From the NCBI GenBank assembly GCA_013202715.1, contig JABMRF010000046.1, positions 1 through 57,310 on the forward strand: a DNA stretch of 57,310 nt, read 5' to 3'. This DNA comes from Candidatus Kuenenbacteria bacterium. GTDB lineage: Bacteria > Patescibacteriota > Patescibacteriia > UBA11705 > JABHMO01. The notes under the pieces were generated by a model. It saw nothing but the letters and a program-made list of their open reading frames with translations, was not told the DNA's origin and did not search any database. Shown piece by piece: positions 1-57,310 of the stretch. Each line of letters starts with the position of its first letter. Positions within the stretch are counted from its first letter, which is position 1. The position numbers were made by a program, and so were the translations under genes.

Positions 1-393
1 GACACGTCGACGTGTCGCCTTCATGTAAATATTCAAAATCATTTAATACAATTTTATTCGCATCTCGAGAAAAATTTTCTTTTATTGATTTAATGACTTG
101 TGAAATATTAAATTTTTCTCTCGGCTCCAATAATAAATTTAAATGATCATACATTATTGAGAATGCATACAATTTAAATTGCTTTAATTCTTTGCACAAT
201 CGTAATTCCTCAATAAACAAATCGCAAAATAATTCATCTTCAAAAAATGGAAAATTTTTATATGTTTTTGATACCACATAATAAATTTTACCTGGACTAT
301 AAAATCGTTTTTGGGAATTACGGTGAATTATCATATATTAATTATCATTTAAAAGCACAAACACGTCGCCGTATCTGTGCCATTATTGATGAT

Positions 394-2480
<2,087 letters not shown>

Positions 2481-2490
<10 letters not shown>

Positions 2491-3359
2491 ATAAAGATTC
2501 CTCCCGCCACAATTAAAGCAATGGCAACTGTTTTCTTCAACAAAACTGCTCGCGAATGTCGCTCTAATATAATTTTCGGATAAAAAAAGCTCAAAAATGT
2601 CGCTACGAAAAACACCAGCATTGGCTTCGTTGACATTAGAGCTGAAACCAAGGAGACAGATCCGATTGAAATTGCTTTTGTAAATGAAATCAGGGCAAGT
2701 CCTGACAGCAAAGCGATAAAACACAAATGAATTATGCCGGACTTGGCTTTTTCGCGGATATGCGGATGATGGAATATTAACAAAATTAACGGAACAAGTA
2801 AACCACCGACTCCAAACCAAAACAGCATTGGCCAAAATGAAATTTCGAGGGTAATGTATTTTATCAATATATTTCTAAATGCAAACATGCCCATAGCTAC
2901 AAAAGGTAAAATCAAAAAACCCTTGTGCGTAACTTTACTGATACTTTTTTTGTGAGAAATAATTATCGCACCAAGGACAATGGCTATAATGCCAACATAA
3001 TTCATCAAAGTCAATCGCTCCGCAAAAAGAAAAAATGAGGCCACCGCAATAATAAGAGGCTCAATTGCGAGGATCGGAACAAGTCGTGAAACCTCAATTT
3101 TTTTCATTGACAAGTAATATGTGCCAGTACCTACAGAATAAAGCAAACCACCGAGCATAGAGACCAGGATCATTGTCCATGGAATAAGCACGTGGCCGTT
3201 AATTAGACCAAATAAAATAAACAAGAGATAAATTGTCAATCCGAAAACCGTCGTCACCAGCACTGGATCACGAACTTCATGCCCAATAATATACTTGTCC
3301 ATGATATTGACAACTGTCCAGATAACAATGGCAATGATTGTAAATAATATCCAACTCAT
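2481..3359 (-). CDS. EamA/DMT family transporter
   Basis: About 10 hydrophobic helices in two repeats, with a typical DMT pattern (EVSRLVPIL...ERLT; GSVSLVSAL). Confidence 0.8.
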
Positions 3360-3408
3360 AGTAAATAAAAATTAAAAATCAAGAATTAAGAATTAAGAAT
3401 TAAGAACA

Positions 3409-4188
3409 TTACTTTTCAAGCGCTTCTTCGCTAAACAAAACATAATCAAACAGACCCAAAACAGGAGCATAGCGCGGCATTTGTGCGCTAAGGCTCTGAT
3501 TGGCGTCTCGAAAACTTCCGGTTGTTTTTATATTTAGATAATTTGGAAAAACCAATTGCTGGCCGTGCTTATTATCTAAACTGAAAAGTTTAATTTCGAG
3601 ATCATCAACATCACCATAGAGCGCTTTTACCCGAACACGGTAATTTTTATTTCCAGAAAAAGAATTAATGATTGCGCTTCCGCCATTATATAACATTTTT
3701 TGCACATTCAAATCTTCAGCTTTCATCGCTGGATCCCAGGAAAACCATTTAATTGTTGTGGCTGAATCCCAGGCGACATAAGTTACTTCCAACCACGTAC
3801 CGGTGCTTGACCAGGTCAAACCAACAGATTCAACTCCAAGCGGATCATTATTATTATCCGGATTAAATAAATCAAATTGCACGGTCTGATTTTTTGCCAA
3901 ATCAAGAGATAATTCAGAAACTGTCTGATCATCTACTTCCAGTTCACAATCAAGGGCAACATTGCAGTCACCGTCATCAGGAATCAGATCATTTTTTCGA
4001 ATACTGTAAAGCGCTTTTTCAATTCCACTCTCACCGGCATAAAAAGCGGCCTGGGCATTACTTATCGAACCGGCCTGCTTAATTGTACTCATTACAAAGT
4101 TTGAAATAACAATTGTGGTACTCAAAATCGCCGCAATGGTAAGCAAGGCGTAAATCAGAACATTTCCTTGTTGATTTTTATCTTTCAT
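3409..4188 (-). CDS. PilX-like minor pilin / pilus assembly protein
   Basis: N-terminus QQG-NVLIYALL plus hydrophobic helix, and the AQAAFYAGESGIE motif typical of PilX N-termini. Lies in a pilin cluster. Confidence 0.7.
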   Translation of the reverse strand: MKDKNQQGNVLIYALLTIAAILSTTIVISNFVMSTIKQAGSISNAQAAFYAGESGIEKALYSIRKNDLIPDDGDCNVALDCELEVDDQTVSELSLDLAKNQTVQFDLFNPDNNNDPLGVESVGLTWSSTGTWLEVTYVAWDSATTIKWFSWDPAMKAEDLNVQKMLYNGGSAIINSFSGNKNYRVRVKALYGDVDDLEIKLFSLDNKHGQQLVFPNYLNIKTTGSFRDANQSLSAQMPRYAPVLGLFDYVLFSEEALEK

Positions 4189-4750
4189 AATATCGAGAAC
4201 TTACCGTTGTTTGTAAATTGATAGTTTTCACATCTTCCTCATGCAAAGCTAGAGTTTTCCCTTGAACAACAATTATTACCTGGGGTTGATTATCGCTTTT
4301 ATATTCACCTTGCAGTTCGTCAAACTGATACGGGCTTTCTTTAGGTAAAATGTAAAAATCCAGTTTTTCTATTTCAATATTATTTGATGAAAGAACAAAA
4401 GCATCATCATTACCAACTTTTTGTAAAATACAGCTCAAAACTTCAGGCGCACAACCTTCATCGTATTTATAAATTAAGACCGTCTCATCATTTTCATTAA
4501 TTAAAGCTAACTTGTCTATTGGATGAGTAATCTGATCATTATAATAATCATAATCAATTTTATTCATTCGGGTCTGCTGAACAATTTGTTCAACATTATA
4601 TTGCAAATCATTCATCGCCCGCTGACCGGTCAAAATTTTTCTCTGAGTCAACGAAACTGACAAGAAAATATCGCTAACCACAAGCATCAGCGTTAAAAAT
4701 AACGCCATAACAACGAGCATTTCGATTAAAGAAAATCCGCGCTGATTCAT
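4178..4750 (-). CDS. Type IV prepilin-like protein (PilW/PulJ-like)
   Basis: Class III signal peptide QRG|FSLIEMLVVM. Confidence 0.85.
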   Translation of the reverse strand: MNQRGFSLIEMLVVMALFLTLMLVVSDIFLSVSLTQRKILTGQRAMNDLQYNVEQIVQQTRMNKIDYDYYNDQITHPIDKLALINENDETVLIYKYDEGCAPEVLSCILQKVGNDDAFVLSSNNIEIEKLDFYILPKESPYQFDELQGEYKSDNQPQVIIVVQGKTLALHEEDVKTINLQTTVSSRYYER

Positions 4751-4786
4751 AAAACAGAGTTAATTAAGTTAACTAAGTTAATTGAG

Positions 4787-5407
4787 TTATCGCCAATTAT
4801 AAAGCCGGTCACTTAAAACTACATTACGCCAATTATTTCCCTGCTTCCAAGTAACATGAGAAACGACGTTCAAACCAATCTCTTCTACACATTTTTGACC
4901 GGAAATGCATATTCCATCTCCCCCGCAGGCACTTTCGTCTTTGCAAATACGCTGAATTTCAATTTGTCGGTAAAATCCAGTGGGCTCGCTGTTCACAGTC
5001 TTTTTTACATACATTCCATTATCTTTTAAATATAGAAGACAAACTTTATTCTGGACACACTCCTCAAAAGAATAATTATGAAAATGCAAAGTCCATCTTT
5101 TCAAACTATCACTATATGACACAGTTGCTTTGTAATTTAGACCGCTGGCCAATCCGGTATTCCAATATTTACAACTGCTCTTAGCCGGATCAAAACATCC
5201 CTGGAGCCAATTTGAATCACGAACATTTCGAACTACTTCAATGCCTTCCCGTGCTAAATTTAGAGCAACCGTTCTATTAAAAGATTCTTTGGCAGCCGCA
5301 AAATTATAAGAAGATTGAGACAAAAAACCAATCAAAGCAACGCCAATGATTGCGATGGCCACAATGGCTTCGATCAATGTTTGTCCTTGTTGATTCTTAT
5401 TATTCAT
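4787..5407 (-). CDS. Type IV prepilin-like protein (PilV-like)
   Basis: QQG|QTLIEAIVAIAIIG class III signal, A..LAREGIEVVRN.RDSNW motif, Cys pairs. Confidence 0.8.
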   Translation of the reverse strand: MNNKNQQGQTLIEAIVAIAIIGVALIGFLSQSSYNFAAAKESFNRTVALNLAREGIEVVRNVRDSNWLQGCFDPAKSSCKYWNTGLASGLNYKATVSYSDSLKRWTLHFHNYSFEECVQNKVCLLYLKDNGMYVKKTVNSEPTGFYRQIEIQRICKDESACGGDGICISGQKCVEEIGLNVVSHVTWKQGNNWRNVVLSDRLYNWR

Positions 5408-5410
5408 AAA

Positions 5411-5938
5411 CTATTCACCAAGAAAATGCATTTTAGCGATACCGCTGGATAAATCAATCTCAACCCGAGACTGTTCTGAACTTTTATCTGAAACCAAATA
5501 AAAACTATAAGTGCCAGCGATGCCACAGCCCAATATCGGCCGGCAAACATTATTGATATTTTTCTCCGTTTCAAAACAAATGCCACTACCAATAGCTGGT
5601 ACTGATCCGAAATATATTCTTTCTGACAATTCTATAGTTTCAAGTACAGTTTCACTGGCGGCATGGAGGCAATCACCATTTTCGTCAGCATAAATTATAA
5701 ACTGACGAAGATTTGTTGACTCCACGGCCAAGCCAAAAGCTTTTGGAACCTGATCATTCACTTTTTGATTTGAATATGCCTTTACTTTTACTTCAGATAA
5801 TTTTGTTACCAGCAGTTGAGAATCATTTTTTATTTTCTTTTCTTCGCTTAAATTTATGAAAACCAAAATCCCCATTGTGGTTATAGTGGACATAATTGCA
5901 ATGGAAACGATTAACTCGATTAGAGAAAAACCTTTCAT
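5411..5938 (-). CDS. Type IV prepilin-like protein (FimT/PulH-like)
   Basis: MKG|FSLIELIV class III signal when started at ATG 5938. Confidence 0.8.
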   Translation of the reverse strand: MKGFSLIELIVSIAIMSTITTMGILVFINLSEEKKIKNDSQLLVTKLSEVKVKAYSNQKVNDQVPKAFGLAVESTNLRQFIIYADENGDCLHAASETVLETIELSERIYFGSVPAIGSGICFETEKNINNVCRPILGCGIAGTYSFYLVSDKSSEQSRVEIDLSSGIAKMHFLGE

Positions 5939-5993
5939 ATATTTAAATGACAAATGCCAAATTAGAAATGACAATATAATGACCAATGATTAA

Positions 5994-6779
5994 TTATAAA
6001 AGTAAACTTAAATACCAATCCAGAATTTGATTGCCCCAGATCAAGACAATAAATGTCGCGGCAGTTAAGAATACGCCAAACGGAACTTGGCTTTTCATTT
6101 TTTTAACTTTTGTTGCGAGTAATATTAAACTGATGATTGCGCCACCGATGTAGGCCATGAGTAAAGCCACTAACACATTTGGCCAGCCAAGTATAAATCC
6201 CATGGCCATACCAAGGCGAATATCGCCACCGCCGACCCATTTTCCTTTTGAAAAATAGTACTGAATCCAAAAAAATCCTGCGCCGATAATTCCGGCAATA
6301 ATTAAATTAATAGCAATTTCCAGATAATTTGTTGAATTGCTTAAAAGGAAAAAGTTAATAATAAAAGCAAAAACAGCCAGAGGAAGTGATACAGCATCCA
6401 ATATTAAATAAAAACGCAAATCAGTTGTAAAAATCACAACTAAACCAACGACAAATATCAAATCACGATAAAAAAACGGATTGGCCAGATTTCCAGCCAG
6501 ATTATAATGCCAGGCCAGAAAAACAAACAGAGCCGCAGTTGCAAATTCTACCAAAGGATACTGCCAAGAAATTTTCTTTTTACATTGCCGGCATTTTCCT
6601 TTTAAAATTAAAAAACTAAGGAGCGGGATCAAGTCCTGCGCTTTTAGATTTTCTTTGCAATGAGGGCAGTTTGACCTTGATTTTACAATCGACTCTTTTT
6701 CCGGTAAACGACAAATTACCACGTTCAAAAAACTGCCGATACAGAGGCCTATTACAAAGATCGGGATAAGGATTAGCAT
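5994..6779 (-). CDS. pilD: Prepilin peptidase
   Basis: GSFLNVVI.R, CxxC...CxxC zinc motif, TD and GGGD aspartic peptidase motifs, PFG.FL C-terminus. Confidence 0.93.
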   Translation of the reverse strand: MLILIPIFVIGLCIGSFLNVVICRLPEKESIVKSRSNCPHCKENLKAQDLIPLLSFLILKGKCRQCKKKISWQYPLVEFATAALFVFLAWHYNLAGNLANPFFYRDLIFVVGLVVIFTTDLRFYLILDAVSLPLAVFAFIINFFLLSNSTNYLEIAINLIIAGIIGAGFFWIQYYFSKGKWVGGGDIRLGMAMGFILGWPNVLVALLMAYIGGAIISLILLATKVKKMKSQVPFGVFLTAATFIVLIWGNQILDWYLSLLL

Positions 6780-6915
6780 AAAGGGACTTTAAATGAAAAA
6801 TATAAAATGCAAAATCACAATCAAAATTCAAAATAAAAAAACAATAACTAACACGACTCAAATTATTTTTAAATTACGATTTAAGTATATGGTTTTACAC
6901 TTTTCATTTTACATT

Positions 6916-7908
6916 CTAAATCTTCTCCGCCATCTCAACCAACCGGTGACTGTACGCCCACTCGTTGTCGTACCAGGCAATAATTTTGACCAAGTTCCCG
7001 TCAACAACCTTTGTAAACTTCAAATCAACAATTGCAGAAGCGGTTGTGCCTATTATATCTGAAGAAACCAATTCGTCTTCGGTCACTTCCAAAACACCTT
7101 TGAAATGAGCCATCTTTGAATATTTTTTGAAAGCAGAATTAACCTGCGCTTCAGTAACATTTTCTTTTAGTAGCGCTACAACATCGATCAAAGATCCAGT
7201 TATCATTGGCACCCGAATCGACATGCCGTCGAATTTCCCCTGCAAACTTGGAATTACTTTTCCAGTAGCAATCGCGGCGCCGGTAGTTGTTGGAATTATA
7301 TTGCCGAGGATTGAACGCCCACGTCGCCAATCTTTTTCATCTGCCAAGTCAACTGTCCTCTGACTGGAAGTTACAGCGTGAACTGTGGATAACATTGCTT
7401 TTTCAACTCCAAACGCGCTGTCCAAAACTGCCATGATAGGTGAAACACAATTTGTAGTGCAAGAAGCATTTGCCACTGCATTTAATTTCTTAGTGTCTTT
7501 GTCATTCACTCCGCGAACAACGGTGGCAATTCCCTCATCTTTTATTGGCGCAGATAAAATTACATTTTTCGCGCCGGCCTTCAAATGTTTTTTGACGTCT
7601 GCAGTTTTTCGAAAAGCGCCGGTGCATTCTAGAGCAACATCCACCTGATGTTTTTTCCATGGCAATTTAGCGGGATCGGCAATAGAAAAAAAGGGAAACT
7701 GTTTTCCGCCAACCACTAAATTCTTACCGCTAACTTTTACTGACTTATCAAATCTACCGTGAGCTGTATCGTACTGGAGCAGATAAGCTAAATTTTCAAT
7801 ATCCCCCAAATCGTTAATCGCCACAACTTTTAGATTTTTCTTTGTTAAGGCAATTTTAAACGTAGCTCGACCGACCCGGCCAAAGCCATTAATAGCAACT
7901 TTAATCAT
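6916..7908 (-). CDS. gap: Type I glyceraldehyde-3-phosphate dehydrogenase
   Basis: INGFGR.GR, ASCTTNC, WYDNEW. Start at ATG 7908 (MIKVAING). Confidence 0.97.
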   Translation of the reverse strand: MIKVAINGFGRVGRATFKIALTKKNLKVVAINDLGDIENLAYLLQYDTAHGRFDKSVKVSGKNLVVGGKQFPFFSIADPAKLPWKKHQVDVALECTGAFRKTADVKKHLKAGAKNVILSAPIKDEGIATVVRGVNDKDTKKLNAVANASCTTNCVSPIMAVLDSAFGVEKAMLSTVHAVTSSQRTVDLADEKDWRRGRSILGNIIPTTTGAAIATGKVIPSLQGKFDGMSIRVPMITGSLIDVVALLKENVTEAQVNSAFKKYSKMAHFKGVLEVTEDELVSSDIIGTTASAIVDLKFTKVVDGNLVKIIAWYDNEWAYSHRLVEMAEKI

Positions 7909-7973
7909 AAATTTACTCAATTTAATTGTTATTTACTCTATTAGTATAGCAAAATTTATAAATTTTTGCTAAT

Positions 7974-8000
7974 AAAAAACAGCCCCGCAATGCGGGGCTG
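7974..8000 (-). terminator. Intrinsic terminator
   Basis: CAGCCCCGCA-t-TGCGGGGCTG stem followed by T6 on the minus strand, just after the 8018 stop. Confidence 0.75.
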
Positions 8001-8017
8001 TCTTTATATAAAAATAT

Positions 8018-8812
8018 TTATTCAATAACTTCAAACTTGTCAAGAATTTCTCTGATTAAATCATCTGAAATTTTATCCTCACCAGTCTGGACCTGATTGA
8101 ACCTCAATTCTAGATAATTTTCCCCAGCGGGGACCATTACAACCTGGTAAGTACCTTCAGCTTCGCCAATAGTATAAGTAATTCCAATCACACCATTGAC
8201 TTGAAGTAATTTACCCGCATAATCTTCTTTGTAATTATCCGTTTTAACTTGTGCAATTACAAAGTCGCCAATATCGGCATCACCCTGTTCTCGAATAGTT
8301 CGATCTGTATAAAAATGAACTTCTGGTGTTTTTTCAAATGGTTTATCTAATAGTGGCCAGGAATTTGGAAAATAAGCTCGAAAACCATATTTTTCAAATG
8401 AAAGCCATTCAACTTCCTCTTCCTCCACCACGCCACAACATCCCTCAGCTTCGTATTCAGCAATTTCTTCAAGTTCTAATAACTCATCTTCTTCAAGGTC
8501 AGCCGCTGTATCAACACTCGCTACTGGCGCTGGAAAAAAGTCAGAAAAGGCATGTTGGAAAATAACTCGAGTCGCTCTTGTTTCCATATACATGGCACTG
8601 AATAAAATTCCAAAGGCCACAAACACGCACAGTATCAGTGCGGTCATCATGATTGATAACCCCTTGAAGTAATTTAATTCCTGTCGCAGCAAATGGATCC
8701 TAACCAAGTCTACCGATATTTTTTCTCTGTTAATTTTCAATTTTTTTACTTTTGGCTTTTTGATTTTTTGTTTTAATGTTTTTTTGTTTTCTTGTCGTTT
8801 TGTTTTTGGCAT
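8018..8812 (-). CDS. Hypothetical single-pass membrane protein
   Basis: Lys-rich N-terminus, one TM helix, acidic linker, small alpha/beta C-terminal domain. No recognisable motif. Confidence 0.65.
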   Translation of the reverse strand: MPKTKRQENKKTLKQKIKKPKVKKLKINREKISVDLVRIHLLRQELNYFKGLSIMMTALILCVFVAFGILFSAMYMETRATRVIFQHAFSDFFPAPVASVDTAADLEEDELLELEEIAEYEAEGCCGVVEEEEVEWLSFEKYGFRAYFPNSWPLLDKPFEKTPEVHFYTDRTIREQGDADIGDFVIAQVKTDNYKEDYAGKLLQVNGVIGITYTIGEAEGTYQVVMVPAGENYLELRFNQVQTGEDKISDDLIREILDKFEVIE

Positions 8813-8882
8813 ATTTATTTTTATAGTTACTTTCGACTTTCGACTTTTAACTTTTGACTTATATTATTATACCACATTTTTG

Positions 8883-9620
8883 TCAATCAAGGAAAACCAA
8901 ACTCTGGATAAAGTATTCCAGGTCCTTGTTGCTCTCATCCGTAGGGTTGATCTGAATAAAAAAATCTTCGCGTGGAAACACAATTGTTAAATTATTTGTT
9001 TCCGGATTTTCCGCATCCGCTGGAAGATAATAGCGATATGAAATATATTTTTGTTTTAAAATGTTTTCTTTTATAAAACAGTTCCTGACTTGGCCAATAT
9101 CTAATTTTTCCAATTCGTTAAATAATTTTACCGAACATTCACCCAAATCAGACTCTTCTAATACATTTTCAACCTCTTCACTGGAATATAATTTTTCGTT
9201 TTTTGAAACATGATATGAGGCAACAATTAGCTGAGGAGTAGAAATCTGCTTTTCCTTTACAAATTTACCTGTGAAAAATTTTTCATCTTTTTCTGAATCA
9301 GCAAAGCTTACCAACTCGAGGAGAAAACTTCCCCACTGTTTTGGATTTTTGAACTGAAAATTAAAATTATTATTCTGATGTATTTTCCAATTTTTGGTTG
9401 TTGCAGAAAAATCCGTATTATTTTCATCTTTAGTCTCTTTGGTTGTGTTAGCTAAGGTCTTACTATTAACTTTAATTTGCTCGTGTAAATTAAAAACGCC
9501 CTGTTCAACTGATTTCAAATCTTCATAAATATAAACCGCGAAAATTAACAAAAAAACAAAAATTGACACAATAACAATTGCCAAAACTCCTGTTAAGTTG
9601 AATTTTATCTTTTTTGCCAT
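8883..9620 (-). CDS. Hypothetical N-terminally anchored membrane protein
   Basis: Long ORF with one N-terminal TM helix and a W..Y.N..FNFQFK.PKQW-type segment often seen in CPR surface proteins. Confidence 0.65.
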   Translation of the reverse strand: MAKKIKFNLTGVLAIVIVSIFVFLLIFAVYIYEDLKSVEQGVFNLHEQIKVNSKTLANTTKETKDENNTDFSATTKNWKIHQNNNFNFQFKNPKQWGSFLLELVSFADSEKDEKFFTGKFVKEKQISTPQLIVASYHVSKNEKLYSSEEVENVLEESDLGECSVKLFNELEKLDIGQVRNCFIKENILKQKYISYRYYLPADAENPETNNLTIVFPREDFFIQINPTDESNKDLEYFIQSLVFLD

Positions 9621-9660
9621 ATTTGTTTAACTGTTCACGATCGTGGTAATTCCAATATTG

Positions 9661-9737
9661 TCGTGTTGCTGTATTGTTGTATTGCTGTATTGTTATATTG
9701 TTTAAACAGTGTAACAGTATAACAGTTTAACAGTTTC
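9661..9737. repeat. Inverted 8-mer array pair
   Basis: TGTATTGT units facing TAACAGT(A/T) units. 9686-9710 is the exact reverse complement of 19389-19413 (25 nt). Confidence 0.8.
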
Positions 9738-9738
9738 A

Positions 9739-10869
9739 TCACAGTAATTTCCTACTAATATTCACAAGAGCTCTAAGCTGGTCAAACATTTGCGTAGTTA
9801 GTTCTTTTATTTTTTGTTCGCGCAGTGACACTTTTCGCAGACCGGAAAAATTGAACTGCCTATCAGCATCACCACTTCTTAATTTTTTTATTAACACAAA
9901 ATAATCTTTTATCAAAAAACCTGCTAGCGTTTTTATTTTATCAAATCCGAATCGATCACAAAACTCAAAAATCCGTTCACCATAAACAGAAGCGCCGAGA
10001 ACTGAAACTTCTCTATCGACCAATAATTCTTCAGCTTCTTTTAATCTTTCTGATTTGGGTTTAGCTGTTTCGTCTTTTTCATCGAAACTCAATTCAGCTT
10101 TCAAGTTTTTCATTAAACCAAGTCCCAATTCACCAAGGGCAGGCATGTTTTCTTTAACAAGATCTTTTTTTAATTCATATTCTTGTTCTAATTTTTCCTG
10201 CCACTTTTTTACTTCCAGATTAAAACGCTCATCGTCAAAATCGCCATAGTCCTGAGCATCTTCCAAATGGCTAATAGCCACAGACTCTCGCCTGATCATC
10301 CGCCGTTGGGCTTGATAAACGCCAATAGTCAAAACCGCTAAAGAATCAAATCCAAAATCACGACCCAATTTTTCCTCAGAAAAATCTGCAGACATTAGCT
10401 GTAATCTCTCCAAAACAAAGCCGGCCCAATTGGAACGAAGTCGATTTCTTTTTCCAACCTCCAATTTCTGGCTAACATCAACATCCAATTTTGATTCTTT
10501 TTCTAAACGAACCAATTCTAACATTAATTCACTTTTTTCTTGCGCAAGTTCCAAAACTTCTGCAATCGGAATTTCCTCATCCAACGCTCGTCTTTGTTTT
10601 TCCGCAGCAGCTATTATTCCTAATCGCTCTTTAATTTCAACTTTACGGGTAACTAAATTTGGATTTTGAAACTGATAAAGATCTTTGTTCTTATGCAAAA
10701 AATCACCCTCTTTTATTGGGTAATTTTCTAAACTTAAAAAGGATTCCAGCTCAACTGTATGTAGTTTGATCTCCCGCAAAGAAACCTGTTCATCCTTTAT
10801 TTCCGCTTCCCTTGATTCCGGCTCTATTACGGGCTCTTGGTTAGGTTTGGTTAAAATATCTTGAGCCAT
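9739..10869 (-). CDS. Hypothetical helical/coiled-coil protein
   Basis: 376-aa ORF rich in E/K/L, co-directional with neighbours. No motif recognised. Confidence 0.6.
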   Translation of the reverse strand: MAQDILTKPNQEPVIEPESREAEIKDEQVSLREIKLHTVELESFLSLENYPIKEGDFLHKNKDLYQFQNPNLVTRKVEIKERLGIIAAAEKQRRALDEEIPIAEVLELAQEKSELMLELVRLEKESKLDVDVSQKLEVGKRNRLRSNWAGFVLERLQLMSADFSEEKLGRDFGFDSLAVLTIGVYQAQRRMIRRESVAISHLEDAQDYGDFDDERFNLEVKKWQEKLEQEYELKKDLVKENMPALGELGLGLMKNLKAELSFDEKDETAKPKSERLKEAEELLVDREVSVLGASVYGERIFEFCDRFGFDKIKTLAGFLIKDYFVLIKKLRSGDADRQFNFSGLRKVSLREQKIKELTTQMFDQLRALVNISRKLL

Positions 10870-12014
10870 AGGTCAATGAAGAATTGTTTAAACTTCATCA
10901 CGTCACGTCCGGTAACTACCAAGATCAATAACATTAACAAAATAAAACCAACGCCGTGAGTAATCTGTTCAAATTTTTGATTGGCTGCCTTTCCTCTGAT
11001 CTTTTCGACAATTAAAAATAAAACACGACCACCGTCCAATGCAGGAATCGGTAGAAAATTAATAATTGCTAAATTCAAAGATAACAAGGCGGTAAACTGA
11101 AGAATATAAATAAATCCCATGCGCGCCACCTGCCCGGTCATAACAGCAATACCGACAGGGCCGGCAATCTCCACGCCGAGCGGATCACCGACAAAGGCAT
11201 TTTTTATTATGGTAGCAAAGGCAACGACAATCTGGATTGCCATTATCACGGTCGCTTTGATTCCGAGCCAAATCGATTGATACCACGGATAGCGAACAAT
11301 TCCCGTATCGGCCAGACCAACACCCATTCCGAGCTTTTCAGTTTCAGCTAAAATAATCGGTACAATTTGAAACTCTTTTTCTTCATTTATCCGTCTGATT
11401 TTTACATTCACGTTTTGGTCAGTTTGTTCATAAATATAGGCCTGGACCTGGTCAACATTTTCAAATGGCTGGTCATTGAGAGTAAGCAAAACATCGCCCA
11501 TTTCAATCCCCGCTTGCCCGGCCGGAGAATCTTTGATCACGGAAACAATTTGAATTTTTTGATCTTCCACTACTGCGTTTGGATCCAATCCGTCAACGAC
11601 TTGCGGTGCACCAATCATAAAGGCGATCATTAGACACAACATGCACAAAAGTACATTCATGGTCACGCCAGCGCTCAAAATGATCACTCGTTTCCATAAT
11701 TTCTGAAAACCAAAACTGTCCGATTCTTTTGCATTTTCTCCATCTTCACCTTTTATCTTTACAAAACCTCCAAGAGGGATCCAGTTTACTGAATAAATAG
11801 TATCCTCTGATTCAATTTCGCTTGTCTCTTTATTTCCCCAGAAAAACTTTCTCTTGCCATTAACTTTTCGCCAACCACAAATTCGAGGTGGGAAACCAAA
11901 GCCGAACTCATGACACTTTACGCCAAATTTTCTGGCTGTCCAAAAATGACCAAGTTCGTGAACAAAAACCATTATACCGAGGATGATTATGAAGATTACA
12001 ATTGTAGTTAACAT
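10851..12014 (-). CDS. rseP: RIP metalloprotease RseP (M50 family, PDZ)
   Basis: HELGH, PDZ domain (SPAGQAGI..GD), NFLPIPALDGG. Start trimmed to ATG 12014 (MLTTIV). Confidence 0.95.
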   Translation of the reverse strand: MLTTIVIFIIILGIMVFVHELGHFWTARKFGVKCHEFGFGFPPRICGWRKVNGKRKFFWGNKETSEIESEDTIYSVNWIPLGGFVKIKGEDGENAKESDSFGFQKLWKRVIILSAGVTMNVLLCMLCLMIAFMIGAPQVVDGLDPNAVVEDQKIQIVSVIKDSPAGQAGIEMGDVLLTLNDQPFENVDQVQAYIYEQTDQNVNVKIRRINEEKEFQIVPIILAETEKLGMGVGLADTGIVRYPWYQSIWLGIKATVIMAIQIVVAFATIIKNAFVGDPLGVEIAGPVGIAVMTGQVARMGFIYILQFTALLSLNLAIINFLPIPALDGGRVLFLIVEKIRGKAANQKFEQITHGVGFILLMLLILVVTGRDVMKFKQFFIDLWLKIF

Positions 12015-12063
12015 AGATGTTGTGTGAAATTTTTTATTTGTGAAATAAACACGTGAGCGTGTT

Positions 12064-12162
12064 AGCAAGACCAGCGAGACGAGTAAAACAAGCAAGACAA
12101 GACCCCTTTAACCTCCGTTGGCTAGTCTCGCTAGTCTCGCTTGTCTAGCTAGTCTCGCTTGT
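12064..12162. repeat. Inverted 9-mer array pair
   Basis: (A)GCAAGAC/GCGAGAC units facing GCTAGTCTC units; the same unit occurs inside murI (13874-13913). Confidence 0.8.
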
Positions 12163-12858
12163 TCCCAGTTCATTAAATTTACTGCGGATGACTTCTGCAG
12201 CTTTTGTTTTTGGTTTGCCGGTTTGATGATCAAAATCGTTTGAGCTAAGTCGGACGTAATACATTTCTGCATCAGGATCAGAGGCATCCGTTGTGAATCT
12301 ATTTTTATGTTTTTCATCAGTAAAATTAAGAGCTCCAACCAATAATTTTTTTCCGTTAAGCTCAAAACTAACTAACGAAAATTCTGAATCAAGCTCATCA
12401 GATCCTTCAACAACTTTTCCATGCCCAACCGCCATTGTTTCCGGGACAGTTAAATTAAAATCTGAACTTGTAAATTTTGCGTCAGGATTGACTTTTTTAA
12501 AAATTTGCAACAGAGCTGTTTGTCTGGCGATATTGGTCTGAATTTCTTCAAAATGCATCACACTAATCTCCCTTGAAATTCTGTCCATTTGTTTTTCCAG
12601 CCCTGCCCAAAATCGTTCAATTTTGGTTGAATTATCTTGATTTGCCAGTAAAAAATTAACTGCACTATCATACCATTCACTGCATTCCTCCAGTGCCTGC
12701 GCAACTTTGTCCGGCTGTTTAATATTTTTTTTCGAACGCAAAGTTTCCAACATCCCAAAACTACCAACAAACCCGCGCAAATTGCTAAAGCACTCGCGTT
12801 CATAATCAACTTCAGAATGTTCTGAAACTGGAAAAATTTCTGTTGTGTTTTCACTCAT
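12145..12858 (-). CDS. Hypothetical protein
   Basis: 237-aa ORF with no motif. The last codons (TSETS*) are encoded by a 9-mer repeat array. Confidence 0.6.
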   Translation of the reverse strand: MSENTTEIFPVSEHSEVDYERECFSNLRGFVGSFGMLETLRSKKNIKQPDKVAQALEECSEWYDSAVNFLLANQDNSTKIERFWAGLEKQMDRISREISVMHFEEIQTNIARQTALLQIFKKVNPDAKFTSSDFNLTVPETMAVGHGKVVEGSDELDSEFSLVSFELNGKKLLVGALNFTDEKHKNRFTTDASDPDAEMYYVRLSSNDFDHQTGKPKTKAAEVIRSKFNELGTSETS

Positions 12859-12863
12859 AGATT

Positions 12864-13277
12864 TTAATTTATATCCACTTTATTTTTTTCAATAACCGGA
12901 GGTTTCGGTTTTTTGTCTTCAGAAGATTTAGAAATTAAAATGATTCCAACGATAATTCCGATAAAAAAGAATGGAATTGCTATTACACCTAAAAATCCCA
13001 ATATAATTTTAGCAATCGTTAAACCTTTTTCTTTGCCGGTCAATTCTGCGCCCTGCAAATCTTGATTAACTACTGACACACCATATTCTATTGCCGGCGC
13101 TTCTAAATCAGCCTGACCAGCGGATTGTTCAACCTCGATTACTTGCTGTTGTTTTGCGGCCATCAATTGCGAAGTTGCAAAGCTCATGATTCCGTAGAGT
13201 GTCAAAACAAGTGGAAGTAAGACAACTGCCAAAATAATTAAAAATATACCCAATTTCTTTTTTCCTTTGTTTGTCAT
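12864..13277 (-). CDS. Hypothetical two-TM membrane protein
   Basis: Two clear hydrophobic helices. Confidence 0.6.
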   Translation of the reverse strand: MTNKGKKKLGIFLIILAVVLLPLVLTLYGIMSFATSQLMAAKQQQVIEVEQSAGQADLEAPAIEYGVSVVNQDLQGAELTGKEKGLTIAKIILGFLGVIAIPFFFIGIIVGIILISKSSEDKKPKPPVIEKNKVDIN

Positions 13278-13289
13278 AAATTTTTATTT

Positions 13290-14168
13290 TTAATATTTAA
13301 CTCGCTCTATATTTATCTTTTCTTCAATAAACCGCTCGGCCTGTTTTTTGAAATTATCATTTAAATCTGTTACCAAATATCTTGTCTGTGAATTTTTTGT
13401 TAAACCCTTTTCAAGCTCTGCGTGTCGCTTTAAATATTCTGCCAAAGACTTTGCCACAATTTCGCCCGGATTTGGAACAAAACAACTCGGCCCCATGATA
13501 CTTTTTATTTGTTTAATGAGTAGCGGATAATGCGTACAGCCTAAAATCAAAACTTTCACCTTTGCCTGTTTCAAAGGCCGCAAATAATATCTTAATACCG
13601 ATTTAATTTCTTTGCGTCTATCCCAGCCCTCCTCAATCATCGGAACAAGGAGTGGGCATGCCCGCTGAACAATTCCCGTTTCCTCTTTAGTCTTTAAGCT
13701 TTGATCTTTACTCTTACTTTGCTCTTTGATCTTTGCTCCTTGCTCTTTTAATTCTACCATATATACATTTGAATTAACAGTCCCGCGTGTGCCAATAACT
13801 CCGACCGGATCTTTTCCAATTCGGTTAACCTCCTCTGCCATCGGTCTTACAACTCCTAATATATTTTCCTTTACTTGTCTTGCTAGTCTTGCTCGTCTCG
13901 CTTGTCTCGCTGGAAGGTGCTCCGTCTGCAAACGTCTTAGCGCTTTTGACGTTGCTGTATTACACGCCAAAATTATAAGCTTTAACCCATTATCAAATAA
14001 ATAGTCACAAGCCTTTCTGGTCAAATCATAAACTGCCTCATCAGATCTATTTCCGTAAGGAACGTGGAGCGTGTCGCCAAGGTACATGTAATCGTACTCA
14101 GGCAAGACGCGTTTAATTTCTTTTAAAACAGTTAAGCCGCCAAGGCCGCTGTCGAATATTCCGATCAT
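13290..14168 (-). CDS. murI: Glutamate racemase
   Basis: IGIFDSGLGGL, PYG, ACNTA and LGCTHYP motifs. Carries two low-complexity repeat insertions. Confidence 0.96.
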   Translation of the reverse strand: MIGIFDSGLGGLTVLKEIKRVLPEYDYMYLGDTLHVPYGNRSDEAVYDLTRKACDYLFDNGLKLIILACNTATSKALRRLQTEHLPARQARRARLARQVKENILGVVRPMAEEVNRIGKDPVGVIGTRGTVNSNVYMVELKEQGAKIKEQSKSKDQSLKTKEETGIVQRACPLLVPMIEEGWDRRKEIKSVLRYYLRPLKQAKVKVLILGCTHYPLLIKQIKSIMGPSCFVPNPGEIVAKSLAEYLKRHAELEKGLTKNSQTRYLVTDLNDNFKKQAERFIEEKINIERVKY

Positions 14169-14180
14169 ACAGTCGTCTTA

Positions 14181-14347
14181 AAGAGGGCTCCATAGTCCTG
14201 TTTTGAACAAAGTGAAAAACAGGCTGTGGAGTCCCGTTTGGGAACATATAAAAAGAGAAGCAATGGAGCAACAAATGCTAGGAGAGGTGTCTTTAAATGA
14301 TCCCTTATTAGGCTCCACAGTGCTTCGCAACTATGGAGCCCCCTTTA
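14181..14347. repeat. REP/REPIN-like composite palindrome (copy A)
   Basis: AAGAGGGCTCCATAG-hairpin-CTGTGGAGTCCC ... GGCTCCACAG-TGCTTCGCAA-CTATGGAGCCCCCTTT. Related copies at 16177-16294 and 51761-51817. Confidence 0.8.
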
Positions 14348-14386
14348 TAAGATAATGATAACACACCACTAAATTTACCACAAACC

Positions 14387-14415
14387 TTGACAACTTCACT
14401 AAACAATGCTACACT
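14387..14415 (+). promoter_or_regulatory. sigma70-type promoter
   Basis: TTGACA-N17-TACACT with extended -10 TG. Confidence 0.75.
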
Positions 14416-14567
14416 ACTCCAATGTAGTTCGTTTATAATAAGCTTAGTTTTTCATAGCCTTGGCCGGAATGTTGCTTTGCAAGGTGCAGAGTAAATGACC
14501 GACCTTGGCGATTGCTCTTACTGGCAGGACGTACGGGCCTCTCAGAAGAGCTTTTTGGAGGTGTACC

Positions 14568-15548
14568 ATGAGTGAAAACAAAGTGTCGTATCAAACAGAG
14601 GGATGCAAAGAATGTGAAAAGGGTGAACCCAAAAGACCTGCAGATGCTATTACTACATTTCAGGTTCTGACTGCGATATTGTTACTGTTTACTTGTTGTT
14701 GGGTAGTGAGTTTAATTGTGGGTGTAGCATTAAAAGGTCAGAGTTTCCTAAACACTGAGCATACCGTTGCGACACTTGGTCTTTGTGTTTTTAGCCTCAT
14801 GCTGTATATCATCTCAATGATCCTGGAAAAAAATATCTTCGAGCATGTATTCAAACAACACGGTAGTTGGCATACGCATTATGAGGTGCCAATCAGAGAA
14901 GGGGATGATTATATCTTTATGGGTGAAAACAAAGGCCGTGAAGATATGATTATCCATGGTCCAATCTTCAAACTGCAAATTTGTGGGTGGGGCAAAATGA
15001 GACACAGCACTCTTCAGGGAAATTTCAACGGCTGGGAAATCACCAAATACTACATTGGCGGAGATGGTAACCCATACATAGACCTGAAAAGAGGTCTCCA
15101 AACACGTCAAGAAATGGTCTGGATGGAAGCCGCCTACAATATTGTCGGCAATACCTGCGACCCCATTCACTGTCTGGCTGACCATGATTCCAGTTTAATA
15201 TTCGCCTACCAGCAACTTGCACTTCAGAAAGAAATCACCGACGAAGTGATTACTGATGTGATTGAACTCATCAGACTCTGGAAAAACTCAGAAAGATCCA
15301 ACGTGGGTATGGGCTCGCGAGTAATGCTCGAAGAGATGATGAAAGCTTTGCGGAAAGACCACGTGGAAAGTCAAAAAACAGAGCTACTTGATGAATCGAC
15401 GCAAATGCTTCTTGGTAGTGTCCGTGCGGTACTCCAACGGAATATCGCTGCCATTACAGAAAAGTCCGAAAAGGTTCGCGCCTTTGTTGGTAGCAAACCT
15501 CAATACTTGCCAAAACCGCAGGAAACTCCTGCTGAGGCCAACGGGTAA
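14568..15548 (+). CDS. Orphan hypothetical membrane protein (two N-terminal TM helices)
   Basis: ATG at 14568 preceded by a GGAGGT Shine-Dalgarno, with its own promoter and terminator. No family recognised. Confidence 0.7.
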   Translation: MSENKVSYQTEGCKECEKGEPKRPADAITTFQVLTAILLLFTCCWVVSLIVGVALKGQSFLNTEHTVATLGLCVFSLMLYIISMILEKNIFEHVFKQHGSWHTHYEVPIREGDDYIFMGENKGREDMIIHGPIFKLQICGWGKMRHSTLQGNFNGWEITKYYIGGDGNPYIDLKRGLQTRQEMVWMEAAYNIVGNTCDPIHCLADHDSSLIFAYQQLALQKEITDEVITDVIELIRLWKNSERSNVGMGSRVMLEEMMKALRKDHVESQKTELLDESTQMLLGSVRAVLQRNIAAITEKSEKVRAFVGSKPQYLPKPQETPAEANG

Positions 15549-15554
15549 CAAGAC

Positions 15555-15590
15555 AATCCTGTCCTTCAACTGAAGGACGGGATTTTTTTT
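15555..15590 (+). terminator. Intrinsic terminator
   Basis: AATCCTGTCCTTCA-ac-TGAAGGACGGGATT stem followed by a T run. Confidence 0.85.
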
Positions 15591-15662
15591 CAAGTCCTTG
15601 CCCTACCCCGCGCTTCCGTGATAAAATTATAGTAGAAGAAGTAACAATAATGGAGGAACAAG

Positions 15663-16130
15663 ATGAGTCATCCAACAAAATCAGCAGAACAATTTGAAGA
15701 TTCAATTTTAATAGGATCTGATCACGGTGGTTTTGAATTGAAACAAAAGATCATTGCTTATCTAAATGCCAATGGTTTTTCTGTCCAGGATGTTGGAACT
15801 TATTTCGACGAGTCCTGCGACTATCCTGATTTTGCCAAACTGGTTGCTGGACCAATTTCAAATGGCACGCATCGCCGTGGTATCCTAGTTTGCGGGACCG
15901 GACTCGGAATTTCAATTGCCGCCAACAAAATCAAAAATGTACGCGCCGCAGTTGGTTACAGTGAAGAGGCCACTCAAATGGCGCGCGAGCACAATGATGC
16001 TCACATCATCTGCTTTGGTGAGCGCACCATGGATCATGACACAGTTTTGAGATGCGTGAAGATCTTCCTGGAAACGCCTTTTTCAAACGGGGAGAGGCAT
16101 GTGAAAAGGCTTCAGAAAATCGAATCATAA
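15663..16130 (+). CDS. rpiB: Ribose-5-phosphate isomerase B
   Basis: GSDHGG, DYPD, CGTGLGISIAANK, AREHNDA, RH..RL motifs. Confidence 0.95.
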   Translation: MSHPTKSAEQFEDSILIGSDHGGFELKQKIIAYLNANGFSVQDVGTYFDESCDYPDFAKLVAGPISNGTHRRGILVCGTGLGISIAANKIKNVRAAVGYSEEATQMAREHNDAHIICFGERTMDHDTVLRCVKIFLETPFSNGERHVKRLQKIES

Positions 16131-16166
16131 CCCCTCCTAAATCCTCCCCTTGCTAAGGGGAGGACT
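16131..16166. repeat. Purine/pyrimidine-asymmetric palindrome (CCCCTCCT...AAGGGGAGGA type)
   Basis: CCCCTCCTAAATCCTCCCCTTGCTAAGGGGAGGA hairpin directly after the rpiB stop; could also act as a terminator. Confidence 0.55.
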
Positions 16167-16176
16167 TTTAAATTTA

Positions 16177-16294
16177 AAAGAGGGCTCCATAGTCCTGCCT
16201 GAAGCGTAGCGAAAGGCAGGCTGTGGAGTCCAAAATGGGGTCTTTTAAATTCCCCCACCAGGGCTCCACAGTGCGTCGCAACTATGGAGCCCCC
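16177..16294. repeat. REP/REPIN-like composite palindrome (copy B)
   Basis: AAAGAGGGCTCCATAGTCCTG...CAGGCTGTGGAGTCC and GGGCTCCACAGTGCGTCGCAACTATGGAGCCCC, in the same orientation as copy A. Confidence 0.8.
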
Positions 16295-16299
16295 GTCAG

Positions 16300-16334
16300 A
16301 AAAAAAACCCCACCTGCTACATTGTAACGGTGGG
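16300..16334 (-). terminator. Intrinsic terminator
   Basis: CCCACC...GGTGGG stem followed by a T run on the minus strand. Confidence 0.65.
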
Positions 16335-16416
16335 TCAATGTTTTTATGAAAGTAAATGATTACCAAATTTTGTGCATGACAGCCAAAATCAATTGAGTCT
16401 CGTCTAATTATACTGT

Positions 16417-17310
16417 CTATTTCAATCGATCTTCCAAGTATTCGCGAGAACGATTAATTTCAACCGTCACCGCGTTCGTTGTTTCAAGTATGGGAATACC
16501 CCTCGGCACTGGATGCATGAAAATTTCTGTCCAACCCGAGTAGTTGATCCGTCGCAACACTTTTAGCAACGGGCCGAAATCCAGGTTTCCACGTCCAGGC
16601 AATTGTTTTAGCTCCTGTTCCTTGGGGAGCTTCACATAGCATCCATCACCATATTGCCAAGCATAAAAGACGGCGATGGCACTGCCAAGTTCTTCTATCA
16701 AGGACGCAAGCAAGCCTACATCCTGAGGTAAATGGTAGGGAGCAAAGGCAACAGCAAGATGCTTCGAAGGACGAAGTTCCGCCAACCACTTTAGCGAATC
16801 GGGAGACCCAACAAGGCCATTGCCATGATTCTCAATGGCAATCGTTACTCCCACTTCCTCCGCTAGTGCTAGATGAGGCTTCATCTTTTCCAGGAATCTA
16901 TTTATTTCTTGCTTTAACGCTCTCCCCTTGAGTCCCTTTTTACCACGACTACCGGTTACGATTGTCCGACACCCCAAGCGCTGTGCTAGTCTCATCTCTG
17001 CCGTCAATTCAAATGGACCGAGTTGATGCTGAGTAATACAACCCAGGGAGATTTCGTGCTGATTCAGCATTTCTGTGAACCTCTCTTCTCCCATTGTGGC
17101 CAACTGTTCTCGCTGATTCCCATGTATTTTTGGCCAAATATCGATGGCCGTAGCGTGGGTCTTGCGTACTTCTGAAAAAATACTGGCCAGTGGTTCATAG
17201 CCGTACATGCACGATGCAAGCAGGCAATTCAAGCCACTAGAACTGTTATTTCCACCGATATCCTGATCACATTCAGGACGTTCACTATTGACGAAGTCAT
17301 ATTCTCCCAT
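16417..17310 (-). CDS. Sugar phosphate isomerase/epimerase (xylose-isomerase-like TIM barrel)
   Basis: GVTIAIENH, PG.G.LDF and GW.EI motifs of AP_endonuc_2-type barrels. Has an SD-like AAGGGGGT. Confidence 0.8.
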   Translation of the reverse strand: MGEYDFVNSERPECDQDIGGNNSSSGLNCLLASCMYGYEPLASIFSEVRKTHATAIDIWPKIHGNQREQLATMGEERFTEMLNQHEISLGCITQHQLGPFELTAEMRLAQRLGCRTIVTGSRGKKGLKGRALKQEINRFLEKMKPHLALAEEVGVTIAIENHGNGLVGSPDSLKWLAELRPSKHLAVAFAPYHLPQDVGLLASLIEELGSAIAVFYAWQYGDGCYVKLPKEQELKQLPGRGNLDFGPLLKVLRRINYSGWTEIFMHPVPRGIPILETTNAVTVEINRSREYLEDRLK

Positions 17311-17401
17311 TAATTACCCCCTTAAAATCGAATAATCTTGACCCTCTAGCAATAAAAGTATCCTGTACCAGCTCCTTAATAATGTTTTCAAATCACTTAG
17401 T

Positions 17402-17430
17402 ATTGTATATTGGAAAAACTGTTTTGTCAA
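17402..17430 (-). promoter_or_regulatory. sigma70-type promoter
   Basis: TTGACA-N17-TACAAT on the minus strand, upstream of the isomerase. Confidence 0.75.
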
Positions 17431-17442
17431 TAATCATGTATC

Positions 17443-17479
17443 AAAAAACCCACCACACTGAATCATCCAGTTGGTGGGA
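17443..17479 (-). terminator. Intrinsic terminator
   Basis: CCCACCA...TGGTGGG stem followed by T6 on the minus strand. Confidence 0.65.
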
Positions 17480-17483
17480 TTAT

Positions 17484-17774
17484 TTATTTTTTATTTCTGA
17501 ACTTCTTCACCCAACACCCCTTTACCAACCCAACCGTCAAAGTTGAAAGCAAAAAGGCCACCGCCGGCACAATCGAATTCACAAATGGTTTTGTTAATCC
17601 GGCAACAAAGAAAAAGATTACAAAAAAGATATAAGTAACCACGGCAATCAAAATCCGCCGAGTCCAGCTGGTTTCCCAGGCCTTGTCAGCTTCAACGCGC
17701 TGATTGCGTTTTTTTATTTGCACGATTTCGTTTTCTATATTCATAATTTTATCACGAATTTCGCTAATTCTCAC
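17484..17774 (-). CDS. Small two-TM hypothetical protein
   Basis: RN.RVEADKAWETSW.RR followed by two TM helices. Confidence 0.7.
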   Translation of the reverse strand: MRISEIRDKIMNIENEIVQIKKRNQRVEADKAWETSWTRRILIAVVTYIFFVIFFFVAGLTKPFVNSIVPAVAFLLSTLTVGLVKGCWVKKFRNKK

Positions 17775-17847
17775 GAATTACCGCAAATATTAATTTTACT
17801 TTTATACTTAATTCAAAATTCATAATTCAAACTACATAACCATCGAC

Positions 17848-19197
17848 TCAAACAGCCCTTCCCCGAATTATTCCCAAAATCTCATCTGCCTTTTCTTTCA
17901 TAAGGTTTTCAGTTTTTGCTTCTAAGTTCAAACGCAATAGCGGTTCCGTATTACTTGGCCGGACATTGAACCACCAGGCTTCGAATTCAAAAGTGACGCC
18001 GTCAAATTCTTGAGTTAAATTTTCACCAAACTTATCTTTGAGCTTGGCAATAATAGCATCTTTGTCCGAAACTTCTGAATTGGTCTCATCAATGCGGAAA
18101 TATGTTTGAAATTCCTTGATTAATTCTGAAAATGACTCGCCCTCTTCGCTCAGCATTTGCAAAACAATCACGGTCGCAATGATTCCACTGTCCGCCCGAA
18201 AATTATCTTTGAAATAATAATGACCGGAATGCTCACCGGCAAAAACTGCGCCAGTTTCTTTCATATCCTGTTTAATATAGGAATGACCAACTTTACTTGT
18301 AAATGGCACTCCACCCATTTGCTCAACAACTTCCGGAACGGATTTACTGACAACTACGTTGCGAATTATTGTGGCGCCAGGATTTTTTTCAATCATTTTC
18401 TTGGCAACCATGGCTGTGATCCAGGAGCTGTCAATCATCTCCCCTTTTTCGTCAACGAAAAACACTCGATCCGCATCACCGTCAAAGGCGAGACCAAGGT
18501 CAGAGCCAGTTTCCTTTACCTTGGCAATCAGATCCAAATTATTTTCAAGCTCAATCGGACTTGGCGGATGATTTGGGAAATTGCCGTCAAGTTCAAAATA
18601 AAGAGGAATAATTTCACATGGCAAGTCCTTGAAAACAACAGGAACAATTTTTCCGGCCATACCGTTTCCAGCATCAACCACAATTTTCAGCGGTTTTATT
18701 TTTTCTTTATCAATAAAAGTGTGAACATGCTCTGCAAATTCTTCTAAAATCCCATCTTTTTCTTCAACTTGACCCAAAACTTCAGAATCGCTAAATTCGT
18801 TTTTCAAAACCAATTCCTTCATCTCAGTTAACCCACTTTCTTTTCCAACCGGAGTTGCGCCGGATAAACAGAACTTGATCCCGATATAATCCTTTGGATT
18901 GTGCGAAGCGGTGATCATGACGCCAGCCATCTGGTATTTCCCTGAAGCAAAATACACTGTGTCGGTGCTTACTAATCCAAGAGTTATCACTTTTGCGCCC
19001 TGTTTTGTCGCGCCATTTATAAAAGCCTGGCTCATTTGTGGTGAAGAAATTCGCATATCCCAGCCCAAAACTAGCTCTTTTATTTGAAAATGAAGAACAA
19101 AAGCTCGCCCGACTCGCTCCATTATTTCTTCGTTGAATTGATCTGGATAAATGCCTCGAAAATCGTAAGCCTTAAAGATTGATTGGTCAATGTCCAT
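17848..19197 (-). CDS. Phosphomannomutase/phosphoglucomutase
   Basis: FKAYDFRG, ITASHNP, FDGDADR, GEHSGH, RPSNTEP motifs. Confidence 0.95.
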   Translation of the reverse strand: MDIDQSIFKAYDFRGIYPDQFNEEIMERVGRAFVLHFQIKELVLGWDMRISSPQMSQAFINGATKQGAKVITLGLVSTDTVYFASGKYQMAGVMITASHNPKDYIGIKFCLSGATPVGKESGLTEMKELVLKNEFSDSEVLGQVEEKDGILEEFAEHVHTFIDKEKIKPLKIVVDAGNGMAGKIVPVVFKDLPCEIIPLYFELDGNFPNHPPSPIELENNLDLIAKVKETGSDLGLAFDGDADRVFFVDEKGEMIDSSWITAMVAKKMIEKNPGATIIRNVVVSKSVPEVVEQMGGVPFTSKVGHSYIKQDMKETGAVFAGEHSGHYYFKDNFRADSGIIATVIVLQMLSEEGESFSELIKEFQTYFRIDETNSEVSDKDAIIAKLKDKFGENLTQEFDGVTFEFEAWWFNVRPSNTEPLLRLNLEAKTENLMKEKADEILGIIRGRAV

Positions 19198-19435
19198 ATT
19201 ATTAGAAATTAGTTAATTTTATTCACTTTTGATATTTGCTATCAATGCATAATTATTATACAATAGATACAGAAAAAAAGAAAAAAACTTCTCGCAACAG
19301 ATTCTTATCTGGCTGTTTTAGTTATTTAGTTATCTAATATAATTGTTATACTGCTTACTGATATATTGTCTTACTGTTGTATTGTCTTACTGTTTAAACA
19401 ATATAACAATACAACAATTTAACAGTTTAATCTCC

Positions 19436-21835
19436 ATGAATATTTTTTCCGAAAACTTTCTTCAAACCATCAGAACTTCCATAAAAATCTGCCAGGTTAA
19501 TCATGGCACAGAAATACTTCCTCGACACTTGCTACTTGCCATGGAAAAAACCAAGGGTTGCTTGGCATTTGATATTTTAGCTCAATGCAAACCATTAATC
19601 AAGCAAAAAGTTGTTGTTCCGATTATAAAAAACGGCCGCTTGCCTGAATTTAGTGCTGATGCTGAAAGCATAATCCAGCGCGCCGCCAAACTGGCCTTTG
19701 AGGCAAATCACCACTATGTTGGAACTGAGCACCTGCTGTCCGCACTACTAGAGCTTCCAAAAGAAAAAATTGGTGCTGTAAAACTTCCAATTGAAAAAAT
19801 AAAAAAACATTTAACAAGTATTTTAAACAGTAATTCACACATGCCGGATTTTTCAAAAATATTTAATAACCCAGAAAAAATCGGTAATTCTCAAAGTTCT
19901 ATGCACCAACCCAGTGCACTGGAGCATTTTACAATAGATCTAACTCATCCGGAAAATCAAGCTGACATCAATCCGGTCATTGGTCGAGAAGATGAAATCG
20001 AGAGAATCATCCAAATTCTCTGCCGTAAAGATAAAAATAATCCAGTTATTCTCGGACAAGCAGGAGTTGGAAAAACCGCTTTGGTTGAAGGATTGGCGCA
20101 AAAGATTTCGAGCCAACAAGTGCCTGCACTATTAATGAATAAAAAAATACTTAATCTGGACATGGGCTTGATTGTCGCCGGGACAATGTACCGTGGTGAA
20201 TTTGAAAATCGTTTAAAATCAATCATGGATCAAGTTGGAAACGATCCAAACATCATTCTATTCATTGACGAACTCCATAATATCATCGGTGCCGGCTCTG
20301 CATCAGGCTCTATGGATGCCGCTAATTTACTGAAACCACTTTTGGCAAGAGGAAAATTAAGATGCATTGGCGCGACTACTCCCGATGAATTCAAAAAACA
20401 CATTGAAGCTGATCCTGCACTGGAACGCCGATTTCAGCCGGTTCATATTTCAGAGCCAAACAAAGAGGAAACTCTAAGTATTTTGCAAGGAATAAAAGAA
20501 AACTATCAAAATTTTCACCAGGTATATTTTACTGACGAAGCGCTTCAGGCTGCGGTTGATTTAAGTGTTCGCTATATTCAGGATAAACTTTTACCGGACA
20601 AAGCAATTGATCTGATCGATGAAGCTGCCGCAAAAGTTAAGATTAGGCATCAAAGCAAAGATCCTCTCCTTGCTGAGCAACTTAAACTGGAAAAACAGAT
20701 TAATTCAATTGAAGAAGACAAAGCGCAAGCGATTTTAGCGGAAGATTATAATCTGGCGGTTAAATTAAAGCAAACCCAACAAGGAGCTTTGAGCAAACTT
20801 AGGGAAGTTAAAAAAACAAGAAATCAAAAAATCAAGAAATCAAAAAATCAAGTTACCGAAGATGAGATATTAAAACTGATTTCGCAAAAGACAAAAATCC
20901 CAATGAGCGAATTAACAGAATCTGAATATAAACGACTAAGTAGCATCAAAGTTAAATTAAACAAAACCATCATCGGTCAGCAAGGGCAAATTGAGCAAAT
21001 CATGAAAACAATTTCTCACGCCCAGCTAGGACTGTCCGATCAAACGAAACCGCTGGCCAGCTTTTTGTTCCTGGGATCAAGTGGAATCGGCAAAACATTC
21101 ACAGCGCGAGAATTGGCTCGCCATTTGTTTAATAATGAAGAAGCCTTTATCCAACTCGACATGTCTGAATTTGGTGACAAATTTCAGGCCACAAAATTAA
21201 TTGGCTCACCGGCCGGCTATGTCGGTTATCGCGAAGGGAATAAATTTACTGACCTTGTCAAAAAAACGCCTCACTGCTTAATTTTACTCGATGAAATTGA
21301 AAAAGCGCATCCTGAAATTCTGGATTTACTTTTACAAATTTTAGAACACGGGCATTTGACTGATAGCGTTGGGAAAAAAATTAATTTCAAAAATTCAATA
21401 GTTATCATGACTTCAAATATTCTAGGCGATAAATTTTCCCAGAAATCAATTGGATTTGGGTCAGAAAGCATCCAAAAGCAAGATATTGAACTTCATCTGC
21501 CTGAATTGAAAAAACAGTTCAAACCTGAACTTATTAACAGGATAAATAATCTGATAATTTTCAATAATCTTACTCAAAATGACTTACAGCAGGTTATAAA
21601 AAACCAGCTAAAACTTTTAATACTAAAACTGGATTCAAAAGGGATTGGAGTTGACATTTCAACTTCGGTAACTAAATTTCTGGCCGAAAAAGCTGGGGAG
21701 CAGAATGCCGGCGCGAGAACCGCGCAAAATATTATTATGAAACACATCGAACAACCACTGCTGGATAAACTTATGAACGGTCAGAAAAAGAACTTTTTAG
21801 TTAGCAAAATCAAAGACAAACTTATCATTAAATAA
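19436..21835 (+). CDS. clpC: ATP-dependent Clp protease ATP-binding subunit (ClpC-like)
   Basis: Clp_N repeats, Walker A GQAGVGKT and GSSGIGKT, IDELH/LDEIEKAH, UVR coiled coil, IGF loop. Start trimmed to 19436 because the upstream extension is a repeat array. Confidence 0.92.
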   Translation: MNIFSENFLQTIRTSIKICQVNHGTEILPRHLLLAMEKTKGCLAFDILAQCKPLIKQKVVVPIIKNGRLPEFSADAESIIQRAAKLAFEANHHYVGTEHLLSALLELPKEKIGAVKLPIEKIKKHLTSILNSNSHMPDFSKIFNNPEKIGNSQSSMHQPSALEHFTIDLTHPENQADINPVIGREDEIERIIQILCRKDKNNPVILGQAGVGKTALVEGLAQKISSQQVPALLMNKKILNLDMGLIVAGTMYRGEFENRLKSIMDQVGNDPNIILFIDELHNIIGAGSASGSMDAANLLKPLLARGKLRCIGATTPDEFKKHIEADPALERRFQPVHISEPNKEETLSILQGIKENYQNFHQVYFTDEALQAAVDLSVRYIQDKLLPDKAIDLIDEAAAKVKIRHQSKDPLLAEQLKLEKQINSIEEDKAQAILAEDYNLAVKLKQTQQGALSKLREVKKTRNQKIKKSKNQVTEDEILKLISQKTKIPMSELTESEYKRLSSIKVKLNKTIIGQQGQIEQIMKTISHAQLGLSDQTKPLASFLFLGSSGIGKTFTARELARHLFNNEEAFIQLDMSEFGDKFQATKLIGSPAGYVGYREGNKFTDLVKKTPHCLILLDEIEKAHPEILDLLLQILEHGHLTDSVGKKINFKNSIVIMTSNILGDKFSQKSIGFGSESIQKQDIELHLPELKKQFKPELINRINNLIIFNNLTQNDLQQVIKNQLKLLILKLDSKGIGVDISTSVTKFLAEKAGEQNAGARTAQNIIMKHIEQPLLDKLMNGQKKNFLVSKIKDKLIIK

Positions 21836-21837
21836 AA

Positions 21838-22599
21838 ATGGCAACAGCATCATCACAAACCCCAAGCCCACCAGCAGGAGGATCGACACCTCAGGAGAGT
21901 CAGGACAAACGATCTCTTGATAGTGCTCGTTTGGGTTCCAAAAAGAACTCCGCTTTGCCCAGCGCACAGCCCAAGCCAAAGTTTGCGCCACCCCTTGGCG
22001 GAAAAACAACCGGTGATGCTAATTTTCAGCAAGGGCAAAAACGAAAGCTTGACCGACAAAAAGCTATTGACAAAAAAGACTCCCCGGCTGGAAAAGTTGG
22101 TGATGATAAAGGAAGCAAAACGCCACCAAAGGCGCCGTCTCCGATATCAGAAGATAAAGACAAAAAAAAGCCAAGTATCAAAGACCGAGCAATAAAAAGA
22201 GGGGGAAACACAGAAGGTGGCCAAAAAGCCCGAGAGATTGCTAACGAGATAAGAGCTGAAAAAGTCAGGAGAGCAAAGGGTCAAAAAGGACAATCCACGG
22301 GTTCGCCCGACGCAAAAAAACCTTCAGGCTACTGGGGCCTTTTCAAAAGAATCTTTTCCGGAAAAGGTTGCCTGCCAGTTATTCCGGCCTTGGCAACAAT
22401 TGTCAGAGTTGTAATTGCTCTCAAGGGCGGGCAGTACGTTAATGATATAATGGATAAGTCACTGGGCGGAGAAAAGAAAACTGACAAAGTTTATGCCGGA
22501 GTGATCATTGCTGCATGTGGATGCAATTGTTGTTTCTGGTTATTACCAGTTATAGCAATTGGCGGACTTATGATTGCTATATTCGGCGCATTTTCATAA
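21838..22599 (+). CDS. Hypothetical protein with disordered Lys/Pro-rich N-terminus and hydrophobic Cys-rich C-terminus
   Basis: ORF starts 2 nt after the clpC stop; C-terminal TM segments (AACGCNCCFWLL). Confidence 0.65.
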   Translation: MATASSQTPSPPAGGSTPQESQDKRSLDSARLGSKKNSALPSAQPKPKFAPPLGGKTTGDANFQQGQKRKLDRQKAIDKKDSPAGKVGDDKGSKTPPKAPSPISEDKDKKKPSIKDRAIKRGGNTEGGQKAREIANEIRAEKVRRAKGQKGQSTGSPDAKKPSGYWGLFKRIFSGKGCLPVIPALATIVRVVIALKGGQYVNDIMDKSLGGEKKTDKVYAGVIIAACGCNCCFWLLPVIAIGGLMIAIFGAFS

Positions 22600-22619
22600 A
22601 TAACAAATATAAAAAAAGT

Positions 22620-32013: not shown

Positions 32014-32535
32014 CTAATGAATATTCATCATTCGTGAAAAAACCTCACTAAACTCTTCTTCATCTTTTTCTAAATCCTCATCCAAATAGGTTAACAAAGC
32101 CTCACGAATTTTCAGTGGATTTGCATTTTCCAGAGGAATCGGTAGATTTCTTTTAAGATTACTATGAAAACTCAAATATAAATATTTCACATCCGGCGGT
32201 TCATAAATGAGCCAAAAACTCTTTATAGCCTTATACGGAAAAAACTCACGATCGATAATTATTCCATCCTCTGCAAGTACTACAGGGACCGATCGCGGTG
32301 CTTCAAAATATTGGTAAACAACTGTAAAAACTCCCAGAACTAAAATTATCGCAAAAAGATAATTACCAATCAATACCGCATAAAGAATTAATAGAGCGAG
32401 AATTACTGATACTGAAATATACCAAGCTTTGCTTCTACGCTTTTCAGTATATTCCGGAAATTCCCAATTAACAAAGACTTCACCAACATCACTTGGGACA
32501 TTTGGCGATGCTAGATACTTAAGATAGTTTTTCAT
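32014..32535 (-). CDS. Hypothetical two-TM protein with C-terminal PH-like domain
   Basis: WEFPEY...RSK.WY, two TM helices, then a beta-rich domain; common CPR-type protein. Confidence 0.65.
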   Translation of the reverse strand: MKNYLKYLASPNVPSDVGEVFVNWEFPEYTEKRRSKAWYISVSVILALLILYAVLIGNYLFAIILVLGVFTVVYQYFEAPRSVPVVLAEDGIIIDREFFPYKAIKSFWLIYEPPDVKYLYLSFHSNLKRNLPIPLENANPLKIREALLTYLDEDLEKDEEEFSEVFSRMMNIH

Positions 32536-32556
32536 ATTTTTGTATTTTTATTTTTA

Positions 32557-33060
32557 TTATATACTTTCTACAATATCTACTTGTTTTTCAATAACTACAT
32601 CACCTTTACCAAAAACAAACTTAGCTTGTAATAGATTTTCTTCTAAAACTTGAGGTACCCAAAATTCATCATCTGGCCACATTTCACTATAAGGTATATC
32701 CTTGGCATCGAACCATTTTGGATTCATTTCTTCTGTTTCAATCGGTTCTCCTTTCCAATCATCAGTAAAATATACATGTACCATTTGATTCCATAAATGA
32801 TTATGAGGAAAATAAAATGATAATTCAGCTACTTTAATAAGTTGATTCACATCAACACCAATTTCTTCTTTTGTTTCTCTTTTAGCTGCTTGTTCAATTG
32901 TTTCATTTGTTTCAACTTTACCACCGACTCCATTCCAGCGATTTATACCAAAACCTCGTTTTTTCATAGCTAGACAAATCTCTGTTATTCGATCATCCGT
33001 TCTTTTTATTAAAAAGACTAAAGTTGCATTTCTTAGTTTTTCTAAAACTACTTTAGACAT
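32557..33060 (-). CDS. Nudix hydrolase (8-oxo-dGTPase / MTH1-like)
   Basis: Nudix box GGKVE.NETIEQAAKRETKEEIGV; KKRGFG..RWNG and MWPDD.FW motifs. Confidence 0.9.
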   Translation of the reverse strand: MSKVVLEKLRNATLVFLIKRTDDRITEICLAMKKRGFGINRWNGVGGKVETNETIEQAAKRETKEEIGVDVNQLIKVAELSFYFPHNHLWNQMVHVYFTDDWKGEPIETEEMNPKWFDAKDIPYSEMWPDDEFWVPQVLEENLLQAKFVFGKGDVVIEKQVDIVESI

Positions 33061-33070
33061 ATTTTTTTCA

Positions 33071-33161
33071 TGGCGGAGAGAGTGGGATTCGAACCCACGG
33101 AAGGCTATGAACCTTCAACGGTTTTCAAGACCGTCGCCTTCAACCACTCAGCCATCTCTCC
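33071..33161 (-). tRNA. tRNA-Ser(TGA)
   Basis: GGAGAGA acceptor, ACGGT-CTTGAAA-ACCGT anticodon arm, long variable arm, TTCGAAT T-loop, G73, CCA; 91 nt. Confidence 0.95.
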
Positions 33162-33441
33162 ACGGTTTTTTATCTCTTACCTTTTCAGGATTAGGATGTC
33201 CATGCTTGATCAAATTTTCCTTCTTAATTCGACTCCATCTTTTAACCTGTAGCTCTCTTCTTCGAGCTTCAATAAGAGTATCATATTCTTCAAGATAGAC
33301 TATTTTTGCAGAACCATGTTGTCTAATCCAGTGACTTCCTTCACCCCTATTATGACGTTCTATTCTTTGATTCGGATCATCAGTACAACCTATATATAAA
33401 CTATTATCAGGACAACGAGCAAAGTAAACAAAGTAACTCAT
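33148..33441 (-). CDS. Small stand-alone GIY-YIG nuclease (copy 1)
   Basis: MSYFVYFARC.DNSLYIGCT...RIERHN.G...A...E..VK.W.R. Start trimmed to 33441. Stop lies 14 nt inside tRNA-Ser(TGA). Confidence 0.88.
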   Translation of the reverse strand: MSYFVYFARCPDNSLYIGCTDDPNQRIERHNRGEGSHWIRQHGSAKIVYLEEYDTLIEARRRELQVKRWSRIKKENLIKHGHPNPEKVRDKKPWRDG

Positions 33442-33455
33442 ATTGATAATTTTAT

Positions 33456-33544
33456 CCCTGCCTTTCGACTCTCTTCGTTCGCTCAAGGCACTCGACTCGC
33501 TTCGATATTTGGTCGAAGACCACGAGCGAGCGAAGCGAGTCGAG
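33456..33544. repeat. Composite palindrome abutting the tRNA-Ser(GCT) CCA end
   Basis: Perfect 14-bp inverted repeat 33491-33504/33531-33544 enclosing a TGGTC-GAA-GACCA mini-hairpin, plus a CCTTTCGAC...GCTCAAGGCA element at 33456-33491. Confidence 0.8.
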
Positions 33545-33634
33545 TGGCGGAGAGGGAGGGATTCGAACCCTCGAGACCGGTAAAGGTCTAACACCTTAGC
33601 AGGGTGCCCCTTTCAACCACTCAGGCACCTCTCC
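33545..33634 (-). tRNA. tRNA-Ser(GCT)
   Basis: GGAGAGG acceptor, GCACC-CTGCTAA-GGTGT anticodon arm, long variable arm, T-arm GAGGG-TTCGAAT-CCCTC, G73, CCA; 90 nt. Confidence 0.95.
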
Positions 33635-33874
33635 ATTAATAATTCTTTTAAATGCATTCCCTCCTTTATATGACTTCACCTTTTTCTCTATCAACCGAGC
33701 GTCTTTTATTGTTTTACAAGAAAGATAATACAAAGGCTCCCATGGCCCATTTATTTTTGTATACAATCCGCCATACCCGTTATTATGCGCCTTAAATCTA
33801 TTTGTAAAATTATCGGTTGAACCAATGTAATGTTTTTTATTTTTTAAACTCCTCAATATATAAACTATCGGCAT
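33596..33874 (-). CDS. Small stand-alone GIY-YIG nuclease (copy 2)
   Basis: VYILRS....HYIGST.....R...HN.G...YTK..GPW......EKKVKSYK. The last 13 codons (GEVPEWLKGAPC*) are tRNA-Ser(GCT) nt 1-39. Confidence 0.88.
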   Translation of the reverse strand: MPIVYILRSLKNKKHYIGSTDNFTNRFKAHNNGYGGLYTKINGPWEPLYYLSCKTIKDARLIEKKVKSYKGGNAFKRIINGEVPEWLKGAPC

Positions 33875-33876
33875 AT

Positions 33877-33937
33877 CTTACAGGGTGTCCCTTTCAATTC
33901 ACCCCGCCATCGGCGGGGCAAGCTCAGGCACCTCTCC
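33877..33937 (-). pseudogene. Degenerate duplicate of the tRNA-Ser(GCT) 5' half with hairpin insertion
   Basis: GGAGAGGTGCCTGAG-CTTG-[CCCCGCCGATGGCGGGGTGAA]-TTGAAAGGGACACCCTG-TAAG versus tRNA GGAGAGGTGCCTGAGTGGTTGAAAGGGGCACCCTGCTAAG. Confidence 0.85.
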
Positions 33938-34005
33938 ATAATTTAAATGACAAATGCCAAATATCAAATGACAAACTTCCGTAATCAATTCATTGTTGCT
34001 GCTCT

Positions 34006-34034
34006 AACTTAGCAAAAATTCATTAATTTGTCAA
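34006..34034 (-). promoter_or_regulatory. sigma70-type promoter for the tRNA-Ser/GIY-YIG cluster
   Basis: TTGACA-N17-TAAGTT with extended -10 TG, about 70 nt upstream of the pseudo-half. Confidence 0.6.
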
Positions 34035-34038
34035 CCCG

Positions 34039-34953
34039 CTAAACTTTCAAATATCGGCCAATTGCAATGCCACTACTGACCACATTGAGTAAAACAACCG
34101 CGCCCAATTCTGCAAAGAAAATTGCGAAAAAATTACTGTTATAATATTCAATTAAATTAAAATTATAAGTCTCTAAAAATGAAGTCAGGTATGGCCCGAT
34201 TGCGCCAAAAATTAGGTACAATAAAGCAAATGCGATTAAGCATGAAAAAATTGAGAACAAAATACTTTCTACCAAAAATGGAGCGCGAATAAAAGAGTTG
34301 CTGGCACCGACCAGACGCATCACGGAAATTTCTTCCCGATGAGTGTAGATCGTAACCCGAATTGCATTAAACACGATCAGAACGGCAATCAAGGCGAAAA
34401 TAATTGTTAAACCCAGACTCACATTTTCTACTTTTTCACTGAGAAGATTAACCCGACTAATAATTTTTTTGTGATCTGTATAATTCTGATATTTAATAAT
34501 TTCTTGATTTTCCTGTAAATTTAAGACATTCAAAATCTGATTATAATCTTCTATATTTTGCGCTTTGACGATCAAGGCGTCAAGCAAAGGATTTTTTTCA
34601 ACTTCCCTCAAAGCTTCCAAAATAGAAGCGTCATCTTTGTGTTTTTCCTTGAACGAATCAAGTGCCTGCTCCTTTGAAATGAAAACTGTTTCTTTTACTT
34701 GTGGCATCTTTCTAATTTTTTCCTGAAAATTATCAACCTGAGCCTGAGGTACATCCGTCTTGAAGAACACACTAACATCCACCTTGTCTTTGACAGAAGT
34801 TACAACGCTGTCAGAAATCGCATTCAGAGAAACCAAAATATTAACTGAAAGTAATGCCAAGACTAAAACCGTAATTGTAACTAAAGACAACCAGATATTT
34901 CTACCAAAGTCCTGAAATGCATATTTTAGAATCCGAAACGATGAGTGCGTCAT
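34039..34953 (-). CDS. ftsX: Cell division permease FtsX
   Basis: Four TM helices with a periplasmic loop; R.EI.VMRLVGAS..FIR.PF; adjacent to ftsE. Confidence 0.93.
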   Translation of the reverse strand: MTHSSFRILKYAFQDFGRNIWLSLVTITVLVLALLSVNILVSLNAISDSVVTSVKDKVDVSVFFKTDVPQAQVDNFQEKIRKMPQVKETVFISKEQALDSFKEKHKDDASILEALREVEKNPLLDALIVKAQNIEDYNQILNVLNLQENQEIIKYQNYTDHKKIISRVNLLSEKVENVSLGLTIIFALIAVLIVFNAIRVTIYTHREEISVMRLVGASNSFIRAPFLVESILFSIFSCLIAFALLYLIFGAIGPYLTSFLETYNFNLIEYYNSNFFAIFFAELGAVVLLNVVSSGIAIGRYLKV

Positions 34954-35008
34954 ACTTTATTTTTAATTTTTATTTTTGTATGTGGTTTTTCATTTTGCAT
35001 TTTACATT

Positions 35009-35689
35009 TTATAAAACGTACCGCCCAACCTTCTGATCACTCACAACCTGACCATGATCCAAAACAACCACGCGTTTCTTGAGCATATTAACAACGTCTC
35101 TATTGTGAGTAACTAACAAAACGGTTGTGCCAAGTTCGTTAATTCTTTCCAGTAATCCAACAATTTCTTTTGTATTTGTTAAATCCAAATTCCCAGTCGG
35201 CTCATCAGCGACTAAAATCTTTGGTCGGTGAATCAAGGCACGGGCAATACCAACTCGCTGCTGTTCTCCACCGGAAAGTTGACGCGGATATTTCTCAGCT
35301 TTGTGGCCCAGATTAACGACTTTTAATATTTGGGGAATTATTTTCTTTATTTTCTTGCCGGAAGCACCGCAAGCCTCCAATGCAAAAGCAATGTTTTCAA
35401 AAACCGTTTTTTGCGGTAATAATTTATAATCCTGAAAGATGACACCAATCTGTCTTCGTAATATCGGAATTTCGCGAAAATGAATATTGGAAATATCCCA
35501 ACCACTGATCACAACACTTCCTTTGGTTAAACGTTCTTCAGCAGTTAAAAGTTTAACAATTGTTGTTTTTCCACTTCCGCTTTGGCCGATAATTGACAAA
35601 AATTCACCCGGTCGAATATTAAGACTAACCCCTTTGAGAGCGTAAGTGTCTGGATGGTAAAATTTAGTTACATTACGAAATTTAATCAT
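35009..35689 (-). CDS. ftsE: Cell division ATP-binding protein FtsE
   Basis: GQSGSGKT, VIFQDYKLL, LSGGEQQRV, ADEPTGNLD. Confidence 0.93.
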   Translation of the reverse strand: MIKFRNVTKFYHPDTYALKGVSLNIRPGEFLSIIGQSGSGKTTIVKLLTAEERLTKGSVVISGWDISNIHFREIPILRRQIGVIFQDYKLLPQKTVFENIAFALEACGASGKKIKKIIPQILKVVNLGHKAEKYPRQLSGGEQQRVGIARALIHRPKILVADEPTGNLDLTNTKEIVGLLERINELGTTVLLVTHNRDVVNMLKKRVVVLDHGQVVSDQKVGRYVL

Positions 35690-35697
35690 AATTTTTG

Positions 35698-35786
35698 CTT
35701 TTGCGTAGTTTCGCGTAAAGTTTCGCGTTATTTCGCGGAATAGACGTCAACGCTAAACAGCGCAAAATAAAACGCCAAACAACGCT
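35698..35786. repeat. Inverted 10-11-mer array pair
   Basis: TTTCGCGT units facing AACGC(T/C)AAA units, between the RlpA-like gene and ftsE. Confidence 0.65.
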
Positions 35787-36564
35787 AATTAATACTACTA
35801 ACGAGTATATTCTTTAGAATGCCCCAGCTCAAATGGCCAAGTTCCTGGAAGGCAACTTTATCGAGATCAATCACGCGCAATGGAAAAATACTTCTATCCG
35901 GCCCGTAATCATTTACAGTTACAACAATTTCTTTGCCGGTATCCAAATCCTTTACTTTTAGTTGTGTTCCTTTTTCATAATCAGGAGACGCGGCACACAT
36001 ACACCCCTTGTACCCGTACCAGCTGGCATCGCCAATCTGCAATATTTCTGAATGTTTGAGGACAACCATTTTGGCATATGGTAAATGAAGAATTGACTTC
36101 ATTGTTTCCACATCGCCAACTTCTGACGGAAGTTCAACCCACTCGTTGATTACACCATTCCAGAAAAATATTTTTTTCAAATGAGTTGTTTCTTCCAGGG
36201 TTTTAATCCGAATCTTGAGTGGCAAATCATCTTGAAATGCGTCTTTATTATAAATATCAAATTCATAAATGTCGCTAATCGGACTCCAATTTTCAGGATA
36301 TTCAAAAAGACTCTTATCGTACTGTTTTACAATTACTCTGGTCTCTTCAGCTAAAACTTCCGGATAAATTCCCAGACGAAAGTTCTGATCACCACTGACA
36401 ACGGTGTATCCTTTGGAAATCGTTGCCTGATCAATATAAATGTCTGTAATCAAAGTCACAACCTTGGCATTCACGCCACCAGCCATAAACAAGCACACAA
36501 TTAATACGCCAACAACTACTAATTTATGTTTTCTCATAACTATTTTATTTCTTCTGTATTTCAA
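35785..36564 (-). CDS. Secreted protein with C-terminal RlpA-like double-psi beta-barrel
   Basis: Signal peptide; G.ASWY...AAS....GT.L.V......V.V.VND.GP...RVIDL. Confidence 0.75.
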   Translation of the reverse strand: MKYRRNKIVMRKHKLVVVGVLIVCLFMAGGVNAKVVTLITDIYIDQATISKGYTVVSGDQNFRLGIYPEVLAEETRVIVKQYDKSLFEYPENWSPISDIYEFDIYNKDAFQDDLPLKIRIKTLEETTHLKKIFFWNGVINEWVELPSEVGDVETMKSILHLPYAKMVVLKHSEILQIGDASWYGYKGCMCAASPDYEKGTQLKVKDLDTGKEIVVTVNDYGPDRSIFPLRVIDLDKVAFQELGHLSWGILKNILVSSIN

Positions 36565-36594
36565 CTATATTTCTATCTATTTCAATTTATTTCC

Positions 36595-37647
36595 TTAATC
36601 CAAATCTACAAACTTCCAGATTTTAGCTTCATCCATATACTCAGCCATATATTCGTCAAAAGAAGTCGGACTGATCAAAATATGTCTAGCGTGAACCATT
36701 TCTTCCATTCCTTCTTCTGCCTCATCAAATTCTTTTTTCTCTTCAACCTTTATAATATGATAGCCAAACTGAGTTTTAACTAAATCTGAAACAGTGCCCA
36801 CTTCCATTGCAAACGCGACATCTTCAAATTCCTGTACCATAACACCCTTTGGAAACCAACCCAAATCACCACCTTGTTCACCGCTTCCAGGATCATCACT
36901 AAATTCAATAGCTAGATCTTCAAAAGATTTATCCCCACTATTAACAAGTTTTAAAACCATTTTTGCCTCTTTTTCGACCGCGGCCTGTGCTTTTTCTGAT
37001 CCTGAGATTTCACTTCTTAATTTTTCTTCAAGAACAATTGGATAAATAATCCGCTCACTAAAAACATTCAGATCCCAACCAAACAGATCCTTGATTTCCT
37101 GCTCTAATTTTTCAGGACCTTCTTGCTGATCTGCTAAACCATTTATTTTTTCTTGAAGATCTTCTTCTGTTACTTTGACATCAAATCCTTTTGCTATTTT
37201 TCTAAGTATGATTTCCTGAGTTAATTTATCGAGTACACCTGCCTGTATTTCTAAAACATCCGCCTCGCCAAATCTTTTTTGATTGAACATCACGCCGGCA
37301 TCAGTCTCAAATTTCCAGTCATGATAGGTAATAATCTTTCCATCGACCATTGCTGCAGGGTATGGGATAGCGCTCATTAAACCATTTGCAAATTTATTAT
37401 CCCACCCAAATTTATAAACTCCGAAGCCACTGATCCCCAAGGCAAAGACAATAAGCACGACAATACTCACAACGATCAAGAGAACTCTTCTATCCCAATC
37501 TTTGACATGGGTAACAGCTTTCCTAGCTCCATTTGCCGCTTTTTTGCTACCTGACTTTAGCTTTTTCTTTACTTTTTCTAGTTTGTTTTTTTTCTCTTTA
37601 TGTTCATCCTTTTCCAATTTGTTTTCACTCTCGTGTAAATTTTCCAT
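36595..37647 (-). CDS. PrsA/SurA-like parvulin peptidyl-prolyl isomerase
   Basis: N-terminal TM, SurA-N-like region, FEDLA.EFSDD.GS...GGDLGWF.KG.MV.EFE, FGYHIIKV. Confidence 0.88.
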   Translation of the reverse strand: MENLHESENKLEKDEHKEKKNKLEKVKKKLKSGSKKAANGARKAVTHVKDWDRRVLLIVVSIVVLIVFALGISGFGVYKFGWDNKFANGLMSAIPYPAAMVDGKIITYHDWKFETDAGVMFNQKRFGEADVLEIQAGVLDKLTQEIILRKIAKGFDVKVTEEDLQEKINGLADQQEGPEKLEQEIKDLFGWDLNVFSERIIYPIVLEEKLRSEISGSEKAQAAVEKEAKMVLKLVNSGDKSFEDLAIEFSDDPGSGEQGGDLGWFPKGVMVQEFEDVAFAMEVGTVSDLVKTQFGYHIIKVEEKKEFDEAEEGMEEMVHARHILISPTSFDEYMAEYMDEAKIWKFVDLD

Positions 37648-37686
37648 AAATCTTATTTTATTATATTAAATTCAATAATTAAATGC

Positions 37687-38106
37687 TCACGCTTTTTCAC
37701 CAAAAAAGTATTCCCACCAGGCTAGTGCATTTTGTACTTTCATCTTGCCTGCGTCGGTAAAGCTATTTCCATTCTCCGTCAAATCATCGTCTCCTTCCTG
37801 CAGATCAAGCCCGGAAGCTGGAATAACTGCAACCATTTCTCCTCCTTTTTTTAAATTAAATTTTTCCCGTGCTTCTTGTTCAAGAAAAAAACCGCTTTCA
37901 TAATTTTCAATGGATTTTAAAAAGTCCTTTTTTTGAAATTTTAAATCCTCAAGCTCAGTCACCAATGTGTTTACTTCCTGATCAAGTTCAATCCGCTTCA
38001 AATATTCACGTGCAATTCCTGCGAACAAAATCACTAAAAAAATAATCACAAAAACTAACATAAAACTCGAGAAAAAACTTTTATGGGTTTTTCCTTTTCT
38101 ACTCAT
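37687..38106 (-). CDS. Septum formation initiator (FtsB/DivIC-like)
   Basis: TM helix plus coiled coil and E.EAREKFNLKK.GE motif. Confidence 0.8.
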   Translation of the reverse strand: MSRKGKTHKSFFSSFMLVFVIIFLVILFAGIAREYLKRIELDQEVNTLVTELEDLKFQKKDFLKSIENYESGFFLEQEAREKFNLKKGGEMVAVIPASGLDLQEGDDDLTENGNSFTDAGKMKVQNALAWWEYFFGEKA

Positions 38107-38133
38107 AAGATTATTATATCACAAATAACTTGT

Positions 38134-38760
38134 TTACAAAACATTTTCTGTCCCCTTAGATAGATGTTGCTCTATTTGTCTAATCACCTCCTCTTTTTGG
38201 CTTTTATTCAACAATTCAACCTCTGCCATGACCATTGAAACCGGGTCTACGCCGTCTTTTGGCTTTTTAACGGCCTCCGCTTTGTTTATATATTCATTGA
38301 TGATGTTCTGTAATTTTATTGGTTTGGCGATTTTAAATAATTCAAAAGGGCCCAAATCCTGAGATAAAATCAATTTCAGATTTCCATAACGGAAAAGAGT
38401 TGGGCCAATACCTTTGATAACCGCCTTGGACTCATGAATTTTTAAAAATGGAAACTCATTGACAAATTTCTCAAAAAAACCGGCCTGCTCAAAGTCAATG
38501 ATGCGCTGATTTGTAATTATAAATTTATTTTTGCGATACAGGAAAAATAAGCGCAACATGTAAAATGCTAATGCTAAAATAACTGCGCCGAACAAAATTA
38601 CCCCCCACCAGCCTTGTAAAAAAAGGTAATACATTAAAAAGAAATCCAAAATCAAAATTAACAAACTAATTACCAGATCAGGAACAACCACAATCGGGTG
38701 ATGAAAAACTGTGTGTTTGATTTTTTCGTTTTCTCGTAATTCGAAATCTTTTTGTTTCAT
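38134..38760 (-). CDS. Membrane protein with bacterial PH domain
   Basis: Two TM helices, then IITNQRIIDFEQ.GFF...YG.L. Confidence 0.75.
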   Translation of the reverse strand: MKQKDFELRENEKIKHTVFHHPIVVVPDLVISLLILILDFFLMYYLFLQGWWGVILFGAVILALAFYMLRLFFLYRKNKFIITNQRIIDFEQAGFFEKFVNEFPFLKIHESKAVIKGIGPTLFRYGNLKLILSQDLGPFELFKIAKPIKLQNIINEYINKAEAVKKPKDGVDPVSMVMAEVELLNKSQKEEVIRQIEQHLSKGTENVL

Positions 38761-38815
38761 ATAAATAGGTGATAAAAGAGATAAAGGGGATAAAGGAGAT
38801 AGAACACCCTACCGA

Positions 38816-39910
38816 TTATTTCCAATCTTCTTTAGCCTTCTTAATCATCTCAACATACTTTTTATTCGCATCTACGGGCATCATGCCGGCCATATTATTT
38901 CCCAGTCGCTCCAAGCTGTTCGGATTGGCGAATAAATTTTTAATAAGTGCTAAAAATTCATCAACTGTGATTTTCTCTTGAGCCAATGTAATAACGGCAT
39001 TCTTGCTATCAAAATAACGAGCATTTTCTTCCTGCTGGTTATTCGGGATTGGAATCAAGACGGTAGGCTTTTTGAGCGCTGAGAGCTCGGTCAAGGTTGA
39101 CAGGCCGGCGCGACAAACTATCAAATCAGCTATAGCATACACATCTGCTAATTCATGGAACAGATACTCATATTGATGATAACGTCCAGAGTTTTCAAAT
39201 TGATCTTCATCTTCCCATTCCACAATATTCCCTTTGCCAACAATATGAACAACCTGACAAATATCAATTAAATCAGTGATTGATTCAACTACAAATTTAT
39301 TTAATTCTTCTGCCCCTAAACTTCCACCCATGATAAACAAGGTTGGTAAATTCGATTCCAGTTTGAAAAACTTAATTGCATTTTCTTTATTTCCGTTAAA
39401 AATACCTTGGCGAACCGGATTTCCAGTCAAAACCGTCTTTTTCTTAGAAAAATACTTTTTTGAATCTTCAAAAGTCACAGTTATTTTCGAAGCAAACGGC
39501 GCCATAAACTTATTAGCGAGACCTGGTCGAATATCCTGTTGATGAATAATTGTCTTTTTGCGCAATATCCAGCCAGCAATAACAACCGGGACACTGACAA
39601 AACTGCCGGCCGACAAAATATAATCCGGATTAAAATCTCTAATGATTTTTATTGATTGAAAAATTCCTTTCAAAATTCGAAATGGATCAATGAAATTTTC
39701 CTTAGAAAAATATCTTCTAAATTTGCCAGATTTTATACTAAAATAAGGAAAATTTTCCTTCTCGATAATATCTTTTTCAACACCCTCTTCAGTTCCAACC
39801 CAAATAAAATCACTATTTGAACACATTTTTTGTTCAACCAATTCATGCTTAATTGCGAGCAATGGACTGACCGATCCGATCGTTCCACCGCCTGTTAGGA
39901 TGATTTTCAT
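38816..39910 (-). CDS. murG: Undecaprenyl-PP-MurNAc-pentapeptide GlcNAc transferase
   Basis: GGGT.G, HQQD..PGLAN, TGNPVR, GGSLGA, CRAG..T..E, QEENA. Confidence 0.95.
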   Translation of the reverse strand: MKIILTGGGTIGSVSPLLAIKHELVEQKMCSNSDFIWVGTEEGVEKDIIEKENFPYFSIKSGKFRRYFSKENFIDPFRILKGIFQSIKIIRDFNPDYILSAGSFVSVPVVIAGWILRKKTIIHQQDIRPGLANKFMAPFASKITVTFEDSKKYFSKKKTVLTGNPVRQGIFNGNKENAIKFFKLESNLPTLFIMGGSLGAEELNKFVVESITDLIDICQVVHIVGKGNIVEWEDEDQFENSGRYHQYEYLFHELADVYAIADLIVCRAGLSTLTELSALKKPTVLIPIPNNQQEENARYFDSKNAVITLAQEKITVDEFLALIKNLFANPNSLERLGNNMAGMMPVDANKKYVEMIKKAKEDWK

Positions 39911-40827
39911 AAAACTTTCTCCAATGCAGGAGGGATTTCTTTTCTTTGTATAATTTGTTCTGTTTTGGTAACTAATCCTTCAAAATCAAGCTCTAGTGCC
40001 TTTGTTAGAACTTTTCGGCTTAACTTATCTGAGGCAATAATTGCACAAAAATCTTCTTCCAGATCAACACAATTCAGAAAACAATAGTCACTTTTTTCCT
40101 GCTCCTGAATATTCTTCAACGCTGCAGCTAACTCATATAAATTCTTTTCAACAAACCCTTTCACCTGTAATATTTCTAACTGAGCCATAGCAACTTTCTT
40201 GTTTTTGATATAGACGGTTTTCAAGTCTTCACGTAAAACGTCCGCCAATGGTTTATCAAATTCAGATTTATAAACAAACATCTGGTGAATAAAATCACTT
40301 GGAATATTTATTTTTGACTTTAGCCAGGAAGCCATTTCTCTATCTCTCTCAGTTGTCATTTTTCCTTTGAAATTAAAAGTATTTGAAATAATGGCGAGAT
40401 ACAGCAAAGTTGCTGCCGGTTCACTGATCTCCACTTTACTTTTTTCAAATCTCTCAGAAATAAGAGTTGCAGCGGAGCCGACCATTTCTATTTTAACTTC
40501 AGCGTCTGGATAATCATCAGTATGCGAAGTTATTCTATGATCAATTACTTCTAATATTTTTTTTATGGCTACTTTTTCAAAAACCCGCTGAAGGTTACTA
40601 ACGTCCACCAAAACAATTTCGTCATAATCATCAATTACTGTTTCTATTAAAACTGGTGTTTCAATCTTAAGCCGATCCAACACGTAAAGCACTTCCTTTT
40701 GCGGAACACCATGAATTGCGCATTCAGCTTTTTTGCCAGTTTCATTTAAAAATTCCTTGTACGCAATCATACAGGCAATGCCATCCAGATCAGGCCGAGT
40801 ATAACTTGTGATTAACATTTTGTTCAT
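39907..40827 (-). CDS. ppaC: Manganese-dependent inorganic pyrophosphatase (DHH family)
   Basis: PDLDG, LVD, IDH, VGSAAT, IISNT.NFK; DHHA2-like C-terminus. Start trimmed to 40827. Confidence 0.85.
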   Translation of the reverse strand: MNKMLITSYTRPDLDGIACMIAYKEFLNETGKKAECAIHGVPQKEVLYVLDRLKIETPVLIETVIDDYDEIVLVDVSNLQRVFEKVAIKKILEVIDHRITSHTDDYPDAEVKIEMVGSAATLISERFEKSKVEISEPAATLLYLAIISNTFNFKGKMTTERDREMASWLKSKINIPSDFIHQMFVYKSEFDKPLADVLREDLKTVYIKNKKVAMAQLEILQVKGFVEKNLYELAAALKNIQEQEKSDYCFLNCVDLEEDFCAIIASDKLSRKVLTKALELDFEGLVTKTEQIIQRKEIPPALEKVL

Positions 40828-40861
40828 ACTTTTACATTTTACATTTTCCCTAAAAACTAAC

Positions 40862-41563
40862 CTATCCATGACAAACCGCCACGCAAACAACTTTCTGAAC
40901 GCCGGCTTGCTTCAAGGTTTGTGCCGCTTCAGCAAAAGTAACACCAGTTGTTAATACATCATCAATCAGGATTACTTTGCCGGGAACCGGCTTCTTAAGG
41001 TTGAACTGGAAAGCCTGTTTCAGGTTTTCGAACCGCTCTTGGCGGTTTAATTTGGCCTGCTGATCTGTATTTTTTACTCGCAAAATCAAACCGTCCTCTA
41101 GTATACAATTATATTTCAAACTGAGCACTTTTGCAAGCTCCTCAGCCTGGTTAAAACCACGCTCAATTAAGCGTTTTTTGTGGAGCGGTATTGGTAACAA
41201 AACATTGTTCCAAAAAACGCCTGCCAATTCCCTGTTTTGAATTTGCTGATTAAGAATTTTCGCCAAGGTATGTTTCAAACTCTCAATGTAATTATATTTA
41301 AAATCCTCTACCATTTGCCCAACGAGATTGTCTGTATATGTAGTTGCGACTATAATCTGGTCAATTCCGGTCTTAGAAGAGCATTCTGGGCAAATGCCGA
41401 TCTCATGATCCCCATTATTGCATACAAAACAAGGAAATTTTTCTATGAAACCAATTTTATTAAAACAAGAGGAGCACAAATACTCCCCCTCTTTTCCGCA
41501 ATCAGCACATTCTTTCGGAAAAATATAGTCAAGTAAATTTTCCCAGTATTTTCTTAATAGCAT
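40862..41563 (-). CDS. comF: ComF family (zinc ribbon + phosphoribosyltransferase-like) protein
   Basis: CxxC motifs, PIPLH..RL.ERGFNQA, LIDDV.TTG.T. Confidence 0.9.
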   Translation of the reverse strand: MLLRKYWENLLDYIFPKECADCGKEGEYLCSSCFNKIGFIEKFPCFVCNNGDHEIGICPECSSKTGIDQIIVATTYTDNLVGQMVEDFKYNYIESLKHTLAKILNQQIQNRELAGVFWNNVLLPIPLHKKRLIERGFNQAEELAKVLSLKYNCILEDGLILRVKNTDQQAKLNRQERFENLKQAFQFNLKKPVPGKVILIDDVLTTGVTFAEAAQTLKQAGVQKVVCVAVCHG

Positions 41564-41577
41564 GTTTTAGGAATTCA

Positions 41578-41650
41578 AGCGAATTAAGTTAATTAAGAGA
41601 TTGAGCGAATTTTTAATTAACTCAATTCACTCAATTCGCTCAATTAACTT
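41578..41650. repeat. Inverted 9-mer array pair
   Basis: GAATTAAGT/ATTGAGCGA units facing AACTCAATT/CGCTCAATT units, upstream of comF. Confidence 0.7.
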
Positions 41651-41674
41651 TCCCTATCAGTTTAATCCGCGTCT

Positions 41675-42250
41675 TCACTGCCAGTATGCCGCATCAACCA
41701 CCCAATTATCCCCCCGTTTAACTAATTCCAGTATTACATCCTGTAAAAACTGGGTACTTTCCTGATCAGCTTTTTTCTCCACTCTTTGAGCGGAAACTTT
41801 TACTTTTGCAGTTGACGGTGTCTGTTCCATGACATAAGCCACAGGCGCTAAAGTTGTAATTTCATAATAATATCCATCCGGATCATGCTCTTTTATTAAC
41901 TGATCAAAATATGTATTTTCAACCCAGGCAGCCATTGAAGACGACATCATTGGAACTAACTCCTTGATACTAATATAATCACTTTGATTTGAATAAGTAC
42001 CAAACCTTTCCACAAAATTTTTCGAAAGAAGTTTCATTGAACCCATTTGTTGTTCCTCTGCTGTCGGAGCCGGTAATTCAAGTTTGCTTTCTTCTTCAGT
42101 TGATATTTCAACTTTTGCAACCGGAGCTGTTTCATCCTCAACTGCATCAGGTTTCCGAGCTTGCTCTCCTTTAATAAAAAATATTAAGATCACCGCAATT
42201 ACAATCAAACCGGTAGCGATAATTATAATTAATTTTGTTCTGTTTGGCAT
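41675..42250 (-). CDS. Hypothetical bitopic protein, possibly VirB8/TcpC-like
   Basis: N-terminal TM, then a domain ending LELVK.GDNW.VD (NTF2-like); directly downstream of VirB4. Homology is inferred from position. Confidence 0.55.
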   Translation of the reverse strand: MPNRTKLIIIIATGLIVIAVILIFFIKGEQARKPDAVEDETAPVAKVEISTEEESKLELPAPTAEEQQMGSMKLLSKNFVERFGTYSNQSDYISIKELVPMMSSSMAAWVENTYFDQLIKEHDPDGYYYEITTLAPVAYVMEQTPSTAKVKVSAQRVEKKADQESTQFLQDVILELVKRGDNWVVDAAYWQ

Positions 42251-42321
42251 ATACTGGTTTATTGGTTGATTAGTTTATTGGTTGATTTGATAATTGATCT
42301 CGCTTACATACTTTCCTTAGC

Positions 42322-44205
42322 TTAGGCCTGATCATCTTCTTCCTGCTTGCGCTTTTTTTCCTGGTCTAAAAGCTCTTGCGGATTTGTAGTCACAAGTTCT
42401 TTTTCTAATCCAGAGGCAACGATTTTGATGGCGGCATGACGATCACCGGCAAAGAAAATTCCTTCACCAATACCTGATTCCAAAAGTAAGAACTTTTCTC
42501 CCTCAGTCAGCTGGAAAGTTTTTTGAATAAGGTCGATAGAGGCGGAAGACTGTTTCAATAATATCTTCAAGGCTGAATTGGTAATAATAGACTGACCGTA
42601 CTGGGACAACAAAAAGTCGTTCACGTCCTGCGTAATGGTCGTTACACCAAGGTAATATTTTCGACATCTTTTAACTAAAGCATAAATAAACTTCGCTGAA
42701 TCCTCATGTTGCATGAGCCACCAGGCCTCATCAATAATCAAAATTCTCTTCTTTACTTCTGAGCGAACTACGTTCCAAATGTAATTAATAATGTTATAAA
42801 TCGCCATCGGCCGGAGTTCATCTTCGAGGTCTCGCACACTGAAACAAACCAACTGATTATTCATATCAACATTTGTCGGAGAATTGAACAAACCGGAAAA
42901 AGTACCTGAAGTGAACTTTTTTAATCGTAGAGCGAGATCAGATCCACCCTCCATACCGTCCAAAACATCATAAAGATCCTGCACAATCGGCGGTTCAACT
43001 TTAGTTAAATCTGCGTCCGGAGTAATATCTTTTTTTGCGTAAGCTTCTTTCAGCGCCTGATCCATTAATGAATCTTCCTGAAAAGTCATCTTACCAATCA
43101 TGATTTTGAGCAGACCTTTTAGAGTGATGATAGCACTTCGGAGAATATCAGCTGCATCCATGTCACCAACTTTACGCGGTAAATCAAAAGGATTAATTTT
43201 ACTTTCTGAATTTAGGGAAATATTAACATAAGTGCCTCCAACTGCATCACATAAATTTTTGTATTCTCTTTCTGGATCGATAATGATTACATCAGTCCCA
43301 AGCATCATACTTCTGAGCACCTCAAGTTTGATCGCGAAACTTTTTCCAGCACCTGAAGTCGCAAAAACACAGGAATTAGCGTTTTGCAAAGAAAATCGAT
43401 CGAATAAAACAAGGCTGTTGTTATGACGGTTAATTCCAAACAAAATTCCTTCATCAGTTGTTAATTCTGAAGAAATAAATGGAAAAGATGCGGCGATTGG
43501 TGACGAATTAAGATTAGTTGTAATCATTAATTCATCATTACAAAGCGGGACGGTAGAGCTAAATCCTTGTTCCGCTTGATAAAAAACCCGCTTCGACATA
43601 ATTGAACGCGTACCGAGTACGGCCTCAATATCTTCAGTTAAAATATCCAAAGCTTTATGAGTTTTTTCGTACAAAGTCAGATACAGACCATATTGAAAAA
43701 ACTTTTCCACGCCCTGAGTCAAATCATCACGTAATTTTTCAATATCTCGAAGGGCAGTTTCACGCAGAGGATCGCGCGGAGCACCTTTTTCAACATCAGT
43801 ATTAAGTTGCGCCTGCAAAACACCTACCTTGTTTTTCAATTGTTTTAATATTACCGGCGATTCCATTGGATAAAAGAACATACTAACATCCAATGTAGCG
43901 TTAAAATTAAGTATCGGCGAAAACCATCCGACGCTAATGTAACGTGGATAAGTCATAACAAATAAAGTTCTCGCATAGAGAGGCCCTACTCTCACACAAT
44001 CAGGTTTAACTTCAAAAGCTTCAGGCGCAATTACATCCAGAACCGAAGTGATTCCACGACGATAAACTTTTTCCTGTTCTAAAATTTCCCTCTGCTTTGC
44101 CGAGGTTTTTTTTATTTTTTTAATCTTTTGGGCTTCTACAATTGGTTTCTCTTTCTGTTTTTCAGAAGTCACCGGGGTTTTATCAACATCGCCAGGTTTA
44201 AACAT
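42322..44205 (-). CDS. virB4: VirB4/TraE-like secretion ATPase
   Basis: Walker A FATSGAGKS, IDPEREY, INPFD, Walker B IIDEAW, RKY.LG...ITQ. Confidence 0.88.
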   Translation of the reverse strand: MFKPGDVDKTPVTSEKQKEKPIVEAQKIKKIKKTSAKQREILEQEKVYRRGITSVLDVIAPEAFEVKPDCVRVGPLYARTLFVMTYPRYISVGWFSPILNFNATLDVSMFFYPMESPVILKQLKNKVGVLQAQLNTDVEKGAPRDPLRETALRDIEKLRDDLTQGVEKFFQYGLYLTLYEKTHKALDILTEDIEAVLGTRSIMSKRVFYQAEQGFSSTVPLCNDELMITTNLNSSPIAASFPFISSELTTDEGILFGINRHNNSLVLFDRFSLQNANSCVFATSGAGKSFAIKLEVLRSMMLGTDVIIIDPEREYKNLCDAVGGTYVNISLNSESKINPFDLPRKVGDMDAADILRSAIITLKGLLKIMIGKMTFQEDSLMDQALKEAYAKKDITPDADLTKVEPPIVQDLYDVLDGMEGGSDLALRLKKFTSGTFSGLFNSPTNVDMNNQLVCFSVRDLEDELRPMAIYNIINYIWNVVRSEVKKRILIIDEAWWLMQHEDSAKFIYALVKRCRKYYLGVTTITQDVNDFLLSQYGQSIITNSALKILLKQSSASIDLIQKTFQLTEGEKFLLLESGIGEGIFFAGDRHAAIKIVASGLEKELVTTNPQELLDQEKKRKQEEDDQA

Positions 44206-44236
44206 ATTTTATAATTAATAAATTAGAAATATAAAA

Positions 44237-44917
44237 TTATCCTTCAATCCGCAACTTTGATAAATCTACCAATTTCTGGTTTTTAGCAATCGCTGGATTA
44301 TAAACATTATAATAAAGTTCAATTAAACTTTGGGTGTCAAGCTTGACTACAGTTATTCCCAATGAAGAAATGTTCATTGTCACATGTTCTACTCGTTGGT
44401 TCAGTTCATGAGAATATTTTTCAAATCTATTTTGTTTCAATTTAACAACCTTGGCTGGTGAAAAAACTGTGCCCACCCGACTAAAAAACCCTCTTTTTTT
44501 ATCTTCAATTGCACTATATGGGACTACGATATAAAAATGCTTAGTCATAATATCCCCGCCTTCAACCAACTCTTTGATATAGACTTTATAATTTACAATC
44601 ACTTTCTTTAATAATTCATTTGTCAATTCCCTCTCTGCTGACTCAATTCTTTTTATATAATTTTCAATGTCAAGTTTTCTGGATTGAATAATAATCTGAA
44701 TCGGAAAATTAAGGTAATTCAAAAACGTTACATATGACGAAACCAATGCCTCCTGCTCTTCTTCGGATTTTAAAGCAAAATTAATACTGGACGCCATCAA
44801 AACCGACCTTAATGTTCCGTCTTTTAGAATTACTATATCATTTTTAATTTCTGCAATATCCAGAAACAACTGGGTTGATTGTGAAATTTTGTTGCCTGCT
44901 AATTTTGCGCTATGCAT
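44237..44917 (-). CDS. VirB4 N-terminal-like partner protein
   Basis: I.EI.NDIVILKDG.LR.VL....INF.LKS.EEQ, between PrgI and VirB4. Start trimmed to 44917. Confidence 0.7.
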   Translation of the reverse strand: MHSAKLAGNKISQSTQLFLDIAEIKNDIVILKDGTLRSVLMASSINFALKSEEEQEALVSSYVTFLNYLNFPIQIIIQSRKLDIENYIKRIESAERELTNELLKKVIVNYKVYIKELVEGGDIMTKHFYIVVPYSAIEDKKRGFFSRVGTVFSPAKVVKLKQNRFEKYSHELNQRVEHVTMNISSLGITVVKLDTQSLIELYYNVYNPAIAKNQKLVDLSKLRIEG

Positions 44918-44984
44918 ATATACATTCTTAATTCTTAATTCTTTATTCTTTATTTTTAATTCTTTATTTTTTAAAAAATCACTC

Positions 44985-45434
44985 TTATTTTTCGTCAATA
45001 TGATCAGATATTTCCTGGCCTTCGTAAACACCTCCAGTATTTACCATCAGAGACAAATCTCGTAATCGAGAACCGGAAACTGGATCTTTTTTCTTGTGTT
45101 CTACCTTCGTTTCTTTGAGCCCACTGGCAACCTCGCGAACCACATTGATATATGCCTCCCGATTCCAGACCCTTAGCTTTGATCTTTTCAGTGTCTGTAC
45201 AAAATTTAATAAAAAGTAATGAATCGGACGTCCATTTACCTTGGCAAAAGCTAAAATTGACAAGATCGTTGTACTAAACACTGCCGCGGCTATAAAATAA
45301 AGAAAGGCAAAAACCTTGTAACAAATAAAAGCAACCAATAATGCAGCGAGCATAATTACAAACTGACGAGTCGTAACCGGTCCGATAATTTTATCTTCTA
45401 CGTCAATAAATTGTGGTACTAGAAATTGATTCAT
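44985..45434 (-). CDS. prgI: PrgI family protein (VirB3-like)
   Basis: VPQFI.VEDKI.GP.T.RQF, two TM helices, K.NGRP. Confidence 0.85.
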   Translation of the reverse strand: MNQFLVPQFIDVEDKIIGPVTTRQFVIMLAALLVAFICYKVFAFLYFIAAAVFSTTILSILAFAKVNGRPIHYFLLNFVQTLKRSKLRVWNREAYINVVREVASGLKETKVEHKKKDPVSGSRLRDLSLMVNTGGVYEGQEISDHIDEK

Positions 45435-45541
45435 AAAACTTCATAGTAATTTGGCTTCGCCGTAATTTAGTAATTAATAATGATTTCTCAATTACCTAAT
45501 TACAATCAATTACTATCAATTACCTAATTACCTAATTACGA

Positions 45542-46780
45542 TCAGTTGTTCAGTTGTTCGTTCAGCTTACTAAACATCTCGTATTCACTCAAACTTAAAC
45601 TATCCTTGTTTTCTCTTTGTCTTTTTTCTATTGTAGCTGTGATTGGTTTTTTTTCTCGAATCGCCTCGAGTGTCATGGCAATATATAATTTAAAAACAGA
45701 TGACTTTTTCCAGGCATTAATGCCCTCAAGTTTTTTTCCCAAAGATTGTCCAGCCAGCACTTGAATTTTTTCCATAATTTCTTCCATAATTTCTTTTTCA
45801 TCTTTTCCTAGAGTCCGCAAATCTTTTAGATTCATAAATTCCAACTCTTCAACCGGGCCAATTAATTTACGGTGATGTTTAATATTTTCCAGGCCAGGCT
45901 TAGCCTTTCCTTCCGGGACAAGGTTCAAAGTTGGCCTAACAACTTTTTGAAAAGGCACTTTTTCCACCTCTCTTTTAATTGGTTTGCTCCTAGCCGCAAC
46001 AGCAGCCAGTTTCGCGGTCGGAGTTTGTTTATTATTAATGACCGCAGGTGGAGGCGGTTCCAATCGGTGTTTAATGTCGATAACTTTTTTAACGGAAGTA
46101 TTTCCACCATCTCTTCTTTCTTTTTCCATCAGTTGAGCCTCTTGTTCCAAAAATGCAACAATTAATTCTGCTTTTTCTGAAGGTAACTCAAGGCCACCAC
46201 TTACTCTGGGAACGGTTAAAATATATTTCACTTCCTTTGGTTTTCTTATCCCACGAAAATATGTAACAAGTATATTAAAAAATCTATCTTTAATTTTCTG
46301 ATCACTAAACTCAATTTTTAATTTATTTATAACGTGATTAACTTTTTCCTCGACCAACTTCTTGTCTTGACCACGCCTCTGGTTCAATTCCGGATCATGA
46401 TCAATTTTTTCCAGTTCAATTTCTTCCCGCGGAACAAAAACTATTGGCTGGCTTGCCTCTGGTCTGGCTGTCGGTTTGAGCTGCTTAACGTGGTTAACTG
46501 GTTTAACTGGTTTATCTGGTTTAACTGGCTCAACTGCTTTAACTGTTTCAACTGGTTTAACTTGATTTCCGCTTTTGGCGGAAACTTTTTCAGCAACAGC
46601 TTTCTTTTTTGATTCAAAAGTAAAAACAGGACTTAATACCTTTTTTTGTGTTTCACCAACTTGTTTTTCAACGTTTTGCTCTTTTTCAATTTCTTTAATA
46701 TCAAAAAACTGGCCGTCTTTGTAATATTTCAACTGGCCGTCTTTGTCTTTGACTAACATGTAACCTTGGGTATTAACCAT
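45542..46780 (-). CDS. Hypothetical protein in the T4SS-like locus with VKP repeats
   Basis: 412-aa ORF; a 9-mer tandem array (about 46487-46563) encodes VKPVETVKAVEPVKPDKPVKPV. Confidence 0.65.
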   Translation of the reverse strand: MVNTQGYMLVKDKDGQLKYYKDGQFFDIKEIEKEQNVEKQVGETQKKVLSPVFTFESKKKAVAEKVSAKSGNQVKPVETVKAVEPVKPDKPVKPVNHVKQLKPTARPEASQPIVFVPREEIELEKIDHDPELNQRRGQDKKLVEEKVNHVINKLKIEFSDQKIKDRFFNILVTYFRGIRKPKEVKYILTVPRVSGGLELPSEKAELIVAFLEQEAQLMEKERRDGGNTSVKKVIDIKHRLEPPPPAVINNKQTPTAKLAAVAARSKPIKREVEKVPFQKVVRPTLNLVPEGKAKPGLENIKHHRKLIGPVEELEFMNLKDLRTLGKDEKEIMEEIMEKIQVLAGQSLGKKLEGINAWKKSSVFKLYIAMTLEAIREKKPITATIEKRQRENKDSLSLSEYEMFSKLNEQLNN

Positions 46781-46821
46781 AATTACTATTAATTACAATC
46801 AATTACTATGAATTACCCTTT

Positions 46822-48318
46822 TTAGCTCCACTTGAATTGACTATCCGATAAATCCAAATATGCCAATTGAGAATACTCCGTAACGCCTTTTTGCTGAAAA
46901 ATATTACTTAATTTTGCTGCCTGACGTGCCCCTTCATTCTCAGACATACCTAATCTTTCTAGAAATACAAACTTCAAAAAATACTGTACATACTTAGTCT
47001 GAAAAGGATTTGACTTGAAATCTTCTTCTTGGCCTTGTAAATTATTTCGCTTCAGATAACCAATTTCAAAAGCCTGATAACGAGGGTCCTTTGCAAATAA
47101 AGTGTCCAGTGCTCCGGTTTCAGAGAGAACTTCCAAACAGGCAATAATTTCATGTTTTTTTCTACGTAATAAATAATCTTCCAAGAGATCTGCCACTTTT
47201 TGATATTCTTTGCGTGTTTCTGTAATAATCTTTTCTTTATTCTGATCAATTTTTTCCCGGTCAGCGGATTTATCTTTAATTAAGTCCATAATATCTACCG
47301 AACCTTCTTCTTTGGCGCCTGATGCTTCTTCTTCCTCCTCCTCCATCTTTCTTAAACTTTCTGCGTACTCAGCGCCTTCTTCAGCGCTAAGCGGGAAAAT
47401 AGATATATCCTCTATGCTCATTTTTTTTGAAGTCTCGTAAAATTTCTTAATGGATTTATAAATTTCCAGTAAATCTGATACAACTTTTTTTTCTTCCGGT
47501 TTCAGGGCCTTAACATTTTCCGCTTCGGTCAAATAACGCGCTTTTTCAATTGAACTCATTATATTTTCAATTCCAATATGACTTATATAATCTTTGATCC
47601 AGTTCGCGGCACTTGGAGCCACTTTTTCATTTTTAAGTTTAATTTTATTTTTTGTAATCAACTCTTCGCTATGCTCCAAAGTTCCCAACAGTTCTTTTTG
47701 ATATTTCTGTGATTCATCATTGATCAATAGCATCACCACTCGAGCGGTAAGGTCAAGTTTCAGTTCATAGCCACCAATTTCTAAAATTTCTTTCAGCTGT
47801 GTAGTGAAAACTATTTTTAGGCCCTTGTATTCTTCTGCCGGATTGCTGATTACCAGTGGCACCTTTTTGTCCACCGTCTTATCTTCTTTTCCTTCAGCTT
47901 CTTCAGCCGCTAACTGCTCCTTTTCTTCTTTGAGCTCGTGTTCATATTTTTTGATAAAATCAGCATATTCGCCAGGATTACCGCCAAGCGCTGTAATTTT
48001 TTTTGCAACTTGTCCTTCAAACCAATCTTCATCCAAAATTAACAATCGCTTTCCGCAAATTTCTAAAGCTAATTTTTTCGCTTGTTCCGACTCAACGTCA
48101 ATAAGCTGGCTAATTGATTTTTCCAAATCAGAAATTTCTGTTTGTTTGCGATAAACTTTTGAAATAAGTTTAGTTAGACTGACTATCTGGCCAATATTCA
48201 ATTTAAAAGACTTACTAATTTCAAAATTAGTTTCACTGCCAAATTCAGATTGCAAAGTATGCAAAACCTTCGGTGGTAAATCATTTTCAGCTTTTTTTGT
48301 TGGTGTTGTTTTATTCAT
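46822..48318 (-). CDS. Hypothetical helical protein in the T4SS-like locus
   Basis: 498-aa E/K-rich ORF, co-directional. No motif recognised. Confidence 0.65.
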   Translation of the reverse strand: MNKTTPTKKAENDLPPKVLHTLQSEFGSETNFEISKSFKLNIGQIVSLTKLISKVYRKQTEISDLEKSISQLIDVESEQAKKLALEICGKRLLILDEDWFEGQVAKKITALGGNPGEYADFIKKYEHELKEEKEQLAAEEAEGKEDKTVDKKVPLVISNPAEEYKGLKIVFTTQLKEILEIGGYELKLDLTARVVMLLINDESQKYQKELLGTLEHSEELITKNKIKLKNEKVAPSAANWIKDYISHIGIENIMSSIEKARYLTEAENVKALKPEEKKVVSDLLEIYKSIKKFYETSKKMSIEDISIFPLSAEEGAEYAESLRKMEEEEEEASGAKEEGSVDIMDLIKDKSADREKIDQNKEKIITETRKEYQKVADLLEDYLLRRKKHEIIACLEVLSETGALDTLFAKDPRYQAFEIGYLKRNNLQGQEEDFKSNPFQTKYVQYFLKFVFLERLGMSENEGARQAAKLSNIFQQKGVTEYSQLAYLDLSDSQFKWS

Positions 48319-48328
48319 GATGGTTTAT

Positions 48329-50947
48329 TTATGGAGCAAATGCTTTCATATCATCGGCAGTTTGTCCTTTTAGAGCATTAATAATCTTATCGTTAGCTGC
48401 CATTCTGCCTAATTTTTCTTTGGCTACATCCTGCTTTTTCTTTTCTACTGCGTAAGTTGGAGTTGCCGGAGCTGGAAGAGACGCCCTTACAGTTGTCATT
48501 AAATGTTGAGTAACTTTATCAATATTATCCTCGCTATGCTCTTCGCCTGCATCTGCCATTTTGGACATCTGGGAAACTGAAGCGTGTTCTGATACAGCCT
48601 GAATAGCCCGGGGACTACTTAGCTCTCGTTTGCCCAAATCTGCTCCTTTTATCTTTGGAATTGCCGTATCCAAACCGGATGAATCTGAGCTCACTCCGTC
48701 AACCGGAGATGATGAGAATACATCCCTTTCAACAACTCTTCCTCTTGAATCACGAGCGCCAAATCCTTCTTCAAAAGAGTCTGTAATATTTCCGGCTATA
48801 GCGCGAAATTCACTAGCATCCTTCTGTGTTTTAGCCAATGAAGCTGTAGCAAGAGTAACTTTTTGAGCAGCTTGAGTTCTTTCATTTGTTGATGCAGTTG
48901 TCGGCAAAGCTCTGACCGCTCTTTGCGCACTCAGAACCCCGGCTCGGCCTTTAGCAAGATATTCTTCGTGATCTAACATTTTACCGCCTGCAAACTTTTT
49001 ATTTCCTGTTTTGACTGCCTCTTTGTATTCAAGCCCTCTGTTGCTGGCTCTCTCCATTGTAGCTTGGTATTGTTTCGGTCCAGTTACCTCATAAGCTTGT
49101 TCTAAGAAATCCTCATTTTTGTATGCTTCAGGTTCTTGAGCCGCAAGATCAAATTCACCTCGATCAGCAGCCCCACGAAAAGCCTTGGCTTCTTTTTTAT
49201 CAGTCAAATCATAAGCAGCATATGCTTGTCTTTTTTGCATAGTTTCTTTATGAGCCTTGAGTCCTTCTTTATCTCCTTTAAACAATTCACGATGCTGCCT
49301 TGCTTGATCAGCAACGGTAGAAACCACATTACCATTAGCATCTTTAACATCCTTGTAACCTTTTTTTGCAGCTACCATTGCTGCGGCCTTTCGCATATGC
49401 TTGCTATATCTTTTACTACCGGCAACTTTTTGCGCTTCTTCCGGTGTAGTGACGTCCATACCCTCCAAAACTTTGGCGGCTTCCTTTTGTTTATTATCTA
49501 AACGAGCTTGTTTCATTTGTTTTTTTGCAGCAAGATCAGCTCTACCAGCAGTTCCATGTTTCATTTGGTATGCGCCACCTTCTCGTGCACCAGAAACCAT
49601 AGCACTTCCTGCTGCTTTAATTCCTTTACCATCTTTCACAGCTTTTCCTGCTGCTGCAAGTCCGCCAGCAGCGCCACCAATAACCACTGCGGGAGCTTTT
49701 TTAATTGCAGCCTTTGCGGAATGCCTGGCCTCACGAAAACGCTCATTTTGCCAACCTTTTTTAATCCCGCCAGGAAGAGCCTTGACACCAGAGCGCGCAG
49801 CGCTATAACCCGTTCCATGAGAAATAGCTTTCTTGGCAAATGATGATGCTTGGCCGGATTTCTTTGACGCGGCAGATCCCATCGCTCCGCCCAATTCACC
49901 GGCTATTGATAAACTGGCCATAAGCATCGCGAGAGCAATCGCAAACTGCGCTAAGTTATCCACATAGGAGATATTAGAAACTACACCACCTTCTGATTTA
50001 TTTTCAATTTCTGTATGTTTATCAGGATACATTCCGGCAGGATCGGACATGATTAATAAACTCAGCCACAGGAAAAAAGCCATTACCGGACCAATCACTA
50101 CTGCCGAGGTAAATTCTCCCCACCATTTATCTTTCATTTTCTTCCCCATACCATCAGGGAATACATTCATCGCAAAAGCCACTGGAGACAGGACAACCAA
50201 AATCCAGAGAGTTACGATTCTCATTACAAATAATCCCAGTACCATAACCGTCACAAAAATAGCAATAACAAGTAACATTGCCGCTAAAAACAGGGCGATA
50301 AAAATACTAGTATGGTCAACAGGATTCTGTATATCTGATGATTTCTCGTTCAACTGCATTAATTTATTAATGCCAAGTCCCTGAATCAAATTTGCACCAG
50401 CAGTTGCCTGGTAGCCATTTACAAAGGTCATCATCACAACCTGCGCGAAATCAATCATTAGGCCACAAATCAATTTACTAAAATTTACCAAAACTGCCGC
50501 AATAATCAATTTGGGCAGCATTTTCTTTACAGGATATTTTTCTACATTTAAAATTTGAGCAAAAGCTATTACCAGAAGCATGACCACAAAAAGCATGTTA
50601 CAAACATCACGAACCAGGACCCAGCCCTTTGTTACGGCTTTTGAGACTACAAAATCATTGTAGGAACTAATAATCACAATCAAAGCAAAAATCTTCATCA
50701 AAACCCAGCCTAAACCAGCTACAATAAAAAACAATAATCGATTCAAAAATTGTACAATTGTTGTGGTCATGTCAGGATCACTTGCGAAGGCAAAATTACC
50801 AACAACAAAAATTCCGACTAGTAAGGTACCTAATAAAACTACTTGGAATTTTCTATTTTTTATGGAAAACAAAACCTTAGCATGCTTAATAACTTTTCTC
50901 AGCATACTCGTAAAAATAAGCCCAATTTGCTTCAATTGACTTTTCAT
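48329..50947 (-). CDS. TrbL/VirB6-like polytopic membrane protein with long charged C-terminal tail
   Basis: GW.LVRD.CNM.F, P.LII.A.LVNFS, RI..LW.L..LSP.AF, multiple TM helices, then an Ala/Lys-rich tail. Confidence 0.75.
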   Translation of the reverse strand: MKSQLKQIGLIFTSMLRKVIKHAKVLFSIKNRKFQVVLLGTLLVGIFVVGNFAFASDPDMTTTIVQFLNRLLFFIVAGLGWVLMKIFALIVIISSYNDFVVSKAVTKGWVLVRDVCNMLFVVMLLVIAFAQILNVEKYPVKKMLPKLIIAAVLVNFSKLICGLMIDFAQVVMMTFVNGYQATAGANLIQGLGINKLMQLNEKSSDIQNPVDHTSIFIALFLAAMLLVIAIFVTVMVLGLFVMRIVTLWILVVLSPVAFAMNVFPDGMGKKMKDKWWGEFTSAVVIGPVMAFFLWLSLLIMSDPAGMYPDKHTEIENKSEGGVVSNISYVDNLAQFAIALAMLMASLSIAGELGGAMGSAASKKSGQASSFAKKAISHGTGYSAARSGVKALPGGIKKGWQNERFREARHSAKAAIKKAPAVVIGGAAGGLAAAGKAVKDGKGIKAAGSAMVSGAREGGAYQMKHGTAGRADLAAKKQMKQARLDNKQKEAAKVLEGMDVTTPEEAQKVAGSKRYSKHMRKAAAMVAAKKGYKDVKDANGNVVSTVADQARQHRELFKGDKEGLKAHKETMQKRQAYAAYDLTDKKEAKAFRGAADRGEFDLAAQEPEAYKNEDFLEQAYEVTGPKQYQATMERASNRGLEYKEAVKTGNKKFAGGKMLDHEEYLAKGRAGVLSAQRAVRALPTTASTNERTQAAQKVTLATASLAKTQKDASEFRAIAGNITDSFEEGFGARDSRGRVVERDVFSSSPVDGVSSDSSGLDTAIPKIKGADLGKRELSSPRAIQAVSEHASVSQMSKMADAGEEHSEDNIDKVTQHLMTTVRASLPAPATPTYAVEKKKQDVAKEKLGRMAANDKIINALKGQTADDMKAFAP

Positions 50948-51077
50948 TTAGTCTGTTTTAATTCAAATTTATTATACCATATTAATTTGGTTAAGGGTAA
51001 ATTTTATGCACAGCTGGGCTTCTAGTCTAGAGTCTAGAGTCAAAAGTCAAGAGTCATAACTCCAAAAGAGGTGCGAC

Positions 51078-51110
51078 AAAAAAAGAAGGGTTATATCCCC
51101 TTCTTTTTTT
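51078..51110. terminator. Hairpin terminator overlapping the four-helix gene stop
   Basis: A7GAAGGG-ttatat-CCCCTTCT7. Confidence 0.6.
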
Positions 51111-51483
51111 GATTCTTTTTCTGTAATGTTTTAACACTAGCTCCAAGCAACCTTGATATTTCTATCACTTCGCATAAAAGAGCTTTTAATTTTTGTTGAT
51201 CCCCTTTATTCATATCACGAAGCAAAACTAGCCAAAATTGAGTTTCATTTGCAGATTTCAAGCAGTGCCTTAAATAATTCGCAAAATCCCTATCTGAACC
51301 GCCTGCAATTGCCTCAATATAATTTGCTCCAATACTTGTTCCACTTCTTATGAATTGTTTTTTGATAACCTGACAAACTACATCTTTCCAGTCATAATTT
51401 TCGCTAAATTTTAATAACTCTAAAATAAAATTGTATATTCTTTGCTTAAACTCTTTACTAAAATCCTTGTTACACTTTCTCAT
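51091..51483 (-). CDS. Four-helix-bundle protein (TIGR02436 / 23S rRNA-IVP-like), copy A
   Basis: QFIRSGTSIGANYIEA..G.S.RDF......LKSANET.FWL.LL motif. Confidence 0.9.
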   Translation of the reverse strand: MRKCNKDFSKEFKQRIYNFILELLKFSENYDWKDVVCQVIKKQFIRSGTSIGANYIEAIAGGSDRDFANYLRHCLKSANETQFWLVLLRDMNKGDQQKLKALLCEVIEISRLLGASVKTLQKKNQKKKGI

Positions 51484-51501
51484 ATTGTTATATCATTATT
51501 T

Positions 51502-51900
51502 CTATTCAATGAGTTTCAACTCTAGACTTTTGACTCTAGACTCTTGACTTAACCGTATATAACCATTGATAAACTTGTTAATCCTTTATGCTTTTGACAA
51601 TATTTCAAGCTGTCAATAATAATTTTAAAATATTTTGGTTTTGTAAAAATATCAATCCACTCGATGATTGTCAATGTTAAAAAGTGAGTTACATTTTCGT
51701 TTTCTTTATGGATTCTGAGTACTGGCATATAATCTTCCCGTTTTTAAGTATCCTCATTGTGGACTCCATAGCTATTCCCCGCCTTACGGACGATGAATAG
51801 ACTATGGAGCCCCCTTTAATTAAACTATTCAATGAGTTTCAACTCTAGACTTTTGACTCTTGACTTTTGACTTAACCGTGGATAGCCATTGATAAACTTG
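51502..51900. repeat. 76-bp direct repeat pair (51502-51577 and 51825-51900)
   Basis: Manual alignment gives 71/76 identity. It duplicates the 3' end of the lamin-tail gene. Confidence 0.9.
51761..51817. repeat. REP-like palindrome (copy C)
   Basis: GGACTCCATAG-CTATTC...GAATAG-ACTATGGAGCCCCCTTT. Confidence 0.75.
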
Positions 51901-54063
51901 GCTTTTCTTCTGCCACAATAAGTACAGATTACACAGCATCAAAACCACGAATCCGCTAAGCAACAACCAAAGCGTGTTTTTCTTTTGTGAATTAGTACCA
52001 ACCTTACTATCACTGTTTTGAGCCGAGCCAACAACCGGTTTTGCTTGCAAGGTCAAGTTAACCATATCAGCCTCGCTTCTTGGCATAAGCCGATATTCAT
52101 CATCGTATTGACCAACGATCCCGGTGATTATGATTTGATTGCCAACATCAAAAAGCTTTGAACTGATCTTTGTGCCACGCTTTAAATAAACGACAAACTC
52201 ACCAAATTCATCCGCAAAAATTAGTCTACTTGAATCCTTTTCAACCAGTTCTCCTTGAACCTGAACAAAAACGCCTTCTTTTTCCTCATTAAGCCCAAGC
52301 GAATTAATTGTGGGCGGCGTTGCCACCTCTTGATTTTCCAGAATCGTTAAATCAGCTTTTTCTTTAATTAAGATTCTTTTTTCATTCCGACTTTCAGATA
52401 ATGTTCCATTAACCTCCACCAAGTCGCCAACTTTCAATTCAGGCCAGTCAGCTTTTGAAAAATAGATCTGGATTCCATTTAGATAAATAAGGCTCTTGCT
52501 AAATACTTCCGGTAAAACAACCACCTGCCCTTTAACTTTAACCTTTGACCTTAACGGTAAACTTCGAACTTCTGCTAAGCTATCCACCTCCATTGTGTCA
52601 CCCTGAGAGAGGAGGGACGACGAACCGAAGGGTGTTGTTTTTTTACTGCTCACTACCAAACCCGCCGTCTGCATAGCCGGCTTTTTATTTTCCGCACCAG
52701 GTGTTGACTCCAATGTTTCCAGCCAACCGCCCTCAAACCAGGAATTGGAATAATCTTCTTTTGGGTTTTGATAATCAACTGAACTTATAATCTGACCATT
52801 TGGATCAAGAAGATTGATCTGGTCCGATGAATTGTTTAGGACCAATCCAGTTTCTTCTTTATTAAAAACCAAATAATCATTTACTTTAATTACAATCTGA
52901 TCTTCCAACTTGAACGGTTTACTTCCGCCTTCTGCGTCATCCAGGCTCCAGCCCAACAAGTTAACGTCAGTTTCTCCGGAATTATACAACTCAATCCATT
53001 CAGCATTATCACTTCCCAGCGGATCAGCCAAAAATTCATTGATAATAATTTTATCTGAAAATTGATATACTGGTTGGACTTCTTCCACTTCTTCCACTTG
53101 CTTGTCCTCGGTAGTTTCAACGAAGGAGGATTCAACCTCTTCCACTTTTTCAACCTGCGTGTCCTCCGCAGTTTCAACGAAGGAGGGTTCAACTTCCTCA
53201 ACCTGCTTTGCCTTGAGCTTGCCTCTCGGCCATGAGCTCGAGGCCGAATGGTCGAAAGGCTCCTCGGTTAATTGAAAAAAATTAATCTGACTTGGGGTTG
53301 CAACTTCTGTTTCTTTGTATTCATCGTCAAATAAACCAATTGAATTGCCTGATTCACCGGCCGGAACATTTGAGTCTTCCCATTCGCCGTAACTAACTTT
53401 ATCAATTTGGCTTCCATAAGAATCCTGCAAAATTACACAATCGCCACCATTATTCAAACTACTTTTGTCAAAAACAAGATAACCAAGAGGTCCGATGGAA
53501 CCGGTTAATTGTGTTTTTTTGCCGGCGCCTTCGATCAAATTCCAGCCGGACAAATCAATCGCCTCTGCAGTCGTATTATACAGTTCCACCCATTCCGGAT
53601 CGCCAGAAATCGGAGCGGCCATTATTTCATTAATTCGAATTTGCTTTGGGCCAATGATCGGTTGAAAAGTATCCAACTGATCTTCAACTACATTCGCTTG
53701 CTCAGTTGAACTGTTTTCTTCAATTAAATTATCTTCTTCAAGTGGTTCACTTTCCTCAGTTGAATTATTTTCTTCAACCACCTCCGTTTCCTCAGCTAGA
53801 TTATTTTCTTCTATGGAATCATCTTCACTCGCTTCCGGATCCTCAATCAACTCCGGAGTTTCAACTGGCTGTTCATCAACATTTTCCAATAAATTTTTTA
53901 ACCACGATTGACATGAATCATCTGCGCAGCCAATAACAATGTACTGGTAAACCTGACTGTCAGAAATTGTATTGTAAACCATCGCCGCCTTTGCCTGGCG
54001 AAAAACCACATCAAAAGGAATGGTCAACAGACTGATCAATAATATTCCAAGTAAATATTTCAT
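51829..54063 (-). CDS. Surface protein with two lamin-tail domains, OB folds and C-terminal TM
   Basis: Signal peptide; INEIM..P....EWVELYN and INEFL.DP...EWIELYN; OB-like V.V.G.V...; TM helix near the C-terminus. Confidence 0.8.
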   Translation of the reverse strand: MKYLLGILLISLLTIPFDVVFRQAKAAMVYNTISDSQVYQYIVIGCADDSCQSWLKNLLENVDEQPVETPELIEDPEASEDDSIEENNLAEETEVVEENNSTEESEPLEEDNLIEENSSTEQANVVEDQLDTFQPIIGPKQIRINEIMAAPISGDPEWVELYNTTAEAIDLSGWNLIEGAGKKTQLTGSIGPLGYLVFDKSSLNNGGDCVILQDSYGSQIDKVSYGEWEDSNVPAGESGNSIGLFDDEYKETEVATPSQINFFQLTEEPFDHSASSSWPRGKLKAKQVEEVEPSFVETAEDTQVEKVEEVESSFVETTEDKQVEEVEEVQPVYQFSDKIIINEFLADPLGSDNAEWIELYNSGETDVNLLGWSLDDAEGGSKPFKLEDQIVIKVNDYLVFNKEETGLVLNNSSDQINLLDPNGQIISSVDYQNPKEDYSNSWFEGGWLETLESTPGAENKKPAMQTAGLVVSSKKTTPFGSSSLLSQGDTMEVDSLAEVRSLPLRSKVKVKGQVVVLPEVFSKSLIYLNGIQIYFSKADWPELKVGDLVEVNGTLSESRNEKRILIKEKADLTILENQEVATPPTINSLGLNEEKEGVFVQVQGELVEKDSSRLIFADEFGEFVVYLKRGTKISSKLFDVGNQIIITGIVGQYDDEYRLMPRSEADMVNLTLQAKPVVGSAQNSDSKVGTNSQKKNTLWLLLSGFVVLMLCNLYLLWQKKSQVYQWLSTVKSKVKSQKSRVETH

Positions 54064-54164
54064 AATTTTTTTTTGTTGGGGCCAATGGGTCGTTTGCGTT
54101 TAACAAATAATCCATCAGCCCCATATTAATTAGTTAGATAACTCTGCTCTCGCGATGAGCAGAG

Positions 54165-54196
54165 AAAACCCGTGCGTCGCCAAGGCTATGCACGGG
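54165..54196 (-). terminator. Hairpin/terminator (REP-like loop) downstream of the RAYT homolog
   Basis: CCCGTGC...GCACGGG followed by TTTT on the minus strand; a second hairpin CTCTGCTC/GAGCAGAG at 54142-54164. Confidence 0.6.
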
Positions 54197-54205
54197 TAAA
54201 CTAAA

Positions 54206-54919
54206 CTAGGCTATTTGTAATGTTTGTTTAGCCGGAACACTTGCATCTAAACGTAACTTTAAAGTGTCAATATCCTGAAGATCTTCAGATAAATAAAGAT
54301 ATGGATATTTTTCAACTGTTTCAACCAATTTCCAACGTTCAGAAAGCGGTGTACCCATAATCCGATCTGATTTTTCCTGTATTGCTTTATCATCATTAAT
54401 TGGCAAGGTGTATGTTTTTGGAGTCCAAACTTTATAGCGTTTGTTTTCTTCAAAATTTTTAGCCTGCGCTTCAAATGTCCACAATATTTTCTGCGGAGTT
54501 GAACGCATAACTCGTTCATTTCCTTTGAACAATTCAAATATTTCATAAGCGCCGTCTTTAATTTCAGCACGCAAATTTTTCATAATTTCAATTGCCACCT
54601 GACCCTTTACTTCAGCCAGGATTTTCCCAGGATTATCCTGATTTTCAGGAAGCTTAAACAGCCAGAGAAAAAAGTTTGGCATTACCACATAAGCTAAGTT
54701 CTTAATGTCCATTTTTAATTCAGCCAATTTAATCGCATTAGCCACCAAGTCCATGTATTCTTTGGTTACAAAAACATTTTTGCGGCCGATAATTTCACCA
54801 TAGTGAAAGTAAGTACCGCCGGCCTGTTTAAAAGGCTTGTCAAACTTCTTTTTTCCTTTTGTTTTTTCCTCTTTTTGACCACCGTCATTGCCAGTGGTCT
54901 GGTTTTTTTCTTTTGTCAT
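54206..54919 (-). CDS. RAYT/IS200-type Y1 transposase homolog with degenerate active site
   Basis: GGTYF, AYVVMPN, VW...Y...I.D...I..K....P....LV....YPY match the RAYT layout. The HUH positions read F/L and the catalytic Tyr position reads R. Confidence 0.72.
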   Translation of the reverse strand: MTKEKNQTTGNDGGQKEEKTKGKKKFDKPFKQAGGTYFHYGEIIGRKNVFVTKEYMDLVANAIKLAELKMDIKNLAYVVMPNFFLWLFKLPENQDNPGKILAEVKGQVAIEIMKNLRAEIKDGAYEIFELFKGNERVMRSTPQKILWTFEAQAKNFEENKRYKVWTPKTYTLPINDDKAIQEKSDRIMGTPLSERWKLVETVEKYPYLYLSEDLQDIDTLKLRLDASVPAKQTLQIA

Positions 54920-54988
54920 AGATTTTTTGTTAATAATTAGATATAGCCCTAGTTAGTTTATAGTTAATATGTAAAAGGTAAAAGTAGC

Positions 54989-55360
54989 TTATTTCTTCTT
55001 CTCTCGTAATGACTTTACAATTGATCCAAAGATCCGCGCAATCTCTTCAACCTCCAGCAACAAAGCATCCAATTCCTCCAAATCTCCTAATTCAGCCTCT
55101 TTTAAAAGCAATAGCCAAAATTGAGATTCATTTGCAGATTTCAAAGAATGATTGTTAAAATTCGCAAAATCCTTCCTTGAAGAGCCAGCGATTGCTTCAA
55201 AATAATTCGCGCCTATACTTGTTATGCTTTTCACCAGCTGAAACCGAACAACCCGCGCTAGTGGATTTTTCCAATCCAAACATTCACAAAATTTTACAAC
55301 TCTTAAAATCAGACAAAAAAGCCTTGCTTTAAACTTTTTACTAAATTCATTATTGTTCAT
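54989..55360 (-). CDS. Four-helix-bundle protein (TIGR02436 / 23S rRNA-IVP-like), copy B
   Basis: QLVKSITSIGANYFEA...SSRKDF......LKSANESQFWL.LL motif. Confidence 0.9.
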   Translation of the reverse strand: MNNNEFSKKFKARLFCLILRVVKFCECLDWKNPLARVVRFQLVKSITSIGANYFEAIAGSSRKDFANFNNHSLKSANESQFWLLLLKEAELGDLEELDALLLEVEEIARIFGSIVKSLREKKK

Positions 55361-55648
55361 AATATTACATTACCTTTTGTTTTTTTACTTTTAACTTTTA
55401 CATTTTAACTTTTACCTATTTCTATTATCTCAACCAGAACAATCCCCCTCAACCAAATCCTGACGACCCACCTCGTCAAGATTTCACCCAAATTTATCAA
55501 GGTAATTTTTTTAAACAAAAAAAGTTGACGACCTAGGTCGACAACTTTTATATGACTGTGGATAACTCCTATTAACGCAAAATCGCAAAATATGCAAAGA
55601 CGCAAAAAACTCTTAAAAATTTTCTACTACTATTTCCTTCACTTCAAG

Positions 55649-57250
55649 CTATTCAAGAGCCTCTCCCTTAGTATAGTCCGTGTAGAAAGCTTCAGGCAAC
55701 GACTTTACAAGACTGCCCCAATCATCGCCAAAAAGTTCTTTTGCCTTAGATTCACTTTTCAACCAACGGATAACGTGATTATCTTCAACTTTATAAACCT
55801 TGGCAATAGTTGGAGTTTTCATTAATGTTCCGGTTTTGAACGGGACATTATCACCAAATGTATAATCCTCTAATGAGTTTACGGTTTCAACAAAGGAAAA
55901 ATCATTTCCAAAATAACTTTCCCAAACTGCTTGTGTCGGATAAGGATGAAGAAGATTGTTTGTATCTATAAAATAAACCGCAGTTTTATCAGCCAACTTC
56001 AGCCAAGTTCCATTTGTATAATCAACGGTTGCGGCGGGTGAGGTAACTGCTACAAAATGAACTGTGAATTGCGCACCAACGTTCTGTGAATCTGAAGTAA
56101 CTTGATATACAACGTCCTGAGCCGTTGAACTTGAAATTTCAAAAGTCTGCTCACCATTGTCACCGCTTCCTTTTGAACTTACAACCACAAGCCCTTCGTC
56201 TCTGACTTCATTTAAATAAACAATCTGACTTGGTAAAACATTATTCTGTGTATCAAAAGTTTTTACTGTTACCGTGATCTTACTCGAACCGTCAGCATTA
56301 ACGGTTAGATTATCAACTGACACAGATGAATTTGTCGCTGAAAATTCTCCGGATATCGCCACGGTAATTGTAATCGGTCCAGAATTTGAAACCTGACCAA
56401 CCCAATCCCGAGACTGAGTTTCAATAAAATATGTTCCATTCTCAATACCTGTCCAATCATACTGCCAAGTCGCATAATTTTGAGTCAAAATTTCTACATC
56501 CTCCCAGTCAACTGTTTCTCCTTCTTTATATATTTTTATTTTAATGTATTCAGCTGATGACTTTCCCTGATCTCTTGACTTGCCGGTTATTGTGTATGAA
56601 TTTGTGCCAATAGTTTGGCCATCTTCTAAATTATCGAATATCACAACCGGCCCGGCCTTGTCTCCACTATAATAACTAATTGTTTGATTGGCAGCATTGG
56701 TAAATTCAAGATCAGTCGGACCGTCACTCTCTGATGCCACGAAAACTCCGGCATCGCCAATATCAAAAGCGCCATCCAAATCATTATCAATAAGTCTTGG
56801 CACCTGCAATTGAACCGTATAATTCACATTTGTTGCGGGCGCTGTCTCCCACATTTCTGCGCTGACAAACAGACGCAAGCCGTCAACAGGAATCAGCTGA
56901 CTTAGATCGTCCCAATACCAACTATTAGTGGGGCTGTAATAAGTACCGGCGCCAAGGTCTGTGTCAACTTGCCAGCCCTGAAAACCGACTTCACCGGCAT
57001 CGGCCCATAGACGCATAGCTTGAATGCCATGAGTATAAATCGCATTGCCTTGATTTTTTACAGTTACGGCAGTCAAGGTGTCTTCGACTCCGTCATTATC
57101 AGGAACAACAAAATCCAAAGCTAATTTGTCCCACTGACCGATATACCATGTATCAATCGGAATTTGAGTAAAAGCAAAATCAGAATTTTGGGATGCTACT
57201 GCAGGAAGAGCGAAGAATAAGATTAAGAGGAAGATTAGTGTTTTTTTCAT
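55649..57250 (-). CDS. Secreted protein with Ig-like domains and a duplicated C-terminal surface domain
   Basis: Signal peptide; Ig-like segments (YTITG.S.D; ADG.S.IT.TV...D..N); two C-terminal G..LK......VY.I repeats. Confidence 0.75.
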   Translation of the reverse strand: MKKTLIFLLILFFALPAVASQNSDFAFTQIPIDTWYIGQWDKLALDFVVPDNDGVEDTLTAVTVKNQGNAIYTHGIQAMRLWADAGEVGFQGWQVDTDLGAGTYYSPTNSWYWDDLSQLIPVDGLRLFVSAEMWETAPATNVNYTVQLQVPRLIDNDLDGAFDIGDAGVFVASESDGPTDLEFTNAANQTISYYSGDKAGPVVIFDNLEDGQTIGTNSYTITGKSRDQGKSSAEYIKIKIYKEGETVDWEDVEILTQNYATWQYDWTGIENGTYFIETQSRDWVGQVSNSGPITITVAISGEFSATNSSVSVDNLTVNADGSSKITVTVKTFDTQNNVLPSQIVYLNEVRDEGLVVVSSKGSGDNGEQTFEISSSTAQDVVYQVTSDSQNVGAQFTVHFVAVTSPAATVDYTNGTWLKLADKTAVYFIDTNNLLHPYPTQAVWESYFGNDFSFVETVNSLEDYTFGDNVPFKTGTLMKTPTIAKVYKVEDNHVIRWLKSESKAKELFGDDWGSLVKSLPEAFYTDYTKGEALE

Positions 57251-57310
57251 AACTGCAAACGCAAAAACGCAAAAGACGCAAAATCGCGAAAAAAAATTCC
57301 GATATTACAC

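Follow-up and report, generated by a model that had tools for sequence, protein, structure and literature searches.

Two composite palindromes in the same orientation bracket two plus-strand genes, an orphan and rpiB, in the 57,310-nt stretch of DNA analyzed here (the window; Table 1). This arrangement raises the question of whether the repeats delivered the genes to their present site, as the initial annotation had proposed, or whether they settled beside genes that were already there. The interruption of a long minus-strand run by this gene pair, on which that proposal partly relied, is real, but the same strand switch is also found in a relative devoid of the repeats. The whole of the data makes it very probable that the composites are REPINs, non-autonomous elements of the RAYT-mobilized kind, which landed beside long-resident genes and did not import them. 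RAYTs are HUH/Y1 single-strand DNA transposases that mobilize REPINs in trans.

Table 1. Coordinates of the repeats, genes and terminators discussed in the text (positions in the window).
Feature	Position	Strand	Remarks
murI (glutamate racemase family)	13290..14168	minus	Conserved, syntenic in relatives
REPIN A	14180..14347	minus	168 nt; long-topped REP 14185-14234, 76-nt spacer, short-topped REP 14310-14341
Orphan	14505..15548	plus	347 aa; very rare family
rpiB (ribose-5-phosphate isomerase B)	15663..16130	plus	77% identity to same-site copy in congener G004
Terminator-like hairpin	16142..16164	plus	Directly 3' of rpiB
REPIN B	16177..16294	minus	118 nt; long-topped REP 16182-16231, spacer, short-topped REP 16261-16292
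Bidirectional terminator hairpin	16300..16346		Common to G004
Xylose-isomerase-like TIM-barrel gene	16417..17310	minus	Outside REPIN bracket
RAYT stump	51549..51728	minus	Residues 1-57 (51558-51728), 74% identity to intact Doudnabacteria RAYT
Single REP of the REPIN A/B family	51761..51812	minus	33 nt upstream of RAYT stump

In each composite, a hairpin unit of 30-50 nt, GGGGGCTCCATAG-T-(variable stem-loop)-CTGTGGAGTCC, is present twice in inverted orientation, which is the layout of a REPIN. The base stem of the unit is an invariant 10-11 bp duplex, GGCTCCATAG / CTGTGGAGYC, with a fixed T.G wobble inside. Above it come a bulged T and then an extension stem of free sequence, frequently capped by a GAA loop. 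When folded separately, all 16 units of the genome adopt this bulged-T hairpin. The initial annotation had described conserved arms enclosing different loops. The arms are indeed repeated, but the supposed loops are themselves stems, which occur with seven different sequences and keep their complementarity in every case. The polarity is identical in REPIN A and REPIN B, the long-topped unit being on the left and the short-topped one on the right; for REPIN A, the canonical short-to-long reading is that of the minus strand.

The two elements are related to each other by two direct repeats, one of 75% identity (14180-14252 / 16177-16249) and a second of 87% identity (14311-14355 / 16262-16306). 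The outer inverted arms measure 18 nt in REPIN A (14179-14196 / 14330-14347, 94% complementary) and 12 nt in REPIN B (16182-16193 / 16281-16292, 100% complementary). Folded as single-stranded DNA, REPIN A reaches -36.3 kcal/mol (z = -6.3) and REPIN B -33.6 kcal/mol (z = -7.2). In both folds, the outer arms pair with each other and so do the inner ones, each whole element forming a four-way junction. The two like-oriented palindromes are thus real and far commoner than chance would allow: the window contains 7 copies of the motif GCTCCAYAG where 0.31 would be expected, and 0 of 100 shuffles had that many. A further likeness, that of the ATAG motif to the GTAG foot of classical REPs, could not be upheld. 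ATAG forms the upper end of the conserved stem, in which its partner is CTGT, whereas the 5' foot reads GGGG or GAGG (GRGG) in the present genome and GTTG, GCTG or GCCG (GYYG) in other CPR members. Neither the GTAG tetranucleotide nor a degenerate form of it is present at the 5' foot of the REPs.

One argument for the REPIN assignment comes from other Patescibacteria, where inverted GGCTCCATAG hairpins bracket a RAYT gene (L117, L095, L168, L169, and L171). When the ORFs of 49 hairpin-bearing loci were clustered, the only common neighbor was RAYT, and no genome showed any gene other than a Y1 RAYT between these arms. More distant RAYT homologues keep the layout with different stem sequences. 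On NF047646, the NCBI model for REP-associated tyrosine transposase (cut-off 80 bits), the RAYT of L117 reaches 103.8 bits. The enzyme superfamily is Pfam Y1_Tnp, and the NCBI IS200 model gives 20.4 bits, far below its cut-off of 55 bits. The L117 protein can be aligned with E. coli TnpAREP (PDB 4ER8) over the HUH region and the YI..NPVK region, with a marginal similarity (E = 0.0035), and in this alignment both the HUH motif, NHIHL, and the catalytic-Tyr motif, YIHENPVK, are present.

A remnant of such an enzyme lies in the window itself. The RAYT stump scores 22.2 bits on NF047646, over model positions 6-54 only, and stops at about residue 50-57, short of the HUH motif and of the catalytic Tyr. 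It adjoins a gene cassette of the 23S-IVP type. The single REP next to it has the orientation of the upstream REP in intact REPtrons, in which the RAYT gene is placed between two REPs. The presence of the same hairpin as inverted pairs around RAYT genes elsewhere, together with this stump and its REP, bears out the initial description of the composites as REPIN-like doublets. It had also been suggested that an active RAYT be sought elsewhere in the genome. In the assembly, the stump is the only match to an L117-type RAYT and no intact copy was found (60 contigs; a copy could be unassembled). The other Y1/RAYT-like genes of the genome (four matches in Pfam and 11 in NCBIfam, none of them reaching the NCBIfam cut-off) were rejected as mobilizers, having different flanking repeats, being broken or lacking the HUH motif.

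The genome-wide count proposed at the outset yielded 11 loci of the REP family, six of them doublets and five singles, which together comprise 16 full REP units plus truncated ones. This is a low copy number for a REPIN population. Ten loci are intergenic and one is within grpE, where the REP copy is in frame and is retained as coding sequence in two species. REP copies are found in both orientations relative to genes; several loci adjoin genes without a Pfam family, and no nuclease or transposase was found adjoining the REP loci of the genome. Pairwise identity among the doublets is 52-78%, with no pair of near-identical copies that would point to a master sequence. Because the copies have diverged to this extent, the family looks old and is probably immobile at present. 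The congener G003 carries relic copies of the repeat, one found in G003 only and one, in grpE, common to both genomes.

Across the phylum the RAYT is patchy, being present in 10 of 400 sampled genomes. The identical 20 stem bases recur across several classes of Patescibacteria, and possibly also in MAGs labelled as other phyla. Moreover, the RAYT with 74% identity to the stump belongs to a genome outside the class of the present one. It is possible, albeit doubtful, that the REP/RAYT pair spreads horizontally and that the hairpins outlived the enzyme and were put to use, in front of murI as its leader and within GrpE as an insert in frame. In proteobacterial REPIN-RAYT systems, strictly vertical inheritance has been reported. 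Matches in five Pseudomonas genomes correspond to one conserved hairpin between two genes and were set aside as probably due to chance, several hundred random pattern matches being estimated for the collection concerned; the neighbors of this hairpin resemble pssA and msrP, as judged from ORF translations alone. A near-match in L198, CGCTCCATAG, is not a REP.

Comparison with relatives bears directly on the origin of the bracketed genes. In the congener G004, which lacks the repeats, murI, rpiB, the terminator and the PGM gene follow one another in identical order. There, the terminator is found 18 nt past the rpiB stop codon, which defines a site without REPIN B. This synteny and the common terminator show that rpiB pre-dates the repeats or is independent of them. 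As for the orphan, its 326-aa reading from the ATG at 14568 has no Pfam or NCBIfam match, a look-up of its exact sequence returned no database record, and a search of 1.84 billion representative proteins yielded 3 distant homologues only. In two cases the homologue adjoins the PGM gene, in contigs L197 and L199, without rpiB and without repeats, so the orphan also pre-dates the repeats or is independent of them. No REP motif was found at the loci of G004, L197, and L199. Although no single relative carries both genes, the synteny check that the initial annotation had put forward for its island therefore goes against it gene by gene, in different relatives. The difference from G004 at REPIN B may correspond either to a gain in the present genome or to a precise loss in G004, as the markers place G000, G003, and G004 in conflicting orders, GrpE favoring G003 as the nearest relative and PGM favoring G004.

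We propose that a REPtron seeded about 11 loci in the genome, that its RAYT was truncated afterwards to leave the present stump, and that the REP copies have been drifting ever since. Most likely, the variable murI-PGM interval already housed rpiB and the orphan when REPIN A and REPIN B came in, each into an intergenic spacer of its own. The movement of the REPINs would have followed the single-strand transposition mechanism of RAYTs, and they may have some effect on the expression of murI or rpiB.

Other explanations have to be weighed against this one. The REPINs might have acted, as dispersed homologous or hairpin-forming DNA, to assist swaps of cargo in a murI-PGM hot spot, the orphan replacing for example a pair of small ORFs present in G003 and G004. 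The cargo of the interval does differ among G000, G002, G003, G004, and G006. In particular, orf126 of G003 and orf95 of G004 are mutually homologous and missing from G000, and the occurrence of several REP loci beside genes without a Pfam family points in the same direction. Nevertheless, this role for the repeats is unlikely: the hot spot is equally variable in repeat-free relatives, the orphan family is found in the same interval of other genomes without the repeats, and none of the comparisons made places a breakpoint at a REPIN edge.

It is very unlikely that the two REPINs are the ends of one unit that inserted the orphan and rpiB together beside murI. In favor of such a composite mobile island, like-oriented elements bracket the two plus-strand genes and rpiB is rare in the family (2 of 16 relatives). 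Moreover, the closeness of two same-orientation doublets, within 2.1 kb, is mildly unlikely by chance (probability about 0.02-0.05 if placement is random, calculated post hoc), which means that some local bias exists. However, both gene families occur at the site or beside the PGM gene without repeats, as described above, and the claim of a composite insertion that mobilized or captured the pair has to be given up. In addition, REPIN A and REPIN B, with 76% identity, are no closer to each other than unrelated copies (up to 78%), and the lineage-specific TIM-barrel gene, for which no homologue was found in any of the 16 relatives examined, is outside the bracket. Transport of composite cargo is, moreover, not known for Y1/RAYT systems.

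Strong folds with compensatory changes could also be accounted for if the repeats were not mobile DNA but structured RNAs or regulatory elements, such as leaders, terminators or small RNAs. REPIN A, upstream of murI, must lie within or beside the murI leader, since 11 nt separate it from the start codon and no promoter was found on the minus strand at the element. REPIN B, for its part, sits between convergent terminators, the hairpin of rpiB itself and the conserved bidirectional one. This explanation is nonetheless most improbable. An Rfam search of 13000-17500 returned two matches only, both off REPIN A and REPIN B and far below the gathering scores. The copies lie in both orientations relative to genes, one of them in frame within grpE, and in other genomes the repeat flanks RAYT genes. 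A secondary use of the REPINs as leader or terminator is conceivable. Finally, the 16-18 nt outer arms (AAAGRGGGCTCCATAG / CTATGGAGCCCCCTTT) resemble the terminal inverted repeats of a MITE mobilized by a DDE-type insertion sequence, but the likelihood of such an origin is negligible, given that the copies show no target-site duplication, that single half-units exist and that only a Y1 RAYT is seen between these arms.

With REPINs as the preferred assignment, both palindromes should be annotated as such and ORF 51549-51728 as a RAYT pseudogene, and the orphan and rpiB should not carry a mobile-island label. The locus adds the case of a RAYT-less REPIN family in a very small genome, with one REP copy fixed in grpE and another directly before murI. 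Moreover, a binding and cleavage assay could draw on defined substrates, namely the invariant stem, in which a T.G wobble and a bulged T occur, and intact RAYTs from related MAGs, such as that of the Doudnabacteria contig JBAZQX010000010.

Among known systems, composite transposons and MITE-bracketed mobilization units likewise have like-oriented repeats around two genes, but here the gene order of relatives that lack the repeats shows that it was not the repeats that brought the genes in. IS200/IS605 elements, with a TnpA Y1 transposase and subterminal imperfect hairpins, share the enzyme superfamily (Pfam Y1_Tnp) and, presumably, the recognition of imperfect single-stranded DNA hairpins as mode of action. 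Unlike in these elements, the enzyme gene is not multiplied here with its ends, and hairpin doublets alone are dispersed. The in-frame copy in grpE recalls Rickettsia palindromic elements and other intragenic REPs (PMC3733652), although it represents 1 of 11 loci in a family that is mainly extragenic and has a RAYT partner. In the E. coli REP/BIME and TnpAREP (RayT/YafM) "REPtron" (PDB 4ER8; PMC3479197; PMC3733652), an HUH/Y1 gene is also placed between inverted REP hairpins, whose stems contain G.T pairs and a bulge and are accompanied by a short conserved 5' foot and a 3' tail. Classical REPs, however, are recognized by a 5' foot that reads GTAG or is degenerate for G-T-A-G (PMC3733652), in place of which GYYG or GRGG is found here. 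Cleavage is putative in the present family, and the protein similarity to TnpAREP is, as noted, marginal. The REPIN-RAYT system of Pseudomonas fluorescens SBW25 (Bertels and Rainey, 2011; PMC3116915) has in common with the present one inverted REPs that form one long hairpin with their spacer, compensatory changes in the variable part, singlets alongside doublets, and a RAYT flanked by the REPs of its own family, here in relatives. In SBW25, REPINs occupy hundreds of loci (PMC3116915), as compared with 11 diverged ones and a truncated RAYT here. What distinguishes the present family further is the long extension stem of free sequence carried by each REP and its host, a Patescibacteria genome of 1.3 Mb.

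The window is contig C45 of an assembly of 1.30 Mb (G000; 60 contigs, 38.8% G+C). The two same-orientation composite palindromes described there in the initial annotation are borne out by two pairs of direct repeats joining REPIN A to REPIN B, by outer arms that are perfectly or nearly perfectly complementary in both, and by an excess of the motif GCTCCAYAG in the window (7 observed, 0.31 expected). Once placed on the proper strand, all arm pairs conform to one oriented unit, (A)AAGRG-GGCTCCATAG-T-top-CTGTGGAG-YCC (hereafter REP), and each REPIN consists of two such units inverted around a spacer. The REP stem contains a fixed T.G wobble (ATAG with CTGT), which becomes an A.C mismatch on the opposite strand. 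ATAG thus pairs within the stem and is not the counterpart of the GTAG foot to which it had been likened; the G000 hairpins lack the GTAG foot of REPs. Within a doublet, outer arm pairs perfectly with outer arm and inner with inner, so that the minimum-energy single-strand fold is a four-way junction (REPIN A, -36.3 kcal/mol, z -6.3; REPIN B, -33.6 kcal/mol, z -7.2).

All 16 REP units fold as a single hairpin, with a bulged T following ATAG. What was taken for a loop is an extension stem, found in seven different sequences, every one complementary (CCTGTTC/GAACAGG, CCTGTTTT/AAAACAGG, CCTGCCT/AGGCAGG, CTCTTC/GAAGAG, CCCTTC/GAAGGG, CTATTC/GAATAG and CTGCC/GGCAG). The variable part therefore keeps structure rather than sequence, as had been proposed. 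The same stem covariation could also arise by hairpin-templated repair, in the absence of selection. The short top is TTGCGAAGCA; GCGAAGC, with its GAA loop, is a classic among highly stable DNA mini-hairpins.

A search for GGCTCCATAG-N(8-38)-CTGTGGAG that took a single genome from each species matched at least 115 stretches, for a chance expectation, by our own estimate, of several hundred in a collection of that size. Among the matches listed, gap length peaks strongly at 10-11 nt; matches with this gap share flanks (cGTT-...-CCtaaaTGCaa) and come mainly from Patescibacteria MAGs, some contigs carrying many copies. At two of the loci listed (L117, Doudnabacteria, JBAZQX010000010; L095, JAJYLD010000005), two inverted hairpins exactly frame a gene. 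The L117 protein matches NCBIfam NF047646, "REP-associated tyrosine transposase" (RAYT; 103.8 bits, cut-off 80), as well as Pfam Y1_Tnp, and aligns with E. coli TnpAREP (PDB 4ER8) at NHIHL/EHMHC and YIHENPVK/YIYINPVK. RAYT homologues were found at E <= 1e-10 in 10 of 400 Patescibacteria genomes sampled. Close homologues (L167, L168, L169, L171; 61-100% identity) have inverted GGCTCCATAG hairpins on both sides, and more distant ones (about 52-62%) retain the layout GTTGG-stem...stem-CCAtaaaTG with different stem sequences. Such an arrangement constitutes a REPtron as known from Proteobacteria, and the doublets that enclose no gene fit the definition of REPINs given in PMC3116915.

Among the matches listed, several contigs from MAGs labelled as belonging to other phyla (L051, L058, L082, L101 and L121, Nitrospinia, JAJDAS01; L084, Gammaproteobacteria) also carry this REP and its typical flanks. 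Either the repeat has been transferred across phyla or these contigs are CPR sequence misassigned in binning. Five Pseudomonas genomes listed (L050, L078, L086, L089, L100) have a conserved intergenic hairpin with the same 10-nt arms, between genes that, judged from ORF translations alone, look like pssA and msrP (yedY). This match, which has no RAYT context, is probably a sequence coincidence.

The initial annotation also took the orphan gene and rpiB for a composite insertion mobilised or captured through the doublets. The comparison of synteny around murI that it suggested gives the result it had set as a refutation, and this reading fails. The order in G000 is murI(-), REPIN A, orphan(+), rpiB(+), REPIN B, TIM-barrel gene(-), orf96(-), PGM(-). 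In the congener G004, it is murI(-), two small ORFs(+), rpiB(+, 77% identity), PGM(-). G003, another congener, has murI, two small ORFs and PGM, and lacks rpiB; G002 and the further relative G006 have different cargo in the murI-PGM gap. One of the small ORFs in G003 has a homologue among those of G004 (E = 3e-9); G000 has neither of the two. In G004, a terminator hairpin comes 18 nt after the rpiB stop; G000 has a homologous terminator, separated there from the stop by a hairpin of rpiB's own and by REPIN B. The orphan is not unique to G000: HMMER, run in full against 1.84 billion representative proteins, returned three distant homologues (34, 30 and 30% identity). In L197, the homologue has a G006-type cargo gene on one side and the 3' end of PGM on the other; in L199, it is flanked by the genes for an M50 protease and PGM. 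No REP motif occurs in the compared loci of relatives (L040-L043, L197, L199), in which the stretch from murI (or the M50 protease gene) to PGM holds different small cargo genes in each relative. This interval is a gene-turnover hot spot in this family, and the orphan and rpiB, being found there or beside PGM without repeats, are its residents and not REPIN cargo. The TIM-barrel gene, outside the REPIN bracket, was found in none of 16 relatives.

The DNA just upstream of the orphan-family start is conserved (..CAGCCTTGGnnGAAATGyTTGC..) among homologues whose protein identity is just 30-34%. This stretch may act as a regulatory leader or encode an N-terminal extension, and the similarity supports a TTG start at 14505 (347 aa). 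Downstream of the homologues on metagenome contigs L197 and L198 lies a different palindromic repeat (GGGACAGAATGCGATTC...).

Under random placement, the post hoc probabilities are 0.046 for two of six doublets within 2.1 kb, 0.023 if they also share orientation, 0.16 for any two of 11 loci that close, and 0.010 for at least three of 11 loci on the window contig. The closeness of the REPINs is compatible with insertion near the RAYT gene, or with a region that tolerates insertions and turns over its genes rapidly; these values do not revive the composite model.

Coordinates of repeats and associated features (C45, the window; other C numbers, G000 contigs unless marked)
Feature	Location	Remark
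Direct repeats, REPIN A / B	C45:14180-14252 / 16177-16249	75% identity
Direct repeats, REPIN A / B	C45:14311-14355 / 16262-16306	87% identity
REP doublets	C33:29267; C33:124931; C45:14185; C45:16182; C52:8536; C59:28057	C45: REPIN A, REPIN B
REP singles/partials	C17:54924; C38:63930; C45:51761; C46:7617; C58:21631	
Compared interval	C45:14169-17847	
Stretch upstream of orphan family	C45:14460-14504; L197:650-730; L198:140-188	
Repeat downstream of orphan homologues	L197:1775-2059; L198:1440-1531	
Terminator homologous to that of G004	C45:16301-16337	
grpE insert	C38:63927-63970; G003:C1:488438-488471	
Single REP near RAYT stump	C45:51761-51812	
RAYT stump	C45:51558-51728 (-)	L117 residues 1-57, 74% identity
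76-nt direct repeat	C45:51502-51577 / 51825-51900	93% identity
RAYT-like ORF	C45:54206-54919 (-)	237 aa; NF047646, 53 bits
Second 23S-IVP-type gene	C45:54989-55360	
RAYT-like gene	C17:5723-6280	74.8 bits
Its flanking repeat	C17:5620-5730; C17:6295-6405; C52:~37350-37450	~100 nt

A genome-wide census of G000 gave 11 REP loci, six doublets and five singles or partials, ten of them intergenic and one within grpE. Four of the six doublets share a short-top to long-top design. Identity between doublets is 52-78%, with no nearly identical copies among them, and REPIN A and B (76%) are not closer than the C52 and C59 copies (78%). An exact-pattern search of 60 relatives found no REP copy; allowing two mismatches brought out two relics in G003. 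The first is orthologous to the copy within grpE (PF01025), where one REP unit forms an in-frame insert encoding TPQSASGRTMEPPS in G000 and TPQAVSGRTMERPS, partly duplicated, in G003; the insert is absent from G004, G002 and G001. The second, found in G003 alone, is a single REP adjoining a terminator, at a site whose G000 orthologue has none. The family is thus at least as old as the G000/G003 split, sites having been gained or lost afterwards.

A tblastn search of G000 with the L117 RAYT found a stump in the window, beginning 33 nt downstream of a single REP oriented as the upstream REPtron hairpin. Its frame stops after about 50 homologous residues, ahead of the HUH motif and the Tyr, and a 23S-IVP-type gene (PF05635) comes after it. 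The 76-nt direct repeat that brackets REP and stump combines sequence from the 23S-IVP-type cassette (its heptamer-array arm) with the 3' end of a 744-aa ORF; the RAYT was truncated by some rearrangement tied to this cassette. The 60-contig assembly holds no further match to the L117-type clade, and the cognate RAYT is absent from all four congeners. Together, the stump and the divergence of the copies suggest that the REP family has lost its mobiliser.

The other Y1-like genes of G000 were rejected as mobilisers on account of different flanking repeats, a stop codon or the lack of a HUH motif. In the RAYT-like ORF adjoining the second 23S-IVP-type gene of the window, PNFFLWL replaces the HUH motif, and it is probably an inactive paralogue. 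On C17, a RAYT-like gene has copies of another repeat on both sides, in direct orientation; this repeat contains CCCCACTTCAGTGGG hairpins and is also present on C52. With 11 RAYT-like matches in all, several hairpin/enzyme families coexist in G000.

Side effects of the two REPINs on neighbouring genes can be envisaged. REPIN A lies upstream of murI, 11 nt from its conserved start codon. With no minus-strand promoter detected in the vicinity, REPIN A would be part of the murI leader or carry the murI promoter. As is common for REPs, REPIN B occupies the space between convergent terminators.

Among the ten best-ranked of 639 papers in our literature search, which CPR terms alone could satisfy, none named RAYTs. 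Precedents among known REPs exist for the layout, the RAYT partnership, the G.T pair and the intragenic copy (PMC3116915, PMC3733652, PMC3479197). In these four respects, the G000 family resembles known REPs, whereas it differs from them in the GTAG foot.

What the first reader, a model, noticed from the sequence alone, without database searches (positions are those of the whole stretch)
33071..33544. Second GIY-YIG/tRNA-Ser unit in tandem with the same architecture
Directly after the CCA of tRNA-Ser(GCT) come a 14-bp perfect inverted repeat and an element reading GTGCCTTGAGC-[GAACGAAGAGA]-GTCGAAAGGCAGG, which resembles a Ser tRNA D-arm region (tRNA-Ser(TGA): GATGGCTGAGTG-GTTGAAGGCGACGG). A different 97-aa GIY-YIG gene follows, and its last codons (W-R-D-G-stop) are nt 1-14 of tRNA-Ser(TGA). 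Two divergent nucleases each preceded by a tRNA-half-like hairpin and each ending inside a Ser tRNA suggest a recurrent targeting mechanism rather than chance (inference).
Basis: partly seen in the sequence, partly recalled or inferred. Interest (0 to 1): 0.78.

Follow-up and report, generated by a model that had tools for sequence, protein, structure and literature searches.

The report
Nuclease-hairpin cassette behind tRNA-Ser
A tiny nuclease gene with a folded DNA leader is lodged just after the end of a serine tRNA gene; the same package follows tRNA and tmRNA genes in many ultra-small bacteria and looks like a selfish element that I found described in no paper.

Summary
The sequence features are real. 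After tRNA-Ser(GCT) come a perfect inverted repeat, a hairpin, a 97-aa GIY-YIG gene and tRNA-Ser(TGA), and the gene's last 14 nt are tRNA nt 1-14. The repeat is 16 bp, not 14, and includes the CA of the tRNA's CCA.

Unit 2 is not built like unit 1.
- Its "D-arm-like" element matches tRNA-Ser(TGA) no better than shuffles (629/1000). Unit 1's pseudo-half matches tRNA-Ser(GCT) in 0/1000.
- The element is a family-specific hairpin: a covarying stem around an invariant GAGC...GTCGA loop.
- All close relatives of nuclease 2 (42-69% identical) begin right after the CCA end of a tmRNA gene or a tRNA gene (Ser, Gln, Pro). Their leaders have the same layout.
- Their C-terminal tails differ and do not end in tRNAs, so the overlap with tRNA-Ser(TGA) looks incidental.
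- A syntenic relative has unit 1 and both tRNAs 24 nt apart, without unit 2.
- The two nucleases fall in separate supported clades, so they arrived independently.

Best reading: a small selfish cassette with a bare Slx1/UPF0213/Ssn-like nuclease that settles at tRNA/tmRNA 3' ends. The site preference is shown; mobility and mechanism are inferred. I found no published description of it.

The parts
33545..33634 (-). tRNA-Ser(GCT). The unit 2 cassette starts at its 3' CCA end. Its first 39 nt are also the last 13 codons plus stop of the unit 1 nuclease.
   Evidence: ARAGORN; Rfam RF00005 58.3 bits
33531..33546 (-). Left arm of the 16-bp perfect inverted repeat (CACTCGACTCGCTTCG). It begins with the CA of the tRNA's CCA. 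The junction CCA|CTCGAC is the family-wide junction CCA|YTCGAY.
   Evidence: the repeat finder I2; same junction in 20+ relatives
33510..33527 (-). Conserved core of the leader, GCTCGTGGTCTTCGACCA (small hairpin TGGTC-TTC-GACCA). Relatives carry an extra hairpin inside it.
   Evidence: Pattern GCTCRTGGTYTWC hits only here in the window and in 12 close-relative loci plus L069; sequences
33489..33504 (-). Right arm of the inverted repeat (CGAAGCGAGTCGAGTG). It ends in the family motif GTCGARTGG, the reverse complement of CCAYTCGAC.
33459..33490 (-). Family-specific hairpin: stem TGCCTT/AAGGCA closing the loop GAGC...GTCGA.
   Evidence: In 19 relatives the stem covaries (88.6% paired, 22 double-change cells, 0/500 shuffles) and the loop ends GAG / TCGA are invariant. 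Not tRNA-like by the shuffle test.
33148..33441 (-). 97-aa single-domain GIY-YIG nuclease gene (nuclease 2). Residues 1-80 form the fold. The tail from about residue 84 is not conserved and is low-confidence from about residue 85 (below pLDDT 50 at 90-95). The last 14 nt lie inside tRNA-Ser(TGA).
   Evidence: Pfam; invariant Y6, Y16, R26, H30, E63, N76 in A1; PDB UPF0213 1zg2 E 3.4e-12; AF2 pLDDT 86.6, tail below 50; Foldseek UPF0213 and Slx1
33071..33161 (-). tRNA-Ser(TGA), intact. It marks the right-hand limit of the inserted cassette.
   Evidence: ARAGORN; Rfam 61.1 bits; in syntenic L001 it lies 24 nt after tRNA-Ser(GCT)
33596..33874 (-). Context: unit 1 nuclease gene (92 aa), of a different clade. 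Its tail GEVPEWLKGAPC* is the translated tRNA-Ser(GCT) 5' half.
   Evidence: (about 20 homologues end in the same tRNA-encoded tail)
33877..33937 (-). Context: unit 1 pseudo-copy of tRNA-Ser(GCT) nt 1-39, with a CCCCGCC-GATG-GCGGGG hairpin inserted in the D-loop.
   Evidence: 0/1000 shuffles

Best explanation
Unit 2 is one copy of a compact cassette of about 0.36 kb. It has two parts. The first is a structured leader of about 100 nt: an inverted repeat that incorporates the CCA end of the preceding RNA gene, a conserved GCTCRTGGTC...GACCA core, and a hairpin with a covarying stem and an invariant GAGC...GTCGA loop. The second is the gene of a bare GIY-YIG nuclease of about 85-97 aa, of the Slx1/UPF0213/Ssn kind, with no DNA-binding domain. 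This cassette type sits immediately after the 3' CCA end of tmRNA and tRNA genes. Here it fills what is a 24-nt spacer between tRNA-Ser(GCT) and tRNA-Ser(TGA) in a syntenic relative, and its reading frame runs on until the first stop inside tRNA-Ser(TGA). Shown: the anatomy, the conserved junction, the covariation, the association with RNA-gene 3' ends, presence versus absence at an orthologous site, and arrival independent of unit 1. Inferred: it is a selfish, nuclease-driven element. The nuclease would recognise its cognate hairpin plus the flanking word GAGTCGAR (two direct copies and one inverted copy in the leader) in single-stranded or extruded DNA, as Ssn nucleases do. The breaks it makes at or next to tRNA/tmRNA ends would be repaired by host recombination, which copies the cassette. 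Because the cassette lies on the tRNA strand with no terminator in between, it is probably expressed by read-through. RNase P cleavage at tRNA-Ser(TGA) would then remove its stop codon, which may keep nuclease levels low; this last point is also inferred.
For: Anatomy. Nuclease: Pfam GIY-YIG E 1.4e-15; signature residues invariant; UPF0213 and Slx1 as nearest structures. Site rule: every locus whose protein is at least 42% identical starts at the 3' end of a tmRNA gene (Rfam RF00023 in L081, L083, L084, L085, L161, L165, L166, L167; context smpB-ssrA-GIY-infC) or of a tRNA gene (Ser gct L091, Ser cga L093, Gln L094, Pro L086/L087), with junction CCA|YTCGAY. The inverted repeat is 9-16 bp in most of these loci, and its outer end follows the RNA's end: CCA pairs with TGG, and CCC pairs with GGG at tRNA-Pro. 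Hairpin covariation. Insertion: L001 is syntenic (FtsE 78%, FtsX 68% identical) and has unit 1 and both tRNAs 24 nt apart, without unit 2. A solo leader module without a gene follows tRNA-Tyr in L069, and a second hairpin of this type lies at window 53210-53260. Separate clades for the two nucleases. Precedents: Ssn nucleases pair with hairpin repeats in an IS-like layout (PMC11893778); phage SegB is linked to tRNA genes and drives their segmental amplification (PMC2330249; PMC13096335).
Against: No movement was observed. The metagenome contigs gave no clean empty-site allele of this strain. The one filled/empty comparison is between genomes only 68-78% identical in flanking proteins, so loss in L001 is not excluded. 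A hydrolytic GIY-YIG nuclease cannot join DNA, and no homology is evident on the cassette's downstream side, so it is unexplained how it reaches new, non-orthologous tRNA ends. The published Ssn repeat pattern does not match here (0 hits), and only the upstream side carries a hairpin. Many close relatives come from a few related lineages behind tmRNA, so the number of independent insertions is smaller than the number of loci.
Confidence: 0.6

Rival explanations
1. First reader's model. Unit 2 has unit 1's design: a nuclease that targets tRNA-Ser genes, preceded by a tRNA-half mimic and nested at the 5' side of tRNA-Ser(TGA), which it ends inside.
For: The ORF does end 14 nt inside tRNA-Ser(TGA). 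Short words (TGAG, GAAAGG) are shared with Ser D-arms. Unit 1 really has this design. In L089 a CCCGC hairpin sits inside a hairpin of the unit 2 type, which hints that the two motif types may be distantly related.
Against: The element matches tRNA-Ser(TGA) no better than shuffles (629/1000), and so does the whole leader. The minimal family motif is no closer to Ser tRNAs than shuffled motifs are. The same motif stands behind tmRNA genes with no Ser tRNA nearby. Only 2 of 84 relatives end near a tRNA 5' end, and the tails are not conserved.
Confidence: 0.07
2. Domesticated host nuclease. This would be an Ssn-like single-strand DNA nuclease kept by the cell, for example to police incoming or recombining DNA at its cognate hairpins. 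It would be parked behind strongly transcribed tRNA/tmRNA genes for expression, with the leader as its recognition or regulatory site.
For: Ssn of Neisseria has such a role and the same size and fold class (PMC11893778). The ORF is intact with all signature residues. At least one further hairpin of this type lies elsewhere in the window, inside a gene (53210-53260). Nuclease 2 lies on the same side of the tree as proteins flanked by true NTS-type repeats.
Against: Presence is patchy at a syntenic site (L001 lacks it). The cassette occurs behind many different RNA genes. Stacked, solo and remnant copies occur in relatives (L081, L165, L069, L006, L008). No genome-wide repeat family is visible in 57 kb.
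Confidence: 0.2
3. The leader works mainly as RNA: a processing or attenuation structure in the tRNA read-through transcript that sets tRNA 3' maturation or nuclease translation. On this view the CCA-containing stem is an RNA feature, not a DNA one. This reading is compatible with either of the readings above.
For: The cassette lies on the same strand as the tRNAs. The only promoter-like sites lie upstream of unit 1, and no terminator was found across 34150-32900. The RNA fold is very stable (-54.2 kcal/mol, z -6.6). Stem covariation fits RNA as well as DNA.
Against: No Rfam family matches and no RNA-seq run holds the stretch. Perfect 16-bp palindromes and solo copies inside a gene on the opposite strand fit a DNA-level element better. 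The MFE fold of the window copy does not form the 16-bp repeat and the conserved hairpin that relatives share.
Confidence: 0.1
4. Chance juxtaposition or an assembly chimera at repeated tRNA sequences.
For: Metagenome contigs break at the conserved tRNA T-arms.
Against: Contigs identical over the stretch span unit 2: 33071-33573 in run X1, and from about 33102-33116 to 33573 in three more runs. The architecture recurs in dozens of independent assemblies.
Confidence: 0.02

Closest known systems
Ssn family of site-specific single-strand DNA nucleases with NTS/SRM hairpin repeats (SsnA of Neisseria meningitidis; Chenal et al., Nat Commun 2025, PMC11893778)
   Same: A single-domain GIY-YIG protein of about 94 aa with no DNA-binding domain. 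The gene is accompanied by a cognate hairpin that has a conserved 5' flank and sequence-specific parts. The layout is IS-like. Proteins flanked by true NTS-like repeats are 35-38% identical to nuclease 2 and lie on its side of the tree.
   Different: The published SRM pattern has no hit here. The hairpin is of another type (GAGC...GTCGA loop) and stands only upstream. The cassette is tied to the CCA end of tRNA/tmRNA genes, which that paper does not mention (0 occurrences of 'tRNA'). No dispersed repeat family is visible in the window.
Free-standing GIY-YIG homing endonuclease SegB of T4/T6 phages (PMC2330249; PMC13096335)
   Same: A GIY-YIG nuclease gene that lives among tRNA genes. The association with tRNAs of many isotypes is statistically strong in phages. 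It promotes copying or amplification of the neighbouring tRNA segment, and there is microhomology between the 3' end of segB and a tRNA 5' end.
   Different: SegB is a phage protein with a C-terminal DNA-binding part and cuts double-stranded DNA. The element here is chromosomal, its nuclease is a bare catalytic domain, it has a structured hairpin leader, and its position relative to the CCA end is exact.
UPF0213 / YhbQ-type stand-alone GIY-YIG proteins (PDB 1ZG2, 1YWL) and the Slx1 nuclease domain
   Same: These are the best sequence and fold matches (E 3.4e-12; Foldseek, Slx1 rmsd 1.6 A over 72 columns). Slx1 cuts branched and hairpin DNA by structure.
   Different: No function, repeat partner or tRNA linkage is on record for the UPF0213 structures. 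Slx1 works with Slx4 and has a RING domain.
REP/REPIN elements with RAYT, and IS200/IS605 (hairpin-recognising HUH transposases)
   Same: Hairpin modules are paired with one small enzyme gene, solo hairpin copies occur, and insertion lies next to a defined short sequence.
   Different: The enzyme is a hydrolytic GIY-YIG nuclease, not a Y1 HUH transposase, so no covalent strand transfer is expected.
GIY-YIG-encoding non-intron insertions in CPR rRNA genes (PMC11270868)
   Same: Small GIY-YIG genes inserted in or next to stable-RNA genes of ultra-small (CPR) bacteria, not inside introns.
   Different: Those lie within rRNA genes. No CCA-end rule or hairpin leader is described, and tRNA is not mentioned in that paper.

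Membership tests
GIY-YIG nuclease superfamily (Pfam PF01541) | Domain match above the curated cut-off, with the signature residues (two Tyr, Arg, Glu, Asn) kept | tested here: met
   57.7 bits against a cut-off of 22.6. Y6, Y16, R26, H30, E63 and N76 are invariant in 11 relatives. GIY-YIG-type fold at pLDDT 86.6.
Stand-alone UPF0213/Slx1-like GIY-YIG | Catalytic domain only, with no added DNA-binding domain; nearest structures are UPF0213 and Slx1 | tested here: met
   97 aa. The tail after about residue 84 is not conserved and is low-confidence from about residue 85, below pLDDT 50 at 90-95. 1zg2 E 3.4e-12. Foldseek top hits are 1zg2, 1ywl and Slx1 6seh.
Ssn family (Chenal et al. 2025) | Protein belongs to the cd10448 clade | not testable with these tools
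   CDD is not on hand. Indirect evidence only: 35-38% identity to proteins flanked by NTS-type repeats, and the same half of a poorly resolved tree.
Ssn family (Chenal et al. 2025) | Gene flanked by repeats that match the published SRM pattern HGTCWYN(0-2)YYVSBRHN(0-5)WNVSBRGN(0-2)RNCYNB | tested here: not met
   0 hits in the 57-kb window and in close relatives. The pattern hits on both sides of the genes in L113, L116, L121 and L122, used as positive controls. A different, covarying hairpin with a conserved 5' flank is present upstream only.
Ssn family (Chenal et al. 2025) | Cuts only single-stranded DNA next to its hairpin | not testable with these tools
   Needs the purified protein.
Free-standing homing endonuclease genes (SegB-like) | Nuclease with a separate DNA-binding domain that recognises a long double-stranded site | tested here: not met
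   There is no second domain.
Free-standing homing endonuclease genes (SegB-like) | Present/absent polymorphism at an otherwise conserved site | tested here: met
   Syntenic L001 has both tRNAs 24 nt apart without unit 2. This is a single comparison between fairly distant genomes.
5'-nested tRNA cassette (unit 1 type) | A pseudo-copy of the neighbouring tRNA's own 5' part, carrying a CCCGCC...GGCGGG hairpin, upstream of the ORF | tested here: not met
   For unit 2 there is no significant similarity to either Ser tRNA and no such hairpin. Unit 1 meets both features.
3'-CCA-abutting tRNA/tmRNA cassette (family defined here from relatives) | Junction CCA|YTCGAY; an inverted repeat that includes the CCA; core GCTCRTGGTYTWC; GAGC...GTCGA hairpin 3-27 nt before the ATG of the nuclease gene | tested here: met
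   All four features are present in the window and in the close relatives.

The most novel reading that the evidence does not exclude
A bare GIY-YIG nuclease of about 85-97 aa, together with its roughly 100-nt hairpin leader, is a self-sufficient mobile element of a new class. It would insert precisely after the NCCA end of essentially any tRNA or tmRNA gene and build its left inverted-repeat arm from the target's own CCA. A second, unrelated cassette type, which nests at the tRNA 5' side and supplies a replacement 5' half, could colonise the same tRNA gene. One tRNA-Ser gene here would then be flanked by two different parasites of stable-RNA genes.
Probability: 0.35. Interest if true: 0.85.

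Novelty: new variant of a known kind. Interest (0 to 1): 0.6.

Why it matters
If the reading holds, tRNA and tmRNA genes of many uncultivated bacteria are landing sites for some of the smallest gene-bearing selfish elements known. These elements are driven by a nuclease that consists of little more than a catalytic domain and must read DNA structure rather than a long sequence. That would have four consequences.
- It would give a biological context to the large and mostly uncharacterised UPF0213/Ssn-like protein families.
- It would explain odd 'pseudo-tRNA' and hairpin debris next to tRNA genes in genome annotations.
- It would explain annotated proteins whose ends are translated tRNA sequence.
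- It could supply compact hairpin-specific nucleases as laboratory tools.

For this finding in particular, two look-alike neighbours turn out to be different element types, one using each end of the same tRNA gene.

Tried and rejected
No census of cassettes, hairpins or tRNAs in the window's own genome was possible.
- Rfam with permissive thresholds gave only the three tRNAs and sub-threshold noise over the leader (Actino-pnp 22 bits against a cut-off of 47.7).
- NCBIfam names nothing for nuclease 2.
- I laid four metagenome runs to look for an empty-site allele or excision joint. All joints have short sides (30 nt or less) at conserved tRNA T-arms and come from other organisms' tRNAs. The runs only confirm the assembly. 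No RNA run holds the stretch.
- I tested the D-arm idea three ways: element against the two tRNAs, whole leader against both strands, and the minimal family motif against 148 tRNAs by isotype. It failed each time.
- I considered that the leader hides a pseudo-anticodon arm (GGTCTT...ACC). I rejected this because the same core stands behind tmRNA genes.
- I considered a small ORF in the leader. I did not pursue it: the extended ORF calls (P0001, P0005) differ between relatives.
- The MFE fold of the window copy pairs the tRNA acceptor 3' strand with the 3' side of the hairpin. I saw no such pairing in relatives by eye (for example L161) and did not test it further, so I do not count it as a feature of the family.
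- Six literature searches found no description of GIY-YIG cassettes at tRNA/tmRNA CCA ends.
Full report
**Anatomy**

Everything relevant is on the minus strand. The order after ftsX (34953-34039) is:
- a promoter-like TTGACA-N17-TAAGTT (34034-34006, read);
- a pseudo-copy of the first 39 nt of tRNA-Ser(GCT), with a GC hairpin in its D-loop (33937-33877);
- nuclease gene 1 (33874-33596, 92 aa), whose last 13 codons and stop are the first 39 nt of tRNA-Ser(GCT) (33634-33545);
- a 103-nt leader (33544-33442);
- nuclease gene 2 (33441-33148, 97 aa), whose last 14 nt are the first 14 nt of tRNA-Ser(TGA) (33161-33071);
- a NUDIX gene.

Both ORFs carry a GIY-YIG domain (E 1.4e-15 and 1.9e-13) and are 33% identical to each other. 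No terminator-like site lies between 34150 and 32900, and the only promoter-like sites lie upstream of unit 1.

**Check of the observation**

The inverted repeat is perfect, but it is 16 bp long and its left arm includes the CA of the CCA end. The leader folds far better than shuffles, with z -6.2 as DNA and -6.6 as RNA. An identical contig over 33071-33573 stands in an independent assembly of a public freshwater metagenome run, and near-full ones stand in three more, so the arrangement is not a chimera.

The claimed likeness of the element to a tRNA-Ser D-arm does not hold:
- against tRNA-Ser(TGA), 629 of 1000 dinucleotide shuffles score at least as well;
- against tRNA-Ser(GCT), 56 of 1000 do;
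- the whole leader matches neither tRNA on either strand;
- the minimal family motif is no closer to Ser tRNAs than shuffled motifs are.

The method can detect a real pseudo-half. Unit 1's pseudo-half scores 54 against a shuffle mean of 19.3 +/- 3.7, which is 0 of 1000.

**Unit 1, for comparison**

About 20 homologues of nuclease 1, from Falkowbacteria, Tagabacteria, Omnitrophota and others, end in GEVPEWLKGAPC* or GEVAEWSKAARC*. These tails are translated tRNA-Ser(GCT) 5' halves.

In 80 loci from species-representative genomes, 70 of 84 distinct relatives abut a same-strand tRNA. At random positions of the same loci the figure is 2.5%. The downstream tRNAs are Ser, Tyr, Gly, Pro, Glu and others. 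Upstream of the ATG lies a copy of that same tRNA's 5' part. In that copy a hairpin yCCCGCC-N2-5-GGCGGGr is inserted, or it replaces the anticodon arm; the hairpin core is present somewhere in 68 of 80 loci. Unit 1 is a true member of this 5'-nested type.

**Unit 2: relatives and their position**

The closest relatives of nuclease 2 (54-69% identical) and 80 metagenome loci show a different rule. Every locus whose protein is at least 42% identical begins at the 3' end of a stable-RNA gene.
- tmRNA genes in L081, L083, L084, L085, L161, L165, L166 and L167 (Rfam RF00023, 54-132 bits). The gene context is smpB-ssrA-nuclease-infC.
- tRNA genes: Ser(gct) in L091, Ser(cga) in L093, Gln in L094, Pro in L086 and L087.

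The junction is always CCA|YTCGAY.

**Unit 2: the leader**

The leaders share one architecture.
- A perfect inverted repeat of 9-16 bp in most of these loci. Its left arm includes the RNA's terminal CCA and its right arm ends in GTCGARTGG. At the two tRNA-Pro genes that end in CCC, the right arm ends in GGG.
- A conserved core GCTCRTGGTYTWC...GACCA, often with an extra hairpin inside. This core occurs once in the window and in 12 of these loci.
- A hairpin with a 4-7 bp stem around a loop that starts GAGC and ends GTCGA, with 11-61 nt in between, placed 3-27 nt before the ATG.

On 19 sequences the stem is 88.6% paired, with 22 double-change cells (0 of 500 shuffles). The four inner pairs are always paired, and the loop ends are invariant. 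One caveat applies: the stems were located by their pairing next to the invariant loop ends, so the alignment leans towards the structure.

It occurs behind tmRNA genes where no Ser tRNA is near.

**Unit 2: the overlap with tRNA-Ser(TGA)**

The relatives' C-terminal tails differ after ...LIKxxHP. Only 2 of 84 relatives end near a tRNA 5' end. In the model the tail of nuclease 2 is low-confidence from about residue 85 and falls below pLDDT 50 at residues 90-95. The overlap is therefore best read as a frame that runs on into whatever lies downstream.

**Insertion and independent arrival**

L001 (a Falkowbacteria MAG) is syntenic with the window: FtsE is 78% identical, FtsX 68%, and the downstream DUF5673-like gene 48%. 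It carries unit 1 and then tRNA-Ser(GCT), 24 nt, tRNA-Ser(TGA), without unit 2. The roughly 380 nt between the two tRNAs in the window are therefore an insertion, or a loss in L001.

In a tree of 147 proteins, nuclease 1 lies in a clade of 67 (support 99) that holds mostly 5'-nested genes with the CCCGC hairpin. Nuclease 2 lies in a clade of 12 (support 96), of which 10 abut RNA 3' ends. That clade is on the half of the tree that also holds proteins flanked by Neisseria-type NTS repeats. The two genes are not a local duplication.

In L069 one tRNA-Tyr carries a unit-1-type cassette at its 5' side and a gene-less leader module at its CCA end. Double occupancy of one tRNA therefore recurs.

**What the nuclease is**

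The nearest solved relatives are the UPF0213 proteins BH0048 and EF2693 (E 3.4e-12 and 1.2e-9). The model (pLDDT 86.6) superposes on those and on the Slx1 nuclease domain, with rmsd 1.6 A over 72 columns. The GIY-YIG signature residues are invariant. There is no DNA-binding domain.

The closest characterised system is Ssn. These are GIY-YIG nucleases of about 94 aa that cut single-stranded DNA next to a cognate hairpin with a conserved 5' flank, and their genes are flanked by such repeats in an IS-like layout (PMC11893778). The published SRM search pattern finds the repeats beside the more distant relatives L113, L116, L121 and L122. It finds nothing in the window or in close relatives. The hairpin here is thus a different cognate motif, and membership in Ssn as published is not shown.

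**How it most likely works**

Shown: a conserved pairing of nuclease gene and hairpin leader, with an exact position after the CCA of tRNA/tmRNA genes; patchy presence; solo and stacked copies in relatives; and independent arrival beside another cassette type.

Inferred: a selfish element whose structure-reading nuclease acts on its hairpin. The word GAGTCGAR occurs twice directly and once inverted in the leader. The resulting breaks near tRNA ends would be repaired by recombination that copies the cassette. This is comparable to phage SegB, which lives among tRNA genes, biases their inheritance and drives their segmental amplification (PMC2330249; PMC13096335).

How a hydrolytic nuclease would reach new, non-orthologous tRNA ends is unexplained.

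Read-through expression is also inferred. RNase P cleavage at the tRNA 5' end would then leave the nuclease mRNA without a stop codon.

**Literature and earlier notes**

Six literature searches found no description of GIY-YIG cassettes at tRNA/tmRNA ends. The Ssn paper and the paper on CPR rRNA insertions do not mention tRNA.

Earlier notes of this scan describe the same two cassette types in other genomes. I used them as leads only. The claims that bear on this report were re-tested above on this family.

**Verdict**

The sequence features are real. The tRNA-half reading of unit 2 is wrong. The broader inference of a recurrent, non-chance link between these nucleases and tRNA genes is right, but for unit 2 the link is to the 3' end of the upstream tRNA. 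The cassette is a new variant of known nuclease-plus-hairpin and free-standing nuclease-gene systems. Its mobility is plausible but not demonstrated.

Noticed in passing
window 53210-53260 (+): A second hairpin of the unit 2 type (GCCTT GAGC..GGCCGAATGGTCGA AAGGC) lies inside a 744-aa ORF on the opposite strand (51829-54063). It may be a solo copy of the leader hairpin inserted in a coding region. The scan found 5 such hairpins in the window against 1.1 expected from shuffles.
   Followed up: partly
L069 2835-2945: A complete leader module (CCA|CTCGAC repeat, GCTCGTGGTCTTC core, TGTCCT GAGCTTGTCGA AGGACA hairpin) follows tRNA-Tyr without any nuclease gene. The same tRNA has a unit-1-type nuclease cassette at its 5' side.
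   Followed up: partly
L006 2740-2830; L008 2420-2500; L022; L045: Stacked or nested copies of the unit 1 type: a second hairpin-bearing pseudo-half between the nuclease gene and the real tRNA (L006), and a remnant nuclease C-terminus ahead of the pseudo-half (L008). These suggest repeated invasions of the same tRNA gene.
   Followed up: no
L081 1741-1990; L165 156-434: Behind tmRNA the leader is doubled: two successive hairpin modules stand before one nuclease gene.
   Followed up: no
L103 929-1105: A group I intron (Rfam RF00028, 50.5 bits) lies just upstream of a relative of nuclease 2 and ends in a tRNA-like 3' end. This cassette may follow an intron-containing tRNA gene that ARAGORN does not call.
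   Followed up: no
L101 and L137: In more distant relatives the nuclease gene is bracketed by inverted copies of the hairpin motif, and 17-19 nt of the upstream tRNA's 3' end are repeated after the downstream copy. This looks like a long target duplication.
   Followed up: no
window 32557-33060 (-): The NUDIX gene directly after tRNA-Ser(TGA) is absent from the syntenic locus L001, where the DUF5673-like gene follows the tRNA. This is a second difference in gene content at this tRNA pair.
   Followed up: no
window 33458-33547, runs X1 and X3: A contig of 249-275 nt matches only the leader (8 differences in 90 nt) and then runs on into unlike sequence on both sides. A related leader module therefore exists in another context in the same lake metagenomes.
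   Followed up: no
window 33596-33634 and protein databases: About 20 database proteins annotated as GIY-YIG nucleases end in GEVPEWLKGAPC or GEVAEWSKAARC, which is translated tRNA-Ser sequence. If RNase P cuts the transcript there, their mRNAs would lose the stop codon.
   Followed up: partly

What the first reader, a model, noticed from the sequence alone, without database searches (positions are those of the whole stretch)
51029..55403. Four-helix-bundle genes packaged between inverted heptamer-array arms: candidate mRNA intervening-sequence or mobile cassette
Copy A (51091-51483) is enclosed by a 26-bp inverted repeat with 25/26 matches (51029-51054 / 51519-51544, units AGTCTAG and AGTCAAA). 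Copy B (54989-55360) is enclosed by a 17-bp inverted repeat with 16/17 matches built from a different heptamer (54969-54985 / 55387-55403, GTAAAAG-type). In the transcript each pair would form a long stem that loops out exactly the ORF. Established: this protein family was first found in 23S rRNA intervening sequences, which RNase III excises from long terminal stems, and it is structurally related to DGR bAvd. Inference: here the same loop-out design is used in mRNA/intergenic context, as an excisable RNA module or as a DNA cassette inserting into pre-existing arrays.
Basis: partly seen in the sequence, partly recalled or inferred. Interest (0 to 1): 0.85.

Follow-up and report, generated by a model that had tools for sequence, protein, structure and literature searches.

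The report
Four-helix-bundle gene cassettes with heptamer arms
Two small genes of the family first found inside ribosomal-RNA "intervening sequences" each sit here between ordinary genes, enclosed by mirror-image runs of 7-base repeats; these gene-plus-arms packages behave as discrete, relocatable units and have gene-less hairpin copies in the same genome, but how they move and whether the RNA is cut out remain untested.

Summary
Genes A (51091-51483) and B (54989-55360), both minus strand, are TIGR02436/PF05635 proteins. Their inverted arms are 25/26 and 16/17 as reported and extend to 39 nt (87%) and 33 nt (85%). Both beat all 1000 shuffles and rank 1 and 2 of 52 window genes.

In 80 related metagenome loci, 48/81 four-helix-bundle (4HB) genes have such arms against 6/210 non-adjacent control ORFs.

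The architecture matches the ORF-bearing 23S rRNA intervening sequence (IVS) of Coxiella, but outside rRNA. Arms plus ORF behave as one unit:
- Cassettes 77-81% identical lie in unrelated contexts, and homology ends at the outer arm edges.
- The closest syntenic relative lacks both cassettes.
- Each arm type also occurs as gene-less hairpins in this genome. One, at 2414-2482, matches an arm of A at 30/31.
- A third armed cassette lies on the same contig.

The neighbouring RAYT-like genes are not the mobility enzyme. RNA excision could not be tested because no RNA data exist, and mismatches show no G·U bias.

"Insertion into pre-existing arrays" is less favoured than "arms belong to the element". 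This is a new variant of a known kind. It has been seen many times in this scan but was not found in the papers searched.

The parts
51511..51549 (-). 5' arm of cassette A (sense strand AGTCAAG AGTCTAG AGTCAAA AGTCTAG AGTTGAAACTC). It holds a -35-like TTGAAA.
51091..51483 (-). Four-helix-bundle gene A, 130 aa
   Evidence: TIGR02436 4e-21, PF05635 2.5e-16. AF2 pLDDT 92.5 with four helices. Best fold matches 2rld, 2gsc and Avd 4dwl.
51077..51111 (.). Bidirectional intrinsic-terminator-like hairpin overlapping the end of gene A, inside the arms
   Evidence: 14-pair stem followed by a T run
51024..51062 (-). 3' arm of cassette A
   Evidence: It is 30/31 identical to 2414-2444.
51834..51872 (-). 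Extra copy of the 5' arm of A. It lies in the 76-nt direct repeat 51825-51900 / 51502-51577 and forms the last codons of the LTD (lamin tail domain) gene.
   Evidence: D3 at 93%, I2
55386..55418 (-). 5' arm of cassette B (sense strand GTAAAAG TTAAAAT GTAAAAG TTAAAAG). A promoter-like site lies just outside it at 55452-55424.
54989..55360 (-). Four-helix-bundle gene B, 123 aa, 53% identical to A
   Evidence: TIGR02436 8e-20; tblastn
54954..54986 (-). 3' arm of cassette B, starting 2 nt after the stop codon. Similarity to the relative L043 resumes just outside it.
2414..2482 (-). Gene-less hairpin with A-type arms that fills the spacer between an EamA-family gene and ligA. It has the same polarity as cassette A.
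   Evidence: (-28 kcal/mol, z = -4)

Best explanation
Each gene is the single ORF of a cassette of about 0.5 kb. The cassette's ends are imperfect inverted arrays of 7-nt units, A-rich (AAAAGTN-like) on the sense 5' side. This is the build of ORF-bearing 23S rRNA intervening sequences, but here it is lodged between protein-coding genes.

Shown here:
- Arms plus ORF form one heritable DNA unit that turns up in unrelated genomic contexts.
- The cassettes are absent from the syntenic sites of the nearest available relative.
- The protein is under strong purifying selection.
- The unit is nearly always co-oriented with, and tightly wedged behind, the upstream gene.
- In this genome each arm type also exists as gene-less hairpins.

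Inferred:
- The gene-less hairpins are ORF-less derivatives of the cassette (MITE-like, i.e. like miniature inverted-repeat elements).
- In read-through transcripts the arms pair and loop out the ORF. In about half of the relatives this would also sequester the start codon.
- The insert could then be cut out or bypassed as in rRNA IVSs (RNase III), which would make it tolerable inside operons.
- The Avd-like oligomer may read the periodic arms.

The DNA-level mobility mechanism is unknown. It is not the neighbouring RAYT genes.
For: Enrichment:
- The two genes rank 1 and 2 of 52 window genes.
- 48/81 4HB genes against 6/210 non-adjacent control ORFs have flank IR of at least 14, p = 2e-26.
- A cassette's own arms pair better than arms taken from different cassettes (57% vs 14.5% at score 14 or more).

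The cassette is one unit:
- L071/L107 and L074/L097 have ORFs 78-81% identical in nt and no tblastx similarity in the flanks.
- Their homology block runs from the 5' arm to the 3' arm and stops there.
- Downstream-arm similarity rises with ORF identity in unrelated contexts (60% vs 9% at score 16 or more).
- Arms of related cassettes pair across cassettes as well as with their own partner (14.1 vs 14.2), against 10.4 for random pairs.
- The 5' arm reaches or overlaps the start codon in 24/50 cassettes.

Other support:
- Function: dN/dS is 0.05-0.12.
- Placement: 61/63 cassettes are co-oriented with the upstream ORF against an 81% baseline (p = 0.001). Median gaps are 43 and 55 nt.
- Relative L043 keeps the order RAYT-like, LTD, TrbL but has no 4HB at either site.
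- Gene-less hairpins: 2414-2482 (30/31 identical arm). At least three more A-type and at least one B-type appear in contigs at the genome's own depth in 3-4 samples.
- A third armed cassette lies on the same contig.
- Folds pair the arms.
- The known analogue is described in PMC4990558.
Against: - No movement, empty allele or junction was seen at these two sites within the population. All contigs of four samples carry the filled form, and the short-loop contigs have different flanks.
- No target-site duplication and no catalytic protein were found.
- No RNA data exist.
- G·U (66) and A·C (60) mismatches are equal, so nothing points to selection on the sense RNA stem.
- Cassette A has a terminator between the ORF and the 3' arm, so its arms may rarely be on one transcript.
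- Over all 82 related pairs the 5' arm is not significantly more alike than in unrelated cassettes. Arms turn over fast, and the 'unit' evidence rests mainly on the 3' arm and on a few clear pairs.
- Short-period arrays fill 19 of 36 spacers of this genome, so arrays also exist independently of 4HB genes.
- The relative used for the 'empty' sites is distant (41-53% aa identity).
Confidence: 0.6

Rival explanations
1. The hairpin is the primary element and the gene is cargo. On this view palindromic heptamer-array hairpins are an independent, REP-like dispersed repeat family. Small genes (4HB, and also GxxExxY/PDDEXK_3 and GIY-YIG) get inserted into, or home to, their apical loops.
For: - Gene-less hairpins with the same arms as A and B exist in the same genome.
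- The ORF segment of A lies exactly where the 12-nt loop of 2414-2482 lies, and similarity extends to the inner TGGAG motif.
- Of 30 genomes from many phyla that hold the exact 17-mer of arm A, most show heptamer hairpins and only 1 has a 4HB gene beside it.
- A PDDEXK_3 gene between gatC and gatA on the same contig has the same design with other units.
- In the relative, a GIY-YIG gene with its own repeats occupies the slot of cassette B.
Against: - Arm type follows ORF relatedness across unrelated contexts.
- In about half of the cassettes the start codon and first codons are part of the arm array, so ORF and arm are interleaved.
- A, B and C in one genome each have their own arm type.
Confidence: 0.25
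2. The arrangement is ordinary gene furniture and nothing is mobile. The A-rich array upstream and the T-rich array downstream would be common expression signals of this AT-rich genome (leader and terminator). Their complementarity would be a by-product of composition.
For: - Arrays of period 6-9 occur in 19/36 spacers and are 14 times denser than in coding DNA.
- Arms taken from different cassettes reach IR of 14 or more in 14.5% of pairs.
- The 5' arms are 57% A.
Against: - Arms of A match 25/26 with mixed units, not plain A/T runs.
- Both beat 1000 shuffles, and nearly all 7-nt block shuffles (1 and 7 of 1000 reach the observed score).
- Only 6/210 control ORFs show such flanks.
- A cassette's own arms pair better than arms from different cassettes.
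- Cassettes occur in unrelated contexts with homology ending at the arms.
- Nostoc plasmid copies have GC-containing arms (CAATTCG repeated about 5 times, 36 nt at 97%).
Confidence: 0.05
3. The neighbouring RAYT-type (HUH/Y1) transposases mobilise the cassettes, as RAYTs do for REP/REPIN sequences.
For: A RAYT-like gene (54206-54919) lies next to B and a RAYT N-terminal fragment (51549-51728) lies next to A. A full Y1_Tnp gene lies next to the empty hairpin region (L124:12073-12669).
Against: - The gene next to B has MPNFF in place of the HUH motif. It is a conserved syntenic gene (53% identical, same MPNFF) in relative L043, which has no 4HB.
- The fragment next to A stops matching RAYTs at codon 50.
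- Only 1 of 80 4HB loci has any RAYT homologue within 5 kb.
Confidence: 0.03

Closest known systems
ORF-bearing intervening sequences (IVS) of 23S rRNA (Coxiella burnetii helix 45, Leptospira; S23p ORF) - PMC4990558
   Same: The ORF belongs to the same protein family (PF05635). It lies in the loop of a long terminal inverted-repeat stem, and tandem heptamers sit in the 5' arm just upstream of the start codon. The element is about 0.43-0.5 kb. The IVS was proposed long ago to be a mobile element.
   Different: The cassettes here are not in rRNA. They sit between protein-coding genes, with no Rfam hit in 50000-57310. The protein is under purifying selection here, whereas it is decaying in Coxiella. 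RNase III excision is shown for the IVS and untested here. Gene-less copies with identical arms are dispersed in the same genome.
REP/REPIN elements with RAYT genes
   Same: A single small gene is bracketed by inverted copies of a short dispersed repeat. Many gene-less palindromic copies lie in intergenic spacers of the same genome.
   Different: The enclosed protein is a non-catalytic four-helix bundle, not an HUH/Y1 transposase. The arms are tandem heptamer arrays, not a single REP palindrome. RAYT co-occurrence was tested and not found.
DGR accessory protein Avd (Bordetella phage; PDB 4dwl, 8ub7)
   Same: Same fold (TM 0.67-0.80). Avd is a pentamer that binds a structured RNA together with the reverse transcriptase.
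   Different: There is no reverse transcriptase and no template/variable repeat nearby. The Avd-specific model NF033474 does not match A or B.
Bacterial heptameric intergenic repeats (cyanobacterial heptamer arrays; GGGNATC repeats of Xanthomonas and Nostoc, PMC4692102)
   Same: These are 7-nt tandem arrays of about 4 units, concentrated between co-directional ORFs within about 50 nt of starts and stops.
   Different: Those reports treat single arrays and G-quadruplexes. They do not describe inverted pairs enclosing a 4HB gene.

Membership tests
TIGR02436 / PF05635 four-helix-bundle (23S rRNA IVS protein) family | Profile score above the curated cutoff | tested here: met
   A scores 75.2 bits and B 71.1 bits (cutoff 24). 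PF05635 scores 60.2 and 50.2 (cutoff 33.8)..
TIGR02436 / PF05635 four-helix-bundle (23S rRNA IVS protein) family | Four-helix-bundle fold like 2rld and 2gsc | tested here: met
   AF2 pLDDT 92.5 with four helices. Foldseek 2rld TM 0.74-0.87 and 2gsc TM 0.82-0.84. Profile against PDB 2rld gives 5.5e-21.
TIGR02436 / PF05635 four-helix-bundle (23S rRNA IVS protein) family | Homo-pentameric assembly | not tested
   Only a monomer was modelled. PDB entries 2rld and 2gsc list five chains each.
ORF-bearing 23S rRNA intervening sequence | Inserted in a 23S rRNA helix (25 or 45) | tested here: not met
   Both cassettes lie between protein-coding genes. No rRNA or other Rfam match in 50000-57310.
ORF-bearing 23S rRNA intervening sequence | Terminal inverted repeats that form a long stem enclosing a PF05635 ORF, with tandem heptamers in the arm | tested here: met
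   Compared with PMC4990558.
ORF-bearing 23S rRNA intervening sequence | Excision from the transcript by RNase III | not testable with these tools
   No RNA runs hold the stretch.
REP/RAYT (REPIN) system | The enclosed or associated gene is an HUH/Y1 transposase with intact motifs | tested here: not met
   The enclosed genes are 4HB. The neighbour has MPNFF and is a conserved syntenic gene. RAYT lies near only 1/80 cassettes.
DGR (Avd + RT + TR/VR) | Avd-specific profile match and an adjacent reverse transcriptase | tested here: not met
   NF033474 is not matched by A or B at E of 0.01 or below. No RT domain is among the neighbours scanned.
IS/MITE-type transposon | Terminal inverted repeats plus a transposase and a target-site duplication | tested here: inconclusive
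   Inverted ends and gene-less derivatives are present. No transposase is present and no target-site duplication is recognisable at the arm edges.

The most novel reading that the evidence does not exclude
PF05635 four-helix-bundle genes with their inverted heptamer arrays are the autonomous form of a transposase-less mobile-element class. On this reading:
- The gene-less heptamer hairpins dispersed in the same genome (and perhaps many 'orphan' heptamer arrays of bacteria) are its non-autonomous derivatives.
- The Avd-like oligomer is the sequence-specific reader of the periodic arms.
- ORF-bearing rRNA intervening sequences are simply the copies that landed in rRNA.
- The same hairpin vehicle would also carry GxxExxY and GIY-YIG nuclease genes.
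Probability: 0.3. Interest if true: 0.9.

Novelty: new variant of a known kind. Interest (0 to 1): 0.68.

Why it matters
The 23S rRNA intervening sequences and their "S23p" ORFs have been unexplained for about 30 years. So have the abundant heptamer repeats of bacterial genomes and the function of the non-DGR relatives of Avd.

This locus shows all three in one object outside rRNA. It also adds a within-genome pairing of gene-bearing and gene-less copies that share near-identical arms. That pairing is the pattern expected of an autonomous/non-autonomous element pair.

If the protein proves to bind its own arms, or the arms prove to direct RNA excision, this would define a widespread element class with no canonical recombinase. 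It would also give a testable role to a very large protein family of unknown function. Cultured carriers with perfect arms, such as the Nostoc punctiforme plasmids, make the test practical.

Tried and rejected
I used the window, 10 kb more of the same contig and Logan contigs instead.

2. RAYT as the cassette's enzyme. Rejected.

3. Population-level empty alleles at the two sites. None were seen in four DNA runs. The short-loop joints belong to other loci.

4. RNA evidence. No RNA runs hold the window or L045.

5. Sense-strand RNA selection through a G·U excess. Not found (66 vs 60).

6. Cassette-specific compensatory evolution of arms among related cassettes. Not found (own 14.2 vs cross 14.1).

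7. General conservation of the 5' arm above the family background. Not significant.

8. Same-arm copies near other cassettes. Too little flank was available to judge (3/27 loci).

9. Filled/empty pairs among the 80 loci. None were found, as expected, because all loci were selected for having the gene.

10. The exact 17-mer of arm A across genomes. The 30 hits are no more than chance predicts (about 70 expected), so the count itself means nothing. Only their contexts, which are heptamer arrays, are informative.

11. Known RNA families. None matched.
Full report
**Observation**

The region was read directly. Gene A (51091-51483, minus, 130 aa) and gene B (54989-55360, minus, 123 aa) are both TIGR02436 'four helix bundle protein' (75.2 and 71.1 bits, cutoff 24) and PF05635. 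They are 53% identical to each other.

The repeat finder extends them to 39 nt at 87% (51024-51062 / 51511-51549) and 33 nt at 85% (54954-54986 / 55386-55418).

The arms are arrays of 7-nt units. A uses AGTCTAG, AGTCAAA and AGTCAAG. B uses GTAAAAG and TTAAAAG.

The flank-IR scores (25 and 19) exceed all 1000 composition-preserving shuffles, whose maxima are 15 and 14. Among 52 genes of the window the two 4HB genes rank first and second, with every other gene at 12 or below. The predicted minimum-energy and centroid RNA folds of both cassettes pair the two arms into a terminal stem that encloses the ORF.

**The protein**

An AlphaFold model built on an alignment of 25 relatives has pLDDT 92.5 and four long helices. 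Its best structural matches are:
- BT_0352 of the 'S23 ribosomal protein family' (2rld);
- Xcc0516 (2gsc);
- Avd of the Bordetella phage DGR (4dwl, and the DGR ribonucleoprotein 8ub7), at TM 0.67-0.87.

The profile hits 2rld at 5.5e-21. The Avd-specific NCBIfam model does not match, and no reverse transcriptase is nearby.

**Is the arm association general?**

I fetched 80 metagenome loci encoding relatives that are 42-61% identical, almost all from candidate-phyla-type contigs. I scored every ORF of at least 80 aa for an inverted repeat between its two 150-nt flanks.
- 48 of 81 4HB genes reach a score of 14 or more.
- Only 6 of 210 ORFs that do not adjoin a 4HB gene reach it (odds ratio 49, p = 2e-26).
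- One high-scoring 'control' turned out to be a 4HB gene of another subfamily.

Arms show a consistent polarity. The 5' arm on the sense strand is 57% A, with units such as AAAAGTC, AAAAGTT, AAAATGA and AAAGCGA. A, B and a third copy in this genome follow the same polarity.

Part of the signal is family-wide. The 5' arm of one cassette pairs with the 3' arm of a random other cassette at score 14 or more in 14.5% of trials. Own pairs reach that score in 57%.

Cassettes are wedged tightly. The median gap is 43 nt to the upstream ORF and 55 nt to the downstream ORF. They are co-oriented with the upstream ORF in 61 of 63 cases, against 81% for control neighbours (p = 0.001). In 24 of 50 armed cassettes the 5' arm reaches or overlaps the start codon.

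**Is it a unit that relocates?**

Several pairs of cassettes with 77-81% nucleotide identity in the ORF lie in contexts with no tblastx similarity over several kb. These are L071/L107, L074/L097, L046/L052 and L117/L122.
- In L071/L107 and L074/L097 the homology block begins in the 5' arm and ends at the outer edge of the 3' arm.
- In the other two pairs the arms are related but have different unit content.

Over all pairs in unrelated contexts, downstream-arm similarity rises with ORF identity: 60% reach a score of 16 or more at 75% or higher ORF identity, against 9% for unrelated ORFs. Arms of related cassettes pair with each other's partner as well as with their own (14.1 vs 14.2), against 10.4 for random pairs.

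By a global measure only the 3' arm region is significantly more alike (66% vs 60.5%, p = 2e-6). The 5' arm is not. Arms therefore turn over quickly.

Other cassettes are stably inherited at orthologous sites whose flanks are only 65-85% identical (L047/L087, L072/L109, L051/L056).

The ORF is under strong purifying selection. pN is 0.07-0.10 against pS of 0.63-0.78, and dN/dS is about 0.05-0.12 where it can be measured.

**This locus compared with a relative**

The database holds no close relative. The best TrbL-like homologue is 39-41% identical.

One relative, GCA_043797615.1 (locus L043), keeps the gene order: RAYT-like, LTD (lamin tail domain), TrbL-like, two more genes, PrgI-like, TraC-like, TraG.
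- Its LTD-to-TrbL spacer has a plain terminator and the conserved TGGTATAAT promoter, but no 4HB gene and no heptamer arms.
- Upstream of its RAYT-like gene sits a GIY-YIG gene with its own repeats in place of cassette B.
- Sequence similarity to the window resumes just outside B's 3' arm.

Both cassettes are thus additions to a conserved backbone, although the comparison is distant.

**Gene-less copies in the same genome**

At 2414-2482 the 70-nt spacer between an EamA-family gene and ligA is filled by a hairpin with a 12-nt loop, made of A-type units.
- Its left arm is 30/31 identical to the 3' arm of cassette A, 49 kb away.
- The similarity continues into the inner TGGAG motif.
- The polarity relative to transcription is the same.

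I laid the assembled contigs of four DNA runs on the region. These runs appear to include samples behind assemblies of this same contig, so they are not independent of the assembly. No contig skips a cassette at its own site.

The contigs did reveal other loci with the same arms and short loops:
- A-type loops GGTAAAAT, ATAGTCTGTAGTTAA and GTCGCCAAATCAGGGATCCAAGCCAAA;
- B-type loop CTTAAGCGCCATTTTCTA.

Each of these lies at the depth of this genome in three or four samples. So each of the two cassettes has ORF-less counterparts with the same arms.

An A-type array is also translated in frame in the RadA linker (27847-27877).

Ten kb further along the same contig lies a third 4HB cassette, L124:21341-21733. 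It is 39% identical to A over 76 aligned residues and has its own arm units (GCAAAG/TAAAG, 66 nt at 73%). It fills the gap between a holin-like gene and queH. A PDDEXK_3 gene wedged between gatC and gatA on that contig has the same design with GTAGATC-type arms.

**Wider context**

Short-period arrays are a general feature of this genome's spacers: 19 of 36 spacers of at least 30 nt have one, a density 14 times that of coding DNA. The units differ from spacer to spacer, and several arrays are palindromic.

The exact 17-mer of arm A occurs in 30 genomes of many phyla. The count is no more than chance predicts, but nearly all hits lie in AGTCnnn heptamer hairpins, and only one is next to a 4HB gene.

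In cultured Nostoc punctiforme PCC 73102, both plasmid-borne 4HB genes have clean heptamer arms: CAATTCG repeated about 5 times (36 nt, 97%), and GGAGGTC-type (44 nt, 86%).

**RAYT genes**

- The 237-aa gene next to B matches the REP-associated tyrosine transposase model below its cutoff. It reads MPNFF where HUH should be. It is 53% identical to a syntenic gene with the same MPNFF in L043, so it is a conserved resident gene.
- The 59-aa ORF next to A is the N-terminus of a normal HUH RAYT family. The match ends at codon 50, exactly where the 76-nt direct repeat (51502-51577 / 51825-51900) begins.
- Only 1 of 80 4HB loci has a RAYT within 5 kb.

RAYTs are therefore not the cassette's enzyme.

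**RNA or DNA?**

No RNA run holds the window or a related locus.

Mismatches in 50 arm pairs are 66 G·U-compatible against 60 A·C, so there is no sign of selection on the sense RNA stem.

Cassette A has a promoter-like site (TTGAAA-N16-AATGAT) at the inner edge of its 5' arm. It also has a strong terminator-like hairpin between the ORF and the 3' arm, so it looks like an autonomous transcription unit. B has a promoter-like site just outside its 5' arm and no internal terminator. Most relatives have no room for either signal. No Rfam family matches.

**Comparison with what is known**

The Coxiella burnetii IVS has these features (PMC4990558):
- a 28-bp terminal stem;
- an S23p (PF05635) ORF in the loop;
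- three tandem heptamers (GACAGAT) before the start codon, variable in number between strains;
- RNase III cleavage within the stem.

Heptameric intergenic arrays near ORF ends are described for Xanthomonas and Nostoc (PMC4692102). I found no paper that describes PF05635 genes between inverted heptamer arrays outside rRNA.

Earlier notes of this scan report the same design in many genomes. I treated them as leads and repeated the key tests myself.

**Verdict**

The best reading is an IVS-type, 4HB-encoding cassette whose arms belong to the element. It has ORF-less hairpin relatives in the same genome.

DNA-level relocation is supported by comparative evidence but was not seen in action. The RNA loop-out and excision step is inferred by analogy and remains untested. 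The enzyme is unknown.

Noticed in passing
whole window (e.g. 3366-3406, 8829-8860, 9656-9736, 12121-12159, 31976-32010, 41575-41665, 45472-45559): Tandem arrays of period 6-9 fill 19 of 36 intergenic spacers of at least 30 nt (5.4 per kb against 0.38 per kb in coding DNA). Almost every spacer has a different unit, and several arrays are palindromic hairpins.
   Followed up: partly
51502-51577 and 51825-51900: A 76-nt direct repeat (93%) brackets 247 nt that hold a REP-like hairpin and the first 50 codons of an HUH-type RAYT. One copy forms the 3' end of the LTD gene, which reads through the heptamer array as ...KSKVKSQKSRVETH. The other copy supplies the 5' arm of cassette A and truncates the RAYT.
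   Followed up: partly
54206-54919: A RAYT-like protein with MPNFF in place of the HUH motif is conserved (53% identity, same MPNFF) at the same position upstream of the LTD/T4SS-like cluster in relative L043. It looks like a domesticated, non-catalytic RAYT.
   Followed up: partly
L124:21341-21733 (same 84-kb contig, about 9 kb beyond window position 1): A third 4HB gene (130 aa, 39% identical to A over 76 aligned residues) lies between a holin-like gene and queH. It is enclosed by 66-nt inverted arrays of GCAAAG/TAAAG units that fill both spacers completely.
   Followed up: yes
L124:16404-16796: A PDDEXK_3 (GxxExxY-type) gene is wedged between gatC and the amidase gene (gatA) and flanked by inverted GTAGATC-type arrays. 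This is the same gene-in-hairpin design with a different cargo family.
   Followed up: partly
27847-27877: An A-type AGTCAAA array is translated in frame (EESKVNSQKSKVVE) in the linker after the zinc finger of the RadA-like gene.
   Followed up: no
31984-32001 and about 33950-33967: A perfect 18-nt inverted match of CATTTGN heptamer arrays lies 1.9 kb apart. It brackets two ORFs and the two GIY-YIG/tRNA-Ser units. The same unit recurs at 5945-5974.
   Followed up: no
L043:240-1030: In the relative, the slot that holds cassette B in the window is occupied by a 97-aa GIY-YIG gene flanked by its own repeated units (…GCAATCTTGAATGATT… and GCAAATAAA-type). This suggests a shared hot spot for small selfish genes.
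   Followed up: no
L049:2316-2687 vs L052:5001-5372: The two contigs are 100% identical from far upstream through the 5' arm and the first 75 nt or so of the 4HB ORF. They are then about 85% identical to the end of the 3' arm and unrelated beyond it. This is either recombination between paralogous cassettes or an assembly chimera.
   Followed up: partly
L127:1458-1912 and L128:1413-1982 (Nostoc punctiforme PCC 73102 plasmids): Both plasmid-borne 4HB genes of a cultured model cyanobacterium have clean inverted heptamer arms (CAATTCG repeated about 5 times, 36 nt at 97%; GGAGGTC-type, 44 nt at 86%). One lies beside Tn7-like tnsA and xisH/xisI.
   Followed up: partly
51768-51815, 14181-14347, 16177-16294: A separate GC-rich palindrome family (GGGCTCCATAG...CTATGGAGCCCCC) is seen at these three sites. 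It is probably the REP partner of the HUH RAYTs and is unrelated to the heptamer arms.
   Followed up: no

What the first reader, a model, noticed from the sequence alone, without database searches (positions are those of the whole stretch)
54142..54919. Catalytically dead RAYT/Y1 transposase homolog kept as an intact ORF
The protein follows the RAYT layout, but MPNHxH reads MPNFFL and the catalytic-Tyr helix (typically Y-I-H-x-N-P) reads R-I-M-G-T-P. All three catalytic residues are changed while a 237-aa frame, a Lys-rich N-terminal extension and a terminator are retained. It sits immediately downstream of four-helix cassette B and next to a hairpin whose core (CATAGCCTTGGCGACGC on the minus strand) resembles the REP-like family elsewhere in the window. 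Inference: a domesticated hairpin-binding protein or regulator, analogous to other exapted transposases.
Basis: partly seen in the sequence, partly recalled or inferred. Interest (0 to 1): 0.7.

Follow-up and report, generated by a model that had tools for sequence, protein, structure and literature searches.

The report
Dead RAYT transposase kept in secretion cluster
This gene encodes a relative of hairpin-cutting "REP" transposases that has lost every DNA-cutting residue, yet ultra-small Patescibacteria have kept it under strong selection at one fixed place in a type IV secretion / DNA-uptake gene cluster, so it has probably been re-used as a non-cutting nucleic-acid-binding protein.

Summary
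ORF 54206-54919 (-), 237 aa, has the Y1/HUH fold of RAYT (TnpA-REP). Its best structural match is PDB 4er8. All four catalytic or metal-binding positions are replaced: H-u-H reads F-F-L, Tyr is Arg, and the Asn of Y---NP is Thr.

It is not a decaying copy. It belongs to a small family: 37 clusters, found in 18 GTDB species of Falkowbacteria-like Patescibacteria. On the tree this family is one clade (support 100/99) nested among HUH-intact RAYTs. Nonsynonymous divergence is low while synonymous sites are saturated, and the one measurable pair gives dN/dS 0.06.

The gene always lies between a Big_1 surface-protein gene and a lamin-tail/OB surface-protein gene. These head a T4SS-like cluster (VirB6-like, PrgI, VirB4) that continues into comF. 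Intact relatives lie in scattered sites with their own REP hairpins.

It is not a member of the window's REP-like family (GGCTCCAYAG), which instead goes with a truncated canonical RAYT fragment at 51549-51728.

Best reading: an exapted, non-catalytic binder of single-stranded or hairpin nucleic acid that serves this relaxase-less T4SS/competence locus. Loss of catalysis, selection and synteny are shown here. Binding and the link to T4SS function are inferred.

The parts
54206..54919 (-). CDS of the catalytically dead RAYT-like protein (237 aa, P0001)
54821..54919 (-). Basic, disordered N-terminal tail (aa 1-33). It is specific to the dead clade and absent from HUH-intact relatives.
   Evidence: pLDDT below 50; K+R exceed D+E in most family members; intact relatives start at about aa 25-30
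54662..54682 (-). MPNFFLW, the former HUH strand. His1 is Phe and His2 is Leu.
   Evidence: family: His1 F23/Y8/H5; His2 Y32/L2/F1/M1
54347..54367 (-). DRIMGTP, the former D-Y-I-x-x-N-P catalytic helix. Tyr is Arg and the metal-ligand Asn is Thr.
   Evidence: family: Tyr column V/L/M/T/I/A/K/R/Q/S; Asn column A in 32 of 36
54209..54298 (-). Acidic C-terminal tail (aa 208-237) after the invariant YPY motif; low confidence in the model
54169..54196 (-). It is unique in the window and weakened in a strain variant.
54142..54164 (-). Hairpin 2 (CTCTGCTC...GAGCAGAG)
54078..54122 (-). Hairpin 3 (GGGGCTGATGG...CCATTGGCCCC), ending 14 nt before the LTD gene's ATG. Its position, but not its sequence, is conserved in most orthologous loci.
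51829..54063 (-). Downstream partner in every locus with enough downstream sequence: a secreted, C-terminally anchored protein with two lamin-tail domains and an OB-like region
55649..57250 (-). Upstream partner in most loci: a secreted Big_1/invasin-like protein
54989..55360 (-). Four-helix-bundle cassette B (TIGR02436/PF05635), a variable insertion in the Big_1-to-RAYT-like spacer
40862..50947 (-). Rest of the cluster: 10-TM VirB6-position protein (48329-50947), two soluble proteins (46822-48318 and 45542-46780), PrgI (44985-45434), VirB4-type ATPase (42322-44205), ComF-type protein (40862-41563)

Best explanation
The gene encodes an exapted RAYT (REP-associated Y1/HUH transposase) that can no longer cut or join DNA. 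Shown here: it keeps the RAYT fold but has lost both HUH histidines, the nucleophilic Tyr and the Asn metal ligand. This loss happened once, at the base of a small clade of Falkowbacteria-like (class ABY1-type) Patescibacteria. Since then the gene has been inherited vertically under strong purifying selection. It sits at one fixed place, between a Big_1 surface-protein gene and a lamin-tail/OB surface-protein gene, at the head of a T4SS-like cluster (VirB6-like, PrgI, VirB4) that runs on to comF. The clade also gained a basic disordered N-terminal tail and an acidic C-terminal tail. Inferred: the protein still uses the HUH-fold surface and the basic tail to bind single-stranded or hairpin nucleic acid without cleaving it. 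It would work as a cytoplasmic nucleic-acid-handling accessory of this relaxase-less T4SS/competence apparatus, for example by holding, protecting or handing over ssDNA. It is not a mobile-element enzyme.
For: Fold: AF2 pLDDT 81.6 overall and above 90 for residues 30-215. Foldseek top hit is 4er8_A, E=1.1e-7, TM 0.66, followed by IS200/IS605 TnpA chains. NF047646 gives E=2.6e-15. Loss of catalytic residues: the alignment to TnpA-REP and the family columns. The roles of H, H, Y and N119 come from PMC6006769 and PMC3479197. Single origin: the 27 rows without HUH form one clade with 100/99 support, sister to the HUH-intact P0047 and P0051. Selection: 31 invariant columns at 46% mean identity. dN/dS is 0.061 for L022 against L023. 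In the other pairs pS is at or above 0.75 while pN is 0.09-0.25. Synteny: the order Big_1, RAYT-like, LTD, orf872, orf498 holds in all 18 GTDB species and further metagenome contigs. Intact relatives lie in unrelated contexts and carry their own REPs. Cluster identity: PrgI, a VirB4/TraG P-loop ATPase, a 10-TM protein and ComF. Published work says Patescibacteria T4SS clusters mostly lack a relaxase, and that ABY1 loci carry comF, recG and radA (PMC12102498). A sister cluster without the RAYT-like gene carries an SSB gene next to the LTD gene. Positions aligned with TnpA-REP hairpin contacts stay basic: the K81 position is K in 36 of 36, K82 is K/R in 27 of 36, and R97 is K/R in 35 of 36.
Against: No binding or activity was measured. 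The alignment to TnpA-REP has only about 16% identity, so the mapping of contact residues is approximate. The R78 position is not basic, and this protein has Gly at the K82 position. No conserved hairpin sequence or GTAG-like foot was found beside the gene. The adjacent hairpins differ in sequence between species and could be ordinary intercistronic stem-loops or terminators. Gene neighbourhood does not prove a shared function. The immediate neighbours are secreted surface proteins, whereas this protein has no signal peptide. The SSB parallel rests on one sister cluster (L031 and the shorter L032, which carry the same protein). Copy number in the whole genome could not be checked because the genome search was shut. 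No RNA data exist for this organism.
Confidence: 0.55

Rival explanations
1. Local regulator. The protein binds the positionally conserved GC-rich stem-loop between its own stop codon and the LTD gene's ribosome-binding site, as DNA or RNA. It would tune read-through, stability or translation of the LTD/T4SS transcript. The stem-loop would be the relic of the ancestral RAYT's flanking REP.
For: A strong hairpin lies within 200 nt after the stop codon in 13 of 19 loci with a 40-nt window, and in more with 60 nt. The background is 0.61 such hairpins per kb. In about 14 loci it ends 8-15 nt before the LTD start codon, often after a TAATTAAT-like AT-rich stretch. RAYT genes are normally flanked by their REPs (PMC3479197).
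Against: The hairpin sequences are unrelated between species while the protein surface is highly conserved. No conserved guide tetranucleotide was found. Hairpins 1 and 2 vary between strains, with pair-breaking changes. GC-rich hairpins after genes are common in this window: 22 were found. L022 and L023 have no strong one.
Confidence: 0.15
2. Protein-protein adaptor or structural subunit. The HUH fold is re-used only as a scaffold that binds T4SS or surface-protein partners, with no role for nucleic acid.
For: Synteny with secretion and surface genes is fixed. There is an acidic C-terminal tail and clade-specific invariant patches (ELKxDIKN, RVxRS) away from the old active site.
Against: The basic disordered N-terminal tail and the retained basic residues on the helix that contacts DNA in TnpA-REP are more typical of nucleic-acid binders. 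The cluster is linked to comF, and in the sister cluster to SSB.
Confidence: 0.15
3. Still an enzyme with a rebuilt active site. For example, it might use the Tyr that replaces the second HUH histidine in most members, or the invariant E67/D71/K73/N74 patch.
For: Tyr occupies the His2 position in 32 of 36 members. Several invariant polar residues are new to the clade.
Against: This window's protein has Leu at that position, and other members have Phe or Met, so that Tyr is not essential. All three metal ligands (H, H, N) are gone, and no His is invariant in the family. The old Tyr column is free to vary.
Confidence: 0.1
4. An inactivated transposase relic that is simply decaying.
For: Catalytic residues are lost, and the protein scores below the family cut-offs.
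Against: The frame is intact in every ortholog. There are 31 invariant columns, dN/dS is 0.06, pN is far below a saturated pS, and the gene has a fixed position in 18 species.
Confidence: 0.02

Closest known systems
E. coli TnpA-REP / RAYT (YafM; PDB 4er8; NCBIfam NF047646; class 2 TnpA-Y1 of Quentin et al. 2018)
   Same: Same fold, and it is the best structural and sequence match. Shared features are the GGxYF first strand, the MPN...W strand, the W-x-P motif, the conserved Lys on the helix after the HUH strand, and the aromatic-Pro-aromatic motif after the Tyr helix. The gene appears only once per locus examined (whole-genome copy number not checked) and is inherited vertically, as many RAYTs are.
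   Different: It lacks the HUH histidines, the Tyr and the Asn of Y---NP, and scores below the family cut-off. No REP/REPIN family is associated with it. It has an extra basic N-terminal tail and an acidic C-terminal tail, and a fixed place in a secretion cluster.
HUH-intact Patescibacteria RAYTs (P0047, P0051, P0048, and the L018 gene at 8616-9167)
   Same: These are the closest relatives on the tree. They share the roughly 50-aa helical insertion between the HUH strand and the Tyr helix.
   Different: They keep H-u-H and Y-I-H-x-N-P and pass the NF047646 cut-off (84-90 bits). They sit in scattered contexts, and P0048 and the L018 gene are followed by their own repeated hairpins.
Conjugative relaxases (HUH endonucleases of T4SS)
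   Same: They have an HUH-type fold and are encoded with a T4SS. The Patescibacteria T4SS is reported to lack a recognisable relaxase (PMC12102498).
   Different: Relaxases need the HUH metal site and catalytic Tyr, and this protein has neither. It descends from Y1 transposases, not from MOB families.
SSB encoded inside the sister T4SS-like cluster (L031, PF00436)
   Same: A small cytoplasmic protein encoded beside the LTD gene in the orthologous cluster. It could play an analogous ssDNA-handling part.
   Different: The fold is unrelated (OB). The analogy is inferred from position only, and from one sister cluster.

Membership tests
RAYT / TnpA-REP (NF047646; class 2 TnpA-Y1) | Y1 HUH (RRM-like) fold | tested here: met
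   AF2 model; Foldseek top hit 4er8_A, E=1.1e-7, TM 0.66
RAYT / TnpA-REP (NF047646; class 2 TnpA-Y1) | HUH motif (two metal-binding His) | tested here: not met
   It reads F-F-L here. The second His is absent in 36 of 36 family members.
RAYT / TnpA-REP (NF047646; class 2 TnpA-Y1) | Catalytic Tyr in the Y---NP helix, with Asn as metal ligand | tested here: not met
   It reads R-I-M-G-T-P. In the family the Tyr column is variable and the Asn column is Ala in 32 of 36.
RAYT / TnpA-REP (NF047646; class 2 TnpA-Y1) | Score at or above the curated HMM cut-off | tested here: not met
   56.6 bits against a cut-off of 80. Intact relatives score 83.6-89.7.
RAYT / TnpA-REP (NF047646; class 2 TnpA-Y1) | Association with a repeated REP/REPIN hairpin family bearing a conserved foot | tested here: not met
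   The adjacent hairpins are unique in the 57-kb window. The window's REP-like family has no copy here. The whole genome could not be searched.
IS200/IS605 TnpA (Pfam PF01797 Y1_Tnp) | Pfam Y1_Tnp match, obligate-dimer transposase within an IS that has subterminal hairpins | tested here: not met
   No Pfam hit even at E below 1. There are no IS ends, and the gene has a fixed syntenic position.
T4SS relaxase (MOB families) | HUH or other nuclease active site with a nucleophilic Tyr, plus an oriT | tested here: not met
   Catalytic residues are absent. An oriT cannot be tested with these tools.
Domesticated (exapted) transposase, as a general category | Descent from a transposase, loss of mobility, vertical inheritance, purifying selection | tested here: met
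   Tree; synteny in 18 species; dN/dS 0.06 and pN far below pS

The most novel reading that the evidence does not exclude
The dead RAYT is the nucleic-acid-recognition component of the relaxase-less Patescibacteria T4SS/competence apparatus. In this reading an HUH protein has given up cleavage and now binds and pilots, or protects, single-stranded (hairpin-forming) DNA as it enters or leaves the cell through the VirB4/VirB6-like channel. It would work with the extracellular LTD/OB DNA-binding protein and ComF, and would fill the role that an SSB gene holds in the sister cluster.
Probability: 0.2. Interest if true: 0.85.

Novelty: new variant of a known kind. Interest (0 to 1): 0.6.

Why it matters
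RAYTs are the standard example of vertically inherited, "domesticated" Y1 transposases, but every class described so far keeps the HUH and Tyr motifs (PMC6006769). Here a whole clade has dropped all catalytic residues and remains under strong constraint. That would be a clear bacterial case of an HUH nuclease fold re-used for a non-catalytic job. It is fixed in the T4SS-like cluster of ultra-small Patescibacteria. The function of that system is open: it is thought to matter for the epibiotic lifestyle, no relaxase has been found, and its loci sit near comF and radA. The protein is small, soluble and easy to express, so it gives a concrete handle for asking whether that machine handles DNA.

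Tried and rejected
- Pfam gave only a sub-threshold hit (DUF3408, E=0.024) in the low-complexity Lys/Glu tail. I treated it as spurious.
- PHROGs gave only families of unknown function.
- Rfam found nothing credible in 50900-55700.
The flagged hairpin is not a family member.
- Four-helix-bundle link: the cassette is absent from that spacer in most orthologous loci, and L002 has a GIY-YIG gene there instead.
- "Empty site" search through distant LTD homologs: only L031/L032 is a true sister cluster. P0078, P0081, P0083 and P0085 lie in unrelated contexts.
- Strain-level variants from four freshwater metagenome runs: 2 synonymous and 3 nonsynonymous changes, too few to use.
- Whole-genome copy number and REP census: the tools were shut.
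- No RNA runs exist for this organism.

Full report
**What is there.** The minus strand carries an intact 237-aa ORF at 54206-54919. It starts 69 nt after the stop codon of a four-helix-bundle gene (54989-55360; TIGR02436/PF05635). A 142-nt spacer with three stem-loops follows it: hp1 at 54169-54196, hp2 at 54142-54164, hp3 at 54078-54122. After the spacer comes a 744-aa gene for a secreted protein with two lamin-tail domains (51829-54063).

**Is it a RAYT relative?** Yes.
- Pfam Y1_Tnp does not hit. NCBIfam REP_Tyr_transpos matches end to end at E=2.6e-15, but at 56.6 bits it is below the 80-bit cut-off.
- The only PDB sequence match is E. coli TnpA-REP, 4er8.
- An AlphaFold2 model built on 36 family members is confident: pLDDT is above 90 for residues 30-215. 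The first 25 and last 18 residues are disordered.
- Foldseek's best PDB hit is 4er8_A (E=1.1e-7, TM 0.66 on the target). About 29 chains of ISDra2, IS608, IS200 and Sulfolobus TnpA follow it.

**Are the catalytic residues gone?** Yes.
- The HMM alignment places MPNFFLW on LPEHMHC, and DRIMGTP on DYIYINP.
- In TnpA-REP the two His of HUH and N119 bind the metal, and Y115 is the nucleophile (PMC6006769; PMC3479197).
- All four are replaced here: F83, L85, R186 and T190.
- Across 36 family members His1 is F/Y/H, His2 is never His (Y32, L2, F1, M1), the Tyr column varies freely, and the Asn column is Ala in 32.
- The Tyr that often sits at the His2 position is not essential. This protein has Leu there.

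**Is it decaying?** No.
- The big protein collection holds 37 clusters at 45-60% identity, all unnamed or labelled Patescibacteria.
- Among 1.8 billion representatives only 34 reach E below 1e-3.
- The family alignment has 31 invariant columns at 46% mean identity.
- Codon comparisons give dN/dS 0.061 for the one unsaturated pair. In the other pairs pS is at or above 0.75 while pN is 0.09-0.25.
- On a maximum-likelihood tree the 27 sequences without HUH form one clade (100/99). It sits on a long stem, sister to two HUH-intact proteins (P0047, P0051), and is nested among intact RAYTs.
- A few members keep traces of the old motif: FIHDAP in L016, and a Tyr at the old position in L017, L022 and L023.
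- Intact relatives pass the NCBIfam cut-off at 83.6-89.7 bits.

**Where does it sit?**
- Eighteen GTDB species carry the gene. The records are titled Falkowbacteria, Parcubacteria or Patescibacteria; some TPA records are titled Gammaproteobacteria.
- In all of them, and in further metagenome contigs, the order is Big_1 protein, RAYT-like, LTD protein, orf872 homolog, orf498 homolog, all on one strand.
- In the window the run continues with a 10-TM protein in the VirB6 position, two soluble Lys/Glu-rich proteins, PrgI, a VirB4/TraG-P-loop ATPase and a ComF-type protein (DZR_2 plus PRTase).
- A 2025 survey reports that Patescibacteria T4SS clusters mostly lack a relaxase. [quoted passage not shown] It also reports that ABY1-class loci carry comF, recG and radA (PMC12102498).
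- The HUH-intact relatives lie in unrelated places: after radA, in polysaccharide loci, and beside ksgA. P0048 and a canonical RAYT in L018 are followed by their own repeated hairpins.
- One sister cluster (L031/L032) has the same gene order without the RAYT-like gene. It carries an SSB gene directly after the LTD gene.

**The hairpins.**
Its 17-mer core and its stem occur only once in the window.
- The window's REP-like family has arms GGCTCCAYAG and five hairpins: 14186-14233, 14311-14340, 16183-16230, 16262-16291 and 51762-51811. None is near this gene.
- That family's copy C lies next to a 59-codon ORF, 51549-51728 (-). This ORF is the N-terminal third of a canonical RAYT (NF047646 positions 6-54, E=1e-4). 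The REPs therefore go with another, truncated RAYT.
- Across orthologs a GC-rich stem-loop of unrelated sequence lies between the RAYT-like stop codon and the LTD start codon. It usually ends 8-15 nt before the ATG. In the window this corresponds to hp3.
- This is a conserved position, not a conserved sequence. Such hairpins are common after genes here: 22 were found in 57 kb.
- Strain variants in one metagenome run change hp1 and hp2, partly breaking pairs.

**How it most likely works.**
- Shown: the fold is kept, the chemistry is lost, selection is strong, and the gene is fixed in a T4SS/competence locus.
- Inferred: it binds single-stranded or hairpin nucleic acid without cutting.
- In favour: a clade-specific basic disordered N-terminal tail, and basic residues at the positions aligned with the TnpA-REP hairpin contacts. 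The K81 position is K in 36 of 36, K82 is K/R in 27 of 36, and R97 is K/R in 35 of 36. The DNA-related neighbours also fit: an LTD/OB protein of the kind fused to extracellular nucleases, ComF, and the SSB in the sister cluster.
- Against: nothing was measured, the residue mapping rests on about 16% identity, and neighbourhood is not function.
- Rivals are a local regulator acting on the intercistronic stem-loop, a pure protein adaptor, and a rebuilt enzyme. Decay is excluded.

**Novelty.** Full-text searches found no paper describing catalytically dead RAYTs or this family. Quentin et al. state that all their TnpA-Y1 classes keep the HuH and Y motifs. Two earlier notes of this scan on orthologs in other genomes reached the same reading. 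They are not independent evidence, but I reproduced their main claims on this locus.

**Limits.** The whole-genome tools were shut, so copy number and a genome-wide REP census are missing. Only DNA metagenome runs hold this sequence.

Noticed in passing
window 2-334 (-): The N-terminal 111 aa of a second RAYT gene, cut by the window edge (Pfam Y1_Tnp 30.5 bits). Its HUH reads H-L-N. Full-length relatives (about 188 aa) fall into an H-x-N subclade and an H-x-H subclade, and all keep the Y---N helix, so this is probably a working variant rather than a dead copy.
   Followed up: partly
window 51549-51728 (-), with hairpin 51762-51811: A 59-codon ORF that is the N-terminal third of a canonical RAYT (NF047646 positions 6-54, E=1e-4). 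It is truncated where the 76-bp duplicate of the LTD gene's 3' end begins. It lies directly beside copy C of the GGCTCCAYAG REP-like family, so that REP family goes with this remnant and not with the dead RAYT.
   Followed up: partly
window 54953-54992: The roughly 33-40 nt arm flanking four-helix cassette B occurs on many different contigs in the same metagenome runs. Summed depth is up to 72, against 14.7 for the flanks. The cassette arms are therefore a dispersed repeat.
   Followed up: no
window 51024-51062 / 51511-51549 and 51502-51577 / 51825-51900: Four-helix cassette A (51091-51483) is enclosed by 39-nt inverted arrays of short repeats. A 76-nt, 93%-identical direct duplication of the LTD gene's 3' end brackets the spacer that holds the REP hairpin and the RAYT fragment.
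   Followed up: partly
L031 10354-10815: In a sister T4SS-like cluster that lacks the RAYT-like gene, an SSB gene (PF00436) sits between the LTD gene and the VirB6-position gene.
   Followed up: partly
L018 8616-9303: One species carries both the dead RAYT-like gene (upstream of the LTD gene) and an intact RAYT (HIH, YIHNNP) inserted just after the LTD gene. The intact gene is followed by two identical 31-nt REP copies. Its close relative L015 has no such insertion.
   Followed up: partly
L024 1-2204: The HUH-intact relative P0048 lies directly after radA and is followed by three similar small hairpins (GCGGGGTGCAACCCCGC type).
   Followed up: no
window 54142-54164: In one metagenome run, hairpin 2 carries six clustered substitutions that rewrite the inner stem and loop while the outer 6 bp stay the same.
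   Followed up: no
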